DNA from: Pelagibacteraceae bacterium AG-464-B04
GTDB lineage: Bacteria > Pseudomonadota > Alphaproteobacteria > Pelagibacterales > Pelagibacteraceae
Length of the DNA stretch: 64,000 bases
Assembly: GCA_003209225.1 (NCBI GenBank)
Contig: QCRZ01000002.1
Coordinates: 4,864-68,863, forward strand
Direction of reading: 5' to 3'
In this document: positions 1 through 64,000 of the stretch, piece after piece
How positions within the stretch are numbered: the stretch's first letter is position 1
How the letters are laid out: the number at the start of each line of letters is the position of its first letter
The notes under the pieces: generated by a model
The model's database searches: none
Seen by the model: only the letters and a program-made list of their open reading frames with translations
What the model was told of the DNA's origin: nothing
Translations under genes and position numbers: made by a program

Positions 1-1047
1 ATCTCCATAAACGTATGTATATTTTTGATTAAAAGTAATGTGAGCTGATCCACTTGGTATTTCGCTAGATGCTTTTAGCAATATTTTAATATTTCCACTG
101 CTACAGTTTGTGTCTACAATTTTATGTCTACCAGTATTACTAACTCTATTAATTTTTACAGGAATTCCATCTTTTGAAAAATTAATAAACTCAGGTCTAA
201 TGCCTATTTGTGTTTTATTAAAACTTGTTTTTTTAATGCTTATGTTGCTTGAAAGTGTTTTACCTTCAAAATTAATTTCACCATTTTTAATCCTGCAAGG
301 AAGTATGTTCATTCCAGGAGAGCCAATGAAATGACCTACGAAAGTATGTTTTGGTTTTTCAAAAAGTTCAACTGGAGTTCCAGTCTGAACAATTTGACCT
401 TCGTGCATCACAACAACTTGGTCTGCAAAAGTTAGAGCTTCTGTTTGATCGTGAGTTACATAAATCATAGTACGATTAATTTTTTGATGAAGCTCTTTCA
501 GCTTAGATCTTAAAACCCATTTTAAGTGTGGATCAATCACCGTCAAAGGTTCGTCAAACATAATTACATTTACATCTGACCTAACTAATCCCCTTCCTAG
601 TGAAATTTTTTGTTTACCATCTGCTGTTAATCCAGAAGCCCTGTTATTAAGTGTTGAAGTGAGTTCTAGCATTTCTGCTATTTCTTTTACTTTAGTAACT
701 ATGTCTATTTCTGAAAGACCTCTGTTTTTTAATGGAAAAGCTAAGTTATCATACACAGTCATCGTGTCATAGATGACTGGAAATTGAAATATTTGCGCAA
801 TATCTCTTTCAACAGGGTTTAGCTTTGTCACATCTTTATCATTGAATAAGATGTCGCCACTTGTTGGTTTTAATAATCCTGAAATAATGTTTAAGAGAGT
901 AGTTTTACCACATCCCGATGGTCCTAACAAAGCATATGCCCCACCATCTTTCCAATCTATATTAACACCTCTTAATGCCCAATCAGCATTGTTATATTGT
1001 TTGGCTAAATAGCTATGACTTAAATCTTTTAAAGTAATTTTAGCCAT
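1..1047 (-). CDS. ABC transporter ATP-binding protein, MalK/UgpC-like (second ATPase of the importer); C-terminus runs off the window
   Basis: Not in the ORF track because it is open at the window edge. My own minus-strand translation from the ATG at 1047 reads MAKITLKDLSHSY...LLGPSGCGKTT (Walker A), VIMFDEP (Walker B), YVTHDQTEA (H-loop). The signature position reads LTADGKQK instead of LSGGQ. The ATG overlaps the stop of the upstream ATPase (ATGGCTAA, 8 nt). Confidence 0.85.
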   Translation of the reverse strand, partial: MAKITLKDLSHSYLAKQYNNADWALRGVNIDWKDGGAYALLGPSGCGKTTLLNIISGLLKPTSGDILFNDKDVTKLNPVERDIAQIFQFPVIYDTMTVYDNLAFPLKNRGLSEIDIVTKVKEIAEMLELTSTLNNRASGLTADGKQKISLGRGLVRSDVNVIMFDEPLTVIDPHLKWVLRSKLKELHQKINRTMIYVTHDQTEALTFADQVVVMHEGQIVQTGTPVELFEKPKHTFVGHFIGSPGMNILPCRIKNGEINFEGKTLSSNISIKKTSFNKTQIGIRPEFINFSKDGIPVKINRVSNTGRHKIVDTNCSSGNIKILLKASSEIPSGSAHITFNQKYTYVYGD

Positions 1048-2104
1048 TATTTACCAGTCTATTGTTTTGATCAAAATATAAAAACTCATCTACATTCATG
1101 AATAACTTTGTTTCATCGCCAATATTCTTTTGTTGAATGCCATTAGATAAAGAAACCCAATTCAAATTTCCATTGGTAAAATGTATTAAACTTTCTGAAC
1201 CACTTAATTCAGAGATTAATACTTTTCCATTAATTTCAATTGAGTTGTTGCCTTCTTTATATGTGGTAATATTATGAGGTCTTATTCCTATTTTGTATGT
1301 TCCGTCTTTTATTTTTATAGATGACTTCCACTGCACATTATTGTCGATTAGTTTACATATATCTCCATTTTTTTTAATTTCAGCTATATTCATTGGTGGG
1401 TCACTAAATACCTTTGCTGAGACTAAATTTTCAGGTTTGCTATATACATCTAAAGTTTTACCATACTGAATAACCTTGCCTTTTAGTAGCGTGGCTGTAT
1501 TTCCACCGATCATTAATGCATCTGATGGTTCTGTAGTAGCATATACAACAATACAATCTCTATTTTCAAATAATTTTGGCAGTTCTTCTCTTAACTCCTC
1601 TCTAAGTTTAAAATCTAAGTTTGCTAAAGGTTCATCTAATAAAATTAAATCTGAATCTTTTACTAAAGCTCTAGCTAAAGCTGTTCTTTGTTGTTGACCA
1701 CCTGATAATTCATCTGGTTTTTTATTTAGCATCGCAGATAATTTTAAAAGTTCTGCTACTTTTCCTACTCTTTGTTTAACTTCGGCTGAACTAACACCTG
1801 TAATTTTTAGTGGAGAGGCAATATTTTCAAATACAGTAAAATTTGGATAATTAATAAATTGTTGATAAACCATTGAGCAGTTTCTTTTTTGAACTTTCAT
1901 ATTTGTAACATTCTGACCATTAAACCATATCTCGCCAGAAGTTGGTTTGTCCAAACCAGCCATTATTTGCATCAAAGTAGTTTTACCAGCTAGCGTTGAT
2001 CCCAATAAAACATTAATAGTATTTTTTTCTAATTTAAGACTTGTTGGATAAATATGAGTATCTAATCCTGCTTTTTTTTCTACGTTTTTTAATTCTAGAC
2101 TCAT
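1040..2104 (-). CDS. ABC transporter ATP-binding protein, MalK/UgpC-like (first ATPase of a sugar/glycerol-type importer)
   Basis: 354 aa. Walker A GSTLAGKTT, canonical signature LSGGQQQRTALARAL, Walker B LILLDEP, plus a C-terminal MalK-type regulatory/OB region. The two-ATPase arrangement resembles the rhizobial glycerol ABC system (GlpS/GlpT) as I remember it. Confidence 0.85.
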   Translation of the reverse strand: MSLELKNVEKKAGLDTHIYPTSLKLEKNTINVLLGSTLAGKTTLMQIMAGLDKPTSGEIWFNGQNVTNMKVQKRNCSMVYQQFINYPNFTVFENIASPLKITGVSSAEVKQRVGKVAELLKLSAMLNKKPDELSGGQQQRTALARALVKDSDLILLDEPLANLDFKLREELREELPKLFENRDCIVVYATTEPSDALMIGGNTATLLKGKVIQYGKTLDVYSKPENLVSAKVFSDPPMNIAEIKKNGDICKLIDNNVQWKSSIKIKDGTYKIGIRPHNITTYKEGNNSIEINGKVLISELSGSESLIHFTNGNLNWVSLSNGIQQKNIGDETKLFMNVDEFLYFDQNNRLVNNG

Positions 2105-2121
2105 TGTTTAAAATTTATTTT

Positions 2122-2152
2122 AAAAAAAGGGGGCAACTAGGCTAGTGCCCCC
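2122..2152 (-). terminator. Intra-operon rho-independent terminator/attenuator between the binding-protein gene and the ATPase genes
   Basis: The minus-strand RNA reads GGGGGCA-CUAGCCUAGU-UGCCCCC followed by U7. It is a 7-bp GC-rich stem in an otherwise AT-rich spacer. Confidence 0.7.
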
Positions 2153-2175
2153 TTTTCAATTTAGATTAACCTAAA

Positions 2176-3891
2176 TTAATTCCAAGCTTTTGCGAATGGA
2201 ACCGTTTTGCCTTTAGGTTTTTCATCACGCTTAGCTTTAGGTGAACCTTTTTTATTTAACCAATAAGAAGCTTCTCTTGGTTTATTAAGTCTAGGTCCAC
2301 ATCCACCGTATGCATTACTACCTTTGTCAGCAGCTTCCATACGAGACATAACTAAGTCCATCTCTTCTGCAAGACGATCCATAGCTTGTTGTGGAGTAAA
2401 CGCACCTGAGTTTACATCTCCAATTTGTTGCCACCAGATTTGTGCAAGTTTCGGATAATCCGGAACGTTAATACCTGTTGGTGACCATATATTTCGGTTG
2501 TCTGATCTGTAGAATTCTACAAGCCCACCTAAATCACCCGATCTCTCAGTAAATGATTTATGATCGATTGAACTATCTCTAATGATAGTTAACCCAACGT
2601 GACTTTTCTTAAGATCTACAGTTTTTGATACTACGAATTGAGCGTACAACCATGCAGCTTTTCTTCTGTCAACTGGTGTAGACTTAAATAAAGTCCATGA
2701 ACCAGCATCTTGATATCCAAGTTTCATGCCTTCTTCCCAATAAGGTCCTTTTGGTGATGGACCCATTCTCCATAACGGTTTACCGTTAGCATCAACTACT
2801 TTATTGTTAGGATCTTTTCCAACTAAAGAAGCAGTAAACGCTGTGTACCAGAAAATTTGCTGAGCAACGTTTCCAGAAGATAGTGAAGGTAAAGACTGAT
2901 AGAAGTCCATAGCTGCAGCGCCCGGAGGTGCATAAGCTCTTAGCCACTCATCCCATTTTCTAATTGCGTATACAGCAGCAGGACCGTTAGCAGCTCCACC
3001 TCTTGTTACAGAAGCTCCAACTGGGTTACAAGAACCTTTTTCCATTCTAATTCCCCATTCGTCCACTGGTATTCCATTAGGTTTTCCAACATCACCTGCT
3101 CCGGCCATTGATAACCACGCATCAGTCATTCTCCAACCTAAGTCAGGAGCTCTTTTACCGTAGTCCATGTGACCATAAATTCTAACACCGTCAATATTCT
3201 TCACATCATCTGTAAAGTATTGAGCGATATCTTCATAAGCAGACCAATTTAAAGGAACACCTAAATCATATCCGTATTTAGCTTTAAATCCTTTTTTAAT
3301 TTCAGGTCTGTCAAACCAATCTTTTCTAAACCAATAAAGGTTAGCAAATTGTTGGTCTGGCATTTGATATAAGTCGCCATCGGGTCCTGTAGTAAACTGT
3401 TTACCAATGAAATCATCTAGGTCTAAAGTTGGTAAAGTAACATCTTTACCTTCTCCAGCCATCCATTTCGTTAAGTTAACAGCTTGTTGCATTCTTGCGT
3501 GCGTACCAATCAAATCTGAATCATTGATATACGCATCGTAAATGCTAACGTTAGTTTGCATTTGAGTTTGCACGGCCATTACTACGTCACCTTCTCCAAG
3601 CAATTGATGAGTTACTTTAATTCCAGTAATTTCTTCAAAAGCTTTTGTAAGAACTTCAGACTCATATACGTGAGTAGGAATAGTTTCAGACAATACTTTG
3701 ATAGACATTCCTTTGAACGGCTTCGCAGCATCTTGGAACCATTTTAATTCTTTCATTCTTTCTTTTTCTGAAATTGTTGAAAGATTAAATTCCCCTTTCG
3801 CCCATTTACTTATTGCGTCTGAATAAGCAGATGGCGTTACTAAAGTGAAAGCAACAGCAACAGCTAAAATAGTCTTAAATGTTTTAAACAT
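2176..3891 (-). CDS. Periplasmic solute-binding protein of a carbohydrate/glycerol-type ABC importer (large, 571 aa)
   Basis: Sec signal peptide MFKTFKTILAVAVAFTLVTPSAYS. Family-1-like SBP with an aromatic-rich body. GGGGGA Shine-Dalgarno upstream. It lies between glpK and the two ATPase genes. Confidence 0.75.
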   Translation of the reverse strand: MFKTFKTILAVAVAFTLVTPSAYSDAISKWAKGEFNLSTISEKERMKELKWFQDAAKPFKGMSIKVLSETIPTHVYESEVLTKAFEEITGIKVTHQLLGEGDVVMAVQTQMQTNVSIYDAYINDSDLIGTHARMQQAVNLTKWMAGEGKDVTLPTLDLDDFIGKQFTTGPDGDLYQMPDQQFANLYWFRKDWFDRPEIKKGFKAKYGYDLGVPLNWSAYEDIAQYFTDDVKNIDGVRIYGHMDYGKRAPDLGWRMTDAWLSMAGAGDVGKPNGIPVDEWGIRMEKGSCNPVGASVTRGGAANGPAAVYAIRKWDEWLRAYAPPGAAAMDFYQSLPSLSSGNVAQQIFWYTAFTASLVGKDPNNKVVDANGKPLWRMGPSPKGPYWEEGMKLGYQDAGSWTLFKSTPVDRRKAAWLYAQFVVSKTVDLKKSHVGLTIIRDSSIDHKSFTERSGDLGGLVEFYRSDNRNIWSPTGINVPDYPKLAQIWWQQIGDVNSGAFTPQQAMDRLAEEMDLVMSRMEAADKGSNAYGGCGPRLNKPREASYWLNKKGSPKAKRDEKPKGKTVPFAKAWN

Positions 3892-4041
3892 TATTCCCCC
3901 ATTTTTATTGTTATTGTTATCGCGAATCTTTTATTAAACTAGAAGATTATTTTTATGTCTACCTATAATTGAAAGAAAACTATTTTTAATCTTAAAATTT
4001 GTAATTAAAATGTAAATATTTCAATTATGGATTGTATTATT

Positions 4042-5523
4042 TCACTTAGCCAAAGTTTTTTTTACAGCTAGAGACCAGCCTTGTAATGATTCTAATCTAT
4101 TTCTACTTTTCATTTTTGGAACAAAAGCTTTATCAACTTTCCACTTTTTGGAAATATCTTTCAAAGATTTGTAAACACCAATTTTTAGTCCAGCCATATA
4201 AGCTGCTCCTAGGGCAGTTGTTTCATCAACTTTAGGTCTTAAAACTTTTACATTTACAATGTCCGATAAAAATTGCGAAAACCAGTTATTTTTAACCATT
4301 CCTCCATCTACTTTTACTATTTTAGGTCGTAGCCCATCATTTTTCATTGCTTCGAATAAATCATACGTTTGATAAGCAACTGACTCTACAGTCGCTCTTA
4401 CGATCTCTTTAGGGCCTGTATCCCTAGTCAACCCTGATAAAACTCCTCTTGCATTAACAGCCCAATAGGGCGCTCCAAGGCCAGTAAAAGCAGGAACTAA
4501 ATAAATTCCTTTATTTGATTTTAGTGATCTAATAATTTTTTCAGTATCTGAAGCTTTTCTAATAAATTTAATTTTATCTCTTAACCACTGAACCCCAGCT
4601 CCTGCAATAAAAATAGACCCTTCTAATGCATAAGTTGTTTTGCCATTAACTCTGTAACCAATTGTTGTGAGCAATCTATTCTTTGAATAAATTTTTTTGG
4701 TACCAGTATTTAATAAAACAAAAGCACCAGTTCCATAAGTACTTTTTAATGAGCCAGGCTCAAAACAGCACTGGCCTATACTTGCTGATTGCTGATCTCC
4801 CACCATTCCAGTTATGGGATAAGATGTTCCAGTTATGGAAGGATCTGTGTGACCAAAATCTGCTGAACAATCTTTTACTATGGGCAATATACTTTTTGGA
4901 ATATTTAGCATTTTTAAAATTTGCTCATCCCATTGATTTGTTGAAATATTAAATAGCATAGTTCTGCTTGCATTTGTTGCGTCTGTTGCGTGTTCAACTC
5001 CATTGGTTAATTTCCATAAAAGAAAACTATCCACTGTTCCAAATAATAATCTTTTATTTTTAATTAACTTTTTTGCTTTAGGAACATTATCAATAATCCA
5101 TTTTATTTTTGTCGCTGAAAAGTACGCATCAATAAGAAGGCCAGTTTTATTATAAATTATAGTTTCCTTTTTTTGTTTAATAAGCTTTTTACAATAATCT
5201 GAAGCTCTTCTGTCTTGCCATACAATTGCATTATAGACTGGCCTTCCAGTTATTTTATCCCACAAAATTGTTGTTTCTCTTTGGTTGGTAATTCCTATTG
5301 TAAGAATTTTACCCTTTTTTTTTTTACTTTTTTTAATTACGTCCCTTAAAACCTTTAAAGTTGTTTTCCAAATCTCATTAGGATCATGTTCTACCCATCC
5401 ATCCTTTGGAAAATATTGTGTAAATTCTGTTTGAGATACATAAACAGGTGTTCCTTTTAAATCAAACAAGATTGCTCTACTAGAGGTCGTTCCCTGATCT
5501 ATAGCAACAATAAACTTTTTCAC
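4042..5523 (-). CDS. glpK: Glycerol kinase
   Basis: 493 aa. FGGY kinase motifs AIDQGTTSSRAILFD, GITNQRETTILWD, GDQQSASIGQ, YGTGAFVLLNTG, GAAYMAGL. Confidence 0.95.
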   Translation of the reverse strand: MKKFIVAIDQGTTSSRAILFDLKGTPVYVSQTEFTQYFPKDGWVEHDPNEIWKTTLKVLRDVIKKSKKKKGKILTIGITNQRETTILWDKITGRPVYNAIVWQDRRASDYCKKLIKQKKETIIYNKTGLLIDAYFSATKIKWIIDNVPKAKKLIKNKRLLFGTVDSFLLWKLTNGVEHATDATNASRTMLFNISTNQWDEQILKMLNIPKSILPIVKDCSADFGHTDPSITGTSYPITGMVGDQQSASIGQCCFEPGSLKSTYGTGAFVLLNTGTKKIYSKNRLLTTIGYRVNGKTTYALEGSIFIAGAGVQWLRDKIKFIRKASDTEKIIRSLKSNKGIYLVPAFTGLGAPYWAVNARGVLSGLTRDTGPKEIVRATVESVAYQTYDLFEAMKNDGLRPKIVKVDGGMVKNNWFSQFLSDIVNVKVLRPKVDETTALGAAYMAGLKIGVYKSLKDISKKWKVDKAFVPKMKSRNRLESLQGWSLAVKKTLAK

Positions 5524-5527
5524 TAAT

Positions 5528-7687
5528 TTAATATTCTTCTAATCCTAATAATTTTTTTCGTTTGTTTGCCCAAGTACGAATCAAATTATCAACAGCTAAA
5601 CCAATAAATGCAACGCAGAGTCCAAGGATTAGTCCTTTACCGCCACCTTTATTATCAGATAAAGCTTTTAAAATATATTGTCCCAAATCTTCTGTTCCAA
5701 TGAAAGCTCCTATAATTACCATAAACAATGCAAAAGCAACTGTTTGATTAATTCCAAGCATGATATGGGGAAACGCTAAAGGAAATTCAATCTTAAACAA
5801 TCTTTGTAAACGCGTTACACCCGACATCGAAGCTGCATCGTGTAAAGCTGGTGGAACACTGCGAAGCCCTTCAATGGTATAACGAGTTGCGGGAATAGTC
5901 GCATAAATAATCACAGCAATTAATACAGATGTATCAGTTATGCCAAAAAGCATCATAACAGGAATTAAATAAACAAAGGATGGAAATGTTTGGAGAGTAT
6001 CACAAATCCCTAAAGTAATTTTTGTACTAGTAGTGTTTTGTGCGGCCAAAGAACCAGTGATTATTCCGATTATACCTGATGCAATTACACCACAAGTCGC
6101 CATGTAAGCTGTGACTAAAGCTCTATCCCACCATGGGGTTAGAGCAATAAAAAGTGTAAAGCCACCGACTACAAGCGCTGATCGGATACCACCGATTATA
6201 TAACCGGTACCCATAACCAAAACAAACGTTGCAACAACTGGCATCCTTAGATAAGCAGCTCTCATTGGTTGTAATACGTCTACAATCAGCCATGTATTAA
6301 AAATTTTTAATTGGTAAAAAAAAGTATCCCATATCCAATCAACCCCTGCATTCCAAAAAGGTTCGCCTGATATTCCTTTATTATGTGGAACCTCATACAG
6401 GTAGTTAAAACCTTCTTTAAAAACAAAAGATCCAACTGAGGCAAATATTAGTCCAACTATTACTGCCCCAACAAAAAATAATCCATATTTATGACGCTGG
6501 AAAAAAGTAAGATTGGCAAAATAATCTGTTTGTTTATGAGCCCAAGCTAAAGACATTTTGTCTAAAAGTACTGCAATTAGACTAATGCAAATACCGGCTT
6601 CTAAAGCTAAACCAATTCTAAGTTGATTTAAAGCTAGCAATAGATTCCAACCTAATCCCTTAGCGCCTATAAAGGATGCAATAACTGCCATGGCCAAACA
6701 CTGCATGATAACTTGGTTCACTCCAATTAAAATGTCTCGTCTCGCGGTTGGAATTAATACTCTAAATAAAAGTTGAAATTCGTTACAGCCGCTCATCTTC
6801 CCCGCATGGACGACGTCTGGTGATACTTTTCTAAGCCCCAACAAAGTTAAACGCACCATGGGTGGTGTTGCAAAAATTATTGTTGCTATTGCCCCGGCAT
6901 GATCTCCAACTCCAAAGAGTACCATTATCGGAACTAGATAAGCATAGTGCGGCATGGTCTGCATTACATTGAGTATAGGATTTAATGCTGCTTCAACCCT
7001 CTTGCTTTTATATGACCAAATCCCTAAGGCCAAACCAAGGAGAAAAGAAATTGGTGCAGCAACCAACACAAATGAAAGCGTCTGCATTGAAGGTTTCCAC
7101 TGACCAAATACAGAAATATAAATCATGGTAATACCTGCAAATATTGCAAGGCCTTTTCCATTAAGTTTATAACCCAATATAACTGCTCCAGCGGTAACTA
7201 TAGTCCAAGGAAGTCCAGGTAATTCCGCCCATGGATTTGCATCAATCCAATCCCAGCTTGTAAATGCAACGACAGTCTTAATTCCTCCAATTAAAATTTC
7301 ACGAATAAATTCAATTAAAAAAAGCATGGAAGCTGAAATCACTCTGGTAATTTGCAGAACCAGTGGTCGCGTTTGATACTCTTGAATATCAGCATTCCAA
7401 AACTCTAGTGGCATCCAATCGTTTAATAAAAAAAACAATGAATTGTGTACCCAAACTGGAAGCCATCCAAGAAATGGTGGCAACCTCCAAAGAGTTTCAT
7501 ACCCATAATATCTAACTTCTATACCAAAAAAATTATAAGAACTTAGATTTGGATCTTTTGTAAATTCAGCTACAGACCTTATAAATTTATAACCCTCCGG
7601 AACATCTATTGCAAAACACAAGCCAAAGAAAACAATTAATAAAAAAATCCATTGGAATATTTTTGGGTATTTTTTTAAAATTTCCAT
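5528..7687 (-). CDS. proW: Fused tandem permease of a glycine-betaine/TMAO-type ABC transporter (ProW-ProW fusion; TmoW-like by context)
   Basis: 719 aa with many TM helices. Two binding-protein-dependent permease domains, each with an EAA-type loop (AGKMSGCNEFQLLFRVLIPTA and AASMSGVTRLQRLFKIEFPLA). Confidence 0.85.
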   Translation of the reverse strand: MEILKKYPKIFQWIFLLIVFFGLCFAIDVPEGYKFIRSVAEFTKDPNLSSYNFFGIEVRYYGYETLWRLPPFLGWLPVWVHNSLFFLLNDWMPLEFWNADIQEYQTRPLVLQITRVISASMLFLIEFIREILIGGIKTVVAFTSWDWIDANPWAELPGLPWTIVTAGAVILGYKLNGKGLAIFAGITMIYISVFGQWKPSMQTLSFVLVAAPISFLLGLALGIWSYKSKRVEAALNPILNVMQTMPHYAYLVPIMVLFGVGDHAGAIATIIFATPPMVRLTLLGLRKVSPDVVHAGKMSGCNEFQLLFRVLIPTARRDILIGVNQVIMQCLAMAVIASFIGAKGLGWNLLLALNQLRIGLALEAGICISLIAVLLDKMSLAWAHKQTDYFANLTFFQRHKYGLFFVGAVIVGLIFASVGSFVFKEGFNYLYEVPHNKGISGEPFWNAGVDWIWDTFFYQLKIFNTWLIVDVLQPMRAAYLRMPVVATFVLVMGTGYIIGGIRSALVVGGFTLFIALTPWWDRALVTAYMATCGVIASGIIGIITGSLAAQNTTSTKITLGICDTLQTFPSFVYLIPVMMLFGITDTSVLIAVIIYATIPATRYTIEGLRSVPPALHDAASMSGVTRLQRLFKIEFPLAFPHIMLGINQTVAFALFMVIIGAFIGTEDLGQYILKALSDNKGGGKGLILGLCVAFIGLAVDNLIRTWANKRKKLLGLEEY

Positions 7688-7690
7688 AAA

Positions 7691-8725
7691 CTATGAATTG
7701 TCTTTTCGTCCGCCAAATACAGTGTGAATTATTTTGGAAGGCTTTACGATTCCAATAACTTTTTTATTAGAATCAATAACAGCTACAGGTTTTTCTTGAC
7801 TTAAAATTTTTTCAGCAACAGTTTCTATAATTACATCTTTTGAAACTTTTAAATCACTTAAATTTTTATTATCAATCATTGGTTCCATCACGCTCTCAAT
7901 TTTTAAAACTTTTTCTCTAGGAACTTCTTCTGTAAATTTTCTAACGTATTCTGTGGCTGGACTTAAAACAATGTTGGCTGGAGTATCCAATTGCTCAATG
8001 ATACCGTCCTTCATTATCGCAATCCGATCTGCAAGTCTAAGCGCTTCGTCAAAATCATGCGTAATAAACATAATTGTTTTTTTTAAAACACCTTGCAGTC
8101 TTAAAAATTCATCTTGCATTTCTTTTCTAATTAACGGGTCTAGAGCAGAAAAAGGTTCGTCTAAAAACCAAATATCTGGCTCAACCGCTAAAGATCTGGC
8201 AATTCCTACTCTTTGCTGTTGTCCTCCAGATAATTCTCTTGGAAAATAATTTTCCCTTCCCTCAAGACCTACAAGCTTAACCATATCCATGGCCTTTTTA
8301 ATACTGTCTTGAGTTTTGAGACCTTTAATTTGTAAAGGGAAAGCAATATTTTCTAGAACAGTTTTGTGAGGAAGGAGGGCAAAGCTTTGAAAAACCATTC
8401 CCATTTTATTTCGTCTTAACTCAATGAGCTCTTTATTTTTCAAAGATAATAAATCTTGACCTTCAATAAAAATTTTGCCTGCCGTAGCATCTGTCAATCT
8501 TGATATACATCGAAGTAAAGTTGATTTTCCAGAACCAGATAATCCCATCACAACCAACATTTCTCCTTTTGAAACCTCAAAAGAAGCATTATTAACACCT
8601 ACGATGCAACCAGCCTCTTGGAAAGTTTTGGCATCAACATTTCCACTGACATCTTGAAGCATTTTTTTCGCATTTGCTCCAAAAATCTTATAAACGCCTT
8701 CACATATAATTACTTTATCAGACAT
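7691..8725 (-). CDS. proV: Glycine-betaine/TMAO-type ABC transporter ATP-binding protein with C-terminal CBS-like tail (ProV/TmoV-like)
   Basis: 344 aa. GLSGSGKSTLLR (Walker A), LSGGQQQRVGIARSL, IWFLDEP, ITHD. Confidence 0.9.
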   Translation of the reverse strand: MSDKVIICEGVYKIFGANAKKMLQDVSGNVDAKTFQEAGCIVGVNNASFEVSKGEMLVVMGLSGSGKSTLLRCISRLTDATAGKIFIEGQDLLSLKNKELIELRRNKMGMVFQSFALLPHKTVLENIAFPLQIKGLKTQDSIKKAMDMVKLVGLEGRENYFPRELSGGQQQRVGIARSLAVEPDIWFLDEPFSALDPLIRKEMQDEFLRLQGVLKKTIMFITHDFDEALRLADRIAIMKDGIIEQLDTPANIVLSPATEYVRKFTEEVPREKVLKIESVMEPMIDNKNLSDLKVSKDVIIETVAEKILSQEKPVAVIDSNKKVIGIVKPSKIIHTVFGGRKDNS

Positions 8726-8737
8726 AAATTTTATTCA

Positions 8738-8771
8738 ACAAATTACACTAAAATTAAAAAAAAATCCCCTC
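8738..8771. repeat. Copy A of a 34-nt direct repeat (ACAAATTACACTAAAATTAAAAAAAAATCCCCTC) immediately 5' of proV
   Basis: Matches 9730-9763 at 32 of 34 positions by eye. In gene orientation it contains a -10-like TGTAAT about 20 nt upstream of the ATG. Confidence 0.8.
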
Positions 8772-8791
8772 CCATTTATTTTATAAGCACT

Positions 8792-9325
8792 CTAATAATT
8801 TTTTATAAAATATACTCTAGTATCTATACTAGTTTTAAAAAAACCTTTGGCTTCACCTGAAACTGTAATTGTATCACTCACTCCCTCTATGGCCCTTATC
8901 GTATATCCTGCAAAACATTTATTTAAAGAGCTGTCCCATTTTACAGAATATTTATCAATTTTATTTCCATTATCAAAATACAATTGCGTTGCACTGACGT
9001 TTACAATGTTTGCTCCCATTACTGAACGTTGGGTTACAATTTTAGTATTTTTGCACACCGCTTCATATTCGCTCAGTGATAATTGGTAACCCTCAGTACT
9101 TTCATAGAAATTTAATCTGCCTCTAGGAAGTGAAGTAATGACTTTATTAATCTCTTCAGTCTTCACGTTCTCTGCGATCTTGTCGCTCTCTTTAATCTCT
9201 CCAAAAAAAATGTTCAAAATGATAAATGTAAAAATTATTATTGCTGTTAAACCAACAAGGCCTACTATTTGTTTAATGCCTTCCGGAGCTTCTTTGTATT
9301 TTTTTAAATTATTTTCTAACAACAT
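8792..9325 (-). CDS. Hypothetical membrane-anchored periplasmic protein
   Basis: 177 aa with a single N-terminal TM helix (IVGLVGLTAIIIFTFIILNIFF). I recognise no family. It lies inside the repeat-flanked cassette. Confidence 0.55.
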   Translation of the reverse strand: MLLENNLKKYKEAPEGIKQIVGLVGLTAIIIFTFIILNIFFGEIKESDKIAENVKTEEINKVITSLPRGRLNFYESTEGYQLSLSEYEAVCKNTKIVTQRSVMGANIVNVSATQLYFDNGNKIDKYSVKWDSSLNKCFAGYTIRAIEGVSDTITVSGEAKGFFKTSIDTRVYFIKNY

Positions 9326-9333
9326 TGTTCTAT

Positions 9334-9726
9334 CTAATTCGGCTCAACTAATGCACCATCTTTCCAGGTGCCTTTTTTAACTGTTCCGTCTGCCATGGTA
9401 AAAGTTCCTTGTCCATTCATGAAACCATCACGCCACTCACCCATGTATGTGGCTCCATCTGGAAAAGTCAAAGTTCCTTGTCCATGCCATTTGCTTTCTT
9501 TAAATTCTCCCTTGTATATGTATCCATTTGGCCAAGTCACAATCCCTTGTCCATGCTTTTTACCAACACTCCACTCACCTACGTATGTGGTTTTGTCCGT
9601 ATAAGTCCAAGTCCCGAATCCGTCTTCACAGTTACCATCAGTACATCCAGTTGTACGTGCAAACCCTGTATTGCAAAGGATCAAACCTAAAAATATATAT
9701 AGAAACAGTTTTTTCATATTCGCCAC
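9334..9726 (-). CDS. Secreted MORN-repeat protein
   Basis: 130 aa with a signal peptide (LFLYIFLGLILCNTGFA). It has 3-4 MORN units: YVGEWSVGKKHGQG, YKGEFKESKWHGQG, YMGEWRDGFMNGQG. Confidence 0.7.
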   Translation of the reverse strand: MANMKKLFLYIFLGLILCNTGFARTTGCTDGNCEDGFGTWTYTDKTTYVGEWSVGKKHGQGIVTWPNGYIYKGEFKESKWHGQGTLTFPDGATYMGEWRDGFMNGQGTFTMADGTVKKGTWKDGALVEPN

Positions 9727-9729
9727 TTT

Positions 9730-9763
9730 ACAAATTACACTAAAACTAAAAAAAAATCCCCCC
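9730..9763. repeat. Copy B of the 34-nt direct repeat (ACAAATTACACTAAAACTAAAAAAAAATCCCCCC) immediately 5' of the MORN gene
   Basis: Direct comparison with 8738-8771. The two copies bracket a cassette of about 990 bp carrying two genes. Confidence 0.8.
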
Positions 9764-9784
9764 TAGTTATAAAAACCAGGAGAG
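9748..9784 (-). terminator. Possible rho-independent terminator after the binding-protein gene
   Basis: The minus-strand RNA reads CUCCUGG-UUUUUAUAA-CUAGGGG (7 bp including two G-U pairs), then GGAU9. It overlaps repeat copy B. Confidence 0.4.
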
Positions 9785-9813
9785 ATTTTCAAAAGCTTAA
9801 GTTTTACAAATAA

Positions 9814-10758
9814 TTATTTTGTAAATGCTTTCCAAACTTTTTTGTTTTTCTTTAACCATGCTTTTGCAGCATCTTCGTGAGTCATTTTATCAAGATCTAC
9901 TAAAGAAGCCATTGCTCCAATCTGACCTGTAGTAAATGACAGTTTTTTAAACATAGCTGCAGCATCTGGATGACTTTTTACCCAGTTCTCGTTAACTGCT
10001 TTTTTCAGATAACCATCAGGTGAACCACATTTTCCATCACCTCCATCAGCTGGTCTACAACCGTCTGTGTATGGAGGGAAATCAATAAATGTAAATCCAG
10101 CGCCATCTGTAAAGTTTGGCGTCCAGTTAAAAATTATTGTTCCTCTTCCTTCTTTTTCAGCAGCTGCTACTTCTGCCCATAGTGCATCAGCACTACCAGC
10201 AAATTTAACTACCCAAAGATCTCCTAAACCTAAAGCATCAATTCTTTGAGGTATTAAATCTCCGTGCCAACTTTGTGGACCTTCTAACATTCTTCCTTTT
10301 CCACCAGAGTCTGGTGTTACAAAGTTTTTAGCACAGTCAGCAGATTTTAAAGCTTCCCAATTTGGTAAACCTGGACATAAACCTTTGTCCATTACCCAGT
10401 TTGGAAAACCCATATCTTCTAAAGTTCTAGCTTCATGGTCACCCCAGTCAAGTAAGCCACCAGCATCACGTGCTGTATCAAATGATTTACCGAACGCAGA
10501 TTGCCAAACTTCATGTGATATATCGACATCACCAATACGAATTGACTCGTAAACTGCATTTGAATCTGCGGGAACATATTCCACGTTACCACCCATACTT
10601 TCCAAGATTCCACCAATTACGTGGGCCATAACAATTTGGCTTGACCAATTGTGCACTGGAATTCTTGTAGGTTTCTTACTATCTGCAGACAAAGCAATTC
10701 CTGTAAAACTAACAAAAGAAATTACTATTGCAGATATAAGAGATATTATTTTTTTCAT
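9814..10758 (-). CDS. proX: Periplasmic glycine-betaine/TMAO-binding protein (ProX/OpuAC family; TmoX-like because it is divergent from tdm)
   Basis: 314 aa with signal peptide MKKIISLISAIVISFVSFTGIALSA. OpuAC-type fold with Trp-rich ligand-cage segments (HNWSSQ, HEVWQSAF). GGAGG Shine-Dalgarno. Confidence 0.8.
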   Translation of the reverse strand: MKKIISLISAIVISFVSFTGIALSADSKKPTRIPVHNWSSQIVMAHVIGGILESMGGNVEYVPADSNAVYESIRIGDVDISHEVWQSAFGKSFDTARDAGGLLDWGDHEARTLEDMGFPNWVMDKGLCPGLPNWEALKSADCAKNFVTPDSGGKGRMLEGPQSWHGDLIPQRIDALGLGDLWVVKFAGSADALWAEVAAAEKEGRGTIIFNWTPNFTDGAGFTFIDFPPYTDGCRPADGGDGKCGSPDGYLKKAVNENWVKSHPDAAAMFKKLSFTTGQIGAMASLVDLDKMTHEDAAKAWLKKNKKVWKAFTK

Positions 10759-10769
10759 ACTTAGCCTCC

Positions 10770-10787
10770 AATAATATTAATATTATT
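10770..10787. promoter_or_regulatory. 18-bp perfect palindrome AATAATATTAATATTATT in the divergent proX/tdm control region (candidate operator)
   Basis: The sequence equals its own reverse complement. It sits directly upstream of the proX ribosome-binding site and about 70 nt upstream of tdm. Confidence 0.35.
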
Positions 10788-10857
10788 AGGTAAAATTGTA
10801 TGGTCTTAGAAATGAGGAGTCAAACCGAATTGAAACATAATTAATCATTGATATACT

Positions 10858-13200
10858 ATGTTTCACATGGAAAATTTGTTAACCAGCCTAAATATTAGAA
10901 ATCCTGGATTAAGAACTTTGCCACCTGGAGTTGAAAGATACTTTATTCAGGGAGGGGGTTTATCAGTTATTGAAATCTCAGCAGAAGATAAGTTAGAAAT
11001 AATTAATGATGAAGGAAAACAAACATGCGAGGTGATAGTTTTTAATTCAAAAGGTAAATGTGATTTATCAATATTAAACTTAAAAGAAAATGCTAATGCT
11101 AATTTTTCAAAAAAAACAATTTCACAAGATGAAAAAATTTCAAAATTATTTAAACACAAAAATATTGATTTTGATAAAGCAAAATCATCAATAATATTTA
11201 ATAAAGATTGCCTAGTTGGTGAAAAAATAACTTTAACATCAAAAGACAAATGTATTGTAATCCTTGCTGCGCCCGGAGAAGCTATGAACGTACATAATCA
11301 AAATCCTCCAACTGACCTAACAATTTTCTTAAATAAATCTAAATTTAAAAAAAGTGAAGAACAATTCCTTCTGCCTGAACCTCTTGGTGATCCAACATAC
11401 GAAAAATTAGTTAAAAGACGTACAGCAGAAATTTATGAAGTAAAAAAAGGAGAATATATTCAAATTATAGATCCTGCTGGAAGACAGTGTTCAGATTTTT
11501 TAACTTTTGATAAAGTAAAACTAGAAAAAGGAATTGAAAGCATTATTGATCCGACAGCAACTCGTACTTTCATGGGCGCTGCTTATCCTAGCCCTGGTTT
11601 GTTTTCAAAATTTTATGACGCATATCATGATCCAATGATCGAAGTTGTTCGAGATACTGTAGGTAGACATGATACTTTCAATTATGCTTGCACCTCAAAA
11701 TACTATGAAGATATGGGTTACTTTGGTCACATAAACTGTTCAGACAATTTTAGTAAGGCTTTTAAAAAATATGAAGTAAAACCAAGAAAAGGCTGGACTG
11801 CTATTAATCTTTTTTTTAATACTAGTATTAATCAATTAAATGTTGCTTCTTTTGACGAACCTTGGTCTAGACCAGGTGATTATGTATTGTTCAGAGCTAC
11901 AAAAGATTTAATTTGCGCATCTTCAGCTTGTCCTTGCGATGTTGATCCAGCAAATGGATGGAATCCAACTGATATTTTTGTTAGAACTTATCCTAAAGAA
12001 CGAAAATATTCGAAAGCAATAGCATTTAGAATGAAAGAAGATTCAGAACCAAAACTAACAAAAGAAACTGGATTTCATAAAAATACTTCTAAGCTCACTA
12101 GAAATTTTATTGATTATAACGGTTATTGGTTAGCAAACAATTATACAAACCTTGGAACAATAAAAGAATATACCGCTTGTAGAGAAAAGGCTATTGCGAT
12201 TGATTTATCTCCTTTAAGAAAATTTGAAATAGTTGGACCAGACTCAGAAAATTTAATGCAATATGCCTTAACACGTAATGTAAAAAAAATTGCTATTGGA
12301 CAAGTCAGTTATTCAGCAATGTGCTATGAAAATGGCGGAATGATTGATGATGGAACAATTTTTCGTTTAGCTAAAGATAATTTTAGATGGATTGGTGGTC
12401 AAGAATATGGAGGCACATGGTTAAGAGAACTTGCTAAAAAAAAGAATTATAAAGTTTGGGTAAAATCATCAACAGATCAAATACATAATATTTCTGTGCA
12501 GGGGCCAAATAGTAGAAAAATTTTAGAAAAATTTGTTTGGACTGCACCTACCCAACCAACAATAAATGAACTTCAATGGTTCAGGTTTGCTATTGCTAGA
12601 ATTGATGATCATGTTGGAATACCAATTATTGTTTCTAGAACCGGATATACTGGTGAGTTAGGTTTTGAAATTTGGTGCCACCCTAATGATGCATCTAAAG
12701 TTTGGGAGAAAGTATTTGAACATGGAGAAGATTTAGGAATAACGCCAATGGGTTTAGAAGGTTTAGATATGGTAAGAATTGAAGCTGGTCTTATTTTTTA
12801 TGGCTATGAATTCAGCGATCAAACAGACCCCTTTGAAGCTGGAATTGGATTTTCTGTGGCTCTAAAAACAAAAGAAGATGACTTTGTTGGTAAAGAAGCG
12901 TTAGTAAAAAGAAAAGCTTCTCCACAGAAAAAACTGGTTGGTTTAGAGCTGATTGGTAAAGAGCAGGCCATTAATGGTGATGGGGTACACGTAGGAAGAG
13001 CTACAATCGGTGTTATAACTAGTGGGATGATTTCGCCCACATTAAACAAAAACATTGCTCTTTGTAGAATGGATGTTAAATATTCTGATATAGGAACAGA
13101 GGTAGAAGTGGGCAAAATCGATGGTCATCAAAAAAGAATTGGAGCTAAAGTTGTTAAATTTCCTTTTTATGATCCTGAAAAATTGAGAGTAAAAGCATAA
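10858..13200 (+). CDS. tdm: Trimethylamine N-oxide demethylase (DUF1989 N-domain + GcvT-type tetrahydrofolate-binding C-domain)
   Basis: 780 aa. The N-terminal half has the DUF1989-like segment YEVKKGEYIQIIDPAGRQCSDFLTFD. The C-terminal half is aminomethyltransferase-like (GPDSENLMQYALTRNV, YSAMCYENGGMIDDGTIFRL, RTGYTGELGFEIW). The domain pair, size and context match Tdm as described for marine bacteria. Confidence 0.75.
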   Translation: MFHMENLLTSLNIRNPGLRTLPPGVERYFIQGGGLSVIEISAEDKLEIINDEGKQTCEVIVFNSKGKCDLSILNLKENANANFSKKTISQDEKISKLFKHKNIDFDKAKSSIIFNKDCLVGEKITLTSKDKCIVILAAPGEAMNVHNQNPPTDLTIFLNKSKFKKSEEQFLLPEPLGDPTYEKLVKRRTAEIYEVKKGEYIQIIDPAGRQCSDFLTFDKVKLEKGIESIIDPTATRTFMGAAYPSPGLFSKFYDAYHDPMIEVVRDTVGRHDTFNYACTSKYYEDMGYFGHINCSDNFSKAFKKYEVKPRKGWTAINLFFNTSINQLNVASFDEPWSRPGDYVLFRATKDLICASSACPCDVDPANGWNPTDIFVRTYPKERKYSKAIAFRMKEDSEPKLTKETGFHKNTSKLTRNFIDYNGYWLANNYTNLGTIKEYTACREKAIAIDLSPLRKFEIVGPDSENLMQYALTRNVKKIAIGQVSYSAMCYENGGMIDDGTIFRLAKDNFRWIGGQEYGGTWLRELAKKKNYKVWVKSSTDQIHNISVQGPNSRKILEKFVWTAPTQPTINELQWFRFAIARIDDHVGIPIIVSRTGYTGELGFEIWCHPNDASKVWEKVFEHGEDLGITPMGLEGLDMVRIEAGLIFYGYEFSDQTDPFEAGIGFSVALKTKEDDFVGKEALVKRKASPQKKLVGLELIGKEQAINGDGVHVGRATIGVITSGMISPTLNKNIALCRMDVKYSDIGTEVEVGKIDGHQKRIGAKVVKFPFYDPEKLRVKA

Positions 13201-13207
13201 AAAAAAT

Positions 13208-14554
13208 ATGGCATTTCCTAAAAAAGCAAAATTTGTTGTAATTGGAGCTGGAATACACGGGCTAAGCACAGCTTGGCATTTAGCGGAAAAAATTAAAAAA
13301 AAAAACGGTAACGGAACAAATAACGATATTGTTGTTATTGATAAAAATGGAATTGCGTCAGGAGCAAGTGGAGTTGCTTGTGGTGTTGTTAGAAATAATT
13401 ATTTTCAACCAGCTATGAGAGAGCTTATGATGCATAGTGTTAAGATTTGGGAAAGTGATCTAAAAAACTTTAGTTATCATCCCGTTGGTTATATGCAAAT
13501 AAGCCCCGAAAGTATGCACAAAGATGTTGCAAGTATTTTTGAACAACAAAAAGCTATTGGATATGAATCAGAATTTGTTGAAGGAAAAGAAGACTCTATG
13601 AAATATATGAAAAATATATTTCATGATTGGCAAGCTAGAGGAATCACTTCTGTATTACATGAAAAAAGAGGTGGATATGCAAATAATACTGCTGCTATTT
13701 ATGGGCTAGCAAACAAGGCTGAAAGCTTTGGTGTTAAAGTTATAACAGGAACTGAAGTTACTGGATTTAAAAGAGGAAGCAACAGTAAAGCTGTAACAGG
13801 TGTTGTTACTTCAAAAGGAACTATTGATTGTGAGCAAGTAATTGTAGGTGCTGGTCCATGGGTTAAAAGTTTTTGGGATATGCTTGAGTTACCTAAAAAA
13901 ATTTCTATTAAAGATGACCAAGGAAAAATACATAAAGATTATCCAATGTGGATATATTGGATGTTAACAGAAGGTGTTCTGGGTGTTGATCCCAATATGC
14001 AAAAAACTGACGATGGAAAAATGCCTCCAGTTATACACGTAGATAGTGATGCACATTTATTCTCAGATGTTGATGGTTCTCTTATTACTGATAAAATGTG
14101 GGGAATATATTATAAGCCAGATTTTAATTTTAAAGGAGTTCAGGGCGGATCAGCGCCTTACAAGGTTATGAGGCCTGTAGATGAAGTAAAAGTAGATCCT
14201 TATGGACCAGATTCACCAGAATTTCAAACTACTGCTGAATTTGCTCACATGTGGTGTTCTGCTTTAGCTCATTGCCAAAAAAGATTTAAAGGAAAAATTA
14301 AAGTTTATCACAAAGGACCATCAGGAGGGCTTGGATGTTTTACTCCAGATTCTTTCCCTGTTTTTGATAAATTTTGTGAAAATGTTTATATAATCGCAGA
14401 TTCAAACCATGGATATAAAATGATTGGGGTTGGGGATCTAGTTTCAGATGAGGTTTTAGGAAAAGAAAGCTCTCTTCTTAAACCATTTAGATTTAATCGA
14501 TATGCGAAAGGTGAATTGCACCCTGTATCCAGTAGTCCTTTTCCTTGGAGCTAA
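13208..14554 (+). CDS. FAD-dependent oxidoreductase, DAO family, sarcosine-oxidase-beta / MgdA-like; no alpha/gamma/delta partners nearby
   Basis: 448 aa. N-terminal Rossmann motif KFVVIGAGIHGLSTAWHLA. DAO-type body (GGYANNTAAIYGLA, VIVGAGPW, FTPDSFPVFD). Confidence 0.75.
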   Translation: MAFPKKAKFVVIGAGIHGLSTAWHLAEKIKKKNGNGTNNDIVVIDKNGIASGASGVACGVVRNNYFQPAMRELMMHSVKIWESDLKNFSYHPVGYMQISPESMHKDVASIFEQQKAIGYESEFVEGKEDSMKYMKNIFHDWQARGITSVLHEKRGGYANNTAAIYGLANKAESFGVKVITGTEVTGFKRGSNSKAVTGVVTSKGTIDCEQVIVGAGPWVKSFWDMLELPKKISIKDDQGKIHKDYPMWIYWMLTEGVLGVDPNMQKTDDGKMPPVIHVDSDAHLFSDVDGSLITDKMWGIYYKPDFNFKGVQGGSAPYKVMRPVDEVKVDPYGPDSPEFQTTAEFAHMWCSALAHCQKRFKGKIKVYHKGPSGGLGCFTPDSFPVFDKFCENVYIIADSNHGYKMIGVGDLVSDEVLGKESSLLKPFRFNRYAKGELHPVSSSPFPWS

Positions 14555-14649
14555 ATTTTTATAAATTAATTAAGATCAAAATAATTCCAAAATATCTTTT
14601 AAAAATAAAAAAAAATTGAATTATTAAAACTATTTATTTCAATCAAAAC

Positions 14650-14703
14650 GCGAAAGGTGAATTCCAACCCATATCTAGTGGTCCATTTTCTTTGGAGCTA
14701 AAT
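14650..14703 (+). pseudogene. Degenerate duplicate of the last ~17 codons of the upstream flavoprotein gene
   Basis: GCGAAAGGTGAATTCCAACCCATATCTAGTGGTCCATTTTCTTTGGAGCTAAAT closely resembles 14504-14556 (GCGAAAGGTGAATTGCACCCTGTATCCAGTAGTCCTTTTCCTTGGAGCTAAAT). It carries substitutions and a 1-nt indel and has no upstream ORF. Confidence 0.6.
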
Positions 14704-14792
14704 CTAGACGAGTATTTGTTTTTCAGCTAACATATTTCAAATTTTAAGAAGTTGTAAATCTAAATCTTAAATCTTTGAGGGGGATTAGTTAA

Positions 14793-16265
14793 ATGACAGA
14801 TCTAGAAAAGCACGTTAACAGACCAGGGCGTGATAAAATTGTAAAAAAAGTTAGAGAAAAAATTAATGAACTAGGAATTACTTATATATATTTTCAATTT
14901 ATATCAGTAACAGGAAGAGTAGTGGGAAAAGGTATACCCGCTGATCACTGGGAAAGAATTGCAGAAAAAGGTTTCCAGTTAGTTTATGGAGCTACCGCAA
15001 ACTTATTTGTTGATCGTCATAAAAATTATATAGGTTATGGGCCAGAAGCAAAAGAATTAGTTGGAATACCAGATCCAGAAACTTTTGTTCAAGTGCCTTG
15101 GGATAAAAGAGTTGGAAGAGTTTATTGTACTTGTTTTAGAAATAGAGAAGAAAGAGATAATCCGGGTGGACATTTAACTTCTGATTGTAGAGGTAATTTA
15201 AGAATACATCACGAAGAATTTACAAAGAAACACAAAGGTTTGAAATTAAGAATTGGAACTGAACCAGAAATGATGTGGTTAACCAGAAATCAAGATGGTA
15301 CGCCAACTGGTAAAGGTTTTTCGAAACCATATTGTTATCACATTGACCAATTTGAATCCTTAAGGCCAGTATTTATGAAAGTGATTGAATACTCAAACGC
15401 AATGGGATTAGACATGATTCAAGGAGATCATGAGGATGCGCCTGGTCAATTAGAATTAAATTGGATGTTTGATGACGTATTAAGAAACGCAGATAGACTT
15501 TCAACATATAGACAAATTTGCGCACAAGTTGCTAGAGAACATGGAATAATTGCATGTTTCATGACAAAACCTTTTATGGGAGTTTCAGCCAGTGGATGTC
15601 ATACAAACATGTCACTATGGACAGGTGGAAATGATAAAGTGAATAAATTACATCATAAAACATTACCAGGAGTAGAAGAAGTTTTTACTTATGTTCAAGG
15701 TGGAAAAAACACATTTATGCCAGATACAAAAGATGTTCAGCTGCCAGGAAAAATTGGTTTAAAATGTATTGGTGGTGTTATGAAACACTTAGGTGCTTTA
15801 ACTGCTATTGGCTCATCAACTGTAAACTCGTATAGAAGATTATGGGATCAAGGTTTCTGGGCGCCAGTTTATGCAGACTGGGGTTATCAAAATAGAACTT
15901 GCGGATTAAGAGTTTCTGCTCCAGGAAGATTTGAATACCGTTCAGTTGACTCGATGCATAACCCTTATTTAATGGGCTCAGCATTATTAAAATCTTTTGA
16001 CGATGGCCTGACAAATAATATTGATCCAGGAAAACCTGAATCAAGAAACATCTACGAAGCTCAAAAAGCAGGTAAAGATGTTAAAAAATTACCATTAAGC
16101 CTTGGTGAAGCCTTGGATCGTTTAAAAGAAGATAAAGTTATTCAATCAGCTATGCCAGATGAAATGTATAAAATATTTCATTGGTACAAAAACGATGAAT
16201 GGGAAAAATTTTTAGGAGCAACAACTCAGTGGGATCTTGACACCTACCTGGATTGTTTACCTTAG
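14793..16265 (+). CDS. gmaS: Glutamine-synthetase-family ligase, probable gamma-glutamylmethylamide synthetase
   Basis: 490 aa. GS motifs YIYFQFISVTGRVVGKGIP (beta-grasp), HEDAPGQLELNW, KPFMGVSASGCHTNMSLW, NSYRRL, RFEYRSVDSMHNPYL. It sits immediately upstream of mgsABC. Strong GAGGGGGA Shine-Dalgarno. Confidence 0.7.
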   Translation: MTDLEKHVNRPGRDKIVKKVREKINELGITYIYFQFISVTGRVVGKGIPADHWERIAEKGFQLVYGATANLFVDRHKNYIGYGPEAKELVGIPDPETFVQVPWDKRVGRVYCTCFRNREERDNPGGHLTSDCRGNLRIHHEEFTKKHKGLKLRIGTEPEMMWLTRNQDGTPTGKGFSKPYCYHIDQFESLRPVFMKVIEYSNAMGLDMIQGDHEDAPGQLELNWMFDDVLRNADRLSTYRQICAQVAREHGIIACFMTKPFMGVSASGCHTNMSLWTGGNDKVNKLHHKTLPGVEEVFTYVQGGKNTFMPDTKDVQLPGKIGLKCIGGVMKHLGALTAIGSSTVNSYRRLWDQGFWAPVYADWGYQNRTCGLRVSAPGRFEYRSVDSMHNPYLMGSALLKSFDDGLTNNIDPGKPESRNIYEAQKAGKDVKKLPLSLGEALDRLKEDKVIQSAMPDEMYKIFHWYKNDEWEKFLGATTQWDLDTYLDCLP

Positions 16266-16285
16266 TTCGAAAGGAAATAATTATT

Positions 16286-17227
16286 ATGTGTGGAATAGCA
16301 GGATTAATTCATAAAGGAAAGACTGTAAATATAGGCAAGGAATTACAAGATATGTTGCAGGCCCTTAAACATAGAGGACCTGATTCTACAGGTTTTGCAC
16401 TCTACGGCGAGGGAAGTAAAGGGGATTATATTATGCGTTTTAAAGTAGGAGAAAACGTTAAAGAAGGAAGCTCAGCTGTAAACGAAGATAAATCAATCTA
16501 CGATATTAGAAAAAAACAAGTAGACAAACATTTAATAGATTTAGGTGCGGATATTTATCAAGAAGAACGTTTAACCCCTTATTCGTTTAGATATGTAATT
16601 AAATATGACAAAGATTTAATGGAGTTTTCAAAAAAAATTGAAAGTGTTGAGATGACCGAAATATTATCTCTTGGTAAAACCTTGGAGTTAGTTAAAGATA
16701 TTGGTGATGCCGAAGAAGTTTCGAAACAATATGGATTATATAAAGTAAAAGGGACTCATGCTATTGGCCACTCGAGAATGGCTACGGAATCAGGAGTAGA
16801 TATAAGATCTGCACATCCTTTTTGGGGCTATCCTTTTAGCGATGTTTCGGTAGTGCACAATGGACAATTAACTAATTATTGGAATAATAGAAGGACACTT
16901 GAAAATAAAGGAATGCGCTTTATGTCAGAGTGTGATTCAGAGCTTATTGCAGTTTACTTAGCTCAAAAAATGAGAAGTGGAGCATCATTGCGAGACGGAA
17001 TGAACGACTCTCTTAAGGAATTAGATGGAGTTTTTACATATTTGGTAGCGACAAAAGATTCTTTGGGTATGGCAAAAGATACAATGGCTGCTAAACCTTT
17101 AGTCCTATATGAATCAGATGATTTAGTAGCAATGGGTTCTGAAGAAATAGCTATTAGAACTTTACTGCCGCAAGAAATAGATACTTATGACCCTTATGAT
17201 GGAGAAGTAAAAGTATGGGAAATTTAA
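16286..17227 (+). CDS. mgsA: N-methylglutamate synthase subunit A (class-II glutamine amidotransferase domain, GlxB-like)
   Basis: MCGIAGL places the Ntn nucleophile Cys directly after the initiator Met. An AAGGA ribosome-binding site lies upstream of ATG 16286. Also HSRMATES and VVHNGQLTNY. Confidence 0.8.
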   Translation: MCGIAGLIHKGKTVNIGKELQDMLQALKHRGPDSTGFALYGEGSKGDYIMRFKVGENVKEGSSAVNEDKSIYDIRKKQVDKHLIDLGADIYQEERLTPYSFRYVIKYDKDLMEFSKKIESVEMTEILSLGKTLELVKDIGDAEEVSKQYGLYKVKGTHAIGHSRMATESGVDIRSAHPFWGYPFSDVSVVHNGQLTNYWNNRRTLENKGMRFMSECDSELIAVYLAQKMRSGASLRDGMNDSLKELDGVFTYLVATKDSLGMAKDTMAAKPLVLYESDDLVAMGSEEIAIRTLLPQEIDTYDPYDGEVKVWEI

Positions 17228-18057
17228 AAAATTCAAAATCACAATCTATGGGACTTCATAAAGAAGTTCTTACAGGAAGAACCCAGCAAGTCTTTTTCAA
17301 TCCAGAGGAAGCAGAAAATTTCTTTTATTATGGGGCTTATGATGTTGATTTTAATAAAAGAACAGAAATAGATGCAAAAAACTTAACTTGCGCAACACTT
17401 AACCACAAACTGCATGATTTGATGAAAGAAGGTTATGGAACGATTGCTGTTAAAAACCCTCAAGGGAAACATAGTTTGGGTGTAGGAATTTTAAATAAAT
17501 TAAACTTAATTTTTGAAGGTTCAATTGGATATTTTGGAGTAGGCTCCATTGATGGTCCTGTAGTTAGAATTACTGGAAGAGTTGGTTGGTCTTGTGCAGA
17601 AAATATGATGGCAGGAAAAGTTGTTATTGAAAAAAATGCAGGGTCTTGCTTCGGAGCTGCAATCCGAGGTGGAGATTTAATTTGTAAAGGGAGTGTTGGA
17701 GCAAGAACTGGAATTGATATGAAAGGTGGAACTATAATTGTAGGTGGTGATGCTGGAGCTTTTACAGGTTTTATGATGCAAAGAGGAAGAATAATTGTCC
17801 TAGGGGATGCAGGTATAAACTTAGGTGACTCTATGTATGATGGTACAATTTTTATTGGAGGAAAAATTAAATCTTATGGAAGCGATGCTGTAAAATCTAA
17901 AATCACATCAGATGATATAGCTTGGTTAAAAAGAAAACTTAAAGTAGCAGAAATAGGATCTGATTTTGATTTAAGTAAAATGACTAAAATAGTTGCTGGT
18001 AAAAAACTTTGGAATTATGATGCACTAGAACCATCTGAAAAAAAAGGAGCTATATAA
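17215..18057 (+). CDS. mgsB: N-methylglutamate synthase subunit B (GXGXG beta-helix domain, GlxC-like)
   Basis: 280 aa. Gly-rich repeats GSIGYFGVGSIDG and GSVGARTGIDMKGGTIIVGGDAGAFTGFMMQRGRIIVLGDAG, typical of the GltB C-terminal domain. The start overlaps the end of mgsA; an alternative ATG is at 17248. Confidence 0.75.
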   Translation: MGNLKNSKSQSMGLHKEVLTGRTQQVFFNPEEAENFFYYGAYDVDFNKRTEIDAKNLTCATLNHKLHDLMKEGYGTIAVKNPQGKHSLGVGILNKLNLIFEGSIGYFGVGSIDGPVVRITGRVGWSCAENMMAGKVVIEKNAGSCFGAAIRGGDLICKGSVGARTGIDMKGGTIIVGGDAGAFTGFMMQRGRIIVLGDAGINLGDSMYDGTIFIGGKIKSYGSDAVKSKITSDDIAWLKRKLKVAEIGSDFDLSKMTKIVAGKKLWNYDALEPSEKKGAI

Positions 18058-18058
18058 A

Positions 18059-19438
18059 ATGGCAAAAAAAAAGAAAAAATCTAAAAGTAAAACAAATGGT
18101 GTTTCTGAAGATAGAAACAAAAGTCTTTTAGGACAAAATTCAATTTTTACACCTGAAGTTATTGACGACATCCATATAAAAGCACAATTAGGTCGTTACA
18201 GAATGCGTGGTATGGCCTTGATGAAAAAGATACCAACATTTGATGATCTAGTATTTTTGCCAGGCACATTAACAAGATTTGTTATTGAGGGTTATAGAGA
18301 AAAATGTGAAACAAAAACAATTATTGGCCCACGTTGCAAAAACCCCATCGAATTAGATATTCCAGTTTACATTACTGGAATGAGTTTTGGTGCTCTTTCG
18401 TATGAAGCAAAAACTGCATTAGCTAGAGGAGCTACAATGGCTGGAAGTGCAACATGTTCTGGTGAAGGTGGAATGATTCCAGATGAAAGACGATATTCGG
18501 AAAAATGGTTTTATCAATGTATACAATCTCGATATGGTTTTAATCCACACCATGCCCAGCTAGCAGATGGTATAGAAGTTTTTATAGGTCAGGGACAAAA
18601 AGTTGGAATGGGTGGTCATTTAATGGGACAAAAAGTAACTGATCAAGTTGCTGAGATGAGATCGTTACCTTCTGGTATTGATCAACGTTCTCCAGCAAGA
18701 CACCCTGATTGGTTAGGTCCAGATGATCTAGCTTTAAAAGTTCAAGAATTAAGAGAACTCACAAACAACCAAGTTCCAATACAATTAAAATTAGGTGCTG
18801 CTAAAGTTTATGATGATGTTCGTATGGCAGCAAAATGCGACCCTGACTCAATTTATTTAGATGGAATGGAAGGATCTACTGGAGCAGGTCCTCACATTGC
18901 GGCGGCTAACACAGGCATTCCTGGAATAGCTGCAATCCGAGAGGCACGAAGAGCTTTAGATGACATTGGTCAATCTGGAAAAGTAACATTAATTTATGCT
19001 GGTGGTGTTAGAGATGGAGCTGACTTAGCAAAAGCTTTGGCATTAGGTGCAGATGCTGTTGCAATTGGAACTGGCTCTATGATTGCACTAAACTGTAATA
19101 AAGAAATTCCAGGAGTTAATTTTGAAAAAGAGATGGGAGTTAAAGCTGGGCATTGCTATCACTGTCATACGGGTCGTTGTCCAGTCGGAGTTGCAACACA
19201 AAATCCAAAACTTAGAAAAAGATTAAATCCAGATGATGCGGCATTAAGAGTTTATAATTATCTTCATTCAATGGCTTTAGAATTACAGCTATTAGCTAGA
19301 GCCTGTGGCAAGACCAATGTTCACTCTTTAGAACCAGAAGACCTAGCAGCTTTAACAATGGAAGCTTCTGCTTTGGCAAAAGTTCCACTAACTGGGACAA
19401 ACCATACTGTTGGAGTGGATGATTTCCATAAAATTTAA
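18059..19438 (+). CDS. mgsC: N-methylglutamate synthase subunit C (FMN-dependent glutamate-synthase central domain, GlxD-like)
   Basis: 459 aa. ITGMSFGALS, SGEGGM, DGMEGSTGAGP, IYAGGVRDGADLAKALALGADAVAIGT, and Cys cluster CYHCHTGRCPVG. Confidence 0.8.
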   Translation: MAKKKKKSKSKTNGVSEDRNKSLLGQNSIFTPEVIDDIHIKAQLGRYRMRGMALMKKIPTFDDLVFLPGTLTRFVIEGYREKCETKTIIGPRCKNPIELDIPVYITGMSFGALSYEAKTALARGATMAGSATCSGEGGMIPDERRYSEKWFYQCIQSRYGFNPHHAQLADGIEVFIGQGQKVGMGGHLMGQKVTDQVAEMRSLPSGIDQRSPARHPDWLGPDDLALKVQELRELTNNQVPIQLKLGAAKVYDDVRMAAKCDPDSIYLDGMEGSTGAGPHIAAANTGIPGIAAIREARRALDDIGQSGKVTLIYAGGVRDGADLAKALALGADAVAIGTGSMIALNCNKEIPGVNFEKEMGVKAGHCYHCHTGRCPVGVATQNPKLRKRLNPDDAALRVYNYLHSMALELQLLARACGKTNVHSLEPEDLAALTMEASALAKVPLTGTNHTVGVDDFHKI

Positions 19439-19443
19439 ATAAT

Positions 19444-19515
19444 ATGAAAAAAAAAAAAATTAAAAAAAATACCTCTAAGATGAAAAAAAAAAAAATTAAA
19501 AAAAATACCTCTAAG
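19444..19515 (+). repeat. Perfect 36-bp tandem duplication (2 full copies plus a partial third), each copy containing an ATG and A13/A8 homopolymers
   Basis: ATGAAAAAAAAAAAAATTAAAAAAAATACCTCTAAG occurs at 19444-19479 and again at 19480-19515. The next unit begins ATGAAAGAAAAAGAA. Confidence 0.95.
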
Positions 19516-19869
19516 ATGAAAGAAAAAGAAAGCGCTAGAGAAAAAATGATTGGCCAACATATCGGTTATCGATATGATGTGAATTTACTCCCAGACTATA
19601 AAAAAGTTACTCCGTTTCTTAAAAAATACATTGAACATATGGGTTGGGACGACCTGAATTGGTTAGAAGATGTTCATATGGGTTACGAAGAAGGACGACC
19701 TGCTGTTTTTTGCAGAAATGCAAATGGGTGGGTTACTATCCCAAAAAAAATTAAATTGCCGGACAGCCAACAAGATAGAGATATGATTGCTAGAGAACTG
19801 TTAGTCAAATTTCAAATGTCTCCAAAACATCCGCTTGTCGATTTAAAAAAAGCTTATAAAAAAGGCTAA
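19444..19869 (+). CDS. Hypothetical protein co-transcribed with mgsC (Lys-rich repeated N-terminus); true start uncertain
   Basis: 141 aa. Starts 5 nt after the mgsC stop. The body (IGYRYDVNLLPDYKK...GWDDLNWLEDVHMGYEEGRPAVFCRNANGWVTIP) matches no family I recognise. In-frame ATGs at 19444, 19480 and 19516, plus a later one (MIGQH). Confidence 0.5.
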   Translation: MKKKKIKKNTSKMKKKKIKKNTSKMKEKESAREKMIGQHIGYRYDVNLLPDYKKVTPFLKKYIEHMGWDDLNWLEDVHMGYEEGRPAVFCRNANGWVTIPKKIKLPDSQQDRDMIARELLVKFQMSPKHPLVDLKKAYKKG

Positions 19870-19883
19870 ATAATAAAATATCG

Positions 19884-20363
19884 TTATTTATTAAAAATGT
19901 TTAACCATTGATTGCATTGGTCAATAAAAAAATCAGATGGATAATAAATTTGTTCCCTTCCATCCTTAAAATTTTTTCTTTTTAAAAGGTACTCTTCTTC
20001 AACTGCTTCTTTAAATATTTGAAAAATTTTACTTCTACTGCCAAATTTATCAGGCATTGATCTTAAAATTGTTTCAAATTTAATTGGTTGATGATCGATT
20101 ACATGTTCCAATATAGTCAAAAGTAAAAAATAATGTCCTGGAGATTTTCTAAAAAAACCAATAACTTTGTACTTGTCATTATTATCTAAAAAATCTTGCT
20201 TCAATAATCGGACTATATCAGTATTATCTCCATGAATTCCTTTTGATACATGTTTATCATGCATTTCGATGCTTTTGCTGATTGAATGTAATTTTCCCAT
20301 ATCTTTTTTACTTAAAAAATTTTTATAATCACAACTTATAGGGTGCGACAACTTGTTCAACAA
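19884..20363 (-). CDS. Putative winged-helix transcriptional regulator
   Basis: 159 aa from a TTG start; an internal ATG gives MGKLHS. The C-terminal half looks wHTH-like: helix IKFETILRSM, recognition-helix-like SRSKIFQIFKEAVEEEYLLKR, wing KDGREQIYYPS. It is divergent from the amide-transporter operon. Confidence 0.4.
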   Translation of the reverse strand: MLNKLSHPISCDYKNFLSKKDMGKLHSISKSIEMHDKHVSKGIHGDNTDIVRLLKQDFLDNNDKYKVIGFFRKSPGHYFLLLTILEHVIDHQPIKFETILRSMPDKFGSRSKIFQIFKEAVEEEYLLKRKNFKDGREQIYYPSDFFIDQCNQWLNIFNK

Positions 20364-20474
20364 AATAAAAATTAAAAATTACAACTCCAAATTGTACATC
20401 CTTTATAATTAAACTTATTCTTTACCCTTTACTTATTTTTTAAAAAATCATTATAATTTTAATATTAATAAATA

Positions 20475-21737
20475 ATGGAGAAAAAAATGATAAATAAAGC
20501 TATATCTTTTATTTTATCAATATTCTTTGCCACTTTTTTGATGCTTACCCAAGCTCAAGCAGGTGACACTATTAAGCTAGGAATATTGGAAGATGAAACA
20601 GGAAATTTTTCTATTGCCGTGATTCCTAAAATTCATGCTTATGAACTTGCTGTTAAGGAAATTAATGAAGCAGGTGGAGTTTTAGGTAAGCAATTAGAAA
20701 TTGTGAGATATGATACTCAGTCTGACAATACTCGTTTCCAAGAGTTCGCAAGACGTTTAATAAAAAAAGATAAGGTTGATGTAATTTTTGGTGGTTTTTC
20801 TAGTGCTTCTAGAGAGGCTATTAGACCAATTATGGATAAAAACAATCAACTTTATTTTTACAATAATCAATACGAAGGCGGCGTGTGTGACTCAAACGTA
20901 TTTGTAACAGGAGCAGTACCAGAACAACAATTTAGTACTTTGGTTACTTGGATGATGGAAAAATATGGAAAAAATGTTTACACAATTGCAGCAGACTACA
21001 ACTTTGGGCAAATTTCTGCTGAATGGGTGAGACAAATTGTTAAAGAAAATGGTGGAACTATGGTTGGGGAAGAATTTATTCCTCTATCTGTTTCACAGTA
21101 CAGCCAAACTATTCAAAAAATCCAAAAAGCAAAACCTGATGTTTTGATGACATTGTTGGTAGGTGCAAAACAAGCTTCTTTTTATGAACAACAAGCAGCT
21201 GCAGGATTAGGAATACCGATGGCCACTTCAGTAAACGTTGGTCAGGCGTATGAGCACAGAAGATTCCAGCCACCAGCTCTTGAAAATATGTACGTAACTG
21301 TAAACTATATTGAAGAAGTTCATGAAGTAATAAAATCTGGAAAATTTCACGACAAGAGTAAAGATTTTGTTGCACGTTTTCGCGCTCTATATCCAAACGA
21401 ACCATATATAAACATGGAATCTGCAAATGCCTATAATGCTATAAATTTATATGTAAAAGCTGTTAAAAAGGCAGGAAGCGTTGATATGGTAAAAGTACGT
21501 AGAGCTCTAGAAACTGGTATAAGTTTTGATGGACCTTCTGGTGTAGTAAAAATTGATCCAAAAAGTCACCATGGAAGCCATACTATTTTCTTAGTACATG
21601 TTGATAAAGGCCATGAGGTTAAAATTCCAAAAATTTGGGAAAATATTGAACCTTACTGGTTAGGTGAAGCAGGTTGCGATTTGTCAAAAAAGGACGACTA
21701 TTCACAGTATACTCCTTCAAATCCACCTAAACAATAA
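20475..21737 (+). CDS. Periplasmic binding protein of a urea/short-chain-amide ABC transporter (UrtA/FmdD/AmiC-like)
   Basis: 420 aa with a signal peptide. TIKLGILEDETGNFSI...EINEAGGVLGKQLEIVRYDTQSD...DVIFGGFSSASREAIRPIM...LYFYNNQYEGGVCDSNVFVTGAVPEQQ closely parallels the UrtA/FmdD pattern as I remember it. An alternative start at ATG 20487 has a better GGAG ribosome-binding site. Confidence 0.8.
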   Translation: MEKKMINKAISFILSIFFATFLMLTQAQAGDTIKLGILEDETGNFSIAVIPKIHAYELAVKEINEAGGVLGKQLEIVRYDTQSDNTRFQEFARRLIKKDKVDVIFGGFSSASREAIRPIMDKNNQLYFYNNQYEGGVCDSNVFVTGAVPEQQFSTLVTWMMEKYGKNVYTIAADYNFGQISAEWVRQIVKENGGTMVGEEFIPLSVSQYSQTIQKIQKAKPDVLMTLLVGAKQASFYEQQAAAGLGIPMATSVNVGQAYEHRRFQPPALENMYVTVNYIEEVHEVIKSGKFHDKSKDFVARFRALYPNEPYINMESANAYNAINLYVKAVKKAGSVDMVKVRRALETGISFDGPSGVVKIDPKSHHGSHTIFLVHVDKGHEVKIPKIWENIEPYWLGEAGCDLSKKDDYSQYTPSNPPKQ

Positions 21738-21749
21738 AAGTTCTTAAAA

Positions 21750-21793
21750 TTTTAGGCCCCAACTTAATTTCCCCTGGGGCCTAAAAACTTTTT
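21750..21793 (+). terminator. Intra-operon hairpin attenuator/terminator after the binding-protein gene
   Basis: TTTTAGGCCCCA - 13-nt loop - TGGGGCCTAAAA (12-bp stem), then AC and T5. Confidence 0.5.
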
Positions 21794-21825
21794 GCTATAT
21801 AATAAAATAATAAATTAGGACTAAT

Positions 21826-22686
21826 ATGGTACTACTTTTCAATATTATTTTTCAGGTAAGCGATGCTATTTCGTTCTTACTTCTCTCGGCTATTGGATTA
21901 GCAGTAATCTTTGGAATGATGAGAATAATCAATTTAGCCCATGGAGAATTTATTACTGTTGGCGCTTATGGAACGGTAGTAACAGCTAAAATGGGATTGC
22001 CTTTACCCATGGCTATGGCCTGTGGTGTATTAGTTACAATAATTTTTGGATTCATTTTAGAAAGACTGATAATTCGTTATATTTATGGACGACCACTTGA
22101 CTCTGTAGTGGCAACATGGGGAATAAGTTTAATAGTATCACAATCTTTCTTAATTATATTTGGGCCTTCAATTGAAGGACTAAAAAGCCCTCTAGGATCA
22201 TTTCAAATGGGCGATTATTCATTTTCTGAATATAGAATATTATTAATTTTTATTTCATTTTTAATTTTAGTTCTGTTGTATTTTTTATTTATGAAAAGCA
22301 GATTTGGAACTCTAGCAAGGGCCACAATAGAAAAACCCATTACTTCTTCTGCTTTAGGTGTTGATGTTCAAAAAGTTTATACAATAACTTTTTGTATTGG
22401 GGCTGGCTTAGCTGGACTTACTGGAGCATTGTACATTCCAACTATGACTTGTGTTCCTAGTTTAGGACAAGCTTTTATTGTAAGCGCGTTTGTTTCTGTA
22501 GTTACAGCTGGAGCAAGTCCGTTTATAGGCTTGGTTCCTGCTGCTGCATTTTTAGGAAGTTTTCAAACAGGTATAACTTTCTTTTACCATGCAACAATTG
22601 GTTTAATAGGACTCTTATTTGCTGTAATTATGATAATTAGATTTTTACCATCGGGTTTTAGTGGTTTAATTAAAAAAGGGAAATGA
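21826..22686 (+). CDS. Branched-chain/urea-amide type ABC permease (LivH/UrtB-like)
   Basis: 286 aa polytopic protein. INLAHGEFITVGAY is typical of the LivH family. Confidence 0.85.
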   Translation: MVLLFNIIFQVSDAISFLLLSAIGLAVIFGMMRIINLAHGEFITVGAYGTVVTAKMGLPLPMAMACGVLVTIIFGFILERLIIRYIYGRPLDSVVATWGISLIVSQSFLIIFGPSIEGLKSPLGSFQMGDYSFSEYRILLIFISFLILVLLYFLFMKSRFGTLARATIEKPITSSALGVDVQKVYTITFCIGAGLAGLTGALYIPTMTCVPSLGQAFIVSAFVSVVTAGASPFIGLVPAAAFLGSFQTGITFFYHATIGLIGLLFAVIMIIRFLPSGFSGLIKKGK

Positions 22687-23693
22687 AAAATTCATATTTT
22701 ATAAAAAACAAATTTCAAACTATGACTTTTTTAGTTTTGGCCATGATACCATTGTTTGTTGACAGCTATTATGTAAACAATATTAGTTTTTTTATGTTGT
22801 GGACTTTCATTGCTTTAAGTCTATCTCTAATTTGGGGTAAGGGTGGAATACTTAGTTTTGGTCAAGCCGCTTTTTTTGGATTAGCAGGTTACAGTTTTGG
22901 TGTTATTGGAATTAATTTTTCTGGTGTTTTTGGTGTTGGTATCTGGTCTGTTTTAATTGCATTAATTATCACAGGTATATTTGGTCTAATTGTTGGGTAT
23001 TTTTTATTTTATGGTGGAATATACGATGTTTTTGTTGGCATAGTAACTTTGTCAATTACACTCGTTTTTGAAACTTTCATGTCGCAAACTGCAGGGCCCG
23101 AGTGGACAGTTGGAATTGCTAGATTAAATGGTTTTAACGGGATGCAAGGCATGCCATCAATTGGGGTAAATTTGTTTGGATATAATTTTGAAGCTTTAGA
23201 TAACAAAGGATACTATGTGATTCTTGCTCTGGCTGTTTTTGTAATTTATTTTTTAGATAAATTAGCAAATTCTAAATTTGGACTAGTTCTTTCTGCATCA
23301 AAAGAAGACAGACTTAGAGTTGAAAGTCTTGGTTACAATGTAAAAAGAGTTCACATGATAACTTTTGCTATATCGGCAGTTTTAGCTGGCTTATCTGGCA
23401 TTCTCTACACTAATTGGGGTGGTTTTATAACTCCAGAATCAATGGGATTGGTTTCAGCTGCCTTACCTGTAGTTTATTGCGCTGCTAGCGGTAAAAATAA
23501 TTTTTTTGCAGTATTTTTAGGAACAATATTGCTCGTGTGGATTTCACAAGAGCTTGCTATTAATGGAAGACAATTTGCTTTAGTCTTTATGGGTCTTTTA
23601 CTTGTAGTTGCTACACGCTATTTTCCAGATGGAATGTTTTTATATTTTATAAATCAAATATCAAAATTTAGCAAAAAATTAAGCAGGAATTAA
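22683..23693 (+). CDS. Branched-chain/urea-amide type ABC permease (LivM/UrtC-like)
   Basis: 336 aa polytopic protein. [17 protein letters not shown] is typical of the LivM family. 4-nt overlap with the upstream gene. Confidence 0.85.
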
Positions 23694-23694
23694 A

Positions 23695-24396
23695 ATGAGT
23701 GAAGTTATATTAAATATAAACAAGATTAAAAAAACATTTGGTGGTTTTACAGCAGTAAAAGATGTTGATTTAAAAGTTAATAAAGGTGAAATCAGATTTA
23801 TAATTGGTCCAAACGGTGCTGGAAAAAGTACATTATTTAAACTTATTATTGGATATTTAAAAGCTGATTATGGAGATGTGATATTTAAAGAAGAAAACTT
23901 AAACAAGTTTGAATTACATCAAAGAATTAAAAAAGGAATTGGATTAAAATTTCAAGCTCCTTCTGTTTTTAATGAAATGACTGTTTTGCAAAATTTAGAA
24001 ATAGCAGCAAATCAAACAAACTTGAACGATTACAATGATTTCATTGATCGTTTTGGTATTTTGGAGGAAAAAAATATTTTAGCCGGTGACTTATCCCATG
24101 GTAAAAAACAATGGCTCGATATAGCATTGGCTTCAATTTCTAATCCTGATTTAGTTTTGCTTGATGAACCTACGGCAGGTTTATCGTTTGATGAAACAAA
24201 AAAGACAGGTGAAATAATTAAATATCTAAATAAACAGGGAACTACATTTTTAATTGTAGAACATGATATGGAAATTTTAAAACAAATTGCTACTGCAGTT
24301 TCTGTACTTCACTTGGGTGCATTGTTTGTTGAAGGATCACCACAATCAGTATTAAAAAATAAAGATGTTGCGAAAATATATCTGGGGGCTTCATAA
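23695..24396 (+). CDS. ABC transporter ATP-binding protein (LivG/UrtD-like)
   Basis: 233 aa. [42 protein letters not shown]. Confidence 0.9.
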
Positions 24397-25118
24397 TGGG
24401 ACTAAATAATATTTTAGAAATTAAAAATATAATATCCGGTTACGGAACTACTAATGTTATCAATAATATCAGTTTTGGTATCAACGAATCTTCTATTTTA
24501 GCAATTAGTGGTAGAAATGGCGTGGGTAAAAGCACTTTGTTAAAAACTATAATCGGTATTGTTGAATCTAAATCAGGTAACATATTTTTTATGAATAAAA
24601 ATATAACAAAAAATCGTCCAACAGAAAGATCTATTCTTGGGATTGGTTACGTTCCACAAGGTAGGGATATTTTTAATTCTTTAACAGTTGAAGAAAATAT
24701 CTCACTACCAGCTATATCAAGGAGGATGAAAAATTTAAAAAATGAATTGGAAAAAATTTATTCTGTTTTTCCAATTTTAAAAGAAAAAAGAAATGACCTA
24801 GGTGGTTCATTGAGCGGAGGTCAACAACAACAGCTAGCAATAGCTAGATCATTAATTTTTAATCCAAAAGTACTTCTGCTAGATGAGCCATCGGAAGGAA
24901 TACAACCTTCCATAGTAAGTTCTATTGCGGAAAAAATACACAATATAGCAATTGAATTAAAAACAGCATTTGTAATAGTTGAGCAAAACATTTCATTTAT
25001 AAGTAAACTTAGTTGTGATTGCTTCATTATTGACAAAGGTGTCATTTCTTCTAAAATTTCTTCTAAAGATTTTAGCGATGTTGACAAAGCAAGAAAAGCG
25101 TTAAGCTTAGAACTATAA
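24396..25118 (+). CDS. ABC transporter ATP-binding protein (LivF/UrtE-like)
   Basis: 240 aa. GRNGVGKSTLL, LSGGQQQQLAIARSL, LLLDEPSEGIQP. Confidence 0.9.
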   Translation: MGLNNILEIKNIISGYGTTNVINNISFGINESSILAISGRNGVGKSTLLKTIIGIVESKSGNIFFMNKNITKNRPTERSILGIGYVPQGRDIFNSLTVEENISLPAISRRMKNLKNELEKIYSVFPILKEKRNDLGGSLSGGQQQQLAIARSLIFNPKVLLLDEPSEGIQPSIVSSIAEKIHNIAIELKTAFVIVEQNISFISKLSCDCFIIDKGVISSKISSKDFSDVDKARKALSLEL

Positions 25119-25132
25119 GAAAGGAAAACAAA

Positions 25133-26119
25133 ATGAGTTGGTTAAAAAATTCAATCATGATGACTAAAGGTGTAGGAAAAGATTCTTCTGGAAAAGAACA
25201 TAATCTTACAGAAAAAATACAAGGAAATTATCATTATACAATGGGTCCTTATTCCAAACCTGTTATGCATATAAAACCTGGTGACACTGTGGTAGTTGAA
25301 ACAAGAGATGCGTTTGAGGGAAAAATCCAAAAGGAAACTGATAAACCTGCTGAAAAATTAGAAATGCCTTTTTTAAACCCTCAAAATGGACCAATAATGA
25401 TAGAAGGAGCAGAAAAAGGTGATGCCGTTGCAGTTTATATAGATAGCATGGTGCCGAGAGGAGAAAATCCACGAGGAACTTGCTGTATGATCTCAGAATT
25501 TGGAGCTCTTACTGGAACTGCTTATACCGCAACTTTAAATGATCCGCTGCCTGAAAAAGTTAGAAAGATAAATCTAGATGAAAAAAATGTTTATTGGTCA
25601 GATCGTATAACTTTGCCATACAAACCTCATATAGGAACTTTAAGTGTTTCACCTGAAATTGATTCTATAAATTCACTAACACCTGATAATCATGGTGGAA
25701 ACATGGATTTACCTGATATGGGGCCAGGTAGCATTACCTATTTACCAGTAAGAAGTCCTGGAGCAAGATTATTCATTGGAGATGCTCACGCTTGCCAGGG
25801 TGATGGGGAAGTGTGTGGAGTTGCCGTAGAATATCCAACTGTAACAACAATAAAAGTTGATCTTATAAAAAATTACACCATTGAATGGCCAAGACTAGAA
25901 AATGAAAATATGCTAATGGCGATTGGGAGCACTAGACCGCTAGAAGACGCTACTAGAATAGCCTATAGAGAGTTAGTGAGATGGCTAGCAAAAGATTATG
26001 GTTTTGATCAATGGGATATTTATATGATACTTAGTCAAGTTGGAAAAGTTAGACTAGGTAATTTTGTTGATCCAAAATATACGGTTGGAGCTGGAATAGA
26101 AAAAAAATATTTAAAGTAA
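25133..26119 (+). CDS. Acetamidase/formamidase-family amidohydrolase
   Basis: 328 aa. IKPGDTVVVETRDAF, NPQNGPIMIEGAEKGDAVAVYI, HGGNMD, GDAHACQGDGEVCGVAVE are FmdA/AmdA family hallmarks. Confidence 0.85.
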   Translation: MSWLKNSIMMTKGVGKDSSGKEHNLTEKIQGNYHYTMGPYSKPVMHIKPGDTVVVETRDAFEGKIQKETDKPAEKLEMPFLNPQNGPIMIEGAEKGDAVAVYIDSMVPRGENPRGTCCMISEFGALTGTAYTATLNDPLPEKVRKINLDEKNVYWSDRITLPYKPHIGTLSVSPEIDSINSLTPDNHGGNMDLPDMGPGSITYLPVRSPGARLFIGDAHACQGDGEVCGVAVEYPTVTTIKVDLIKNYTIEWPRLENENMLMAIGSTRPLEDATRIAYRELVRWLAKDYGFDQWDIYMILSQVGKVRLGNFVDPKYTVGAGIEKKYLK

Positions 26120-26148
26120 TTTGTTATATTAAAACTTTAAATTATTAA

Positions 26149-26931
26149 ATGTACTCTAAGGAAAAATTTAAAGATATTAACAAAATATCAAGCTCTCTTG
26201 CATTAGCTAGAAGAAAAAATTTAACTATTAAAAAAATATCCTTAAATATTATTAAGGATATAAATTTAGTTGAGCAAATTAAAACTTTTGCTGAAACAAA
26301 GCTTGAATGGCAACCAATTGGTTTTAAAGTTGGGGCAACGAACAAAAAAATAATGAAAATTTTGAAAGCTAAAGAACCTTTTTTTTCTTATATCTTTAAA
26401 GAACAAACTTTTAAAAATAATAAAAAACTAAAATTGACTCCTAATCTTTTAGGTATAGAGCTTGAAGTTGCTTATAAAATTAACAAAAGAGTATTTGATG
26501 TAAAAATTAAAAAAAAAAAACAGCTTAAACCTTTTATACTCGGTATGACTACTGCTATTGAATTAGTTGGATTCAGACAAAATTTAAAAAAGCCAGATAT
26601 GATTGGTCGCGCAATAATTGACTTTGGTTTAAATGTATCTTTTATAAAAACAAACCCAAAAAAAATAAAAAATATTTTAAATTTTAATTCTAAAACTAAA
26701 ATTACCAACCTTAAAAATAAAAAAATTTATTTAGGCCATACTAAAAATGTATTAAATAATCCCATAAATTCTTTGTTTTGGTTGATCAAAAAATTAAGAG
26801 AGAAAAATATCTCCTTAAAAAAAAATTTTTGGGTTACAACTGGATCTACTACACCAATTGTACCTGTAAAAAGAGGCGATATTTTTTTGGGCAACATTAA
26901 TTCTTTAGGTAAAATTTTAGTAAAATTTTAA
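26149..26931 (+). CDS. Lys-rich 2-keto-4-pentenoate hydratase / MhpD-like (FAH-fold) protein
   Basis: 260 aa. IGFKVGATNKKIMKIL matches the GxKxGxT pattern, ELEVAYKI resembles E-x-E-x-A, and AIELVGFR and WVTTGSTT also fit. Visibly more A/K-rich than its neighbours, with an A11 run inside. Confidence 0.45.
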   Translation: MYSKEKFKDINKISSSLALARRKNLTIKKISLNIIKDINLVEQIKTFAETKLEWQPIGFKVGATNKKIMKILKAKEPFFSYIFKEQTFKNNKKLKLTPNLLGIELEVAYKINKRVFDVKIKKKKQLKPFILGMTTAIELVGFRQNLKKPDMIGRAIIDFGLNVSFIKTNPKKIKNILNFNSKTKITNLKNKKIYLGHTKNVLNNPINSLFWLIKKLREKNISLKKNFWVTTGSTTPIVPVKRGDIFLGNINSLGKILVKF

Positions 26932-27066
26932 ACAATAAAAATTTGTTTTTTGTTACAACCCAAAGTTGATTTAGTTTTTTTAAACGTTGCCCTTCAACAA
27001 TTCTACATACTTGTACTACTTGTCGCACTAACTAAGATAAATGTAATTTTATTTGGGAGGACAAAT

Positions 27067-28452
27067 ATGACTGACGAATTAGGTGCTCTTACCGTCATAT
27101 TTACAGAATTCTACTACTGGATAACAGTAGTACTCATGTTTTTAATTCACGTGGGTTTCTGTATGTATGAAGTTGGAGCTTCACGTTATAAACACCACCA
27201 ACATACTTTGATGAAAAATACAATATTGATACCGTTGGTAACTATTACATGGTTTTTCTTTGGATGGTGGATTTATTGGGCCTTCCCAACTGGACCAGGT
27301 CTTGCTCCGTCTATAATGACGGAAAGTACTGGTTTAATTTTGGGAGGTGGATTTGGTGCAAACGAATTAGCAAATCCAATGAGTCCAATAATGGCTGTTA
27401 ATTTAAACGATCACATTAATGGAGTGTTCTGGGCTGCGTTCTTGCTGTTTTCTTGGACCGCTGCTTCGATCGTCTCCGGAGCATTAATTGAAAGAATTAC
27501 AACTTTTGCATTTGGTATTTTGGCAATTGCGATTGGTTCTGTATTTTGGACAATAGATGCTGCTTGGGGTTGGCACTTTGATGGTTGGATGCTTAAACTG
27601 TTGGGTTACCATGATGCTTATGCATCAGGTGTAATTCACGCTATAGCTGGAGGATTTGCTTTAGGTGTGCTTTGTGTTTTAGGCCCACGTATTGGAAAAT
27701 TTTCTTCTAGTGGTGAACCGAGAAACATTGGACCAAGAAACCCTTGGTTAGTCTGTGTAGGATTATTTTTAATTTACACAGGATTCTGGGGATTCTATGC
27801 GGCATGTAATATTCCGATATTTAATCTTGGACCAGAATATGGATTGGGAGATGGAGTAAACTTCTTTACTGCAACTAACATCTATGTAACGCCAACAACA
27901 CTTAGTGGTATTACTATGAACTTCTTAATGTCGTTAGCTGGTGGTTTACTAGCTGGATATTGGGTTTCAAAAGGTGATCCATTCTGGACTTATTCAGGCG
28001 GACTAGCTGGTATCATTACTGCTTCAGCAGGCAATGACTTATACCATCCTATACAATCAATGATTATTGCAATGGTTGGTGTGTGGGTTGCTTACAAAAT
28101 GCATTACTGGGTTGAACGTAAGTTCAAAATTGATGATGCGGTTGGAGCTGTAGCTGTTCACGGATATGCTGGAGTTGTCGGACTTGTAATCTGCGGTTTC
28201 GTTCTATGGGGTTACCCTTCATCAGGATATGATGGTTTGGGTTACGCAGCAATTAATCCTATTGGAATGATTATCGGAGCTATTATTATGTTTGGGCTTC
28301 TTGGTTTCTTACCGGGTTGGATCTTAGCTAAAATACTTCATTCATCAGGTAAACTTCGTATACCTCGTGAAGTAGAGCTAGCTGGATTAGACTACAACAT
28401 TTTGGAGGCTGCTAAAAAAGATGAAAAAGCAGTTGCTTCATCTAACAGATAG
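27067..28452 (+). CDS. amtB: Ammonium (possibly methylammonium) transporter, Amt family
   Basis: 461 aa from ATG 27067, which is preceded by GGGAGG. About 11 TM helices. Conserved His segments ASGVIHAIAGG and DDAVGAVAVHGYAGVVG. Confidence 0.85.
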   Translation: MTDELGALTVIFTEFYYWITVVLMFLIHVGFCMYEVGASRYKHHQHTLMKNTILIPLVTITWFFFGWWIYWAFPTGPGLAPSIMTESTGLILGGGFGANELANPMSPIMAVNLNDHINGVFWAAFLLFSWTAASIVSGALIERITTFAFGILAIAIGSVFWTIDAAWGWHFDGWMLKLLGYHDAYASGVIHAIAGGFALGVLCVLGPRIGKFSSSGEPRNIGPRNPWLVCVGLFLIYTGFWGFYAACNIPIFNLGPEYGLGDGVNFFTATNIYVTPTTLSGITMNFLMSLAGGLLAGYWVSKGDPFWTYSGGLAGIITASAGNDLYHPIQSMIIAMVGVWVAYKMHYWVERKFKIDDAVGAVAVHGYAGVVGLVICGFVLWGYPSSGYDGLGYAAINPIGMIIGAIIMFGLLGFLPGWILAKILHSSGKLRIPREVELAGLDYNILEAAKKDEKAVASSNR

Positions 28453-28468
28453 AAAGGAGAAATAGCTT

Positions 28469-28714
28469 ATGGCTACATTAACAAGTTGGGTGCAACATTT
28501 AACAACAGATGTTGACTCAGAAACTGAAGGAATGCAAGTTGCCGGAGAGATTTATCCTATGGTTGGAACTGAAGGATGGTTGCTCTTAATCGGTGTTATT
28601 ATTTGGTTAGCTTGGCACGTTGCTACTGGCAATGGTGAAGCTGAAGAGCATAAAAAATTGGCGAGGAAATCACCTGGCTCAAATGCTCACAAAAATAATA
28701 TTACCGAATGGTAG
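28469..28714 (+). CDS. Small single-pass membrane protein co-transcribed with amt
   Basis: 81 aa. AAAGGAGA ribosome-binding site 16 nt after the amt stop. TM helix GWLLLIGVIIWLAWHVA. It occupies the position usually held by glnK. Confidence 0.6.
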   Translation: MATLTSWVQHLTTDVDSETEGMQVAGEIYPMVGTEGWLLLIGVIIWLAWHVATGNGEAEEHKKLARKSPGSNAHKNNITEW

Positions 28715-28739
28715 TAGTATAACAAATTAGTTAATTTAA

Positions 28740-28770
28740 GGGCGCTGATTATCTCAGCGCCCTTTTTTTT
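28740..28770 (+). terminator. Strong rho-independent terminator of the amt operon
   Basis: GGGCGCTGA-TTATC-TCAGCGCCC (9-bp stem) followed by T8. Confidence 0.9.
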
Positions 28771-28783
28771 AGTTTTTAAAATC

Positions 28784-28927
28784 ATGGAAAATAAAGATCA
28801 AAAAAAAAATAAAATACCTTATCGAATGGCAAGAATTGCATTTCCTAAAGCTAAATATGGAGTTTTTCTAGCAATATCTATTATTCTTCTTATTTTATTA
28901 ATACTTTACAAAGATTTAATTTTATAA
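28784..28927 (+). CDS. Possible 47-aa single-pass membrane peptide (below the ORF-track cutoff)
   Basis: My translation reads MENKDQKKNKIPYRMARIAFPKAKYGVFLAISIILLILLILYKDLIL*. No clear ribosome-binding site. It fills most of the spacer between the terminator and the next gene. Confidence 0.3.
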   Translation: MENKDQKKNKIPYRMARIAFPKAKYGVFLAISIILLILLILYKDLIL

Positions 28928-28939
28928 TTAATTTATTTT

Positions 28940-30265
28940 ATGGCAAAAGATTTATCGAAAATAGCAAAACAAAAAAAAATCAAATATTTTCTAATCAGTT
29001 TTGTTGATCTTTTTGGAGTTCTAAGGTCAAAATTAGTTCCAACTGAAGCCATCAAAGATATGCAAAAAAATGGGGCGGGATTTGCTGGATTTGCTACTTG
29101 GCTAGATATGTCACCCGCTGACTCAGATATGTTTGCTAAACCAGATCCTGATAGCTTAATACAACTACCTTGGAAAAAAGAGATTGGATGGTTGGCTTCT
29201 GATTTATGGATGAATAACAAGCCAGTAGATGCTTCACCTCGGGAAATGTTAAAAAAACAAATTATAAGATTAAGTAAAAAAGGTTTAATTCTGAAATCGG
29301 GAGTTGAGTGTGAATATTTTTTAATTAATAAAGAAGGTACTGCAATCGCAGATAATAGAGATGTTCAGTCTAAACCTTGTTATGATCAATCTGCTCTTAT
29401 GCGTCAATATGAGTTAATAAAAGAAATTTGTGATTACATGATACAATTAGGTTGGGGCCCATATCAAAATGATCATGAAGACGCTAATGGCCAATTTGAA
29501 ATGAACTGGAATTATTCTGACAGTCTAAAGACAGCGGATAGGCACGTTTTTTTTAAATTCATGGTTAAAACAATTGCTGAAAAGCATGACTTAAGAGCTA
29601 CTTTTATGCCTAAACCTTTCGAAAAATTAACAGGAAACGGTTGTCATTCGCATGTTTCGTTATGGAAAGGAAATACTAATGTATTTTTAGATTCTGGAGA
29701 TAGATATGGTTTATCCAAAATAGCTTATAATTTTCTTGCTGGCGTTTTACATTCCGCAGAGTCTTTATGTGCCTTTTTTAATCCAACAATTAATAGTTAC
29801 AGAAGAATTGATGCTCCACCAACAGAGTCTGGTGCTAGTTGGTCCCCAAGCAGTGTAACATATACCGGGAACAATAGAACACATATGATTAGAATTCCTG
29901 ATGCTGGAAGATTTGAATTAAGATTAATGGATGGCTCCACAAATCCATACTTATTACAAGCTGGAGTTATAGCGGCTGGAATAGATGGAATGGACAAAAA
30001 AAGAGATCCTGGTAAACCTTTGTTAATTAACATGTATACAAATCAAAAAGATTATCCAAATTTAAAAAAGCTACCTTCTGAATTAGAAGGTGCTCTTGAA
30101 AATTTAGTAAATAGCAAAGAAATAAATGAAGCTTTTGGAGAAAAAGTAATTAACAGTTATATAAAACTAAAAAATAATGAAATTGATAATTTTAATGCTA
30201 AAGAAACTTTTTTAAAAGAAAAGCCAATTACTGAATGGGAAAAACTAAATACTTTAGATTGTTAA
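28940..30265 (+). CDS. Glutamine-synthetase-family ligase, type-I-like paralogue (GS or gamma-glutamyl-amine synthetase)
   Basis: 441 aa. KYFLISFVDLFGVLRSKLVP (beta-grasp), HEDANGQFEMNW, KPFEKLTGNGCHSHVSLW, NSYRRI, RIPDAGRFELRLMDGSTNPYL. Confidence 0.75.
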   Translation: MAKDLSKIAKQKKIKYFLISFVDLFGVLRSKLVPTEAIKDMQKNGAGFAGFATWLDMSPADSDMFAKPDPDSLIQLPWKKEIGWLASDLWMNNKPVDASPREMLKKQIIRLSKKGLILKSGVECEYFLINKEGTAIADNRDVQSKPCYDQSALMRQYELIKEICDYMIQLGWGPYQNDHEDANGQFEMNWNYSDSLKTADRHVFFKFMVKTIAEKHDLRATFMPKPFEKLTGNGCHSHVSLWKGNTNVFLDSGDRYGLSKIAYNFLAGVLHSAESLCAFFNPTINSYRRIDAPPTESGASWSPSSVTYTGNNRTHMIRIPDAGRFELRLMDGSTNPYLLQAGVIAAGIDGMDKKRDPGKPLLINMYTNQKDYPNLKKLPSELEGALENLVNSKEINEAFGEKVINSYIKLKNNEIDNFNAKETFLKEKPITEWEKLNTLDC

Positions 30266-30269
30266 TATT

Positions 30270-30686
30270 TTATTCCCCTATCAAATGGCAACTGATCTTT
30301 CTTGATTGATTATTTAATTTGTGTTCGAACAAAAAAAGTCCTTGCCAGATCCCTAGGGTTAATCTCTTATTCTTAACACTCAAAGTTAATTGATTATTTG
30401 TCAAAACTGATTTTAAATGCGCCGGCATATCATCAATACCTTCGGTTTTATGTTTGTATAAATCATTATTCATTGGAACTAATTTATCAAAAAAATTCTT
30501 TATATCATGAAGAACATCGGGATCTGCATTTTCTTGTATGATAAGTGAAGCGCTGGTATGTAAAATATTTAAATTTAAAATTCCATCTATAATTTTTTGT
30601 TTTTTAATCCAACCTTCTATTTCTTTTGTAAAGTTATATAAGCCCTTCCCTTTAGTTATGATTTTTAGTTCGTAAAAAATTTGCAC
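30270..30686 (-). CDS. yjbQ: YjbQ/UPF0047 family protein
   Basis: 138 aa. ILHTSASLIIQENADPDV...DDMPAHLKS...LTLGIWQGLFLFEH, the typical UPF0047 pattern. Confidence 0.75.
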   Translation of the reverse strand: MQIFYELKIITKGKGLYNFTKEIEGWIKKQKIIDGILNLNILHTSASLIIQENADPDVLHDIKNFFDKLVPMNNDLYKHKTEGIDDMPAHLKSVLTNNQLTLSVKNKRLTLGIWQGLFLFEHKLNNQSRKISCHLIGE

Positions 30687-30738
30687 GTTTTATAAATACC
30701 TTGTTTCAGTTGTACTTCATAAATTAATTTTAATCTTT

Positions 30739-31161
30739 TTAAATATTAAAATCCTGATTATATTTTGTTCGAGGATTCTTTCTTAATCCAAAAGGACCAG
30801 AAATAAAAATTGTAAGAGGTTTTGTTCCTTTTTTTAAATCAACTCTATGAAGGTTGTCAGCAGAACGAAATCCAATATATCCTGGTGCTCTCCAATATTT
30901 TCCACTGTTTAGGGTTTCCCAATAGCCATATCTAAGAACAATTGTTATATAAGGACACATATGATTATGAACTCCTTGGCCATGATCATTATCTAACATT
31001 TCATGAACAATTATATTAAAAGGAAACCATTTGGGTCTTTTTCTAAACAGCAAATAATATCTATTCATCCAAGGTTTAGCTTTATAATGTTCAGGATGAT
31101 TTGGGCCCCTATCTAATACCAATCTTTTTCTTCCAAATTTTTCTAACAATCGTAAAAACAT
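30739..31161 (-). CDS. Hypothetical protein (His-rich, cupin-like core)
   Basis: 140 aa. MNRYYLLFRKRPKWFPFNIIVHEMLDNDHGQGVHNH...FISGPFG. It resembles a widespread uncharacterised family that I cannot name. Confidence 0.5.
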   Translation of the reverse strand: MFLRLLEKFGRKRLVLDRGPNHPEHYKAKPWMNRYYLLFRKRPKWFPFNIIVHEMLDNDHGQGVHNHMCPYITIVLRYGYWETLNSGKYWRAPGYIGFRSADNLHRVDLKKGTKPLTIFISGPFGLRKNPRTKYNQDFNI

Positions 31162-31208
31162 TAAACAAATGTAATCTTAAATATAAATTTTTAAAGAAAT
31201 ACTTTCTA

Positions 31209-32531
31209 TTAATTAAAAACAAGTACTGATTTATTCGTTAAAACATGCAGTTTATTGCCACCTATTAAAGGTTCCGAGAGCTGAAAATTTCCTATTTTTG
31301 ATACATTCTGAACTTTTCCAGTATTAGCTGAACAAATTATAATGTAACCAATATTTGTAGTTACATAAACTTTTCCTGAAGCAACCAAAAATCCTTGGAT
31401 AACTAATTTTTTCTTTTGCTTAAGTTGAAATTTTTTTAAAATATTGTTTGCTCTTATAATTTTTCCTTTAACAATATCCACAACAATCAAATAACCATCT
31501 TGTGAGATTGTAAATAAATAATTATTTGATATGACTGGTCTTAGATTTGAATTAACATTTAGTATCCAGTTTAATATTCCTGATTTTTTATCTAGCGAAA
31601 ACAATTTAGAAAAGTTATTTGAAAAAAATAAATCTTTTTTAAAAAAAACAATATCTGAAGTTTCCAAAAAATTAGTTTCATGCTTAACTAATGTATTTTC
31701 GGTTGGAAGAAACCAATTTAGTTCACCGGTATTGATATTAACATTTGAAATATCACCTGATGTGTTGGAAAAAATTACTGAGTCTTGAATTATAACAATT
31801 GATAGTTTTTTGGTTGTTTTTATAAAGGAAGGATTTGTTGTAAATGACCAAAGTATTTTTCCATTATCAATGGAAAAACAATTAATCACGTTATCGCTGT
31901 CTACAGCAAAAATTTTATTTTTTAATACTTTGATTTGCGAATTGAACAAGGCTTTGTGTTGTTTGATCCATATTGTTCTTCCTGTATTAACATCCAAAAC
32001 ATAATATTTACCAAGATTATCAATTGCATATAATTTTTCTTTAAAAAGTGTCAAAGAAATATTATCAATTTTTTTTTTTTCTTTTTTGCTATAAATATTT
32101 CTATTCCACTGAATTTTATTGTTAACAAATTTTAAAATTGAACCTTCGCCATCTACAGTTATTAAATAATTTTCTTTAATAATTAAAGGATTCTCTTTAA
32201 TAAATTTATTTTCTATTTTTTCAAATTTTAGTTTTGAAAACTTTTGTAAATTACCATCAAATTTAAGATGGTTAACTGAATTTGCATAATTTTTTCCAGA
32301 CATTAACCAATTGTTATTTTTTATTGGTTCAAAATTTAAATTAATTTCTAAATCTGGATTTAATTCTGCATCAATTAAGCTTTGACTATCAGATAATTTT
32401 ATAAGCTTAACACTTCTTTCTTTTATTTTTTTATTATTGTCCCATATTCCAGTTTTATCATCAAATGAACATTCAAAAAGCATTGCTGAAAAAATAATTA
32501 TAAGTGAAAATTTTATAAATTTATTCACCAT
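31209..32531 (-). CDS. bamB: PQQ-like beta-propeller outer-membrane assembly factor BamB
   Basis: 440 aa with an N-terminal signal/lipoprotein-like Cys and repeated beta-propeller blades. It lies directly downstream of a YfgM-like TPR gene, matching the conserved yfgM-bamB synteny. Confidence 0.65.
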   Translation of the reverse strand: MVNKFIKFSLIIIFSAMLFECSFDDKTGIWDNNKKIKERSVKLIKLSDSQSLIDAELNPDLEINLNFEPIKNNNWLMSGKNYANSVNHLKFDGNLQKFSKLKFEKIENKFIKENPLIIKENYLITVDGEGSILKFVNNKIQWNRNIYSKKEKKKIDNISLTLFKEKLYAIDNLGKYYVLDVNTGRTIWIKQHKALFNSQIKVLKNKIFAVDSDNVINCFSIDNGKILWSFTTNPSFIKTTKKLSIVIIQDSVIFSNTSGDISNVNINTGELNWFLPTENTLVKHETNFLETSDIVFFKKDLFFSNNFSKLFSLDKKSGILNWILNVNSNLRPVISNNYLFTISQDGYLIVVDIVKGKIIRANNILKKFQLKQKKKLVIQGFLVASGKVYVTTNIGYIIICSANTGKVQNVSKIGNFQLSEPLIGGNKLHVLTNKSVLVFN

Positions 32532-33165
32532 AGTTGTTTTTAACTCTTTGTAATGCTTGGTTATATATATTTTTGTTATTAATTTTTGAATTAAAAATTT
32601 TAGAATAAAAATCTTTTGCCTTCTGTTTTTCTCCTTTAAATAAAAAATAATCTCCTAGCAACAGCAATGAGTGGGGTCTCCAAAAACTTTCTGAATTTAT
32701 TATTGGTTTTAATGTTTTAAGCATTTCATTTTCATTCTGTGTATCAAAATTAAAAAGTGCCTTTTTATATATTACTAAATTTTTTATCTCTTTATCTAAT
32801 TTTACATCATTAATTACCTTATCAAATAAAGAATTGATTTTTTTGTTTGATTCTACAAATTTATTATCAAGTAGAAAAAATAATGAAAGGGGGGCATAGG
32901 TAGAGTCTCTAGTATCTATTATTTGATAAAATTCATTTAAGTCAATTTTTTCTTTTTTAACATCATAACTTAGAGTTGCTTTTATAAATCTATTAGCGAT
33001 CTTTACTTTTTGTTTTTTTACATTATCAAAGTAAAAAAAGATTAAAAAAATACTTAATAATGCAAAACTTATAAAAAAATAAATCTTTTTCTTATGATTG
33101 TTAAAGAAATTTTTAATCTGCTCTTTTCTAGTACTTTGTGCAATAATAGCTAAATCTTCATCCAT
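32521..33165 (-). CDS. YfgM-like membrane-anchored TPR-like protein
   Basis: 214 aa with one N-terminal TM helix (IYFFISFALLSIFLIFFYF) and a helical TPR-like body. 11-nt overlap with bamB. Confidence 0.55.
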   Translation of the reverse strand: MDEDLAIIAQSTRKEQIKNFFNNHKKKIYFFISFALLSIFLIFFYFDNVKKQKVKIANRFIKATLSYDVKKEKIDLNEFYQIIDTRDSTYAPLSLFFLLDNKFVESNKKINSLFDKVINDVKLDKEIKNLVIYKKALFNFDTQNENEMLKTLKPIINSESFWRPHSLLLLGDYFLFKGEKQKAKDFYSKIFNSKINNKNIYNQALQRVKNNYGE

Positions 33166-33180
33166 AAATTTACAATAGTG

Positions 33181-33960
33181 CTAATATATATTTTTTTTAC
33201 TTGGAAACTTTTTATTTATAACTTCTTGCTTAAATTTTAAAACACTACTTCTTATAATTTTTCTAATATTAGAGTATTTTTTAACAAATCTTGGTGTAAA
33301 ATTGGTTAATCCAACAAGATCATCTGTAACCAAGATTTGACCATCACAGTATTTAGATGCACCAATGCCAATAGTAGGTATTAACACAGAATTCGATATT
33401 TTTTTAGCTAAACTTTCTTGAACACATTCAATCACAATAGCAAAAACACCTGCATCACATAACAATCTTGCATCATCAATAATTTTTTTCTTCTCAATTT
33501 CTCTTCTTCCTTTGAATCTAAAAGTTCCTCTTTCAGATTGAGGAAGCAATCCTATATGTCCCATAACTGAAATTTTTTTTTTTATTAAATATTTAATAAT
33601 ATTAATAATTTTTTTTCCTCCTTCTAATTTTAAAGCATCACACTTTGTTAATTTAATGATTTTTTTTGCATTTTGATATGCTTCTTTATTATTTCTGTAT
33701 GTTTTGTAAGGCATATCAACTACTAAAATGCTATTTGAAATTGCTTTTTTTACACTTTTTGCATGATTTATCATCATGTCAAGTGTTACTTCTCTTGTAG
33801 ACTTCATTCCATATAAAACAGACCCGAGAGAGTCACCTACTAAAATTATATCACAATACTTATCTAAAATTTGCGCAACTGTACTTGAATATGCGGTTAG
33901 ACAAATAATCGGTTTTTTATATTTTCTTTTTATTATTTTTTTGATTTTGTCATTTTTCAT
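33181..33960 (-). CDS. panB: 3-methyl-2-oxobutanoate hydroxymethyltransferase
   Basis: 259 aa. CLTAYSSTVAQILD, ILVGDSLGSVLYG, VVDMPY, LKLEGG, GIGAS..CDGQILVTDDLVG. Confidence 0.9.
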   Translation of the reverse strand: MKNDKIKKIIKRKYKKPIICLTAYSSTVAQILDKYCDIILVGDSLGSVLYGMKSTREVTLDMMINHAKSVKKAISNSILVVDMPYKTYRNNKEAYQNAKKIIKLTKCDALKLEGGKKIINIIKYLIKKKISVMGHIGLLPQSERGTFRFKGRREIEKKKIIDDARLLCDAGVFAIVIECVQESLAKKISNSVLIPTIGIGASKYCDGQILVTDDLVGLTNFTPRFVKKYSNIRKIIRSSVLKFKQEVINKKFPSKKNIY

Positions 33961-33981
33961 TTTAAGAAATGAAGTTTTTTA

Positions 33982-34422
33982 TTAATTAGTGTTAATTTTT
34001 GGTTCTATGCTTTTAATTTTATCACTAATATAAGTTTTTTTATCACAAAGATTTGAGCAAACAAGTGAAAATTTTTCACCTAGCTCTTTTACTTTTGAAA
34101 AATTTGATTTTTCTAATTCTAACTCAATTAACATTAACAAAGCTTCTTCATTTTTTGGGTTAAGTAGCAAAGTTGTTTCTAAATTTTTTTCTGATTTTTT
34201 TGAATTATTTTCTTCTTTATAAATTTTAGCTAAATACAAATATGATTGATAATCTTTTGGATTAAAAACTAAAGCTTTTTGGAACAAAAATTTTGATTGA
34301 TCATAATTTTTTTTTTCAAAATATATTTTTGCGTCTTCAAAATAATTTTTATTCGCAGCTATTAAATTACTCGACAACAGTAAAATAATTATTAATATTT
34401 TTAGCATTGAAAATCTAATCAT
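33982..34422 (-). CDS. Secreted TPR-repeat protein
   Basis: 146 aa with a signal peptide. TPR-like segments include YDQSKFLFQKALVFNPKDYQSYLYLAKIY. Confidence 0.6.
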   Translation of the reverse strand: MIRFSMLKILIIILLLSSNLIAANKNYFEDAKIYFEKKNYDQSKFLFQKALVFNPKDYQSYLYLAKIYKEENNSKKSEKNLETTLLLNPKNEEALLMLIELELEKSNFSKVKELGEKFSLVCSNLCDKKTYISDKIKSIEPKINTN

Positions 34423-35038
34423 TTAAAATCCTTAAACTTTTGCAAAAAATGTAAATTTCTTTGGATTCTTTTCGACTAGATTTGGGTTTAAAAAAAAAAA
34501 TATTCTTAAATACTTTTTTTGCTTCTTTTTGGATTTCTTTAAAAACAGATCCCATAAAAATTTTTGATACAAAAACTCCTTTAATATTTAAAACTCTTTT
34601 GGAAAATTCTAAAGCATTTAAGCACAAATTACCAGTTCTTATAGAATCAAGCTCTTTATTACCTGTAGTATTTGATGCCATATCAGAAACTACTACATCT
34701 ATTTTTTTATTAAAGTAATTTATAATATCATCTTGAATGTTTGGATTGATAAAATCTCCTCTTAAAAATTTAACATTAACAATAGGTAACATTTCTTTGA
34801 TATCTACTGATAAAATTTTTCCATTTTTATTTTTTTTTGACGCAACCTGCGACCATCCGCCTGGGGCTGATCCTAGATCTAATATAAATTTTGAATTAGA
34901 TAAAAAATTAAATTTTTGATCAATCTCAATTAATTTAAATGCTGATCTAGATCTATAGCCTTGAGTCTTAGATTCTTTTGTATAAAAATCATTTTTTTGC
35001 CTTTTAACCCAATTTTTTGAAAATTTATTTTTTTTCAA
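34415..35038 (-). CDS. rlmE: 23S rRNA (uridine-2'-O)-methyltransferase RlmE/FtsJ
   Basis: 207 aa. YRSRSAFKLIEID, DLGSAPGGWSQV, VVSDMA. Confidence 0.9.
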   Translation of the reverse strand: MKKNKFSKNWVKRQKNDFYTKESKTQGYRSRSAFKLIEIDQKFNFLSNSKFILDLGSAPGGWSQVASKKNKNGKILSVDIKEMLPIVNVKFLRGDFINPNIQDDIINYFNKKIDVVVSDMASNTTGNKELDSIRTGNLCLNALEFSKRVLNIKGVFVSKIFMGSVFKEIQKEAKKVFKNIFFFKPKSSRKESKEIYIFCKSLRILND

Positions 35039-35953
35039 TTAATCAATACCAAATCTTAAGCTTTTGAGAGTTTTTTCTCCTTTAACTGTTTCAATTGTGA
35101 CTTTTACGTTTTTGTCCACTCTCATATCGCTATCTTTGTTCCAAATACCCGCAGCAAGATGCATGATTCCGATTTTTAAATGTGGCAAATATGGCTCAAC
35201 AAAGTTTTTAGTATTATCATCATATTTTGGCAATAAATTACTAGCTATCCAATTGCAAGTTAAAGGTAAAAATTCTGCTTCAATATTGTCCACATACACA
35301 CTAATATTTATTGCCAAACCTTCTGAGCCAAAAATACTCCCTCCTTTTAAAGCTTTTTTTAAATTGTTTTGCCATATATTCCAATTAACTGATTTTTTTT
35401 CTAAAGAAAAAACACCTATATTTAAATGTGGAGCAAAAGCTATACTCCTGGCAATGTTTTCTGAGAATCCTGATTTTTTTGCATGTTTGTAATTTTGGGA
35501 TTTTATTGCAGCTAGCTTTCCAAAAAACCATTTTACTCTTGTTAATACTTTGTAGCCTGGACCAATTGTTTGTGTAATTCCAATTTTTCCATTTTCACAA
35601 GCCTTGAAATATAAATCGATACAATCCCATGAATTTACCCATGCATCACAATCTATCCATAAATATTTTTCAAAATTAGGGAAATAATTAGGCAAAAAAG
35701 CTCTTGAGATTTGACTCTTAAGCCATTCCCTTCCTAACACTTTTAGTTTAGGAACTTCAATATCCCAATTTGCTTTTTTGATGATTGCAACTTTATCCTT
35801 TAGACTTTGGATTTGCTCCTCTCTTAATCCTGCATCTAAAACACAAATAGAGACATTTTTGCTTTGTTCGAATCTTTTAATTGAATCAATTAACTCAAGA
35901 AGTAATTCAAAATAATTTGAATCTGCAAGAGTTACGATTGCTCTTGAATTCAT
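35039..35953 (-). CDS. Putative nucleotide-diphospho-sugar glycosyltransferase (GT8-like)
   Basis: 304 aa. AIVTLADSNYFELLLELIDSI, VLDAGL, and YLWIDCDAW (DxD-like). Weak recognition only. Confidence 0.4.
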   Translation of the reverse strand: MNSRAIVTLADSNYFELLLELIDSIKRFEQSKNVSICVLDAGLREEQIQSLKDKVAIIKKANWDIEVPKLKVLGREWLKSQISRAFLPNYFPNFEKYLWIDCDAWVNSWDCIDLYFKACENGKIGITQTIGPGYKVLTRVKWFFGKLAAIKSQNYKHAKKSGFSENIARSIAFAPHLNIGVFSLEKKSVNWNIWQNNLKKALKGGSIFGSEGLAINISVYVDNIEAEFLPLTCNWIASNLLPKYDDNTKNFVEPYLPHLKIGIMHLAAGIWNKDSDMRVDKNVKVTIETVKGEKTLKSLRFGID

Positions 35954-35955
35954 TT

Positions 35956-36759
35956 TTAAAGAATATCCTCTGTTTCTTCTATATCTTCTGATGGTTTTAA
36001 AATATTTTCTTTAATTTTTCTTTTGTAATGAAAATAACTTATAGGAATTGTTAGAATATAAATAATACCCGTTAAAAAAAGTGCTTTGAAAGTATAAACA
36101 AATATTAATCCAAAATATAACCCGATTCCTAATAACAAAAAAATTGTAGAGCTTCTAGGTATTGTTATGCGTTTAAAAGAATAAGTTGGAAATTTACTTA
36201 TCATTAAAAAAGAAGTGATTATAAAAAGAGCAGAAACTATTAATATTTGGTATTGATCAAAAAAAAATATTTCTGCTTTATAAAAAACCAGAGGCAACAT
36301 AACTAATAATGCAGCTGCAGGAGAGGGAACTCCTTCAAAAAAATTTTCTTTCCATAAAGCATTTTCTTCATGCGTTGTTATATTGTACCTTGCTAATCTT
36401 AAAGCAGTGCACACCACATAAATTAAAACAATTAACCATCCTAATTTTCCAAGTTCGTTCATTGTCCAAAAATACATTATAAAAGCAGGGGCAACTCCAA
36501 AACTTACAACATCAGTAAGTGAATCCAATTCTTTTCCTACTTTTGATGTACCTTTAATCAATCTTGCAATTCTTCCATCTAAAGTATCTAGAATTCCTGA
36601 AAAAAGTAAGGCTATTATAGACAAACCATAATTTTGATCTAATGCAAATTTAATTGAACTCAAGCCTATACAAACTCCAACTATAGTTAGAGTGTTAGGT
36701 AATATTATTCTTGGGTTTCTTTGAGAAATAATTTTAAATTTTTTTTTATTTTCTATCAT
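35956..36759 (-). CDS. pssA: CDP-diacylglycerol--serine O-phosphatidyltransferase
   Basis: 267 aa. CDP-alcohol phosphatidyltransferase motif DTLDGRIARLIKGTSKVGKELDSLTDVVSFGVAPA. Confidence 0.9.
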   Translation of the reverse strand: MIENKKKFKIISQRNPRIILPNTLTIVGVCIGLSSIKFALDQNYGLSIIALLFSGILDTLDGRIARLIKGTSKVGKELDSLTDVVSFGVAPAFIMYFWTMNELGKLGWLIVLIYVVCTALRLARYNITTHEENALWKENFFEGVPSPAAALLVMLPLVFYKAEIFFFDQYQILIVSALFIITSFLMISKFPTYSFKRITIPRSSTIFLLLGIGLYFGLIFVYTFKALFLTGIIYILTIPISYFHYKRKIKENILKPSEDIEETEDIL

Positions 36760-36761
36760 TT

Positions 36762-37427
36762 TTATTTTTTAGCAATTAATGTCTCACCAGCAACTGTTGT
36801 TTGATTTTCTTTAACTAAACATTTGTAACTATTAAAATAAATATCAACTCTACTTCCAAATCTTATCATACCTATTCTTTCACCCTGTTTTATTGTTTCG
36901 TTTTTATTGCATTCGCAAACAATCCTTCTAGCAATTAAGCCGGCTATTTGAACTACAACTATTTCATCTCCACTCTTACTTTTAAATTTTATTAGATTTC
37001 TTTCATTTTCTTCACTGGCTTTATCAAGGGTAGCATTAAAAAATTTTCCCGGTATATAAAATATATCTTCTATCTCCGCTTCAGCGGGTGATCTATTTAC
37101 GTGGCAATTAAAAACACTCATAAAAATACTTACGCGGGTAAATTTTTTGTTTTCTAATGAAAGTTCTTTTGGTCCATTTGTTTCTGTTATTTGAGAAATT
37201 ATTCCATCAGCAGGGCTAACTAGATAGCTTTGATCATCAATTGAAAATCTGTCGGGATCTCTGAAAAAAAAATAAACCCAAATAGTAATTAATATTCCAA
37301 TAAAACCTAAGATTTTTGAAAATAACAATAAAAAAAAGGTAATTAAAATAGAAATAGCAATAAACTTATAACCTTCGTTATGAATTTTTTGCACTATTGC
37401 ATCTAATATTTGTTTTCCAACTTTCAT
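36762..37427 (-). CDS. psd: Phosphatidylserine decarboxylase proenzyme (short type)
   Basis: 221 aa with an N-terminal TM helix. GMIRFGSRVDIY contains the self-cleavage G-S. Confidence 0.9.
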   Translation of the reverse strand: MKVGKQILDAIVQKIHNEGYKFIAISILITFFLLLFSKILGFIGILITIWVYFFFRDPDRFSIDDQSYLVSPADGIISQITETNGPKELSLENKKFTRVSIFMSVFNCHVNRSPAEAEIEDIFYIPGKFFNATLDKASEENERNLIKFKSKSGDEIVVVQIAGLIARRIVCECNKNETIKQGERIGMIRFGSRVDIYFNSYKCLVKENQTTVAGETLIAKK

Positions 37428-37504
37428 ATTATCCTAATTGATAATTTTAGGTTAATATGTATAAAAACCAATTAATTTCAATTGTTATGATTAATTAAAA
37501 TATA

Positions 37505-38719
37505 GTGAGTAAAATTAAAGTAAATAATCCGATTGTAGACCTAAATGGCGATGAAATGACCAGAATAATCTGGGATTTTATCAAAAAACAACTCATTTTA
37601 CCTTATCTTGATTTAAAAATTGAAACTTATGATCTGGGTATTCAAAATAGAGATAGAACTGCAGATCAGGTAACTATAGATAGTGCGAATGCTATAAAAA
37701 AAATTGGTGTAGGAATAAAGTGTGCAACAATTACACCGGATGAAGCAAGAGTTAAAGAGTTCAATTTATCTAAAATGTGGAGATCTCCAAATGGAACAAT
37801 TAGAAATATATTGGGTGGAACAGTATTTAGGGAACCAATAATTTGCAGCAATATACCAAAGCTTGTACCTTCTTGGACCAATCCAGTTATAATAGGAAGA
37901 CATGCTTTTGGTGACCAGTATAGAGCTACTGATTTTAAAGTTCCTGGAAAAGGTAAACTTGAAATTAAATGGACTTCAGAAAACTTGAAGGATGAAAAAA
38001 AATTTGAAGTTTTCAATTTTCCTGGACCTGGAGTAGCTCTATCGATGTATAATTTAGATAAATCTATTGAAGATTTTGCACGGGCTTGTTTCAATTATGG
38101 ATTAATTCGTAATTGGCCAGTTTATCTTTCTACAAAAAATACTATTCTAAAAACTTACGATGGAAGATTTAAAGATATTTTTGAAAATATATATGAAAAA
38201 GAGTTTAAAAATGATTTTAAGAGATTAAATATCAGATACGAACATAGATTGATTGATGATATGGTTGCGTGTGCACTAAAATGGAATGGAAAATATATAT
38301 GGGCATGTAAAAATTATGATGGTGATGTTCAATCCGATACCATAGCTCAAGGATATGGTTCTTTAGGAATGATGACTAGTGTACTATTAGCACCAGATGG
38401 CAAAACTATGGAAGCGGAAGCAGCCCATGGCACAGTAACTAGACATTATCGAATGCACCAACAAGGAAAAGAAACCTCAACCAATCCAATAGCATCAATA
38501 TTTGCTTGGTCAAGGGGTTTGGCTCATCGTGGAAAATTAGATTCAAACCAAAAATTAATACTTTTCTGTAATACATTAGAAAAAGTATGTATAGAAACTG
38601 TTGAAAATGGTTTTATGACCAAAGATCTTTCAATGCTAGTTGGACCATCCACTAAACACCTAACTACTAACCAATTTTTAGAAACAATAAATAAATCTCT
38701 TAAAAATAAGCTAAATTAA
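37505..38719 (+). CDS. icd: NADP-dependent isocitrate dehydrogenase (eukaryote-like ~404-aa type)
   Basis: GTG start. [45 protein letters not shown]. Confidence 0.95.
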
Positions 38720-41368
38720 TTTTTTTAAAATTTCTTTGTAAGAATATTCAATCTTTTCTATTTTTTCTCCACCGGCTTGTGCAAAATCACTTCTTCCACC
38801 ACCTCCTTTTCCACCTAAAGCAAAGGATCCTATTTTAACTAAATCAACAGCGCTAATTTTTTCAGAAAGTTTTTTTGTAACTCCAATTGCAATTCCTAAT
38901 TTTTTTTCTTGTATTGCGTAAGCGATTACAATTCCTTCCTTAAGATCCTTTTTTCCTTTATCAATTATTGATCTAAGTTCTTTTGTAGGTAGTCCTTGTA
39001 TTTTTTGAAATCTAATTTTAATTTTATTTACAATTTCATCTTTAACTTGATTTTGGTCTTGATTTTTTAAAATACTTTCTATTAGCAATTTTTCATGCTG
39101 AATTTTTAGTTTATTTAAATCTTTTTCGTCTTTACTAATATTTATCCCAAAAGATTTTATTTGATTTTTAATTTGATCAATATTTTCTTGTAGTTTTTTA
39201 TCTTTGTTTTCTTGATCAATTTTTTTTGTTTTTAAATATTTAGATAATTGAAGAGCTCTCAAAGCCTCTATTCTTCTTACTCCAGCAGCAATTGCTGACT
39301 GACTTATTATTTTGAAACTACCTATTTCAGAGGTATTCTTAACGTGAGTTCCTCCACATAATTCTGTAGAAAAATACGTGTTTTTTTCATTGCCCATTGA
39401 TAACACCCTTACTTCTTCGCCATATTTTTCACCGAATAAAGCTAACGCCCCACCGTCAACTGCTTCCTGAGGTGTCATTAATCTGGTTCGAACTTCTCCT
39501 TTAGATTTAATCATTAAATTAACGTAGTTTTCAATTTTATTAATTTCATCTTTTGAAATTGGCTTCATATGACTGAAGTCAAATCGAAGCCTATCTGGCC
39601 CCACAAATGAACCTTTTTGGGTAACGTGTTTTCCTAATACTCTTCTTAATGCTTCATTTAACAAATGTGTAGCTGAATGATATGCTCTAATATTTAATCT
39701 TCTTTCTGAGTTTATTTTTAAATCTAAAGTATTTCCTTTAGATATTGATCCTTTGGTTAGTTTGCCAATATGCAAATGAAGATCTCCTAATTTTTTTTGG
39801 GTATCCGTTACTTCAAAATGACTTTTCGAATTAAAAAGAAAACCAGTATCACCTATTTGACCACCCGACTCTCCATAAAAAGGTGTTTGATTGGTAATTA
39901 TTATTCCTTCTTTGCCTTCACTTAAAGTTTCAATTTCTTTTCCATTAGAAACAATAGAGAGGACAACGCCTTGTGAATTGTCAGTTTCATATCCTAAAAA
40001 ATCTGTAGGTCCTAATTTTTCTCTAACATTAAACCAAATGTGCTCAATGGCACTATCGCCGGAACCTTTCCAATTTTTTTTAGCATCTTCTCTTCTTTTT
40101 GTCATTAATTGATTAAATTCATTTAGATCAACTTTTATAGATTTGTTTCTTAGAACATCTTGAGTTAGATCTAATGGAAATCCATAAGTATCATATAATT
40201 TAAAAGCTACATCACCTGGTAATACTTCTTTGACTTTTTTAGTTTCTTCTTCAAGTAGATTCATGCCTCTTTCAAGAAGTATTAAAAATTTTTCCTCTTC
40301 CATTTTTAAAGTTTCTGAAATAAGTGCTTCTGCTCTTAATAGTTCTGGATAACTTGAAGACATTTCTTCAATTAAAATTTTAAAAATTTTATTAAATATT
40401 GGTTCTTTGGAACCTAATAAATGAGAATGTCTCATTCCTCTTCTCATGATTCTTCTCAGGACATACCCTCTTCCCTCATTGGAAGGCAAAACTCCTTCTG
40501 CAATTAAAAAAGAGCTTGCTCTTAAATGATCAGCGATGACTCTAAAACTTGCTATATTTTCTTCGTGTGCTTTAATTTTTAAAATTTCAGAAGTTGAATT
40601 TATTATTTTTTTGAAATGATCTGTTTGATAGTTGTCATGAGTGCCTTGCAGCAAAGCGGAGATTCTTTCTAATCCCATACCAGTATCAACTGATGGTTTT
40701 GGCAAATTAATTCTTTTTTCTTTAGATATTTGCTCAAACTGCATAAAAACCAAGTTCCAAATTTCAATAAACCTATCCCCATCCTGATTGGCGGTCCCTG
40801 GTAAACCTCCTTTTAAATGATCACCATGATCATAAAAAATTTCTGAGCAAGGTCCACATGGTCCCGTTTCTCCCATAGACCAAAAATTATCAGATGTAGA
40901 AATTTTAATAATTCTGTCGTTACTTAAACCAGCAATTTTTTTCCACAAATTAAAGGCATCATTATCTTCATTAAACACGGTAACATACAAATTATCTTTT
41001 TTGAGGCCAAATTCCTTCGTAATTAATTCCCAAGCCAAACTTATTGCTTTATCTTTAAAATAATCACCAAATGAAAAATTTCCTAACATTTCAAAAAATG
41101 TATGGTGCCTTGGCGTGTATCCAACATTTTCTAAATCATTGTGCTTACCACCTGCTCTTACACACTTTTGTGAAGTAGTGGCCCTTATATAATCTCTTTT
41201 TTCTAAACCCGTAAATACATTTTTGAATTGAACCATTCCCGAATTAGCAAACATTAGAGTTGGGTCATTATCTGGGACTAAATTGCTAGACTCAATAATC
41301 TTATGATTATTTTTTTCAAAGTACTTTAAAAAAGTACTTCTTATTTCATTTAATGATTTGCTAGCCAT
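38711..41368 (-). CDS. alaS: Alanine--tRNA ligase
   Basis: 885 aa. [26 protein letters not shown], editing-domain HSATHLL...CGGTHV, and a C-terminal DHHA1-like GGKGGG. Confidence 0.97.
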
Positions 41369-41418
41369 ATTTTTAAAATACAGCTTTTTTATTTGATGTC
41401 TAGATAACAGTATGGGAG

Positions 41419-41446
41419 AAAAGGCGCTTATTAAAGCGCCTTTTTT
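41419..41446 (-). terminator. Rho-independent terminator downstream of recA
   Basis: GGCGCTT-ATTA-AAGCGCC (7-bp stem) flanked by A/T runs. The minus-strand transcript ends in UUUUCU. Confidence 0.6.
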
Positions 41447-41465
41447 AATTAAAGATGTTTTTTAA

Positions 41466-42590
41466 CTAATTTTTTTTTGATGGATCGGTCTCTTTTTTTA
41501 ATACTTCTTTGCTTTTTTCTTTTTCAATAGGATTTCCCTCAATTTTTTTTACTATAACTCCAGCCTTTTCTCTTACAGCCATTTCAATTTCTGCAGCTAC
41601 TTTTGGATTTTGCTCTAAATAAATTTTGGCATTTTCTCTACCTTGACCTATTTTTTCTCCTTTATAAGCGTACCAAGCACCTGCTTTTTCTACGATATCT
41701 GCTTTGGCACCAAGATCAACTAATTCTCCTGTTTTGCTAATACCTTTTCCATACATTAAATCAAATTCTACTACTTTAAATGGAGGTGATACTTTGTTTT
41801 TAACTACTTTAACTCTTGTTGAATTTCCTATAATTTGATCTTTATCTTTTATCGCACCTATTCTTCGAATATCCATTCTTACAGATGAATAAAATTTTAG
41901 CGCATTGCCTCCCGATGTAGTTTCTGGATTTCCAAACATTACGCCAATTTTCATTCTTATTTGGTTTATAAAAATAACCATTGTGTTGGTTCTTGAAATT
42001 GAACTCGTAAGTTTTCTTAATGCTTGACTCATTAATCTGGATTGTAAACCAACATGATGGTCGCCCATATCACCTTCTATTTCTGCTCGGGGTGTTAATG
42101 CAGCAACAGAATCTATTACCAAAACAGAAATTGATCCTGATTTAATTAAGGTGTCTGTTATTTCTAATGCCTGCTCACCTGTATCAGGTTGAGAAATTAA
42201 AAGTTCGTCTGTTTTAACACCTAATTTTTTTGCATAAACGGGGTCTAATGCGTGTTCCGCATCTATAAATCCGCAAATTCCTCCTGATTTCTGGGCTTCG
42301 GCAATAACTTGTAATGCTAAAGTTGTTTTTCCCGATGACTCAGGTCCATAAATTTCTACTACTCTTCCTTTTGGTAGACCCCCGATACCTAGGGCTAAAT
42401 CTAAACTAAGTGAGCCTGTAGATATTGACTCAATATCCATTGCGGTCTGTTGACCCAACTTCATTACTGAACCTTTTCCAAAAGTATCGTCGATTTGACT
42501 TATGGCTGCATCTAAAGCTTTGTTTTTTTCTTTACTTTCTAATTCATGATTTTTATTAGATTTGACTATTTTTAAGTTATTTTTTGTCAT
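41466..42590 (-). CDS. recA: Recombinase RecA (with short N- and C-terminal extensions)
   Basis: 374 aa. [12 protein letters not shown] (Walker A), [38 protein letters not shown]. Confidence 0.97.
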
Positions 42591-42637
42591 TTTATGCCCT
42601 TTTTTTATAATTTTTATATCGAATCAATAGAATAAAT

Positions 42638-42652
42638 GTACACATTTTGTTC
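42638..42652 (-). promoter_or_regulatory. Candidate LexA (SOS) box upstream of recA, one mismatch to the alphaproteobacterial GAAC-N7-GAAC
   Basis: In gene orientation it reads GAACAAAATGTGTAC, 48-62 nt upstream of the recA ATG. It shares the left half GAACAAA with the umuD box. Confidence 0.45.
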
Positions 42653-42700
42653 TTTTTATCAATAGTTATTAATAATTTAAATTACATTAAAAATTATCAG

Positions 42701-43996
42701 CTAATTTAAGCCTAAATTTGATCCTGTTAATCGACCAACTGACAATAGCAGTTTGTATTGGGATAAAAGAAAATCTCTTTGCGAATTGGCCAAACTTATT
42801 TTGGCATCAAGCAACATGGAATTTGATTGTATGACATCAAGTGTAGATCTTCCTGCGCCAGATTCGTATTCCTGAGTGATACCCTCATTAGCTATTTCAG
42901 CAGCTTTTACTTGAGATTTAATAGATATTAAAAAACTTTTTGAAGATTTAAAATTAGACCAAGCATTTGTTACTAATGCTTCGCTAGATTTTTTAGCATC
43001 CTCAAGTAATAATTCCTTTTGGTATTTTAATCTTTTTGATTTTTTTAAACTTGCGGTATTTTTACCTCCAGAAAATATTGGCCAAGAAGCTTCTGCCTTT
43101 AGTATTTCTTGATCTCTTTCATCAACTGTTGAACTCAAATCTTGACTTTCTTTTAACTCAAAGGAAAGTTTTGCACTTGGCATTAATTCTGACCTAGCTA
43201 TTATAATATCCTTTTTAGATTGTTCTAACTCTAAGATTGCAATGTTTAAATCTGGACTTTCTTTCTTTGAAATTTGATTTGCAACACCTAAGCTTCTAGG
43301 GAGTTTATAATTAAAAGTACTTAAGGAAAATAAATTTTTATAGTTATTTATACTTCCGATAGTCTTTTCATAATTCAGTTTACTGGTTATTAATTTATTT
43401 TCTGCATCAATCAATTTTGCTTTTGCTCCTGCTAGAGAAGCTTCTGATTGAGCCAAATCTGTTAAATTTATCTCTCCACGTTCTAACCTTCCCCTATTAG
43501 TTTCTACCTGCCTTTCAAATAAGTTTACATTTTCTTTGTTTATTTTAACTTTTTTATTGCTCAAAACTAGGTTGGTATATACCTCAATGGACTCAAATAA
43601 AATTTCTTGTTCGACTTTTTTAAGATTAAATTTTGCTAGTTCTAAACCGATATTATTTTTTTCCAAATTTGCATATCTCCCTTTACCCTCATAAAGACTT
43701 TGTTCAATTAAAATTTTTTGTTGACTAGGTTCAAAATTTGATTTTTTGGAACCTCCCGTTCTATCAGTTTGTTTTGTTGTATTTTCATCGCTTAGATAAC
43801 CGGAGATAGTTATCGTTGGTAAAAATTCACTTTTTGCTTCGTTTATACTTTCTTCAGAAATTTTTATATTTTCTCTCTCTGCATTCAATCTTGGATTGTT
43901 TCTATATGCTTCACCTAAAGCTTGTTTTAAACTTACGGCACTAGCTTTGTTAAAAAAAAATATACTAAAGAATAAAATTATAATTACTTTTTTCAT
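42701..43996 (-). CDS. tolC: TolC-family outer-membrane efflux protein
   Basis: 431 aa with a signal peptide. Two internally repeated OEP halves with typical coiled-coil-rich sequence (LKQALGEAYRNNPRLNAERENI...). Confidence 0.8.
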   Translation of the reverse strand: MKKVIIILFFSIFFFNKASAVSLKQALGEAYRNNPRLNAERENIKISEESINEAKSEFLPTITISGYLSDENTTKQTDRTGGSKKSNFEPSQQKILIEQSLYEGKGRYANLEKNNIGLELAKFNLKKVEQEILFESIEVYTNLVLSNKKVKINKENVNLFERQVETNRGRLERGEINLTDLAQSEASLAGAKAKLIDAENKLITSKLNYEKTIGSINNYKNLFSLSTFNYKLPRSLGVANQISKKESPDLNIAILELEQSKKDIIIARSELMPSAKLSFELKESQDLSSTVDERDQEILKAEASWPIFSGGKNTASLKKSKRLKYQKELLLEDAKKSSEALVTNAWSNFKSSKSFLISIKSQVKAAEIANEGITQEYESGAGRSTLDVIQSNSMLLDAKISLANSQRDFLLSQYKLLLSVGRLTGSNLGLN

Positions 43997-44919
43997 TAAT
44001 TTTTGAACCTAATTTTATTTATTTGATGTTTTTTGTTTAAAGTTAAAACAATTGATGCAACTTTTGGCATATCTTTAAGCATCTGTAAAGTTACTCTTTG
44101 ATAAAACATAATAAAACGCTTTATTTTATTATATGACATTATTTTATTTTTTGAGTAGCGCTTGTTATTCAGCTTATTTTCTTGAAGTAGCCTCCATTTA
44201 AAAACCATATTAAAGTTTGGAATTTTTATAAAGACAAAATTATCAATCATTGAAAAAAAATTTTTATAGTCTTCTCTAAGTTTTTTATTAACATATTTTC
44301 TCCATATTAAATCTTTATCTTCATTTTTTTCAAGAATATTGATTGGTTTTTTTAAGAGAGAATTTAATTGGGGCTTTGCTCCTACGCACCAACCTTCTAA
44401 TATTACTATTTCAGGTCTTTTTTTAATATTGGTCCAATGCTTCGCTTTTAAACGATCGTCTATTAATTTGTTAAACTTAGGTGATTTAAATTTTTTAAAT
44501 TTTTTTTTTTTTATAAAAGCATAAAATTTTTTAATTAAATTCACATCATGTGTACCAGGAACTCCTCTTGTCAAAAACAAAGGATGGATTTTATGTGACA
44601 TTTTATTACGGTCTTCCAATGTTTTGTAAAAATCGTCAATAGAACTTACATATATTTCTCTTTTAAAATAATCTTTTAAAATAATCTCTAAAATTCCTGA
44701 AATTGTAGTTTTTCCAGAACCTTGCCCTCCTGAAAAACCTATAAATAAAGTTTTTCCCTTTTTTCTATATTTATTATCTATCCAAAACGACATGGGTATA
44801 TAAATTTTTTTTAAGCTCTTTATTTTTTCTGCTTTAGAATTTCCTAAAATCTTTTCTTTATTTAGAAATTTAAAATAGTCTTCTTTTACGTTATCAAAAC
44901 ACTCATTAACTGATCGCAT
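43996..44919 (-). CDS. P-loop kinase of the D-glycerate 3-kinase (GLYK) / uridine-kinase-like family
   Basis: 307 aa. FIGFSGGQGSGKTT (P-loop), SIDDFYKT, LTRGVPGTHD, VILEGWCVG. The stop overlaps the tolC start (TAATG). Confidence 0.6.
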   Translation of the reverse strand: MRSVNECFDNVKEDYFKFLNKEKILGNSKAEKIKSLKKIYIPMSFWIDNKYRKKGKTLFIGFSGGQGSGKTTISGILEIILKDYFKREIYVSSIDDFYKTLEDRNKMSHKIHPLFLTRGVPGTHDVNLIKKFYAFIKKKKFKKFKSPKFNKLIDDRLKAKHWTNIKKRPEIVILEGWCVGAKPQLNSLLKKPINILEKNEDKDLIWRKYVNKKLREDYKNFFSMIDNFVFIKIPNFNMVFKWRLLQENKLNNKRYSKNKIMSYNKIKRFIMFYQRVTLQMLKDMPKVASIVLTLNKKHQINKIRFKN

Positions 44920-44927
44920 TAAATTAA

Positions 44928-45296
44928 TTATTTTTTATCTAGAGGATGATTTTCGCCATCACTGATAATTATATTTTTCAACTCAAGTGGCTTAACCTCT
45001 TCTATACACCCGACGTTTATCATATAAACTTTATCGTGATTGCTTCTTGGGTTTGTGTGAGTATAAATTCCACACTTTGAGCAAAAATAATGTTCAGCTA
45101 CTTTTGTATGATATTGATAAAGAGTTAAAAGATCCTGTCCTTTGATAAGTTTAAAATTGTCTGGGCTAATTGGTGTCATTATATAACCTTTTCTTTTGCA
45201 AATTGAACAGTTGCATCTAACAAGCTTTTCAAATCCTTTTTCTGGTAATTTTACTTCAGCTTCTACTCCTCCGCAGTGACAAGTTAATTTTTTCAT
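44928..45296 (-). CDS. GFA-family (glutathione-dependent formaldehyde-activating / CENP-V-like) zinc protein
   Basis: 122 aa. Cys pattern CHCGGV...CNCSICKRKG...CSKCG. Confidence 0.8.
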   Translation of the reverse strand: MKKLTCHCGGVEAEVKLPEKGFEKLVRCNCSICKRKGYIMTPISPDNFKLIKGQDLLTLYQYHTKVAEHYFCSKCGIYTHTNPRSNHDKVYMINVGCIEEVKPLELKNIIISDGENHPLDKK

Positions 45297-45454
45297 TTTT
45301 TTTAATTAGAATTCTTTAGCATGGTTTTTATACTGTGGTAAGAATTATCCGCAATATTGATAGTTCTATTTCAAATGTTCTTGTTTTGATTCCCTTACGA
45401 TTCTACTTTGGATTCAAAATACAACCTAATTGACTGTATATTAAATATATAGTA

Positions 45455-45469
45455 GAACAAATCAAGAAC
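45455..45469 (+). promoter_or_regulatory. LexA (SOS) box, perfect alphaproteobacterial direct repeat GAAC-N7-GAAC
   Basis: GAACAAATCAAGAAC ends 4 nt before the umuD ATG. Confidence 0.7.
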
Positions 45470-45473
45470 ATTT

Positions 45474-45869
45474 ATGAATTTACTATTACCATTTTATTTG
45501 CATAAAGCGGGAGCAGGTTTTCCATCGCCAGCTACTGATTATGTAGAAGAAGATATAGATCTTAATATTCATTTAATTAAAAACACACCTGCTACTTTCG
45601 TTATAAGGGTACAGGGTAAGTCTATGTCGGACGTTGGAATTTGTGATGGGGATATTTTAATAGTTGATAAAAGCCTAAAACCAAAAAATTTTTCAACAGT
45701 AATTGCAAACATAAATGGTGATCTTGTTGTAAAAAATTTTGTAAAAGAAAAAAATTTAAAATTTCTTTCTTCGGGATCTAAAAATTTTAATGACAGGATT
45801 GTTATAAATGAAAATTCAGATATTTTTATTTGGGGGGTTGTAACTTATGTCATCCATTCAACATACTAA
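45474..45869 (+). CDS. umuD: Translesion polymerase V accessory protein UmuD (S24 peptidase)
   Basis: 131 aa. [23 protein letters not shown] (Ser nucleophile), GDILIVD, LVVKNF (Lys). Confidence 0.85.
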
Positions 45870-47127
45870 AAAAATAGCATTGGTCGATTGTAATTCATTT
45901 TATGTCTCTTGTGAAAGGTTATTTAAACCATCACTAAATAAAAAACCTGTTATAGTTTTATCTAATAATGATGGTTGTATAATTTCAAGATCTATTGAGG
46001 CAAAAGCTCTTGGAATAAAAATGGGTGATCCATATTTTAAAGCCAAAAATATAATTTTAAAAAATAAAGTTCATGTATTTTCTTCCAATTACGCATTGTA
46101 TGGGGACATGTCCAGAAGAGTTATGAGAACTTTAAAATATTTTACACAAGAAATAGAAATTTATTCTATAGATGAAGCTTTCTTGGATTTAACAAATTTT
46201 CCTGATGATTTAGTAGAGCTTTTTGGAAAAAAAATTAGAAGCACAATATTAGAATGGACAGGTATTCCAACCAGCATAGGTATAGCAACAACTAAAACTT
46301 TAAGTAAGATAGCAAATCATGTTGCAAAGAAAGAGAAGTCTGGGGTTGTAAGTTTAATAAATATTAAAAATATCGATTCAATATTAGAGAAAATAGAAAT
46401 TAACGATGTATGGGGTGTTGGAAAACAATTAACCAAATTTTATATTAGAAATAATATTAGCAATGCAAAACAATTAAAGAATATATCAAATACATGGATA
46501 AAAAAAAGTTCTAATGTTTTAAGCTCTAGGACGGCAATGGAGTTAAGAGGTATATCTTGTATTTCTTTAGAAAAAAGTCAATCAAAAAGAAAAAGTTGCT
46601 GTGTATCAAGATCGTTTGGAAAAAAAGTAGAAAATTATCAAGAGTTAAAAGAATCTGTGACCGCACATTGCTTAAATGCTGCAGAAAAAATAAGATCTGA
46701 ATCTTTGTTTGCAAAATCAATAACTGTCTACATAAGAACAAGTCCTTTTCAAAATAAAGGAATATACTATTCAAATTCTAAAACTATGGATTTTCCAATT
46801 GCTACTGACAATAGTTTTGAAATAGTAAAAAATGCTTTAGCTGGTTTAGAATTTATTTTTAAAGATGGGTATAGATATCAAAAATCAGGAATAATTTTAT
46901 CAGGACTATCTGATTCTGAAAAAAACCAAAATTTATTTTTTAATAAAAAAAATAACAAAATTAAAAACCTAATGAAATCTATTGATTTAACAAATCACAG
47001 ATATGGTCGTTCAACTTTAAGCTTAGCGGATGCTGGTATAAGTAAAAAGCGGAATACAAGAAAACAATATTCTTCAAAAATTGATACTGCTGATTTTTAT
47101 CTTTTGCCAAGAGTAAGGGCTATTTAA
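45847..47127 (+). CDS. umuC: Y-family DNA polymerase V catalytic subunit UmuC
   Basis: 426 aa. [36 protein letters not shown]. Overlaps the end of umuD. Confidence 0.9.
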
Positions 47128-47992
47128 TTTGATCAATTTTTAAAATATTATCTAAAGAATTATTTAATTGATTTAAATTTTCACGCCTTGAAATTAAAAA
47201 AACTAAAAGAATTAGAACAAAAACTAGTAAAATTGGGACAAAAGTTAACACAGATAAAGATTGATAAATTAAAGAAAAATAAACCAATAAAAAAAGAATT
47301 GATCTTAAAAAGACAGTTTTTTTAAAAACAGCAACAATAGACAAAGAATGTTTAATAAGATTAAAAAAACTCATTTTAGATGGACCAAAATATCTAGAAC
47401 CTCTAATTGAGGGAATGGAAATGTGGTTTTTGTATAACATTGACAATGAACCAGAAAAACTACTCCAAGTTGAAGCACGATTTGCCATTTCAGCAACAGC
47501 TATTTTAGGTAAACAAGTATAATTTCCAAACTTAATAGAGTGGCCAGTAAAAATAAAAGTTAAATACTTATGTATCAAATAGCACGATTTAAATAAAAAT
47601 CCCTCCGATCTTTTAATTCTATCTGCCGTAATAACCTTATCTTGGCATTCCTGTGCTTTATTAAAAAGTAAAGTTAATTCTTCTGGCCTATCCTCCCCAT
47701 CTGCGTCCATTGGAATAACATAATCAAAATTTTCTTTTTCATTAATATATTTTAAACCAGCAGCATTACATCTTGCGTGTCCTCTATTTTTTTTCATATT
47801 AATAATCTTAATTGTTTTTAAATTTTTAAAATTAGGTTGTGTAGCCATTCTCTCTTCAGTGGACGCATCATTAACCATTATAACGGATATTTCTGCTTCC
47901 CATTTATTAATTTGAAAATCAATGTTTTCTAAAAGTTTAAATACTGATTTCCAGTCATTATAAACAGGAATTAATATTATAAATTTTTTCAT
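47120..47992 (-). CDS. Family-2 glycosyltransferase, polyprenyl-phosphate sugar synthase-like (ArnC/DPM1-like) with C-terminal TM helices
   Basis: 290 aa. [26 protein letters not shown] (DxD), and a hydrophobic tail. Confidence 0.7.
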
Positions 47993-49356
47993 TTAGAGCC
48001 AATCATACATATCCCTTGAAATTTTATTTTTCCAAAAAGTCCAGGACATACTTTTTCAAGAATTTCTGGATTTCCAGTAAAAATAACACCTCCATCAAAA
48101 TTTAAATTTTTAGGAACACTTTCATTATACCACTTAGGTCTTGATTGAAGATGGTAAGACAAATTTCCTCCATACCATTCATCTCCAACAACTATAGCAA
48201 TTTTATTTGTAAAGTTCTTGTCCCATTTTCTTTGCACTAGTTCTGATATCTCTTTTCCAGGATAATCAGTTCTTTTATTTATTTTGGTGATCGAAACATA
48301 AGCATAAACAAATGGAGAAAATATAAACAAAATTAAAAAAACAGATATAAAATTTTTTAATTTATTTAAATTTATCTGAATTTGAAAAATATAGACTAAT
48401 AATATTCCAAAAAATAAATAAAAGGGCGTCATCCACATTGTTCTTATCTTAACACCCATAAACATGGATGTTAAAAAAATTAAAATAATAGGAATAATAG
48501 TTATAATTAATAAAAATAATAATTTTTTATCCTTAAAATTAAACTTTATTTTTTTTTTCTTAAATACTGATAAAAACATTAAAAAAAATGGTATTAAGAT
48601 ACCAATTTGTTTACCTAAAAAAATAAACGGATAAGTAATATGATCTAAAAAATTTTTTTCCGATAATCCGGTTCTATGAAAAGCATAATTAAACGTAACA
48701 TAATTATTTTCAATTAACCAGAAAACATGTGGTGATAAAACTAATAAAAAAGTAATTAACGAAATAAAACATTTAAAATTTATTTTTTTTTTTATAATCA
48801 TATAAAGAAAAAAAACATCAATCGCAGCAAGCAGGTAAATAAATAAATAATGAGATAAAACACCTAATGCCGCAAAAAAACCAAATAATGACCAATCAAT
48901 AATTTTGTTATTTTTAAATCCTTTCCAGCAATATAAAACTGTCAAAGTCCAAAAAGGTAGTTCACAAACATACACATTAAATTCTGGACTGGTATAATTG
49001 TAAAAATATATACCTTCTAATAATAATATTGATATTAAATTATGAATTTTATTTTTAAAAAAATCCTCAGAAAATTTCCAAATTATTAAAAAACTAATAA
49101 CAATACATATTTGGCTAAGCAAATAATATGCCCAGTCTTGATTTCCGAATATTTGGTAAATTATTTCTACAAAAAAAGCACTTAATGGTGGATGCTTGTT
49201 AAATCCCCAATCTAAATTACTACCCCAGGCCAAAGCTTCGATTGTATCAAGAGGAAGGTTGGGATTAGTTAAAGATGGAACCAATACCCAAATTAAGGCA
49301 TGGGTAAACAAAAAAAATATGAAATATTTGTTAATTTGGCTTTGTTTAATAAACAT
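47989..49356 (-). CDS. Polytopic ArnT/PMT-like (GT-C fold) glycosyltransferase
   Basis: 455 aa with at least 10 TM helices. First periplasmic loop PLDTIEALAWG. 4-nt overlap with the GT2 gene. Confidence 0.65.
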   Translation of the reverse strand: MFIKQSQINKYFIFFLFTHALIWVLVPSLTNPNLPLDTIEALAWGSNLDWGFNKHPPLSAFFVEIIYQIFGNQDWAYYLLSQICIVISFLIIWKFSEDFFKNKIHNLISILLLEGIYFYNYTSPEFNVYVCELPFWTLTVLYCWKGFKNNKIIDWSLFGFFAALGVLSHYLFIYLLAAIDVFFLYMIIKKKINFKCFISLITFLLVLSPHVFWLIENNYVTFNYAFHRTGLSEKNFLDHITYPFIFLGKQIGILIPFFLMFLSVFKKKKIKFNFKDKKLLFLLIITIIPIILIFLTSMFMGVKIRTMWMTPFYLFFGILLVYIFQIQINLNKLKNFISVFLILFIFSPFVYAYVSITKINKRTDYPGKEISELVQRKWDKNFTNKIAIVVGDEWYGGNLSYHLQSRPKWYNESVPKNLNFDGGVIFTGNPEILEKVCPGLFGKIKFQGICMIGSK

Positions 49357-49428
49357 AAATATAAATTATATAAATTAAATTAACTTGACAGTAAACTTAA
49401 GCTGAATATATTCACCGATTATTTTACT

Positions 49429-49848
49429 ATGCCTACGAGAATTTCAAAGAGCTATATGCCAAATAAAAAAGAGAAGTATATGTGCGAAAAGCATAAAGCA
49501 TACTTCAAAAGAGAACTAGTGAGTTGGAAAAACACTATAATGAAGTCTAATTCTCAAGCTTTATATTCAAGTAATATGGTTAATAATATTTCTTCTCCTG
49601 ATATCGTTGATCAAGCAAGTTCTTACACAGAAAAAAATGTAGAAATGAGGACGGTAAATAGACAAATAAAACTTATTTCTAAAATTGATGCAGCTTTAAA
49701 AAAAATAAATGACGGAACTTATGGATTTTGCGAAGAAACAGGTGAACCAATTGGTCTAAAAAGATTAATTGCAAGGCCTATAGCAACTTTATGTATTGCT
49801 GCTCAAGAAAAACACGAAAGAGAAGAAAAAATTCACGCAGAATTATAA
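49429..49848 (+). CDS. dksA: RNA polymerase-binding transcription factor DksA (2-Cys variant)
   Basis: 139 aa. Coiled-coil region, then GTYGFCEETGEPIGLKRLIARPIATLCIAAQ. Only two of the four zinc-finger Cys are present. Confidence 0.85.
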   Translation: MPTRISKSYMPNKKEKYMCEKHKAYFKRELVSWKNTIMKSNSQALYSSNMVNNISSPDIVDQASSYTEKNVEMRTVNRQIKLISKIDAALKKINDGTYGFCEETGEPIGLKRLIARPIATLCIAAQEKHEREEKIHAEL

Positions 49849-50475
49849 TTTTACTATAGGAACTTTTTCACCAGAATTTAGACAATCGTATCCCTTTATT
49901 ACACCTGGTCTTTCAGAAACAAGTTGATACCATCTACTCAGATGTTGAAATTTTTTTAATCCTACATCATGCCATTCGTGTCTGGCGATCCAAGGAAAGG
50001 TTGCTATATCAGCTATTGAATAATCATCTCCTGCTAAAAAATTTGATGTTGATAAATGTTGATCTAAATCTTTATAAATTCTTTTTGCTATATTAAAATA
50101 TCTTTCTTCACCAAATTTACTTTTTCCAGGATTGTAATGATGAAACTGATGATGTTGTCCAAGCATGGGTCCAATATCACCCATTTGGGCCATTAACCAT
50201 TGATTAATTAGATTTTTATTTTTGACTTCATAAAATTTTCCACTTAATTCAGCTAAATAAATTAAAATAGCGCCCGATTGACTTAAACTAATTTTATTTT
50301 TGTGGTCTATTATTGCGGGTATTTTGCTTAAAGGGCTTATTTTTCTAAAATCTGAATTATATTGATCACCCTTTGAAAGATTTATTTCAGTTATTTTATA
50401 ATCAAATTTTATTTCTTCCAGCATAATAGATATTTTTCTTCCGTTAGGAGTGTTGGCATAAAATAACTCAATCAC
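49843..50475 (-). CDS. Nu-class glutathione S-transferase (YfcG-like)
   Basis: IELFYANTPNGRKISIMLEEIKFDYKITEINLSKGDQYNSDFRKISPLSKIPAIIDH parallels YfcG. I prefer the GTG start at 50475 (GGGAG ribosome-binding site, overlaps the upstream TGA) over the track's ATG at 50544, which would overlap the upstream gene by 77 nt. Confidence 0.8.
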   Translation of the reverse strand: MIELFYANTPNGRKISIMLEEIKFDYKITEINLSKGDQYNSDFRKISPLSKIPAIIDHKNKISLSQSGAILIYLAELSGKFYEVKNKNLINQWLMAQMGDIGPMLGQHHQFHHYNPGKSKFGEERYFNIAKRIYKDLDQHLSTSNFLAGDDYSIADIATFPWIARHEWHDVGLKKFQHLSRWYQLVSERPGVIKGYDCLNSGEKVPIVKL

Positions 50476-51490
50476 CTTTTTTGACTCCCAATCTTTCCTG
50501 TATACTTTTTGAAGTTGTTGTATATTCAAATCTGTATGCCACATTTGGTTTCGCTATTTTAAAACAGGCTCTTGCTGCAAGTGCACCCTCATGAAAGCCA
50601 GATAAAATTAATTTAAGTTTACCTGGATATGTACATATATCGCCTATTGCAAAAATTCCCTCTTTATTTGTCTGAAAATTTTCTGTATTTACCGGTATTG
50701 TTTTTTTTTCTAAATTCAAACCCCATTCAGCAATTGGACCAAGTTTCATTATTAATCCAAAAAAACCAAGCACACAGTCAGTTTTAATTTTTTCAATTTT
50801 TCCATCTTCGTTTTTTATAGTTATTGCGTTTACTTTTTTTTCACCTTCGATTGAATTTATTTGGAAAGGAGTTTTTATTTTTAATTTGCCTTCTTTTTCA
50901 AGTTTTTTCACAATTTCCGCACTATGTTCGGCCCCTCTAAATTCGTTTCTCCTATGTACTAATATTACGTCAGAAATTTTTGATAATTCAATAGCCCAAT
51001 CTAAAGCTGAGTCTCCTCCTCCAAATATACAGACTTTTTTATTTTTAAAATCATTTTTATTTTTGACTGAATAAAAAACACCATTATTTTCAAATTTTTC
51101 TACATTTTTGACAAAAAATTTTCTTGGTTCAAAAGATCCAACGCCACCTGCAATTATAATATTTGGGGTTATAAAAATTTTCTTCTTGCTTGTCTCGACT
51201 TTCCATTCATTTTTATTTTGTGAAACTGCCTCAACTCTTTCATTTAAATGAAAGTTTGGTTTAAAAGGTTTAATTTGTTCTAATAAATTTTTTGTTAAAC
51301 CTTCTCCAGTGCACTCAGGTATAGCGGGAATATCATAAATTGGTTTGTCAGGATAAAGCTCTATACACTGTCCACCAATTTTATCCAAATTGTCAATTAT
51401 TTCTGCTTTGAGGCCAATTATGCCCAGCTGGTGTACAACAAACAAACCAACTGGCCCGGCACCAACTACCACTGCATCTGTTTTAATCAT
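50468..51490 (-). CDS. Ferredoxin--NADP+ reductase, thioredoxin-reductase-like type
   Basis: 340 aa. DAVVVGAGPVGLF (FAD), VCIFGGGDSALDWA (NADPH), IFAIGDI. Lacks the TrxR CxxC. Confidence 0.75.
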   Translation of the reverse strand: MIKTDAVVVGAGPVGLFVVHQLGIIGLKAEIIDNLDKIGGQCIELYPDKPIYDIPAIPECTGEGLTKNLLEQIKPFKPNFHLNERVEAVSQNKNEWKVETSKKKIFITPNIIIAGGVGSFEPRKFFVKNVEKFENNGVFYSVKNKNDFKNKKVCIFGGGDSALDWAIELSKISDVILVHRRNEFRGAEHSAEIVKKLEKEGKLKIKTPFQINSIEGEKKVNAITIKNEDGKIEKIKTDCVLGFFGLIMKLGPIAEWGLNLEKKTIPVNTENFQTNKEGIFAIGDICTYPGKLKLILSGFHEGALAARACFKIAKPNVAYRFEYTTTSKSIQERLGVKKGD

Positions 51491-51497
51491 ATTTTAA

Positions 51498-51821
51498 TTA
51501 TGCTTGTTTTAGTGGCAAATTTACGACCATACCATCTAAATCGTCATTAACCACAATTTGGCATGATAGCCTACTAAGCTTGTTTGGTTCATAAGCCATA
51601 TCAAGCATATCTTGTTCTGCGGACTCTATTTTTGAAATTTTGTTAAAAAAATTTTCATCAATATAAACATGACATGTCGCACATGCACAGGCTCCACCAC
51701 ATTCAGCATCAACTCCTGGAATAGCGTTTTGCACTGCACCATCCATAATTGTCATACCATTTGGAACTTCGATAACGTGTTTTTTTTTATTTAAAAACTC
51801 TATATAGGTAATTTTTGCCAT
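51498..51821 (-). CDS. fdx: [2Fe-2S] ferredoxin, adrenodoxin/putidaredoxin type
   Basis: 107 aa. AECGGACACATCHVYI...LSCQI cluster ligands. Confidence 0.9.
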   Translation of the reverse strand: MAKITYIEFLNKKKHVIEVPNGMTIMDGAVQNAIPGVDAECGGACACATCHVYIDENFFNKISKIESAEQDMLDMAYEPNKLSRLSCQIVVNDDLDGMVVNLPLKQA

Positions 51822-51883
51822 GAAAATTTGTTTATAGATTAAAAAAAATTGAGCAAATTAAAAGATTATACTTTTTTTTTGTT

Positions 51884-52627
51884 TCATTTTGCTAGAACCC
51901 AAATGGTTATACCAAAAGCAATTTTATTAACGAAATCTGCAAAATTATAAATTATACTTAAAGAACTTGAGTCTAACCCTCCTGTTAAGTATCCAAAAAC
52001 ATAACCCAAAGGATATACTGCCCAACCAATTGTTACGATCATCCTTAGTATTGAGAATGTTGCAATCAAGTCTTCGTTATTTGATTTATAAACAATTTTT
52101 CCAGCCTCGCCTGAAAATATTTCATAGAGAATAAAAATCCATCCACTCATCCAAATGACGAATCCTATGAATGGCAAAATATATCCTGTTTCACCAGCAT
52201 ACCCCCCCATAACCATAATCAAAGCACCTATCAAAAGCTTCCAAAAGATTGTTGTAGGAACTTTTTTAATTGCAGTTAAAATTAAATAAAATTGTATAGC
52301 TAACAACGGCATAGTTATTAACCATTCTATATATTTATAAACTGTTGGAATATCACCTGTCGAAAGCCATAAATTTCTTAAATACAAAGAATGTACGAAT
52401 GTTATACCTGTAATAATACCAGCAACTGTAATTGATGTTCTCCATCCCTGAACAACTGCGCCACGTTCTAAAAAAAAGAAAGCAGTAGCTGCTAGACTGC
52501 CCATTGATATAAACCAAAAAGAAAAACCTACAAAATCATCTGGTCTGAGCATTGTCTCTGCGAAAGCATTACTTGATGTACCAATCAATATTGGTAAAAT
52601 TAATAAAATTCTTTTTAAATTACTCAT
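51884..52627 (-). CDS. Proteorhodopsin-family microbial rhodopsin with non-canonical K/E/T/Q residues at the R94/D97/T101/E108 positions
   Basis: 247 aa with a signal peptide and 7 TM helices. The retinal Lys is in YNFADFVNKIAFG. Helix F reads IGWAVYPLGY. Helix C reads TVYKYIEWLITMPLLAIQFY versus the canonical TVFRYIDWLLTVPLLICEFY. Confidence 0.9.
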   Translation of the reverse strand: MSNLKRILLILPILIGTSSNAFAETMLRPDDFVGFSFWFISMGSLAATAFFFLERGAVVQGWRTSITVAGIITGITFVHSLYLRNLWLSTGDIPTVYKYIEWLITMPLLAIQFYLILTAIKKVPTTIFWKLLIGALIMVMGGYAGETGYILPFIGFVIWMSGWIFILYEIFSGEAGKIVYKSNNEDLIATFSILRMIVTIGWAVYPLGYVFGYLTGGLDSSSLSIIYNFADFVNKIAFGITIWVLAK

Positions 52628-52644
52628 ATCCCAAGCACATTAAT

Positions 52645-52661
52645 CACAAATTCTCAATTTG
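52645..52661. promoter_or_regulatory. 17-bp inverted repeat ACAAATT-CTC-AATTTGT just upstream of the rhodopsin start codon
   Basis: Perfect 7-bp arms, 18-34 nt upstream of the ATG at 52627. Either an operator or a 5'-UTR hairpin. Confidence 0.3.
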
Positions 52662-52768
52662 TTGAAGTTTTTTTTTAATTAATTAATGTTGAATTTAAAG
52701 GTTTTTTATTAAATGATCAAAGATATAATTATATGTTAATTTTTTATTGATAAATTGGAGTTTATTAA

Positions 52769-54664
52769 ATGAATCAAAAATATTTTGATATATATAATGA
52801 ATCAATTGAAAATCCTGAACTTTTTTGGAAAAAAGTATCTAAAAATATTTACTGGTATAAAGAACCTTCAAAAATTCTTAATAAGTTAAACCCACCATTT
52901 TATAGATGGTTTGAAGATGGCATTACAAACACATGTTATAATGCTTTGGATGTTCATATTAAAAATGGACTAGGTAATAAAATAGCGTTAATTTATGATA
53001 GCCCCATAACAGGGGAGAAAAAAAAATTTACATATTTAGATTTAAAAAATTTGGTAGCAATTTTCGCTGGCGCACTAAAGAATCAAGGTGTCAATAAAGG
53101 TGATCGTGTAATTATATATATGCCAATGATACCGGAAGCAGTTATTGCTATGTTGGCCTGTGGAAGGATTGGAGCAATTCATTCTGTTGTTTTTGGTGGT
53201 TTTGCTGCAAACGAACTGGCAAGTAGAATTGATGACTCAAAAGCAAAAATTATTGTTAGTGCATCTTGTGGTTTTGAACCTGGTAGAACAGTTGAATATA
53301 AACCTCTATTAGATAAAGCCATGAATATTTCAAAACACAAACCCAAAAAAATAATTTTTTTTCAAAGGAAAAAACATGAAGTAAAATTAAAATCTCCAAA
53401 TGAAATAAGCTGGGAAGATGCAAATACAAATGCCTCTCCAGTTGATTGTGTAGAGATGAAAGCTTCTGACTATGCATATATTTTATACACTTCAGGAACA
53501 ACAGGAACTCCCAAAGGAATTGTAAGAGATATAGGTGGACATATCGTTGCTCTAAAATGGACAATGAAAAATATATACAATGTCGATGAAAATGATGTTT
53601 GGTGGTCTGCAAGTGATATTGGTTGGATTGTCGGTCATTCTTACATAGTTTACGCACCATTATTTCATGGATGCACAACAGTATTATTTGAAGGAAAACC
53701 TGTAGGAACTCCAGATGCTGGGGTTTTTTGGAGAATTATTTCAGAACATAAAGTTAAATCTCTTTTCACAGCACCTACAGCTTTTAGGGCAATAAAAAAA
53801 GAAGATCCTGAAGGAAAATTTTTTTCAAAATACAATTTAGATTCTTTCAAATCTTTATTTTTAGCTGGAGAAAGAGCTGATCCAGATACTCTTAAATGGG
53901 CAGAATCTCTTCTTAAAGTTCCTGTAATTGACCATTGGTGGCAAACAGAAACTAGTTGGGCTATCAGCGCAAATTGTATGGGCATAGAACAACAAAAAAC
54001 CAAATATGGCTCCGCATGTAAAGCTGTACCTGGATATAACGTAAAAGTAATGAAAAGTGATAAAACAGAAGCTAAACCCAATGAGATGGGAGACATAGTT
54101 GTTAAACTTCCTTTGCCTCCAGGTACATTTCCAACTTTATGGAACGCTGATGAAAGATATAAGGAAAATTATATGAGCAATTATCCCGGGTACTATCAAA
54201 CATATGATGCGGGACATATAGATGATGATGGTTATCTTTGGATCATGTCTAGAACTGATGACATAATTAACACTGCAGGACATAGGTTATCAACAGGCGC
54301 AATAGAAGAAGTTCTTTCTGAACATAAGGCAGTTGCCGAATGTGCAGTCATTGGTATTGCTGACTCTTTGAAGGGGCAAGTTCCTATAGGTCTCTTAACT
54401 TTAAAAGCTGGAGTCAAAACTGGTAATGAAGAAATTTCAAAAGAATGCATCAAGATGGTAAGAGAAAAAGTAGGCCCTGTAGCAGCATTTAAAATAGCAA
54501 TAGTTGTAAAGAGACTTCCCAAGACAAGATCGGGCAAAATATTAAGAGGAACGGTTAGAAAAATCGCTGATAATGAACCTTATAAAATGCCTGCAACTAT
54601 TGACGATCCTGCAATTTTATCAGAAATTAAGGAAGATCTAAAGAAACATCAAATTTTAAAATAA
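52769..54664 (+). CDS. prpE: Propionate--CoA ligase (acyl/acetyl-CoA synthetase family)
   Basis: 631 aa. N-terminal PELFWKK...WF.DG..N.C.NALD pattern, AMP-binding motif YTSGTTGTPKG, and C-terminal PKTRSGKILR. Confidence 0.7.
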   Translation: MNQKYFDIYNESIENPELFWKKVSKNIYWYKEPSKILNKLNPPFYRWFEDGITNTCYNALDVHIKNGLGNKIALIYDSPITGEKKKFTYLDLKNLVAIFAGALKNQGVNKGDRVIIYMPMIPEAVIAMLACGRIGAIHSVVFGGFAANELASRIDDSKAKIIVSASCGFEPGRTVEYKPLLDKAMNISKHKPKKIIFFQRKKHEVKLKSPNEISWEDANTNASPVDCVEMKASDYAYILYTSGTTGTPKGIVRDIGGHIVALKWTMKNIYNVDENDVWWSASDIGWIVGHSYIVYAPLFHGCTTVLFEGKPVGTPDAGVFWRIISEHKVKSLFTAPTAFRAIKKEDPEGKFFSKYNLDSFKSLFLAGERADPDTLKWAESLLKVPVIDHWWQTETSWAISANCMGIEQQKTKYGSACKAVPGYNVKVMKSDKTEAKPNEMGDIVVKLPLPPGTFPTLWNADERYKENYMSNYPGYYQTYDAGHIDDDGYLWIMSRTDDIINTAGHRLSTGAIEEVLSEHKAVAECAVIGIADSLKGQVPIGLLTLKAGVKTGNEEISKECIKMVREKVGPVAAFKIAIVVKRLPKTRSGKILRGTVRKIADNEPYKMPATIDDPAILSEIKEDLKKHQILK

Positions 54665-54671
54665 AGGGAAC

Positions 54672-55688
54672 ATGAAAAAAATATTCCTAATTCTAATTTG
54701 TTTATTAATTGCAAATCCTGCATTTGCTGCACCACTAAAATCACCATTAGATAAATTATTGAAGTACTTTAAAAACGGTGAGATGATTAAAATCCAATCA
54801 TATACTGCTAAAAATTTTATAGAAATAAAAGATGGAACTTATAAAAAATCACCCATTGAAATAGACACATTTATATCTTATCCAAAAAAAGGTGATGGGC
54901 CATTCCCAGTTTTAGTATTTGCTCATGCAAGTGGTGGACCACTTTTGTTTACAGATGAATGGTTTAAATTTAACAGACAGGTCGCAAAATTATTACAAAA
55001 GAAAGGAATTGCTGTAATGTTTTTAGATAATTTTGCACCTAGAGGCACATATACTACTTATGCAAATCAACAAAAAGTAACTCATTGGTCAACATACATT
55101 GATGCATTCAAAGCACTTGAATATTTATCAAAACAACCAAAAGTAAATATTAAAAAAATTGGAATTACTGGTTGGTCAAGAGGAGGAATGATTTCCTTAA
55201 TGGTTGCTGAGAAAAGATTAAGAGATATATTGGTTAGTAAAGATTTATATTTTGCTGCTGCACAACCTAGATCTCCAGATTGTACTACAAATATGTTTAG
55301 AAACCCTCAACCAATAAAAGAAACAAAAACTTGGATGGTTCTTGGTGGAGCTGATGATTACACCCTAGCAGAAGACTGCGTTGAACAAGGAGAAAGAATC
55401 AAAGCAAATGGAGGAGATATAGAAATTACGGTAAAAAAAGGATGGGGGCACGGGTTCACTGCAAATTATGAAGCTGAATACGAGGGGGATTCGATGATCT
55501 TTCATAATTGTCCTGACTCTTTAATGGAAGATGATGGAACTTACGGTACTAGCGATCCAAACTATAAGTGGGCTAAGGAGTGGTGGAATGATCCATGTAT
55601 TACAAGAGGTGCTCATATAGGAGGGAATAAGGGAGGCACATTCAAAGGACCATTTTTAAAATTTTTTAAAAAAAACTTACTTAATTAA
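54672..55688 (+). CDS. Secreted alpha/beta hydrolase (dienelactone-hydrolase-like)
   Basis: 338 aa with signal peptide MKKIFLILICLLIANPAFA. Nucleophile elbow GWSRGG; GGADD and GHGF supply candidate acid/His. Starts 8 nt after prpE. Confidence 0.65.
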   Translation: MKKIFLILICLLIANPAFAAPLKSPLDKLLKYFKNGEMIKIQSYTAKNFIEIKDGTYKKSPIEIDTFISYPKKGDGPFPVLVFAHASGGPLLFTDEWFKFNRQVAKLLQKKGIAVMFLDNFAPRGTYTTYANQQKVTHWSTYIDAFKALEYLSKQPKVNIKKIGITGWSRGGMISLMVAEKRLRDILVSKDLYFAAAQPRSPDCTTNMFRNPQPIKETKTWMVLGGADDYTLAEDCVEQGERIKANGGDIEITVKKGWGHGFTANYEAEYEGDSMIFHNCPDSLMEDDGTYGTSDPNYKWAKEWWNDPCITRGAHIGGNKGGTFKGPFLKFFKKNLLN

Positions 55689-57001
55689 AATTTTAACGGT
55701 TTACCATTCGCTTTTTCGATAAGCTTACCATCCCAAACAATTGCTTTTCCATTCACAATCGTTCCTAAAGGAAAACCTTTTACTTCATAACCATCAAATG
55801 GAGTCCAGCCACATTTACTTGCAATCCAATCGTTTTTAATAACTTTTTTCATATTCATATCTACAATGGTTAAATCAGCATCATATCCTTGTTTAATGTA
55901 ACCTTTGTTTTTTATTCCAAAAATTCTGCATGGATTTTCACAAACCAATTTTATGAATTGGTTTAAAGTTAATTTATTATTATTTACATGATTAAGCATA
56001 AGCGGAACAAGCGTTTGGACACCTGGCATTCCTGATGGGGTTTGAGGATATTCTTTCTTTTTATTTTCTAAACTATGAGGGGCGTGGTCCGATCCGATCG
56101 TATCGACCAATCCATCTTTTACTGCTTTCCAAAGCATATCTTGGTGTTTCTTTTCTCTAATTGGTGGGTTCATTTGTGCAAGTGACCCTAACAACTTGTA
56201 ACAATGTGGAGCACTTATAGTTAAATGCTGAGGAGTGATTTCAAAAGTAACATTTCCTTTATATCTAGATAAAAATTCAACTTCTTCTTTTGTTGTTACG
56301 TGTAAAATATGTATTTTTTTCTTATAGCGCTCGGCAATTTTAACTACTCTTCTGGTGGATGACATTGCACATTCTTCGTTTCTCCAAACAGGATGAGAGC
56401 TAACATCTCCTTTTTTTATAAATTTTTTTCTAAGATTAAGAATGTCTTCGTCTTCTGAATGAATAGAAACGATTTTGGAACTATTTGAGATAACTTTTTC
56501 AATATCTTTTTCATCTTTAACTAAGAGATTTCCCGTAGAAGATCCTGCAAATAATTTTACACCACAACAACCTTCAAGCTTATCTACGCTTTTTAAATCT
56601 TCCATATTTTGAGGTGTTGCCCCAAAGTAAAAAGCGTAATTTGAGAACATTCTACTTTTAGCTAAACTTAGTTTTTTATTAAATTCAGACTGGTTAGATG
56701 TTGGTGGATTAGTATTAGGCATTTCAAAGACTGAGGTTACACCGCCTAAAACTGCAGCTTTGCTCCCAGATTCTAAGTCCTCTACATCTGTAGAACCTGG
56801 TTCTCTAAAATGAACTTGAGTATCAATAATACCAGGCAAAACCAATAAATCTTCTGCGTTTATTTCATTTTTTACTTTTAAATTTTTTAATTTACCAATT
56901 TCCTGAATTTTTGAATTGTTAATTGCTAAATCAACTTTTTGAATGTTATTATCAATAAAACATGATCCATTTTTAATTAATAAATCAATTGTTTGTGACA
57001 T
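55685..57001 (-). CDS. pyrC: Dihydroorotase
   Basis: PGIIDTQVHFREPG, IHILHVTT, GSDHAPH, DADLTIVD. I prefer ATG 57001 (MSQTIDLLIKNG) over the track's TTG at 57034. Confidence 0.85.
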   Translation of the reverse strand: MSQTIDLLIKNGSCFIDNNIQKVDLAINNSKIQEIGKLKNLKVKNEINAEDLLVLPGIIDTQVHFREPGSTDVEDLESGSKAAVLGGVTSVFEMPNTNPPTSNQSEFNKKLSLAKSRMFSNYAFYFGATPQNMEDLKSVDKLEGCCGVKLFAGSSTGNLLVKDEKDIEKVISNSSKIVSIHSEDEDILNLRKKFIKKGDVSSHPVWRNEECAMSSTRRVVKIAERYKKKIHILHVTTKEEVEFLSRYKGNVTFEITPQHLTISAPHCYKLLGSLAQMNPPIREKKHQDMLWKAVKDGLVDTIGSDHAPHSLENKKKEYPQTPSGMPGVQTLVPLMLNHVNNNKLTLNQFIKLVCENPCRIFGIKNKGYIKQGYDADLTIVDMNMKKVIKNDWIASKCGWTPFDGYEVKGFPLGTIVNGKAIVWDGKLIEKANGKPLKF

Positions 57002-57043
57002 TTGGTAAATAGTAATTATATTATAAAATAGCAAGAAGCAATT

Positions 57044-57937
57044 ATGAAAATTACAGAAACTTGTATTTTAGGAGATAGAGGAGTTATTTACATTAAAGGT
57101 GCGGATACGAGAGAATTTTTACAAAATATTATTACAAATAACCTGGATAAAGTCTCCGATAAACAATCTATTTATAGTTCTCTTCTAACGCCTCAAGGAA
57201 AATACCTATTTGATTTTATTATCTTAAAGCATAAAGAGGGATATTTAATTGATTGTGAAAAAACAGAGCTAGAAAATTTAATGAAAATTCTAAATTTATA
57301 CAAATTAAGATCAAAAGTTGAGCTTTTAAATTTCAGCAATGAATTTGTTGTGGCTTCTGTTTCTTATGAAAAATTTCTAAGCCTAGAAAATAATCAAACA
57401 CCAGGATTTACCTTCAAATATAGTGAAGATCCCATGATATTAGATCCAAGAAATGTAAATCTTGGAGCAAGATTAATATCAAGCATGGAAAAAATTTATT
57501 TATCTCTTAAAAATTTAAATTTAAAAATAATAGATCAAAATATTTATTATAAGAAAAGTTTTGATTTAGGAATTGCGCAGATTAATTGTTCTAAATTAAA
57601 AGATAAAATTTTTGGAATTGAATGTAATTTTGAAGAACTAAATGCAATTGATTTTAAAAAAGGTTGTTTTGTTGGTCAAGAAAACACATCAAGAATTAAA
57701 CTTAGAAATAAACTTCACAGAAGATTATTGCCTTTAAAAATTAAAGAAGGAAATATTGTTGAGGGTGAATTAATCAAATTTAATAATAACGAAATAGGTA
57801 GAATATTGATACATCAACCTTTCCCGTTTGCTATAATCAAAGTGATTAATCCAAATCTAAACGATTTTATTAGAAAAAATTTAATATGTGGATCGGCAAA
57901 AATTGAGATTACTAAGCCTGAATGGATAAAATCGTAA
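57044..57937 (+). CDS. ygfZ: YgfZ-family folate-binding protein (GcvT-like, Fe-S cluster/tRNA modification associated)
   Basis: 297 aa. Signature KGCFVGQENTSRIKLRNKLHRRL. Confidence 0.75.
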   Translation: MKITETCILGDRGVIYIKGADTREFLQNIITNNLDKVSDKQSIYSSLLTPQGKYLFDFIILKHKEGYLIDCEKTELENLMKILNLYKLRSKVELLNFSNEFVVASVSYEKFLSLENNQTPGFTFKYSEDPMILDPRNVNLGARLISSMEKIYLSLKNLNLKIIDQNIYYKKSFDLGIAQINCSKLKDKIFGIECNFEELNAIDFKKGCFVGQENTSRIKLRNKLHRRLLPLKIKEGNIVEGELIKFNNNEIGRILIHQPFPFAIIKVINPNLNDFIRKNLICGSAKIEITKPEWIKS

Positions 57938-57955
57938 AAATAATTTTTACTAAAT

Positions 57956-58441
57956 ATGAAAAAAAAAATAAAGTTGTTTGAAAGAGTTTTTCTTATAAAC
58001 AAAAAATATAAAAAAAAACAATTTTATCATTTTTTAAATGTTCCAAATGTATCTCTAATTATACCAATATTTAATAAAAAATTTCTTTTGGTTTCTCAAA
58101 AACGAGAGCCAATAAATAAAATTAATTATGAATTTCCATGTGGATGGATTGATAAAGGCGAGAATCCATCTAAAAGTGCTGCTAGAGAATTGTTAGAAGA
58201 AACTGGCTACAAATGCTTAGATAGTCCAAAATGGTTACTTTCTTTTTATGAAGAACCTGGGAGATTAAACTCTAAGGCTATTTGTTTTTATACAAAAAAA
58301 CTAAAAAAAATTAACGATCCTGAAAAAGGCATTAATATTATTTTTTGTACTAAAAAAAAAATTCAAGAACTAATAAAAAAAAATAAGTTTAATAATGCTT
58401 CACATATAGCTGCCTTTTATCATTATTTAAGAAAATTGTAA
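57956..58441 (+). CDS. NUDIX hydrolase
   Basis: 161 aa. Nudix box GWIDKGENPSKSAARELLEETGY. Confidence 0.85.
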   Translation: MKKKIKLFERVFLINKKYKKKQFYHFLNVPNVSLIIPIFNKKFLLVSQKREPINKINYEFPCGWIDKGENPSKSAARELLEETGYKCLDSPKWLLSFYEEPGRLNSKAICFYTKKLKKINDPEKGINIIFCTKKKIQELIKKNKFNNASHIAAFYHYLRKL

Positions 58442-58447
58442 GCACAG

Positions 58448-59065
58448 CTAGCGCAATGAATAGATTATATTAACCAAAACGTAAAAAGTTAAAAAAGACA
58501 TAAACATTATAATTAATATATTTATTACATTCCAAACTTTCTCTGTTTTAAAATAATTAGATAAATATTTTGACATATATCCCAACATAAAAAAAAAGAC
58601 TAGGGACGATGTGGAGGCTCCAATGCCAAAAAAAAATTTTTGTTGAAGTAAAAAATCTTTAGAAAAATTACCTAAGAAAAAAACAGTATCAGAATAAACT
58701 TGTGGATTAAGATATGTAAAACTCAATGTTTTGAATAGAGTTTTTGCTAAGGAATATTCATTTTTTTCAGTCCTTAAATCTAATAAGTGTGTTTTAATTC
58801 TGATTTTACCCCAGATAAAATATACCAAAAAAATTAAAAGCAAAAAGTTTAATATAAGCTCAATTAATGATGTAAAAAAATATTGAAAATAATGAAATAA
58901 AAAAATTCCTAAAAAAATTAATAAAAAATCAGATAAAGTACAAATTGTGCAAACAAGTAAGACAAAATTTTTTTTTAAACCTTGCTCTATAACAAAAATA
59001 TTTTGAGCTCCTATAGCTAAAATTAAACTTAATCCTGTAATAAAACCTAGCATGAAATGGCTCAT
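58448..59065 (-). CDS. LysE/ArgO-family amino-acid exporter
   Basis: 205 aa with 6 TM helices. N-terminus MLGFITGLSLILAIGAQNIFVIEQG. Confidence 0.75.
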   Translation of the reverse strand: MSHFMLGFITGLSLILAIGAQNIFVIEQGLKKNFVLLVCTICTLSDFLLIFLGIFLFHYFQYFFTSLIELILNFLLLIFLVYFIWGKIRIKTHLLDLRTEKNEYSLAKTLFKTLSFTYLNPQVYSDTVFFLGNFSKDFLLQQKFFFGIGASTSSLVFFFMLGYMSKYLSNYFKTEKVWNVINILIIMFMSFLTFYVLVNIIYSLR

Positions 59066-59231
59066 ATTATTTATCTTTATACTCTGAATTTAATTTTTGA
59101 TAGTTTTTTATCTATATAAACTTGCGCTAAGTTATAAAAAGTATAGATTGCGCCAGAGTCATTAGATGCTCTTTAACTTTTAAAATTAAAAATTACAAAA
59201 TACTAAAACTTCTAAATTACTCTCTAAAAAT

Positions 59232-60572
59232 ATGGAAAATTTTTCAGAATTAAATCTAAATGAATCTTTAATGCAGTCGATAACGAGAATGCATTTTAAG
59301 ATCCCAACCCCAATTCAGGCGCAGGCTATTCCTCCTGCCCTTCTTGGAAAAGATATTTTAGGAACTGCACAAACAGGTACAGGAAAAACACTCTGTTATG
59401 GAATTACTTGTATAAATAAATTATTAAACGATAAAAATAGCAATGCACTTATTATTTGTCCTACTCGAGAATTAGCTGTTCAGATTGGTGATGTACTTAG
59501 TGGATTAATCGAAAATAAAATGAATATTAAAAGTGCTGTTTTAATTGGTGGAGAGTCAATTCAAAAACAATTAAAACAATTACGCAAACACCCAAGGTTA
59601 ATAATAGGTACTCCAGGAAGACTTAATGATCATTTAAAAAAAAAAAGTTTAAGATTACATCAAACTTACTTTTTAGTTCTTGATGAAACTGACAGAATGC
59701 TAGATATGGGCTTTACACCACAAATAGAAAAAATATTAAAATATGTTCCTAGGAGACATCAGACTTTATTGTTTTCAGCTACTTTGCCACCAAACATTGT
59801 TAATATTGCTGAAAAATATTTAAATGAACCAATTAGAATAAGAGTTGGATCAACCACCACTCCAATTTCAAAAATTAAACAAGAAGTTATTCAGGTAAAT
59901 GAAAGTAATAAATATAATCAATTACTTGATCAATTACATATTAGAAAAGGTTCGATTTTACTTTTCGTTAAGACAAAACGAAATGCCGATAAAATGGTAG
60001 ATAGATTACGTGATGATGGACATTCTTGCGATTGTATGCACGGAAATTTACGTCAATCTAAAAGACAAAGAACATTAATCTCATTTAGATCAGAAAAAAT
60101 TCGTATTCTTGTTAGCACCGAACTGGCCGCAAGAGGTTTGGATGTACCTTCCATTCAACATGTTATAAATTATCATCTTCCACAAGTACCAGAAGATTTT
60201 ATTCACAGGATTGGAAGAACAGCGAGGGCAGGCGCGGAGGGTTCTGCACTTACTTTTATTACACCTAATGATAAGCAAATGTGGTATGAAATCCAGAAAC
60301 TTATTAATCCCAATATAAAAAAAGAATTTAATACTTTTAAAAAATCTAATAATAGAAGAAAAAAAAGATTTTCAAGATTTAATCAACGTGGTAAAAGTGA
60401 AAATAAGTCTTTTAAAGAAAATTATTTTGAACGCTATATCAGTGAGCAAACTACAGAGAGAAAAAAATTTAAATTTAAATCTAATCGTTTTAATAACAAA
60501 AATAGGAAAAAATCTAAGTATTCATTTAAATTTAAAAAACACGGCCGGAGAGGTAAAAATAGAGCCTTTTAA
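59232..60572 (+). CDS. DEAD-box ATP-dependent RNA helicase (RhlE-like) with basic C-terminal tail
   Basis: 446 aa. Q-motif PTPIQ, AQTGTGKT, PTRELA, motif II reads DETD, SAT, HRIGRTARAG, and an Arg/Lys-rich tail. Confidence 0.9.
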   Translation: MENFSELNLNESLMQSITRMHFKIPTPIQAQAIPPALLGKDILGTAQTGTGKTLCYGITCINKLLNDKNSNALIICPTRELAVQIGDVLSGLIENKMNIKSAVLIGGESIQKQLKQLRKHPRLIIGTPGRLNDHLKKKSLRLHQTYFLVLDETDRMLDMGFTPQIEKILKYVPRRHQTLLFSATLPPNIVNIAEKYLNEPIRIRVGSTTTPISKIKQEVIQVNESNKYNQLLDQLHIRKGSILLFVKTKRNADKMVDRLRDDGHSCDCMHGNLRQSKRQRTLISFRSEKIRILVSTELAARGLDVPSIQHVINYHLPQVPEDFIHRIGRTARAGAEGSALTFITPNDKQMWYEIQKLINPNIKKEFNTFKKSNNRRKKRFSRFNQRGKSENKSFKENYFERYISEQTTERKKFKFKSNRFNNKNRKKSKYSFKFKKHGRRGKNRAF

Positions 60573-60581
60573 AATATAATT

Positions 60582-60667
60582 TGGTGCGGCTAGAGAGACT
60601 CGAACTCTCATAGGAAATTCCCACTTGGCCCTCAACCAAGCCTGTCTACCAATTTCAGCATAGCCGC
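60582..60667 (-). tRNA. tRNA-Leu, anticodon GAG, class II (long variable arm), CCA encoded
   Basis: I folded the minus-strand sequence GCGGCTA TG CTG..CAG G CTTGG TTGAGGG CCAAG [15-nt variable arm] GAGAG TTCGAGT CTCTC TAGCCGC A CCA by hand. All four stems pair and the T-loop is TTCGAGT. Confidence 0.9.
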
Positions 60668-60723
60668 ATTATGCGTCAGAATAAATGAATGACATTTTAT
60701 CTTCAAGTTGATAGATTTTAACA

Positions 60724-61713
60724 ATGGACATAGCAAACGAAATAAAAAAAAATACAAACGAGATTTTTGAAAAAATTTCAAGAGTAATTCCAGAAATTGA
60801 ATGGAACTTTCATGCGCCTTTCATACACAAAATTAATAAGCTAAAAAAAGAAAAAAATGCGATTATTTTAGCTCACAACTACCAAACACCTGAGATCTAT
60901 CATGGAATAGCTGATTTAGCAGCTGATTCACTAGCCCTAGCAGTAGAGGCATCAAAAACAAAAGCGGACATAATCGTAATGTGTGGAGTTCACTTTATGG
61001 CTGAAACTGCAAAATTAATGAGTCCACAAAAAAAAATACTATTACCAGATATGATGGCCGGATGTTCTTTGTCATCCTCAATTACTGGAAAAGAAGTAAG
61101 ACTTCTTAAAGAAAAATACCCAGGCGTTCCTGTGGTATCATATGTAAATACTTCTGCGGATGTAAAAGCAGAAACAGATGTTTGCTGTACATCTGCAAAT
61201 GCAGTAAAAGTCGTAGAGTCACTTGGAGTTAAAAAAGTAATTTTTTTACCAGACGAATATTTAGCAAAATATGTTGCTTCTCAAACTAAAGTTGAAATAA
61301 TTTCATGGAAAGGTACTTGTATAGTTCATGAAAAATTTACAGCTAATGAAATAAATGAAGTAAAAAAAAATAATCCTGGAATAAAAATAATCGCACATCC
61401 TGAATGTCCTCCGGATGTTATTAAAGCTTCTGATTTTACTGGATCAACAACCGGCATGATAAATTATGTAAATAAAAATCAACCAAAAAAAGTTATGATG
61501 GTTACTGAGTGCTCAATGAGTGACAATGTTGAAGTAGAAAATCCAAATGTACAATTTATCAAACCTTGCAATCTATGCCCTCACATGAAAAAAATTACAT
61601 TACCTAAAATCTTAGAATGTCTTGAAAAAGAAAGTAATGAAATTATTATTCCAAATAACCAGATGCTTAAAGCTAGAAATTCTGTTGAAAGAATGATCAA
61701 AATTGGGCGTTAA
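60724..61713 (+). CDS. nadA: Quinolinate synthase
   Basis: 329 aa. ILAHNYQ, MCGVHFMAETAK, SYVNTSA, and CSMSDN / C..CPHM cluster Cys. Confidence 0.9.
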   Translation: MDIANEIKKNTNEIFEKISRVIPEIEWNFHAPFIHKINKLKKEKNAIILAHNYQTPEIYHGIADLAADSLALAVEASKTKADIIVMCGVHFMAETAKLMSPQKKILLPDMMAGCSLSSSITGKEVRLLKEKYPGVPVVSYVNTSADVKAETDVCCTSANAVKVVESLGVKKVIFLPDEYLAKYVASQTKVEIISWKGTCIVHEKFTANEINEVKKNNPGIKIIAHPECPPDVIKASDFTGSTTGMINYVNKNQPKKVMMVTECSMSDNVEVENPNVQFIKPCNLCPHMKKITLPKILECLEKESNEIIIPNNQMLKARNSVERMIKIGR

Positions 61714-61724
61714 TTTAAATTCAA

Positions 61725-62567
61725 GTGAATAAAACTTTAAGATTAAATCAAAAATATATTAAAGAAACTGTACGTAAAGCATTAAAAGAAGATTTGTTTC
61801 CAAATGGAGACATTACATCAAATTTAATTAATAATAAATCTATAATTAAAGCCAAAATTATATCTAATCAAAAAGCAGTGGTGGGAGGACTTGATTTTGT
61901 TAAAACAACTTTCAAAATTGTTGATAATAAAACAAATTTTAAAATTAAAGTTAAAGATGGAACGAAAGTTAAAAAAGGAAAAATTATTGCAACTGTTAAA
62001 GGTAAAGCAAAATCTGTTCTCAAAAGTGAAAGGGTCGCGCTTAATTTTTTAAGTTTAATATCAGGGGTAGCTACAATAACAAATAAATTTGTGAATAAAG
62101 TAAAAGGAAAAAGTTGTAAGATTTGTTGTACTAGAAAAACTTTGCCAAATTTAAGGGCAATACAAAAATACGGAGTTAGATTGGGAGGGGGTCTTAATCA
62201 TAGATTTAATCTTAGTGATGAAATATTAATAAAAGATAATCATATAGCTGTTGAGAAAAATATTCGTAAATTAGTTAAAAAAGCAATTAAATATAAAAAA
62301 GGAAAAAAAATTACTGTGGAAGTTGATAATCTTAACCAACTAAAAAAAATTATAGGTTTAAAATTTAATAGAATATTATTTGATAACATGAGTCTTAAAA
62401 ATCTTAGAAGGGGGATTAAAATATCAGAAAATCTTTATGAAACAGAATCTTCTGGTGGAATCACTCTAAAAAATGTACAAAAAATAGCATCGACTGGGAT
62501 TGATAGGATATCAGTCGGTGAAATTACGCACAGTGCACCAACGGTGGATTTTAAATTGCAAAATTGA
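61725..62567 (+). CDS. nadC: Nicotinate-nucleotide pyrophosphorylase (quinolinate phosphoribosyltransferase)
   Basis: 280 aa, GTG start. ERVALNFL, CTRKTLPNLR, GGGLNHRFNLSDEILIKDNH, EVDNL, SVGEITHS. Confidence 0.9.
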   Translation: MNKTLRLNQKYIKETVRKALKEDLFPNGDITSNLINNKSIIKAKIISNQKAVVGGLDFVKTTFKIVDNKTNFKIKVKDGTKVKKGKIIATVKGKAKSVLKSERVALNFLSLISGVATITNKFVNKVKGKSCKICCTRKTLPNLRAIQKYGVRLGGGLNHRFNLSDEILIKDNHIAVEKNIRKLVKKAIKYKKGKKITVEVDNLNQLKKIIGLKFNRILFDNMSLKNLRRGIKISENLYETESSGGITLKNVQKIASTGIDRISVGEITHSAPTVDFKLQN

Positions 62568-62571
62568 AAAG

Positions 62572-64000
62572 TTATTTTTTAGGTAAGTTTGCTTGTGCCG
62601 CAGCAAGTCTAGCTACAGGTACTCTATAAGGTGAGCAAGATACATAATTTAACCCTGCTTTAGCACAAAATTCTATACTTGATGGGTCTCCTCCGTGCTC
62701 TCCACAAATTCCAAGTTTTAATGATTTTTTTTGCACTTTTCCTCTTTCTACAGCGATTTTAATTAATTCACCAACTCCTCTTTCATCAATACTAATAAAT
62801 GGATCTTTGTTAAAAATTTTATTTTCTACATAATCATTTAAAAATTTTCCAGCATCATCGCGACTTATGCCAAATGTTGTTTGTGTTAAATCATTGGTTC
62901 CAAAACTAAAAAAATCTGCAAATTTTGCAATATCATTAGCTCTTAATGCAGCCCTTGGAAGCTCAATCATGGTCCCAACATAATATTTTATTTTTATTGA
63001 GTGTTTTTTTTGAACCTCTTGGGCTGTTTTTTCTACAAGTTTTCTAAGTATTTTAATTTCTGCTGCAGTTGAAACTAAGGGAATCATTATTTCGGGTATG
63101 ACTAATTTTACTTTTTGCTTTTTACACTCCGCTAAAGCTTCAAAAATAGCTTTACACTGCATATGGTAAATTTCTGGAAAAGAAATGCCAAGTCTACAGC
63201 CCCTATGTCCCAACATGGGATTTTGTTCATGAAGCTCATTAATTCTCATTTTTATATCTTTATGTGTAATTTTTAATTCTTTAGCAACGTCATCTATGTC
63301 TTTATCTGTTTTTGGTAAAAATTCATGCAAAGGTGGGTCTAAAAGCCTAACGGTTACAGGTAAACCATTCATTATTTTAAAGATTTCTACAAAATCATTT
63401 TTCTGGTAAGGAAGAATTTTTTTTAAAACTTGTTTACGATCTTCGTATGTTTTTGAAAGTATCATTTGTCTTACTAGTACAATTCTTTCTTCATCAAAAA
63501 ACATGTGTTCTGTTCTGCACAAACCAATTCCTTCTGCTCCAAATTCTCTTGCAATTTTAGTATCTTCTGGGGTTTCTGAATTTGATCTAACTTTAAGTTT
63601 TCTAAAAGTATCAGCCCAACTCATCAATTTAGAAAAATCTCCAGATATTTCTGGCTGAACTGTAGGAACTTCTCCAAATATTATTTCACCTTTTGAGCCA
63701 TCTATTGTAATTATGTCTCCTTCTTTAACTGTAATATTTCCTACCTTAAAATTTTTATTAACATAATCAATGTTAATTTCTGTTGTACCTGAAACGCAAG
63801 GCCTACCCATTCCTCTTGCTACTACCGCCGCATGACTAGTCATTCCTCCTCTTGAGGTTAAAATACCTTTAGCTGCATGCATGCCATGAATATCTTCTGG
63901 TGAAGTTTCTATTCTAACTAATATATTATCTTGCATCATTTCATTAAGTCTTTGTGCTTCATCAGCTGAGAAAACTACTTTTCCACTAGCGGCACCGGGT
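62572..64000 (-). CDS. ppdK: Pyruvate, phosphate dikinase, C-terminal ~475 aa (N-terminus beyond the window)
   Basis: The ORF stays open to the window edge (GAASGKVVFSADEAQRLNEMMQ...). Phosphohistidine motif GGMTSHAAVVARGMGRPCV. PEP-utilising TIM barrel FFSFGTNDLTQ, GICGEHGGDP. Confidence 0.9.
   Translation of the reverse strand, partial: PGAASGKVVFSADEAQRLNEMMQDNILVRIETSPEDIHGMHAAKGILTSRGGMTSHAAVVARGMGRPCVSGTTEINIDYVNKNFKVGNITVKEGDIITIDGSKGEIIFGEVPTVQPEISGDFSKLMSWADTFRKLKVRSNSETPEDTKIAREFGAEGIGLCRTEHMFFDEERIVLVRQMILSKTYEDRKQVLKKILPYQKNDFVEIFKIMNGLPVTVRLLDPPLHEFLPKTDKDIDDVAKELKITHKDIKMRINELHEQNPMLGHRGCRLGISFPEIYHMQCKAIFEALAECKKQKVKLVIPEIMIPLVSTAAEIKILRKLVEKTAQEVQKKHSIKIKYYVGTMIELPRAALRANDIAKFADFFSFGTNDLTQTTFGISRDDAGKFLNDYVENKIFNKDPFISIDERGVGELIKIAVERGKVQKKSLKLGICGEHGGDPSSIEFCAKAGLNYVSCSPYRVPVARLAAAQANLPKK

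Follow-up and report, generated by a model that had tools for sequence, protein, structure and literature searches.

A tdm-linked flavoprotein of SAR11 bacteria heads a conserved six-gene module that may be a second, iron-sulfur-type methylamine pathway

SAR11 bacteria convert trimethylamine N-oxide (TMAO) to dimethylamine (DMA), yet they possess no recognised DMA-degrading enzyme. As the original prediction correctly stated, no SAR11 representative carries dmmDABC; no evidence exists for DMA oxidation by SAR11, and this gap was proposed to explain the abundance of DMA-derived marine aerosols (Lidbury 2017, PMC5520151). What, then, is the function of the flavoprotein whose gene directly follows tdm in Pelagibacteraceae bacterium AG-464-B04? 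The original prediction took it for an orphan relative of the beta subunit of sarcosine oxidase or N-methylglutamate (NMG) dehydrogenase, acting on DMA or NMG. A methylated-amine role had already been speculated on for this protein (Smith 2013, PMC3870248; Lidbury 2017, PMC5520151). Its gene is not mentioned in a paper on SAR11 polyamines (PMC8437039) and not treated in a 2026 paper on TMA regulation (PMC13390433).

The flavoprotein gene and its neighbors

The window, i.e., the whole stretch of 64,000 nucleotides of contig QCRZ01000002.1 that was analyzed, contained the following features.

9814–10758, minus strand: TmoX-like (OpuAC-family) substrate-binding protein, divergent from tdm (PF04069, 126 bits)
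10858–13200, plus strand: tdm, TMAO demethylase with DUF1989 and GcvT domains (NF053776, 1153.5 bits; cut-off 1100)
13208–14554, plus strand: flavoprotein gene of the SAR11_1304 family, ATG start, 448 amino acids, first gene of the six-gene module
14555–14792, no strand: A/T-rich spacer of 238 nt between the flavoprotein gene and GS490
14793–16265, plus strand: GS490, divergent amine ligase of the glutamine-synthetase fold, 490 amino acids, not canonical GmaS
16286–17227, plus strand: GlxB/MgsA-like class II amidotransferase (PF13522/PF13537)
17215–18057, plus strand: GlxC/MgsB-like GXGXG subunit (PF01493)
18059–19438, plus strand: GlxD/MgsC-like FMN subunit (PF01645, 302 bits)
19444–19869, plus strand: orf141, conserved protein, core of ~110 residues with 57 invariant columns, always after GlxD
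26950–28452, plus strand: Amt ammonium/methylammonium transporter (TIGR00836)
28940–30265, plus strand: canonical GmaS, gamma-glutamylmethylamide synthetase (TIGR03105, 613.5 bits; cut-off 469.6)

The position and length predicted for the flavoprotein gene were confirmed by the ORF call, with 7 nt between the end of the tdm stop codon at 13200 and the start at 13208. The upstream gene was tdm, as predicted, and the neighborhood also bore out the view of a redox flavoprotein embedded among methylated-amine genes. The gene was, however, no orphan. It headed a module of six genes that is conserved across many lineages, and the complete order of flavoprotein, GS490, GlxB, GlxC, GlxD with a CxxCxxxxCP site and orf141 was found in the window. 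The real partner set, which the original prediction missed, consisted of a divergent ligase, an iron-sulfur-type synthase and orf141.

A gmaS gene had been placed directly downstream. Canonical gmaS is present in the window, but at 28940–30265, where the product scored 549 bits to the GmaS structure 7CQL and 310 bits to 9QUR, a "glutamate--methylamine ligase." The adjacent gene encodes the paralog GS490, which reached 296 bits on TIGR03105 (cut-off 470) and 166–184 bits against each of the solved GS or GmaS structures, no nearer to GmaS than to ordinary GS. Compared with the published motifs (PMC7948447), its Glu-flap was GFWAP, with a GmaS-like Trp, and its Asp50′ loop was VYGAT, which contains no Asp. 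These GmaS-type replacements, of the flap Glu by Trp and of Asp50′, suggest that GS490 is an amine ligase. The Asp and Glu that handle ammonium are missing from GS490, and for this reason an ordinary GS-GOGAT paralog was rejected as an explanation of the module.

The genes assigned as mgsABC indeed formed a split glutamate-synthase-like trio, but of a variant type. Its FMN subunit, GlxD, kept a Cys-x2-Cys-x4-Cys-Pro site of the iron-sulfur type that was invariant across 47 orthologs and absent in canonical MgsC. The GlxB-like ORF opens at 16253, but translation probably begins at the Met that precedes CGIAG; the amidotransferase retained its N-terminal Cys. For orf141, searches of Pfam and NCBIfam found no family and a protein atlas search gave no usable match. 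Within the spacer, positions 14607–14692 were a degenerate copy (71% identity) of the 3′ end of the flavoprotein gene (14461–14546). Scanning 10700–20500 for promoters and terminators yielded counts no higher than in shuffled sequence, so that they marked no operon boundaries.

Synteny and the relatives in subgroup Ia suggest that the flavoprotein gene is the ortholog of SAR11_1304 of "Ca. Pelagibacter ubique" HTCC1062, whose annotation reads monomeric sarcosine oxidase, "sox." SAR11_1304 follows SAR11_1302 (GBT-type binding protein) and SAR11_1303 (GcvT-type, corresponding to tdm) and precedes glnT (SAR11_1305), matching the order in the window (PMC3160333, PMC3870248). The subgroup Ia orthologs of HIMB1483 and "Ca. 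P. communis" were 68% identical with identical gene order, and the order TmoX-Tdm-DAO recurred among SAR11 loci. Different from the 7-nt gap in the window, ~430 nt separated tdm and the flavoprotein gene in subgroup Ia. Moreover, an insertion of ~6.5 kb with urea/amide-transporter genes and formamidase-like genes separated orf141 from amt in the window, whereas amt directly followed orf141 in most SAR11 relatives. A second, canonical mgsABC set was lacking here.

As predicted, alpha, gamma and delta partners were absent nearby: profile searches found no SoxD, SoxA or SoxG on the window's contig, nor did any occur within module loci. The four-subunit NMG dehydrogenase was also missing from this contig, but two complete soxBDAG-type operons were found on contigs C1 and C11, and the two true SoxB proteins of the genome scored 716 and 693 bits on TIGR01373. 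The original prediction had held that mgdABCD elsewhere in the genome would speak against it, and these operons partly do so. Because of them, there is no obvious gap at the NMG-dehydrogenase step, and a missing NMG dehydrogenase was rejected as the main reading. The expected absence of dmm genes agreed with the lack of a PF11927 match in this 63%-complete genome; the same query had matches in 38 of 301 other genomes. PF11927 serves here as the Dmm marker on the assumption that DmmA is of the HODM alpha-subunit type. At loci L102 to L105, which carried PF11927 matches, none of the query proteins, a set that included no Dmm subunits, was matched.

Family relationships of the flavoprotein

Membership in the DAO family was upheld. 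The flavoprotein scored 131.2 bits on PF01266 (gathering threshold 27.9), which covered only residues 9–227, and contained the dinucleotide-fold motif GxGxxG as IGAGIHG. An alignment-based AlphaFold2 model with a pLDDT of 92, used in place of a single-sequence model with a pLDDT of 31, displayed the full sarcosine-oxidase-like fold. Its nearest solved structures were all N-methyl or secondary amino-acid oxidases, including the beta subunits of SoxB-type sarcosine oxidase (TM 0.70/0.79) and L-proline dehydrogenase, monomeric sarcosine oxidase (MSOX) and dimethylglycine oxidase/dehydrogenase.

The predicted identity as a SoxB/MgdA-like beta subunit was not sustained beyond the level of the fold. 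SoxB/MgdA was the best structural match, and it shared with the flavoprotein the FAD-binding N-terminal half (~53–57 bits) and an Arg/Lys pair; one JGI record calls a 93%-identical relative "methylglutamate dehydrogenase subunit A." However, the identity to SoxB/MgdA was ~20%, and the TIGR01373 score was 90.8 bits against a cut-off of 529.45. His173 of the SoxB beta chain (ARHD), presumably the covalent FMN site, was found in 9 of 9 SoxB-like sequences and was replaced by Asn in the flavoprotein family (ANNT). The substrate domain was also ~45 residues longer than that of SoxB/MgdA. Similar to MSOX and SolA, the flavoprotein apparently consists of one subunit, and it shares their fold (TM ~0.70/0.81) and the Arg/Lys pair, but the identities were 15–20%, and the hhalign alignment with E. 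coli SolA spanned the first 259 residues only. Scores remained far below the cut-offs of every named oxidase family tested: MSOX (TIGR01377), 48.9 vs. 479.65 bits; SolA (NF008425), 58.6 vs. 257 bits; ThiO, 51 vs. 251 bits; and DadA, 35 vs. 383 bits. The column of SolA Cys308, which we take to be the Cys that binds FAD covalently, held Gly374; Cys377 lay three columns off and was Ala in a sister subfamily of 40% identity.

The family search returned 8000 matches, with identities of ~70% across orders and 65–70% across classes, which formed one 50%-identity cluster and a few clusters near 40%. Proteins were counted as SAR11_1304-type at ~54% identity or more over the full length together with the motifs GVVRNNY, HEKxGGYA, GGLGCFTPD and ADSNHGYKM, all of which the window protein displayed. 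The phylogeny that the original prediction had called for placed the family in a well-supported clade of its own, apart from SoxB/MgdA. PuuB was its weakly supported sister (83/87) on a very long branch (6.2). Copies linked to the module and lone copies were intermixed in the tree. We take the flavoprotein to be an FAD-dependent amine oxidoreductase that stands alone, has the sarcosine-oxidase fold and belongs to a distinct and highly conserved family.

Arg62 and Lys404 were nearly invariant, with at least 90% conservation in the family; in SoxB and E. coli SolA, they aligned with the Arg within IIRSNY/LIRHAY and the Lys within GGFK/GHGFK, respectively. We take the aligned residues to be Arg52 and Lys348, which bind the substrate carboxylate in MSOX, so that their conservation suggests a carboxylate-bearing, amino-acid-type substrate. 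Free DMA, the substrate first considered in the original prediction, is therefore unlikely to be oxidized directly.

Distribution of the module and its co-occurrence with tdm

Of 73 related loci that could be evaluated, 52 had GS490 directly 3′ of the flavoprotein gene, and 43 of 57 loci with sufficient flanking sequence had all five partners. The loci came from, among others, Pelagibacteraceae, Dongiaceae, Rhizobiaceae, Hyphomicrobiales, gammaproteobacterial MAGs and Vulcanimicrobiota. In ~20 loci, the flavoprotein gene occurred without the module, with soxBDAG, GcvT-like, Rieske or GMC genes as neighbors; soxBDAG was adjacent in 15 loci, each time with its own SoxB. Marinobacterium jannaschii and a Hellea MAG had the flavoprotein but no synthase of the Mgs or the module type, so that NMG cannot be the only substrate source there. 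The tdm-flavoprotein pair persisted without an adjacent module at loci L022 and L046. At L022, whose flavoprotein was 88% identical to that of the window, unrelated genes followed the pair. The intergenic gap was 1–3 nt at L022, L023 and L040.

Across 300 alphaproteobacterial genomes, the flavoprotein and GS490 had 28 carriers each and occurred together in 23 genomes (odds ratio 246). The module was found without the flavoprotein in 5 of 28 genomes and the flavoprotein without the module in 5 of 28 (~18% of carriers each). The module occurred in 16 of 22 tdm-positive and 12 of 278 tdm-negative genomes, a 17-fold enrichment, and tdm was absent from 14 of the 28 flavoprotein-bearing genomes. The suggested check for co-occurrence with tdm gave a clear result in Pelagibacterales, where all 51 sampled tdm-positive genomes carried the flavoprotein, usually adjoining tdm.

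Among the 22 tdm-positive genomes, 15 had the module alone, 3 a DmmA-like gene alone, 1 both and 3 neither (Fisher p = 0.046); counting one weaker PF11927 match changed the numbers to 4 with DmmA-like genes alone and 2 with neither (p = 0.009). The module thus tends to exclude DmmA-like genes, a weak trend confounded by kinship. No such exclusion was found for the flavoprotein itself among these genomes (p = 0.6). Canonical GmaS was also present in 20 of the 28 module-bearing genomes, so that the second ligase does not merely replace it. Since 11 of these 20 genomes had no canonical MgsC, the module synthase probably handles gamma-glutamylmethylamide. In HIMB1483, a near-complete Pelagibacter genome, GltB and the GlxD of the module were the only such proteins.

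Sequencing-run searches recovered small shares only, 5–7% of sampled words, in marine RNA libraries. In four of these libraries, which may hold DNA, short contigs, mostly 85–95% identical, lay on the flavoprotein gene; they left the spacer uncovered and were too short and divergent to show transcript ends or co-transcription with tdm.

Possible functions of the flavoprotein and its module

The explanation that we favor, with a probability of roughly 0.45, is that the module provides the glutamate-mediated methylamine (NMG) pathway a second time, in an iron-sulfur-type version, and that the flavoprotein is the FAD-dependent N-demethylase of its N-methylated glutamate. We infer each catalytic step and its substrate as follows. 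GS490 would glutamylate a small methylated amine at the expense of ATP; the GlxBCD-like enzyme would form an N-methylated glutamate by moving the amine to the 2-oxoglutarate/glutamate skeleton; and the flavoprotein would oxidize the N-methyl C-N bond, yielding glutamate, or a less methylated glutamate, and formaldehyde. The electrons may go to O2, the respiratory chain or the iron-sulfur site of GlxD. In SAR11, the amine would come from TMAO via a co-transcribed Tdm. Similar to the canonical pathway of GmaS, MgsABC and MgdABCD known from Methyloversatilis, Methylocella and Ruegeria, the module has a ligase with the GmaS hallmark substitutions, a three-part synthase whose amidotransferase has an N-terminal Cys, and a flavoprotein oxidase, in the same order and with the same enzyme logic. 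Different from it, the ligase is 490 residues long, the FMN subunit has three cysteines, orf141 is an additional conserved member and a single flavoprotein occupies the place of the four-subunit dehydrogenase.

Several observations speak against this explanation, or at least against a strictly coupled function. Under nitrogen limitation of HTCC1062, SAR11_1304 was strongly induced and among the most induced proteins, but SAR11_1305 and SAR11_1308, the orthologs of GS490 and GlxD, fell (Smith 2013, PMC3870248). The module and the flavoprotein each occur alone in some genomes, and the flavoprotein also stands without an adjoining module at the ~20 loci named above and in the close relative at L022. 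The two soxBDAG-type operons of SAR11 could also oxidize NMG (PMC3160333). The predicted complex of the flavoprotein with GlxD (residues 25–459) and the orf141 core scored 0.00, which is not evidence either way.

In a possible but doubtful form of this pathway, the amine is DMA. GS490 would make gamma-glutamyl-dimethylamide, from which iron-sulfur GlxBCD would make N,N-dimethylglutamate by reductive synthesis at its iron-sulfur/FMN subunit. The flavoprotein would then remove one methyl group as formaldehyde, its electrons perhaps recycling to the synthase, and the resulting NMG would be finished by the soxBDAG-type enzyme. Such a route would stand in for DmmDABC, a heme-dependent oxidative N-demethylase of unrelated proteins and chemistry to which the module could be only a functional analog. 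It is consistent with the lack of dmmDABC in SAR11, the enrichment of the module in tdm-positive genomes, its split with DmmA-like genes and the retention of canonical GmaS. Moreover, canonical GmaS turns over DMA with a Km of 16 mM (PMC7948447), which makes glutamylation of a secondary amine feasible. However, the counts are small and their significance is overstated by kinship; the flavoprotein is not mutually exclusive with DmmA-like genes; one genome combines tdm, dmm and the module; 12 module-bearing genomes have no tdm; and SAR11 has given no sign of oxidizing DMA. As the module synthase seems to serve canonical GmaS too, monomethylamine alone could suffice.

Release of ammonia or primary amines by SAR11_1304 was proposed previously (Smith 2013, PMC3870248), and the flavoprotein could accordingly be a general nitrogen-scavenging oxidase of amino acids or N-methyl amino acids (sarcosine-, glycine- or opine-type) whose action does not depend on the module. 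Its induction by nitrogen limitation without that of the module genes, the conserved Arg/Lys pair, the interleaving of lone and module-linked copies in the tree and the lone copies in glycine-betaine/choline-type islands with soxBDAG, GcvT-like, Rieske oxygenase, GMC oxidoreductase and aminotransferase genes argue for this. We consider it unlikely, as the protein fell below the cut-offs of all named oxidase families, identities of 65–70% across classes point to one tightly constrained substrate and the GS490 module was by far its strongest partner.

Direct oxidation of DMA to methylamine and formaldehyde, coupled to Tdm, was the first choice of the original prediction and is improbable. Short gaps to tdm, the survival of the tdm-flavoprotein pair without an adjacent module and the presence of the flavoprotein in every sampled tdm-positive Pelagibacterales genome favor it. 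Arg62/Lys404, the half of flavoprotein genomes without tdm and the lack of exclusion of DmmA-like genes oppose it, and we know of no enzyme of the sarcosine-oxidase fold that acts on a simple alkylamine. Finally, a GS-like ligase and a DAO-family oxidase are paired in E. coli as PuuA and PuuB, PuuB is the sister in the tree and the GOGAT-like three-cysteine site of GlxD implies an external redox partner, but it is very improbable that the flavoprotein is a PuuB-like oxidase of the gamma-glutamyl amide of GS490 or a dedicated electron donor or acceptor for GlxD, given that joins on such long branches are unreliable, gamma-glutamyl(di)methylamide offers no free amine for attack by a flavin oxidase and each partner occurs alone in ~18% of carriers.

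Under the favored reading, a vague "orphan oxidase" becomes a defined pathway hypothesis, in which the flavoprotein would head a conserved second methylamine pathway of the iron-sulfur type; the module is the only NMG-synthase-like enzyme beside canonical GmaS in many genomes. The results also correct the annotations "monomeric sarcosine oxidase" and "methylglutamate dehydrogenase subunit A" for the flavoprotein and "gmaS" for the 490-residue ligase. Found in almost every tdm-bearing Pelagibacter sampled and among the proteins that nitrogen starvation induces most, the flavoprotein is a plausible but unproven candidate for DMA handling in the ocean's most abundant bacteria. If true, a DMA route in SAR11 and many other tdm-bearing bacteria would remove the "metabolic bottleneck" proposed for marine methylated-amine degradation.

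The flavoprotein and its relatives

As the original prediction described, an intact ORF lies just after tdm:

13208-14554, + strand, flavoprotein gene, ATG start, 448 aa

Its start codon follows the tdm stop codon after a 7-nt gap. The upstream neighbor is a genuine TMAO demethylase (NF053776: 1153.5 bits; cut-off 1100), with which a TmoX-like binding protein is divergently paired. The gene order was the same as that of SAR11_1302, 1303, 1304, and 1305 of HTCC1062, which encode a GBT-type binding protein, an aminomethyltransferase (now Tdm), a 'monomeric sarcosine oxidase' and glnT, respectively (PMC3160333). In the 238-nt spacer before the next gene, GS490, the final 86 nt of the flavoprotein gene (14461-14546) were repeated at 14607-14692 (71% identity). 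The copy resembles the trace left by a duplication or recombination event at the 3' end of the flavoprotein gene.

The Pfam DAO match was limited to residues 9-227, and the alignment-based AlphaFold2 model displayed a complete two-domain fold (pLDDT 92, pTM 0.92). Its best solved matches were heterotetrameric sarcosine oxidase (beta subunit; TM 0.70/0.79, ~20% identity), the archaeal L-proline dehydrogenase beta subunit, monomeric sarcosine oxidase, and dimethylglycine oxidase and dehydrogenase. The proposed SoxB/MgdA likeness holds for the fold but not for family membership. The NCBIfam scores were 90.8 bits for SoxB (cut-off 529), 58.6 for SolA (257), 51 for ThiO (251), 48.9 for monomeric SOX (480), and 34.8 for DadA (383); judged by these profiles, the flavoprotein belongs to no named family. 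Moreover, the His of the SoxB motif ARHD (position 173 in the 2GAG beta chain), which we take to be the covalent FMN site, was found in 9/9 SoxB-like sequences compared, whereas the flavoprotein family has Asn.

In a maximum-likelihood tree with SoxB, SolA, DadA, and PuuB, the 30 rows of the flavoprotein family grouped together with support (97/98), separately from the clade of SoxB (100/100). Branches were very long for the E. coli proteins SolA, DadA, and PuuB, and the weakly supported placement of PuuB as sister (83/87) is unreliable. The family was tight, with ~70% identity across orders; clustering at 50% identity gave one main cluster and a few near 40%. A sister subfamily with 36-42% identity and Ala for Cys377 was found in several Alphaproteobacteria (e.g., genomes G153, G137, G070, and G031; proteins P0127 and P0130), at times beside the core form in one genome. 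Arg62 and Lys404, conserved in at least 90% of the family, aligned with the Arg and Lys of monomeric sarcosine oxidase that presumably bind the substrate carboxylate. Their conservation favors an amino-acid-type substrate rather than free dimethylamine (DMA).

A conserved six-gene module

Rather than the orphan originally described, the flavoprotein is the first gene of a conserved module. Among 80 related flavoprotein loci, GS490 was directly 3' of the flavoprotein in 52 of 73 evaluable loci, and all five partners (GS490, GlxB, GlxC, GlxD, and orf141) were present in 43 of 57 with sufficient flank. A tdm gene lay within 10 kb in 30 loci, and 15 had a SoxB-like gene within that distance. The carriers included Pelagibacteraceae, Dongiaceae, Rhizobiaceae, Hyphomicrobiales, Rhodospirillales, gammaproteobacterial MAGs, and one Vulcanimicrobiota MAG.

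Flavoprotein genes without the module usually neighbored soxBDAG, a GcvT-like gene, a Rieske oxygenase, or a GMC oxidoreductase with an aminotransferase; these surroundings are still N-methyl catabolic islands. Lone and module-linked copies were interleaved in the tree and are therefore likely to have the same function. In an 88%-identical relative (locus L022, 776-5494), the tdm-flavoprotein pair was followed by a DUF1015 protein, an unassigned protein, and a 2-hydroxyacid dehydrogenase, not by the module. In a SAR11-like genome (L046 of G306, 7472-20187; also L111), tdm was divergent from the flavoprotein gene; in L046 these were followed by a 115-aa ORF, a soxBDAG operon (83% identical to that on contig C11 of the source genome), and gmaS, with the GS490 module ~20 kb distant on the same contig.

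The adjoining gene, previously taken for gmaS, is the divergent GS490 (490 aa). Its TIGR03105 score was 296 bits, under the cut-off of 470, which ruled it out as canonical gmaS, and it scored only 166-184 bits against any solved GS or GmaS. The canonical gene lies elsewhere; its position is listed here with those of other features:

28940-30265, canonical GmaS (TIGR03105 613 bits; 549 bits to 7CQL)
18059-19438, GlxD-like FMN subunit of the module, motif CYHCHTGRCPVG near residue 366-375
within 19884-26931, - strand, 159-aa ORF, no assignment
within 19884-26931, five-gene Urt/Fmd-type ABC transporter, formamidase-like protein, hydratase-like protein

GS490 possesses GmaS-type hallmarks, with Trp replacing the Glu of the Glu-flap (GFWAP) and Asp50' lacking (VYGAT) (compared with PMC7948447), and so looks like a ligase for organic amines rather than a glutamine synthetase.

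In the FMN subunit, CYHCHTGRCPVG was invariant across 47 orthologs, whereas two canonical MgsC proteins had GAYDDWHEGxDPAG, without Cys, at this position. The resemblance of the site to the 3Fe-4S site of glutamate synthase points to a GOGAT-like iron-sulfur cluster and to an external redox partner. Although the ORF of the amidotransferase begins with TTG (16253), its catalytic N-terminal Cys follows a Met at 16286 (MCGIAG), probably the true start, which would remove the apparent overlap with GS490. The conserved orf141 (~110 core residues), outside any known family, always followed the FMN subunit. Its N-terminus (19444-19520) contains an exact repeat of a 12-residue lysine-rich unit, KKKKIKKNTSKM, which is missing from its orthologs; the conserved core begins near residue 31. 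The gap between orf141 and amt is ~7 kb here (19884-26931), while in most SAR11 relatives amt directly follows orf141.

Distribution among genomes

Among 300 Alphaproteobacteria (completeness at least 90%), the flavoprotein and GS490 were each found in 28 genomes and together in 23 (odds ratio 246). The module was present in 16/22 tdm-positive and 12/278 tdm-negative genomes, and the flavoprotein in 14/22 and 14/278, respectively. Among 85 Pelagibacterales genomes, 54 contained the flavoprotein and 51 tdm. All 51 tdm carriers had the flavoprotein, mostly adjoining tdm, and both genes were confined to two genera.

Occurrence of the module and of a strong DmmA-like (PF11927) match in the 22 tdm-positive genomes
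Module yes, DmmA-like yes: 1
Module yes, DmmA-like no: 15
Module no, DmmA-like yes: 3
Module no, DmmA-like no: 3

The exclusion between module and DmmA-like gene had a Fisher p of 0.046, or 0.009 counting one weaker PF11927 match, values that overstate significance because the genomes are kin. The flavoprotein alone showed no exclusion in these 22 genomes (p = 0.6).

Implications for methylated-amine catabolism

Under N limitation, only one protein of HTCC1062 was more strongly induced than SAR11_1304. Its proposed role was the release of primary amines or ammonia, and the lack of a DMA step was named explicitly (PMC3870248). DMA oxidation by this protein was raised only as a candidate role (Lidbury 2017, PMC5520151), and in later literature we found no paper assigning a function to an SAR11_1304-type protein. 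In line with the predicted lack of dmmDABC, no DmmA-like gene was found in the 63%-complete source assembly, and dmmDABC is missing from all SAR11 representatives (Lidbury 2017, PMC5520151). The N-methylglutamate dehydrogenase step may, contrary to the original prediction, be covered: contigs C1 and C11 each carry a complete soxBDAG-type operon, and HTCC1062 likewise has two (Sun 2011). An ortholog of the C11 operon adjoins tdm, the flavoprotein gene, and gmaS in L046.

Our tentative reading, to which we give a probability of roughly 45%, is that the flavoprotein would oxidatively N-demethylate an N-methylated glutamate, as part of a second glutamate-mediated methylamine pathway of the iron-sulfur type. 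The amine entering via GS490 could be either DMA or monomethylamine. Entry of DMA is an attractive option, partly supported by the distribution and feasible given that GmaS already turns over DMA, albeit poorly (PMC7948447); we consider it possible rather than likely. Against the N-demethylase reading, flavoprotein and module each occurred without the other in ~18% of carriers, lone copies were found in genomes without any Mgs-type synthase, a close relative retains the tdm-flavoprotein pair only, and regulation of the flavoprotein and module genes is discordant in HTCC1062 (PMC3870248).

Canonical GmaS was found in 20 of 28 module-bearing genomes, and only 9 of these 20 had canonical MgsC, compared with 21 of 29 module-free genomes with GmaS. 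A near-complete Pelagibacter genome contained GltB and the module GlxD but no further such subunit. Thus, the module synthase probably also processes gamma-glutamylmethylamide. Locus L071 had both GmaS with canonical mgsABC and the module, as described for HTCC1062. Canonical GmaS without canonical mgsABC was found in the source genome (63%-complete assembly), in L097 of G301, and in 11 profiled genomes, and holds for most Pelagibacter genomes. Published SAR11 pathway maps may place N-methylglutamate synthase on genes absent from many strains.

What the first reader, a model, noticed from the sequence alone, without database searches (positions are those of the whole stretch)
51884..52627. Proteorhodopsin homologue in which the conserved R94, the proton acceptor D97 and the proton donor E108 are all replaced (R94K, D97E, E108Q: a 'KETQ' rhodopsin)
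**What the sequence shows.**
- Helix C reads GDIPTVYKYIEWLITMPLLAIQFYLIL.
- It aligns without gaps to green proteorhodopsin GDSPTVFRYIDWLLTVPLLICEFYLIL, which I quote from memory.
- That alignment puts Lys at the near-universal Arg94 and Glu at the Schiff-base counterion / proton acceptor Asp97.
- Thr101 and the green-tuning Leu105 are retained, and Gln sits at the cytoplasmic proton donor Glu108.
- Everything needed to bind retinal is intact: Lys231 and Asp227 in ADFVNK, His75 in FVHS, and the W/Y/P of helix F in GWAVYPLGY. The ORF also has a signal peptide and no frame disruption.
- This therefore looks like a functional pigment, not a decaying gene.

**Why it is unusual.**
- Canonical proton-pumping PRs carry the DTE motif.
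- Gln at the donor position is what Na+/Cl- pumps (NDQ/NTQ) and slow-cycling variants carry.
- Glu as counterion is typical of channelrhodopsins and heliorhodopsins.
- I know of no described ETQ-motif clade with a Lys in place of Arg94.

**Interpretation (inference).** Changing all three residues at once suggests altered ion specificity, an altered counterion pKa, or a slow, sensory-like photocycle, in a lineage usually assumed to carry a plain proton pump.
Basis: partly seen in the sequence, partly recalled or inferred. Interest (0 to 1): 0.85.

Follow-up and report, generated by a model that had tools for sequence, protein, structure and literature searches.

The report
Deep-water SAR11 proteorhodopsin with K/E/Q substitutions
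This is the normal SAR11 proteorhodopsin gene, in its usual place, from a deep-water lineage that has replaced three residues needed for fast light-driven proton pumping; selection keeps the gene, but what it now does, and whether it still binds retinal, is unknown.

Summary
ORF 51884-52627 (-) encodes a 247-aa proteorhodopsin-family opsin. Gapless alignment to solved proteorhodopsins puts Lys at R94, Glu at D97 and Gln at E108. It is not an error or a decaying gene: about 40 distinct metagenomic relatives carry the same K/E/T/L/Q set, K and E persist through synonymous codon changes, and dN/dS is 0.11-0.21. The gene sits in the canonical SAR11 proteorhodopsin slot, so it is the orthologue of the pump, not an extra paralogue.

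It belongs to a deep-water (500-770 m) SAR11 sub-family. In that sub-family these three sites toggle repeatedly (RDE, RDQ, KDQ, KEQ), and K94 never occurs with E108. They are invariant in 81 canonical proteorhodopsins.

G155 aligns with bacteriorhodopsin S141, a beta-ionone ring contact. Two tested members of the sub-family gave no activity in E. coli, so "retinal binding intact" is not secure.

Most likely it is a donor-less, slow-cycling retinal protein. A retinal-free opsin is the main rival. A change of ion specificity is unlikely. DTQ and one ETQ sequence were already tabulated in 2018; K94 is undescribed.

The parts
51884..52627 (-). Opsin gene (247 aa), proteorhodopsin family. It is the positional orthologue of the SAR11 proteorhodopsin.
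52556..52627 (-). Predicted Sec signal peptide (residues 1-24, MSNLKRILLILPILIGTSSNAFA|E). It is retained, unlike in FArhodopsins.
   Evidence: Read from the sequence. AF2 places a helix at 3-22 with low pLDDT. The FAR N-terminal deletion is described.
52391..52393 (-). His79 (GPR H75), the proteorhodopsin-specific partner of the counterion. Conserved.
   Evidence: 145/146 in the sub-family
52334..52336 (-). Lys98 (AAA) at the position of GPR R94 / BR R82.
   Evidence: (AAA or AAG in relatives)
52325..52327 (-). Glu101 (GAA) at the position of GPR D97 / BR D85, the Schiff-base counterion and proton acceptor.
   Evidence: (GAA or GAG in relatives)
52310..52315 (-). Thr105 (GPR T101, retained) and Met106 (GPR V102 / BR T90). 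Position 102 is where FArhodopsins carry the His or Phe that blocks the polyene chain.
52301..52303 (-). Leu109 (GPR L105), the spectral-tuning site. It is Leu in 145/146 sub-family members.
52292..52294 (-). Gln112 (CAA) at the position of GPR E108 / BR D96, the cytoplasmic proton donor.
52151..52153 (-). Trp159 (TGG) at the position of GPR G155 / BR S141, a beta-ionone ring contact. This is the signature of the deep sub-family.
   Evidence: FAR parallel.
51923..51937 (-). Asp231...Asn234-Lys235 (GPR D227, N230, K231): second counterion and Schiff-base lysine. Invariant.
51498..51821 (-). 2Fe-2S ferredoxin immediately downstream. Conserved neighbour of SAR11 proteorhodopsin.
50468..51490 (-). 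Pyridine-nucleotide-disulphide-type flavoprotein reductase (ferredoxin-NADP reductase-like). Conserved neighbour.
52769..54664 (+). Divergently transcribed acetyl/acyl-CoA synthetase. Conserved upstream neighbour.

Best explanation
**Identity (shown).** This is the vertically inherited orthologue of the SAR11 proteorhodopsin, in a distinct, mainly mesopelagic SAR11 lineage. It belongs to a sub-family defined by M102 and W155 (GPR numbering).

**Evolution (shown).** Within that sub-family, strict constraint on the proton-transfer residues has gone.
- The cytoplasmic donor Glu108 was lost to Gln many times.
- Only on that donor-less background was the extracellular counterion complex remodelled conservatively (Arg94 to Lys, Asp97 to Glu).
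- In the lineage of this window the K/E/Q state is fixed and is kept by selection.

**Mechanism (inferred).**
- The protein still binds a retinal chromophore at Lys235.
- Glu101 and Asp231 act as the counterion pair, and Glu101 is the proton acceptor.
- Lys98 stands in for the arginine of the extracellular half-channel.
- With no internal donor, the Schiff base is reprotonated slowly from the cytoplasm. The photocycle should therefore last about seconds, with a long-lived M-like state.
- That makes it a low-turnover outward proton pump, or effectively a slow photoreceptor. Either suits a habitat where photons arrive far more slowly than the cycle turns over.
- It is not a fast energy-harvesting pump and not a Na+/Cl- pump.
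For: **Identity**
- Family and fold.
- Residue equivalence.
- Orthology: canonical RDTQE/RDTLE SAR11 proteorhodopsins, including cultured HIMB058, show the same gene order: acyl-CoA synthetase (divergent), opsin, Fer2, reductase. All KETQ contigs show it too.
- Coherent lineage: flanking reductase and synthetase are 86-89% and 82-92% identical among KETQ contigs, against 62-74% and 75-83% for other SAR11.

**Selection**
- dN/dS is 0.11-0.21, against a median of 0.13 for canonical proteorhodopsins at equal divergence.
- K and E persist through AAA/AAG and GAA/GAG.
- Thirteen retinal-contact residues, including K231, D227, W98, W197, Y200 and P201, are essentially invariant in 146 sub-family members. 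Pocket entropy is 0.08, against 0.61 for all columns.
- Retinal-less FArhodopsins, by contrast, lost M134, G138, W197 and P201.

**Order of change**
- The state counts are RDE 43, RDQ 27, KDQ 29, KEQ 40. There is no K94 with E108.
- Parsimony gives a minimum of 11, 8 and 14 changes at sites 94, 97 and 108. There are none in 81 canonical sequences.

**Photocycle expectation**
- GPR E108Q prolongs M from milliseconds to seconds and gives faint steady-state pumping.
- A donor-less FAR double mutant accumulates an M-like state and is almost bistable.
- A natural SAR11 DTQ-Q protein from 770 m, with M102 and Q108, pumps H+ outward.

**Habitat**
- A partial ORF in the Station ALOHA catalogue from 500 m carries the same KYIEW...Q helix C, and KYIDW...Q sequences come from 500 and 770 m.
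- DTQ-L transcripts were detected at 500-1000 m.
Against: - W159 (GPR G155 = BR S141) and M106 (GPR V102 = BR T90) enlarge two retinal-contact side chains. The same two columns are implicated in retinal exclusion in FArhodopsins.
- The two tested proteins with M102+W155 gave no detectable activity in E. coli: DTQ-L (69% identical) and DTE-L2 (67% identical). DTE-L2 has a fully canonical R/D/T/L/E set. [quoted passage not shown]
- blh and crtY decline sharply below 200 m.
- Leu105 (green tuning) is invariant, although deep light is blue.
- The opsin evolves about twice as fast relative to its neighbour gene as canonical proteorhodopsins do. Opsin identity is 76-81%, against a median of 91%, at equal reductase identity. 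That indicates partial relaxation or a change of function.
- From my memory of the BR mutant literature, D85E and R82K both raise the counterion pKa. That could leave Glu101 protonated and the pigment inactive at seawater pH.
- No chromophore, spectrum or transport has been measured for any K94/E97 protein.
Confidence: 0.45

Rival explanations
1. A retinal-free opsin, or one that binds retinal only poorly. In the whole M102/W155 sub-family the chromophore site would be narrowed by Trp at the BR-S141 position and Met at the BR-T90 position, as in flotillin-associated rhodopsins. The protein would then serve a light-independent role, structural or regulatory, in the membrane. K94/E97/Q108 would re-tune an internal salt-bridge and hydrogen-bond network around an unliganded Lys235.
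For: - Column equivalence: PsFAR H84 = GPR 102 and PsFAR G137 = GPR 155. Trp at the latter 'likely occupies the space of the beta-ionone ring' in HIMB59 FARs.
- Both tested W155 proteins, including DTE-L2 with a canonical motif, gave no activity. The G155 DTQ-Q protein from the same depth pumped.
- Proton-transfer residues lost strict constraint exactly in this sub-family.
- The opsin evolves faster here.
- It lives in deep water, and blh is scarce there.
- Hays and Fuchsman 2025 argue that deep SAR11 rhodopsins are unlikely to harvest light.
- In PsFAR the free lysine is held by S54, D79 and D209, so acidic residues stay useful without retinal.
Against: - Thirteen other retinal contacts and the lysine are invariant across 146 diverged sequences. 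Genuine retinal-less FARs replaced five of them.
- M102 alone is compatible with pumping, as DTQ-Q shows.
- Neighbouring residues shrink together with G155W (L135V, M/L140A, W149F), which could make room for the indole away from the ring.
- W155 also occurs with a canonical R-D-T-V-Q-E helix C in another lineage, P0218.
- 'ND' in E. coli may reflect poor expression or folding (the authors' own caveat).
- The signal peptide is retained and there is no flotillin partner.
Confidence: 0.3
2. A dedicated photosensor with a long-lived signalling state, sensing residual downwelling light or bioluminescence, rather than any kind of pump.
For: - Being donor-less predicts a slow photocycle, which is the hallmark of sensory rhodopsins.
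- Light at this depth is energetically useless but still detectable.
- Transcripts of DTQ-L types were found at 500-1000 m.
- The pocket is strictly conserved while pump residues are relaxed.
Against: - There is no transducer, kinase or regulator gene next to it. The neighbours are the same housekeeping genes as for the pump.
- SAR11 genomes are non-motile with minimal signalling (general knowledge).
- Leu105 is not blue-tuned.
Confidence: 0.15
3. A change of ion specificity (Na+, Cl- or inward H+), suggested by Gln at the donor site as in NDQ/NTQ pumps.
For: Gln at position 108 is shared with NDQ/NTQ pumps (introduction of Olson et al.).
Against: - Position 97 is Glu (acidic), not Asn.
- Overall similarity to Cl-/Na+ pumps is remote (E about 1e-5 to 1e-6, against 1e-69 for proteorhodopsins).
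- The DTQ-Q relative is an outward H+ pump.
- The sub-family grades continuously into canonical RDTLE proteins.
Confidence: 0.04
4. A sequencing or assembly error, or a gene decaying in the dark.
For: The opsin evolves faster than in canonical SAR11. Many deep SAR11 have lost proteorhodopsin.
Against: - About 40 independent sequences from many samples carry the same motif.
- The ORFs are intact and dN/dS is 0.11-0.21.
- K and E are kept through synonymous changes.
- The retinal pocket is invariant.
Confidence: 0.02

Closest known systems
Canonical SAR11 / green and blue proteorhodopsins (GPR eBAC31A08, BPR HOT75, Med12; PDB 7B03, 4KLY, 4JQ6)
   Same: Same family, fold and genomic slot. It is 45% identical to GPR and 64-69% to canonical SAR11 proteorhodopsins. 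H75, T101, D227, N230, K231, W98, W197, Y200 and P201 are retained, as is the signal peptide. Phe sits at the carotenoid-fenestration position, as in canonical SAR11 proteorhodopsins.
   Different: R94K, D97E and E108Q, plus the sub-family changes V102M, G155W, L135V, M/L140A and W149F. The three proton-transfer residues are invariant in the 81 canonical sequences examined.
Deep-water SAR11 'DTQ-L', 'DTQ-Q' and 'DTE-L2' rhodopsins of Olson et al. 2018 (Station ALOHA, 500-770 m)
   Same: DTQ-L and DTE-L2 belong to the same M102/W155/L105 sub-family (69% and 67% identical). DTQ types share Gln108. A partial KYIEW...Q sequence from 500 m and one 'ETQ' count are in that paper's supplement.
   Different: Those proteins keep R94 and D97. 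DTQ-Q, the only one shown to pump, has G155 and Q105. No K94/E97 protein was tested, and position 94 was not discussed.
Flotillin-associated rhodopsins (FArhodopsins; PsFAR, PDB 9R21)
   Same: Proteorhodopsin-derived paralogues in SAR11 and relatives, enriched at depth. They retain the lysine but lack the donor, and they carry enlarged residues at columns 102 and (in the HIMB59 type) 155.
   Different: FARs have His or Phe at 102 and DTT/DTL/DNI motifs. They have no leader peptide, have lost M134, G138, W197 and P201, and sit next to a flotillin gene. The window protein is only 40% identical to a DTT-T deep-SAR11 (FAR-type) sequence, and it sits in the proteorhodopsin slot.
Laboratory mutants GPR E108Q, BR D96N, BR D85E and BR R82K
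   Same: Each substitution seen here has a laboratory counterpart. E108Q gives M decay of seconds and weak pumping. From memory, BR D85E and R82K remain photoactive, with a raised counterion pKa and altered proton release.
   Different: Here all three occur together, naturally, fixed under purifying selection, and on a modified pocket (M102/W155). The combined phenotype has not been measured.
NDQ (Na+) and NTQ (Cl-) pump rhodopsins
   Same: Gln at the donor position.
   Different: Those pumps have Asn at position 97 and are a distant clade (E about 1e-5). This protein keeps an acidic counterion.

Membership tests
Microbial (type-1) rhodopsin / Pfam PF01036 | Seven-TM opsin fold with a significant profile match | tested here: met
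   Pfam E=4.6e-35. AF2 shows seven TM helices with pTM 0.80. Foldseek gives TM 0.91-0.93 to proteorhodopsin structures.
Microbial (type-1) rhodopsin / Pfam PF01036 | Schiff-base lysine in helix G | tested here: met
   K235 = GPR K231, invariant in all 227 relatives.
Microbial (type-1) rhodopsin / Pfam PF01036 | Covalently bound retinal chromophore | not testable with these tools
   Thirteen pocket residues are conserved, but V102M and G155W alter the pocket. Two tested sub-family members gave no activity in E. coli.
Proteorhodopsin (light-driven outward H+ pump clade) | Closest sequence and structure similarity to characterised proteorhodopsins, including the PR-specific His75 | tested here: met
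   E=1e-69 to BPR and 6e-62 to GPR. H79 is present.
Proteorhodopsin (light-driven outward H+ pump clade) | D97/T101/E108 (DTE) acceptor and donor motif | tested here: not met
   The motif is E/T/Q.
Proteorhodopsin (light-driven outward H+ pump clade) | Conserved Arg94 (BR R82) | tested here: not met
   The residue is Lys98. R is found in 110 of 113 diverse family representatives and K in 2.
Proteorhodopsin (light-driven outward H+ pump clade) | Light-driven, CCCP-sensitive outward proton transport | not testable with these tools
   Proxy data only. DTQ-Q pumps; DTQ-L and DTE-L2 gave ND.
SAR11 proteorhodopsin orthologue group | Conserved locus: divergent acyl-CoA synthetase, then opsin, 2Fe-2S ferredoxin and flavoprotein reductase | tested here: met
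   The same order and spacing occur in the window, in 10 KETQ contigs, and in most canonical Pelagibacteraceae loci, including HIMB058.
Deep-water SAR11 DTQ variants (Olson et al. 2018) | SAR11 affiliation, Gln108, recovered from 500-1000 m | tested here: met
   Q112 is present. A catalogue ORF from 500 m carries the same KYIEW...Q helix C.
Deep-water SAR11 DTQ variants (Olson et al. 2018) | Asp at position 97 | tested here: not met
   The residue is Glu101.
FArhodopsin | Adjacent, co-transcribed flotillin gene | tested here: not met
   There is no flotillin or Band-7 gene anywhere in the 64-kb window. The neighbours are ferredoxin and acyl-CoA synthetase.
FArhodopsin | Aromatic His or Phe at GPR position 102; DTT/DTL/DNI motif; no leader peptide | tested here: not met
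   Position 102 is Met106, the motif is ETQ, and a leader peptide is present.
NDQ/NTQ ion pumps | Asn at position 97, with Asp or Thr at 101 and Gln at 108 | tested here: not met
   Position 97 is Glu. Only Q108 matches. Similarity is E about 1e-5 to 1e-6.
Sensory rhodopsins | A cognate transducer encoded nearby or fused | tested here: not met
   No transducer, HAMP, MCP or kinase domains were found in the window.

The most novel reading that the evidence does not exclude
The K94/E97/Q108 opsin, on its remodelled M102/W155 pocket, may be a functionally new proteorhodopsin-derived photoreceptor of the dark ocean. It would be a chromophore-binding, nearly bistable or very slow-cycling protein with which an abundant mesopelagic SAR11 lineage senses residual daylight or bioluminescence rather than harvesting energy. 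One variant of this reading is that the narrowed ring pocket binds a chromophore other than ordinary all-trans retinal. The natural series RDE, RDQ, KDQ, KEQ would then record, step by step, how a pump became a sensor.
Probability: 0.15. Interest if true: 0.8.

Novelty: new variant of a known kind. Interest (0 to 1): 0.55.

Why it matters
SAR11 dominates the ocean interior, and why streamlined deep-water cells keep a rhodopsin gene in near-darkness is an open question. This gene shows three things:

- The canonical proteorhodopsin locus itself, not only the FArhodopsin paralogue, has been repurposed in a deep lineage.
- The residues for fast proton pumping were released from constraint in a definite order, with the donor lost first.
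- One end-state (Lys/Glu/Gln) is fixed and kept by selection.

For rhodopsin biophysics, Lys at the Arg82 position is rare: 2 of the 113 diverse family representatives examined here. It occurs together with a Glu counterion and no donor. The natural intermediates could be expressed side by side. For ecology, models that count every SAR11 rhodopsin gene as a proton pump would overestimate phototrophy at depth.

Tried and rejected
- **GTDB species-representative scan.** None of the 80 best loci carries K94, E97 and Q108 together. Only L040 (RETQV) belongs to the M102/W155 sub-family.
- **Metagenome scan with the KETQ alignment.** I fetched DNA by exact protein look-ups instead.
- **G155W as closure of the carotenoid-antenna fenestration (XR Gly156).** Rejected. 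With validated BR and GR sequences, three alignment modes place the fenestration residue at GPR F152 / window F156, and G155 at BR S141.
- **FArhodopsin membership.** Rejected on motif, leader peptide, pocket residues and gene context.
- **Second opsin, flotillin, or crt/blh genes in the window.** None found.
- **NCBIfam.** No hit.
- **Rfam and promoter/terminator scans around the gene.** Nothing informative.
- **Co-variation inside the sub-family.** Apart from the K94-Q108 dependency it mostly tracks phylogeny and was not interpreted.
- **The AF2 model.** It confirms the fold, but the tools do not expose coordinates, so I could not inspect the orientation of W159 relative to the retinal site.
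Full report
**1.
- The window has an intact 247-aa ORF at 51884..52627 on the minus strand.
- It matches Pfam Bac_rhodopsin (E=4.6e-35). Its best solved relatives are blue and green proteorhodopsins (E=6e-69 to 6e-62).
- HMMER aligns helix C without gaps to BPR HOT75, Med12 and PsPR.
- On that numbering the window protein has K98=R94, E101=D97, T105=T101, L109=L105, Q112=E108, H79=H75, D231=D227 and K235=K231. Helix F reads W202/Y205/P206.
- An AlphaFold2 model built on 109 relatives is confident (pLDDT 83.5, pTM 0.80) and shows a leader helix plus seven TM helices. It superposes on GPR 7B03 with TM 0.93 and rmsd 1.3 A.

**2. It is neither an error nor a dying gene.**
- Among the 120 best database hits plus cluster members, the states at positions 94/97/101/105/108 are RDTLE, RDTLQ, KDTLQ and KETLQ, with a few others. 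About 40 distinct sequences are KETLQ.
- DNA for ten KETQ contigs from different samples shows intact ORFs.
- Nei-Gojobori dN/dS is 0.11-0.21, with synonymous sites saturated between lineages. Lys is encoded by AAA or AAG and Glu by GAA or GAG.
- Canonical SAR11 proteorhodopsins give a median dN/dS of 0.13 at the same divergence.

**3. It is the SAR11 proteorhodopsin orthologue.**
- The window, every KETQ contig, a KDTQ single-cell genome (GCA_003211695.1) and most canonical RDTQE/RDTLE Pelagibacteraceae loci share one arrangement. These loci include cultured HIMB058.
- That arrangement is a divergent acyl-CoA synthetase, then the opsin, a 2Fe-2S ferredoxin and a flavoprotein reductase, at the same spacing.
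- The window holds only one opsin. It has no flotillin and no crt/blh genes. Otherwise it is an ordinary SAR11-type chromosomal fragment of 31% G+C.
- Flanking genes of KETQ contigs are much closer to the window's than those of other SAR11: reductase 86-89% against 62-74%, synthetase 82-92% against 75-83%. The allele therefore marks a coherent, vertically evolving lineage.

**4. It belongs to a known deep-water group, but this state is undescribed.**
- Olson et al. 2018 catalogued Station ALOHA rhodopsins by the 97/101/108 motif. DTQ has 69 sequences and ETQ has one.
- Their FASTA holds a partial KYIEW...Q ORF from 500 m, and KYIDW...Q ORFs from 500 and 770 m.
- DTQ-L and DTQ-Q transcripts were found at 500-1000 m.
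- The paper never mentions position 94.
- I found no literature on an ETQ motif or on later functional work.
- Across 113 diverse 50%-identity family representatives, position 94 is Arg in 110 and Lys in 2. Position 97 is Asp in 107 and Glu in 3.
- It is not a FArhodopsin. Those carry DTT/DTL/DNI motifs, lack a leader peptide, sit beside flotillin, and have lost several pocket residues.

**5.
- All 146 sequences of this sub-family, including members with a fully canonical R/D/T/L/E set, carry V102M and G155W. They also carry L135V, M/L140A and W149F. All 81 canonical sequences have V102 and G155.
- I first suspected that G155W closes the carotenoid-antenna fenestration (XR Gly156). With BR and Gloeobacter rhodopsin sequences validated against the PDB, three MAFFT strategies agree on a different answer:
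  - BR W138 = GR G178 = Kin4B8 G153 = GPR F152 = window F156.
  - BR S141 = GPR G155 = window W159.
  - BR T90 = GPR V102 = window M106.
- S141 and T90 are retinal contacts in BR (established structural knowledge).
- The PsFAR study shows that His at the column-102 position is the main block to retinal. It also states that in HIMB59-type FARs a Trp at the PsFAR-G137 position 'likely occupies the space of the beta-ionone ring'. By a constant +18 offset, that position is GPR 155.
- Heterologous tests by Olson et al. point the same way:

| Tested protein | Residue 102 | Residue 155 | Identity to window | Result |
|---|---|---|---|---|
| DTQ-L | M | W | 69% | ND |
| DTE-L2 | M | W | 67% | ND |
| DTQ-Q | M | G | 62% | H+ pump |

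- So 'everything needed to bind retinal is intact' is not secure.

**6. Evidence that a chromophore is still bound.**
- Thirteen other retinal contacts are essentially invariant across the 146 diverged sub-family sequences: Y95, W98, T101, M134, G138, W159, W197, Y200, P201, Y204, D227, N230 and K231.
- Mean pocket entropy is 0.080, against 0.611 for all columns. In canonical SAR11 the figures are 0.076 and 0.391.
- A retinal-less FAR has replaced M134, G138, W197, P201 and V102.
- The residues that shrink together with G155W could make room for the indole away from the ring (inference).
- W155 also occurs with a canonical helix C in another lineage.

**7. How the three substitutions arose.**
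- Inside the sub-family, sites 94, 97 and 108 each carry about 1 bit of entropy. They are invariant in canonical proteorhodopsins.
- On a neighbour-joining tree built without those columns, parsimony needs at least 11, 8 and 14 changes. Recombination may contribute to this pattern.
- The observed combinations are RDE 43, RDQ 27, KDQ 29, KEQ 40, REQ 3 and single oddities.
- K94 is never found with E108 (69 of 69 K94 sequences have Q108), and E97 almost never is.
- The order is therefore donor loss first, then conservative remodelling of the counterion complex.
- The window lies in the main KEQ clade of 33 leaves. Bootstrap support for that exact set is only 40%, so clade limits are soft.
- Relative to the adjacent reductase gene, KETQ opsins diverge about twice as fast as canonical ones. 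Opsin identity is 76-81%, against a median of 91%, at 84-90% reductase identity. Constraint outside the pocket is thus partly relaxed or redirected.

**8. Mechanism.**
- *Shown:* identity, orthology, selection, the order of substitutions, and the pocket changes.
- *From the literature:*
  - GPR E108Q slows M decay from milliseconds to seconds and leaves faint steady-state pumping.
  - A donor-less retinal-binding FAR mutant is nearly bistable.
  - A natural SAR11 DTQ-Q protein still pumps H+.
- *Inferred:* if it is pigmented, this protein uses Glu101 and Asp231 as the counterion pair. It has Lys98 in the extracellular half-channel and reprotonates slowly. At 500 m photon arrival, not turnover, limits flux, so losing the donor costs nothing.
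- My estimates are:

| Reading | Confidence |
|---|---|
| Slow-cycling retinal protein (weak pump or photoreceptor) | about 0.45 |
| Dedicated sensor | about 0.15 |
| Retinal-free opsin | about 0.30 |
| Changed ion specificity | about 0.04 |
| Error or decay | about 0.02 |

**9. Verdict.**
- This is a new variant of a known kind. It is a previously uncharacterised K94/E97/Q108 end-state within the deep-water SAR11 proteorhodopsin sub-family.
- It is of moderate-to-good interest, because it offers a natural stepwise series for testing what rhodopsins do in the dark ocean.

Noticed in passing
window 52160-52162 (Phe156); loci L001-L046: The carotenoid-antenna 'fenestration' position (XR Gly156 / BR W138) is Phe in this protein and in essentially all SAR11 proteorhodopsins examined. 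By that criterion none of them should accept a xanthophyll antenna.
   Followed up: partly
L040 (CACFWQ010000027.1, SAG AG-414-N18), opsin near 4473-5213: This is the only genome in the GTDB species-representative scan that belongs to the M102/W155 sub-family. It carries R94/E97/T101/Q105/V108 and Leu at the fenestration site. It is an 'ETV-Q' type, which Olson et al. found inactive in E. coli.
   Followed up: partly
protein P0196 (50%-identity representative, 230 aa): This is the only other cluster with Lys at position 94. It has D97/T101/I102/V105/Q108 but lacks both D227 (Ser) and the Schiff-base lysine (Gln), so it is a lysine-less opsin.
   Followed up: no
L016, L030, L031, L034 (canonical RDTQE SAR11 loci): In these genomes the ferredoxin gene starts about 1.1 kb further downstream of the opsin than usual (about +1645 instead of about +560 from helix C). 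Something appears to be inserted between the proteorhodopsin and ferredoxin genes.
   Followed up: no
window 14793-19438 (+): A cluster of a glutamine-synthetase-like gene, a GATase, a GXGXG protein and a glutamate-synthase-domain protein. This is the layout expected for gamma-glutamylmethylamide / N-methylglutamate (methylamine) metabolism. It lies near glycine-betaine and amide/urea-type ABC transporters, a formamidase, Amt and a second glutamine synthetase (9814-30265).
   Followed up: no
window 10858-13200 (+): A 780-aa protein fuses a DUF1989 domain to a complete aminomethyltransferase (GCV_T + GCV_T_C). An FAD oxidoreductase (DAO) follows it.
   Followed up: no
window 45474-47127 (+): A umuD-like (Peptidase_S24) and umuC-like (IMS, IMS_C, DUF4113) translesion polymerase pair. 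The same pair is conserved at this position in the KDTQ SAG L082 and the KETQ contig L081.
   Followed up: no
window 9334-9726 (-), 8792-9325 (-) and 43996-44919 (-): A small MORN-repeat protein, and two ORFs (177 aa and 307 aa) with no Pfam match, sit among transporter and outer-membrane genes.
   Followed up: no
window 52481-52493 (-): A terminator-like hairpin followed by a T-run lies inside the opsin coding region, in the helix A codons. It is most likely a chance match in AT-rich DNA.
   Followed up: no
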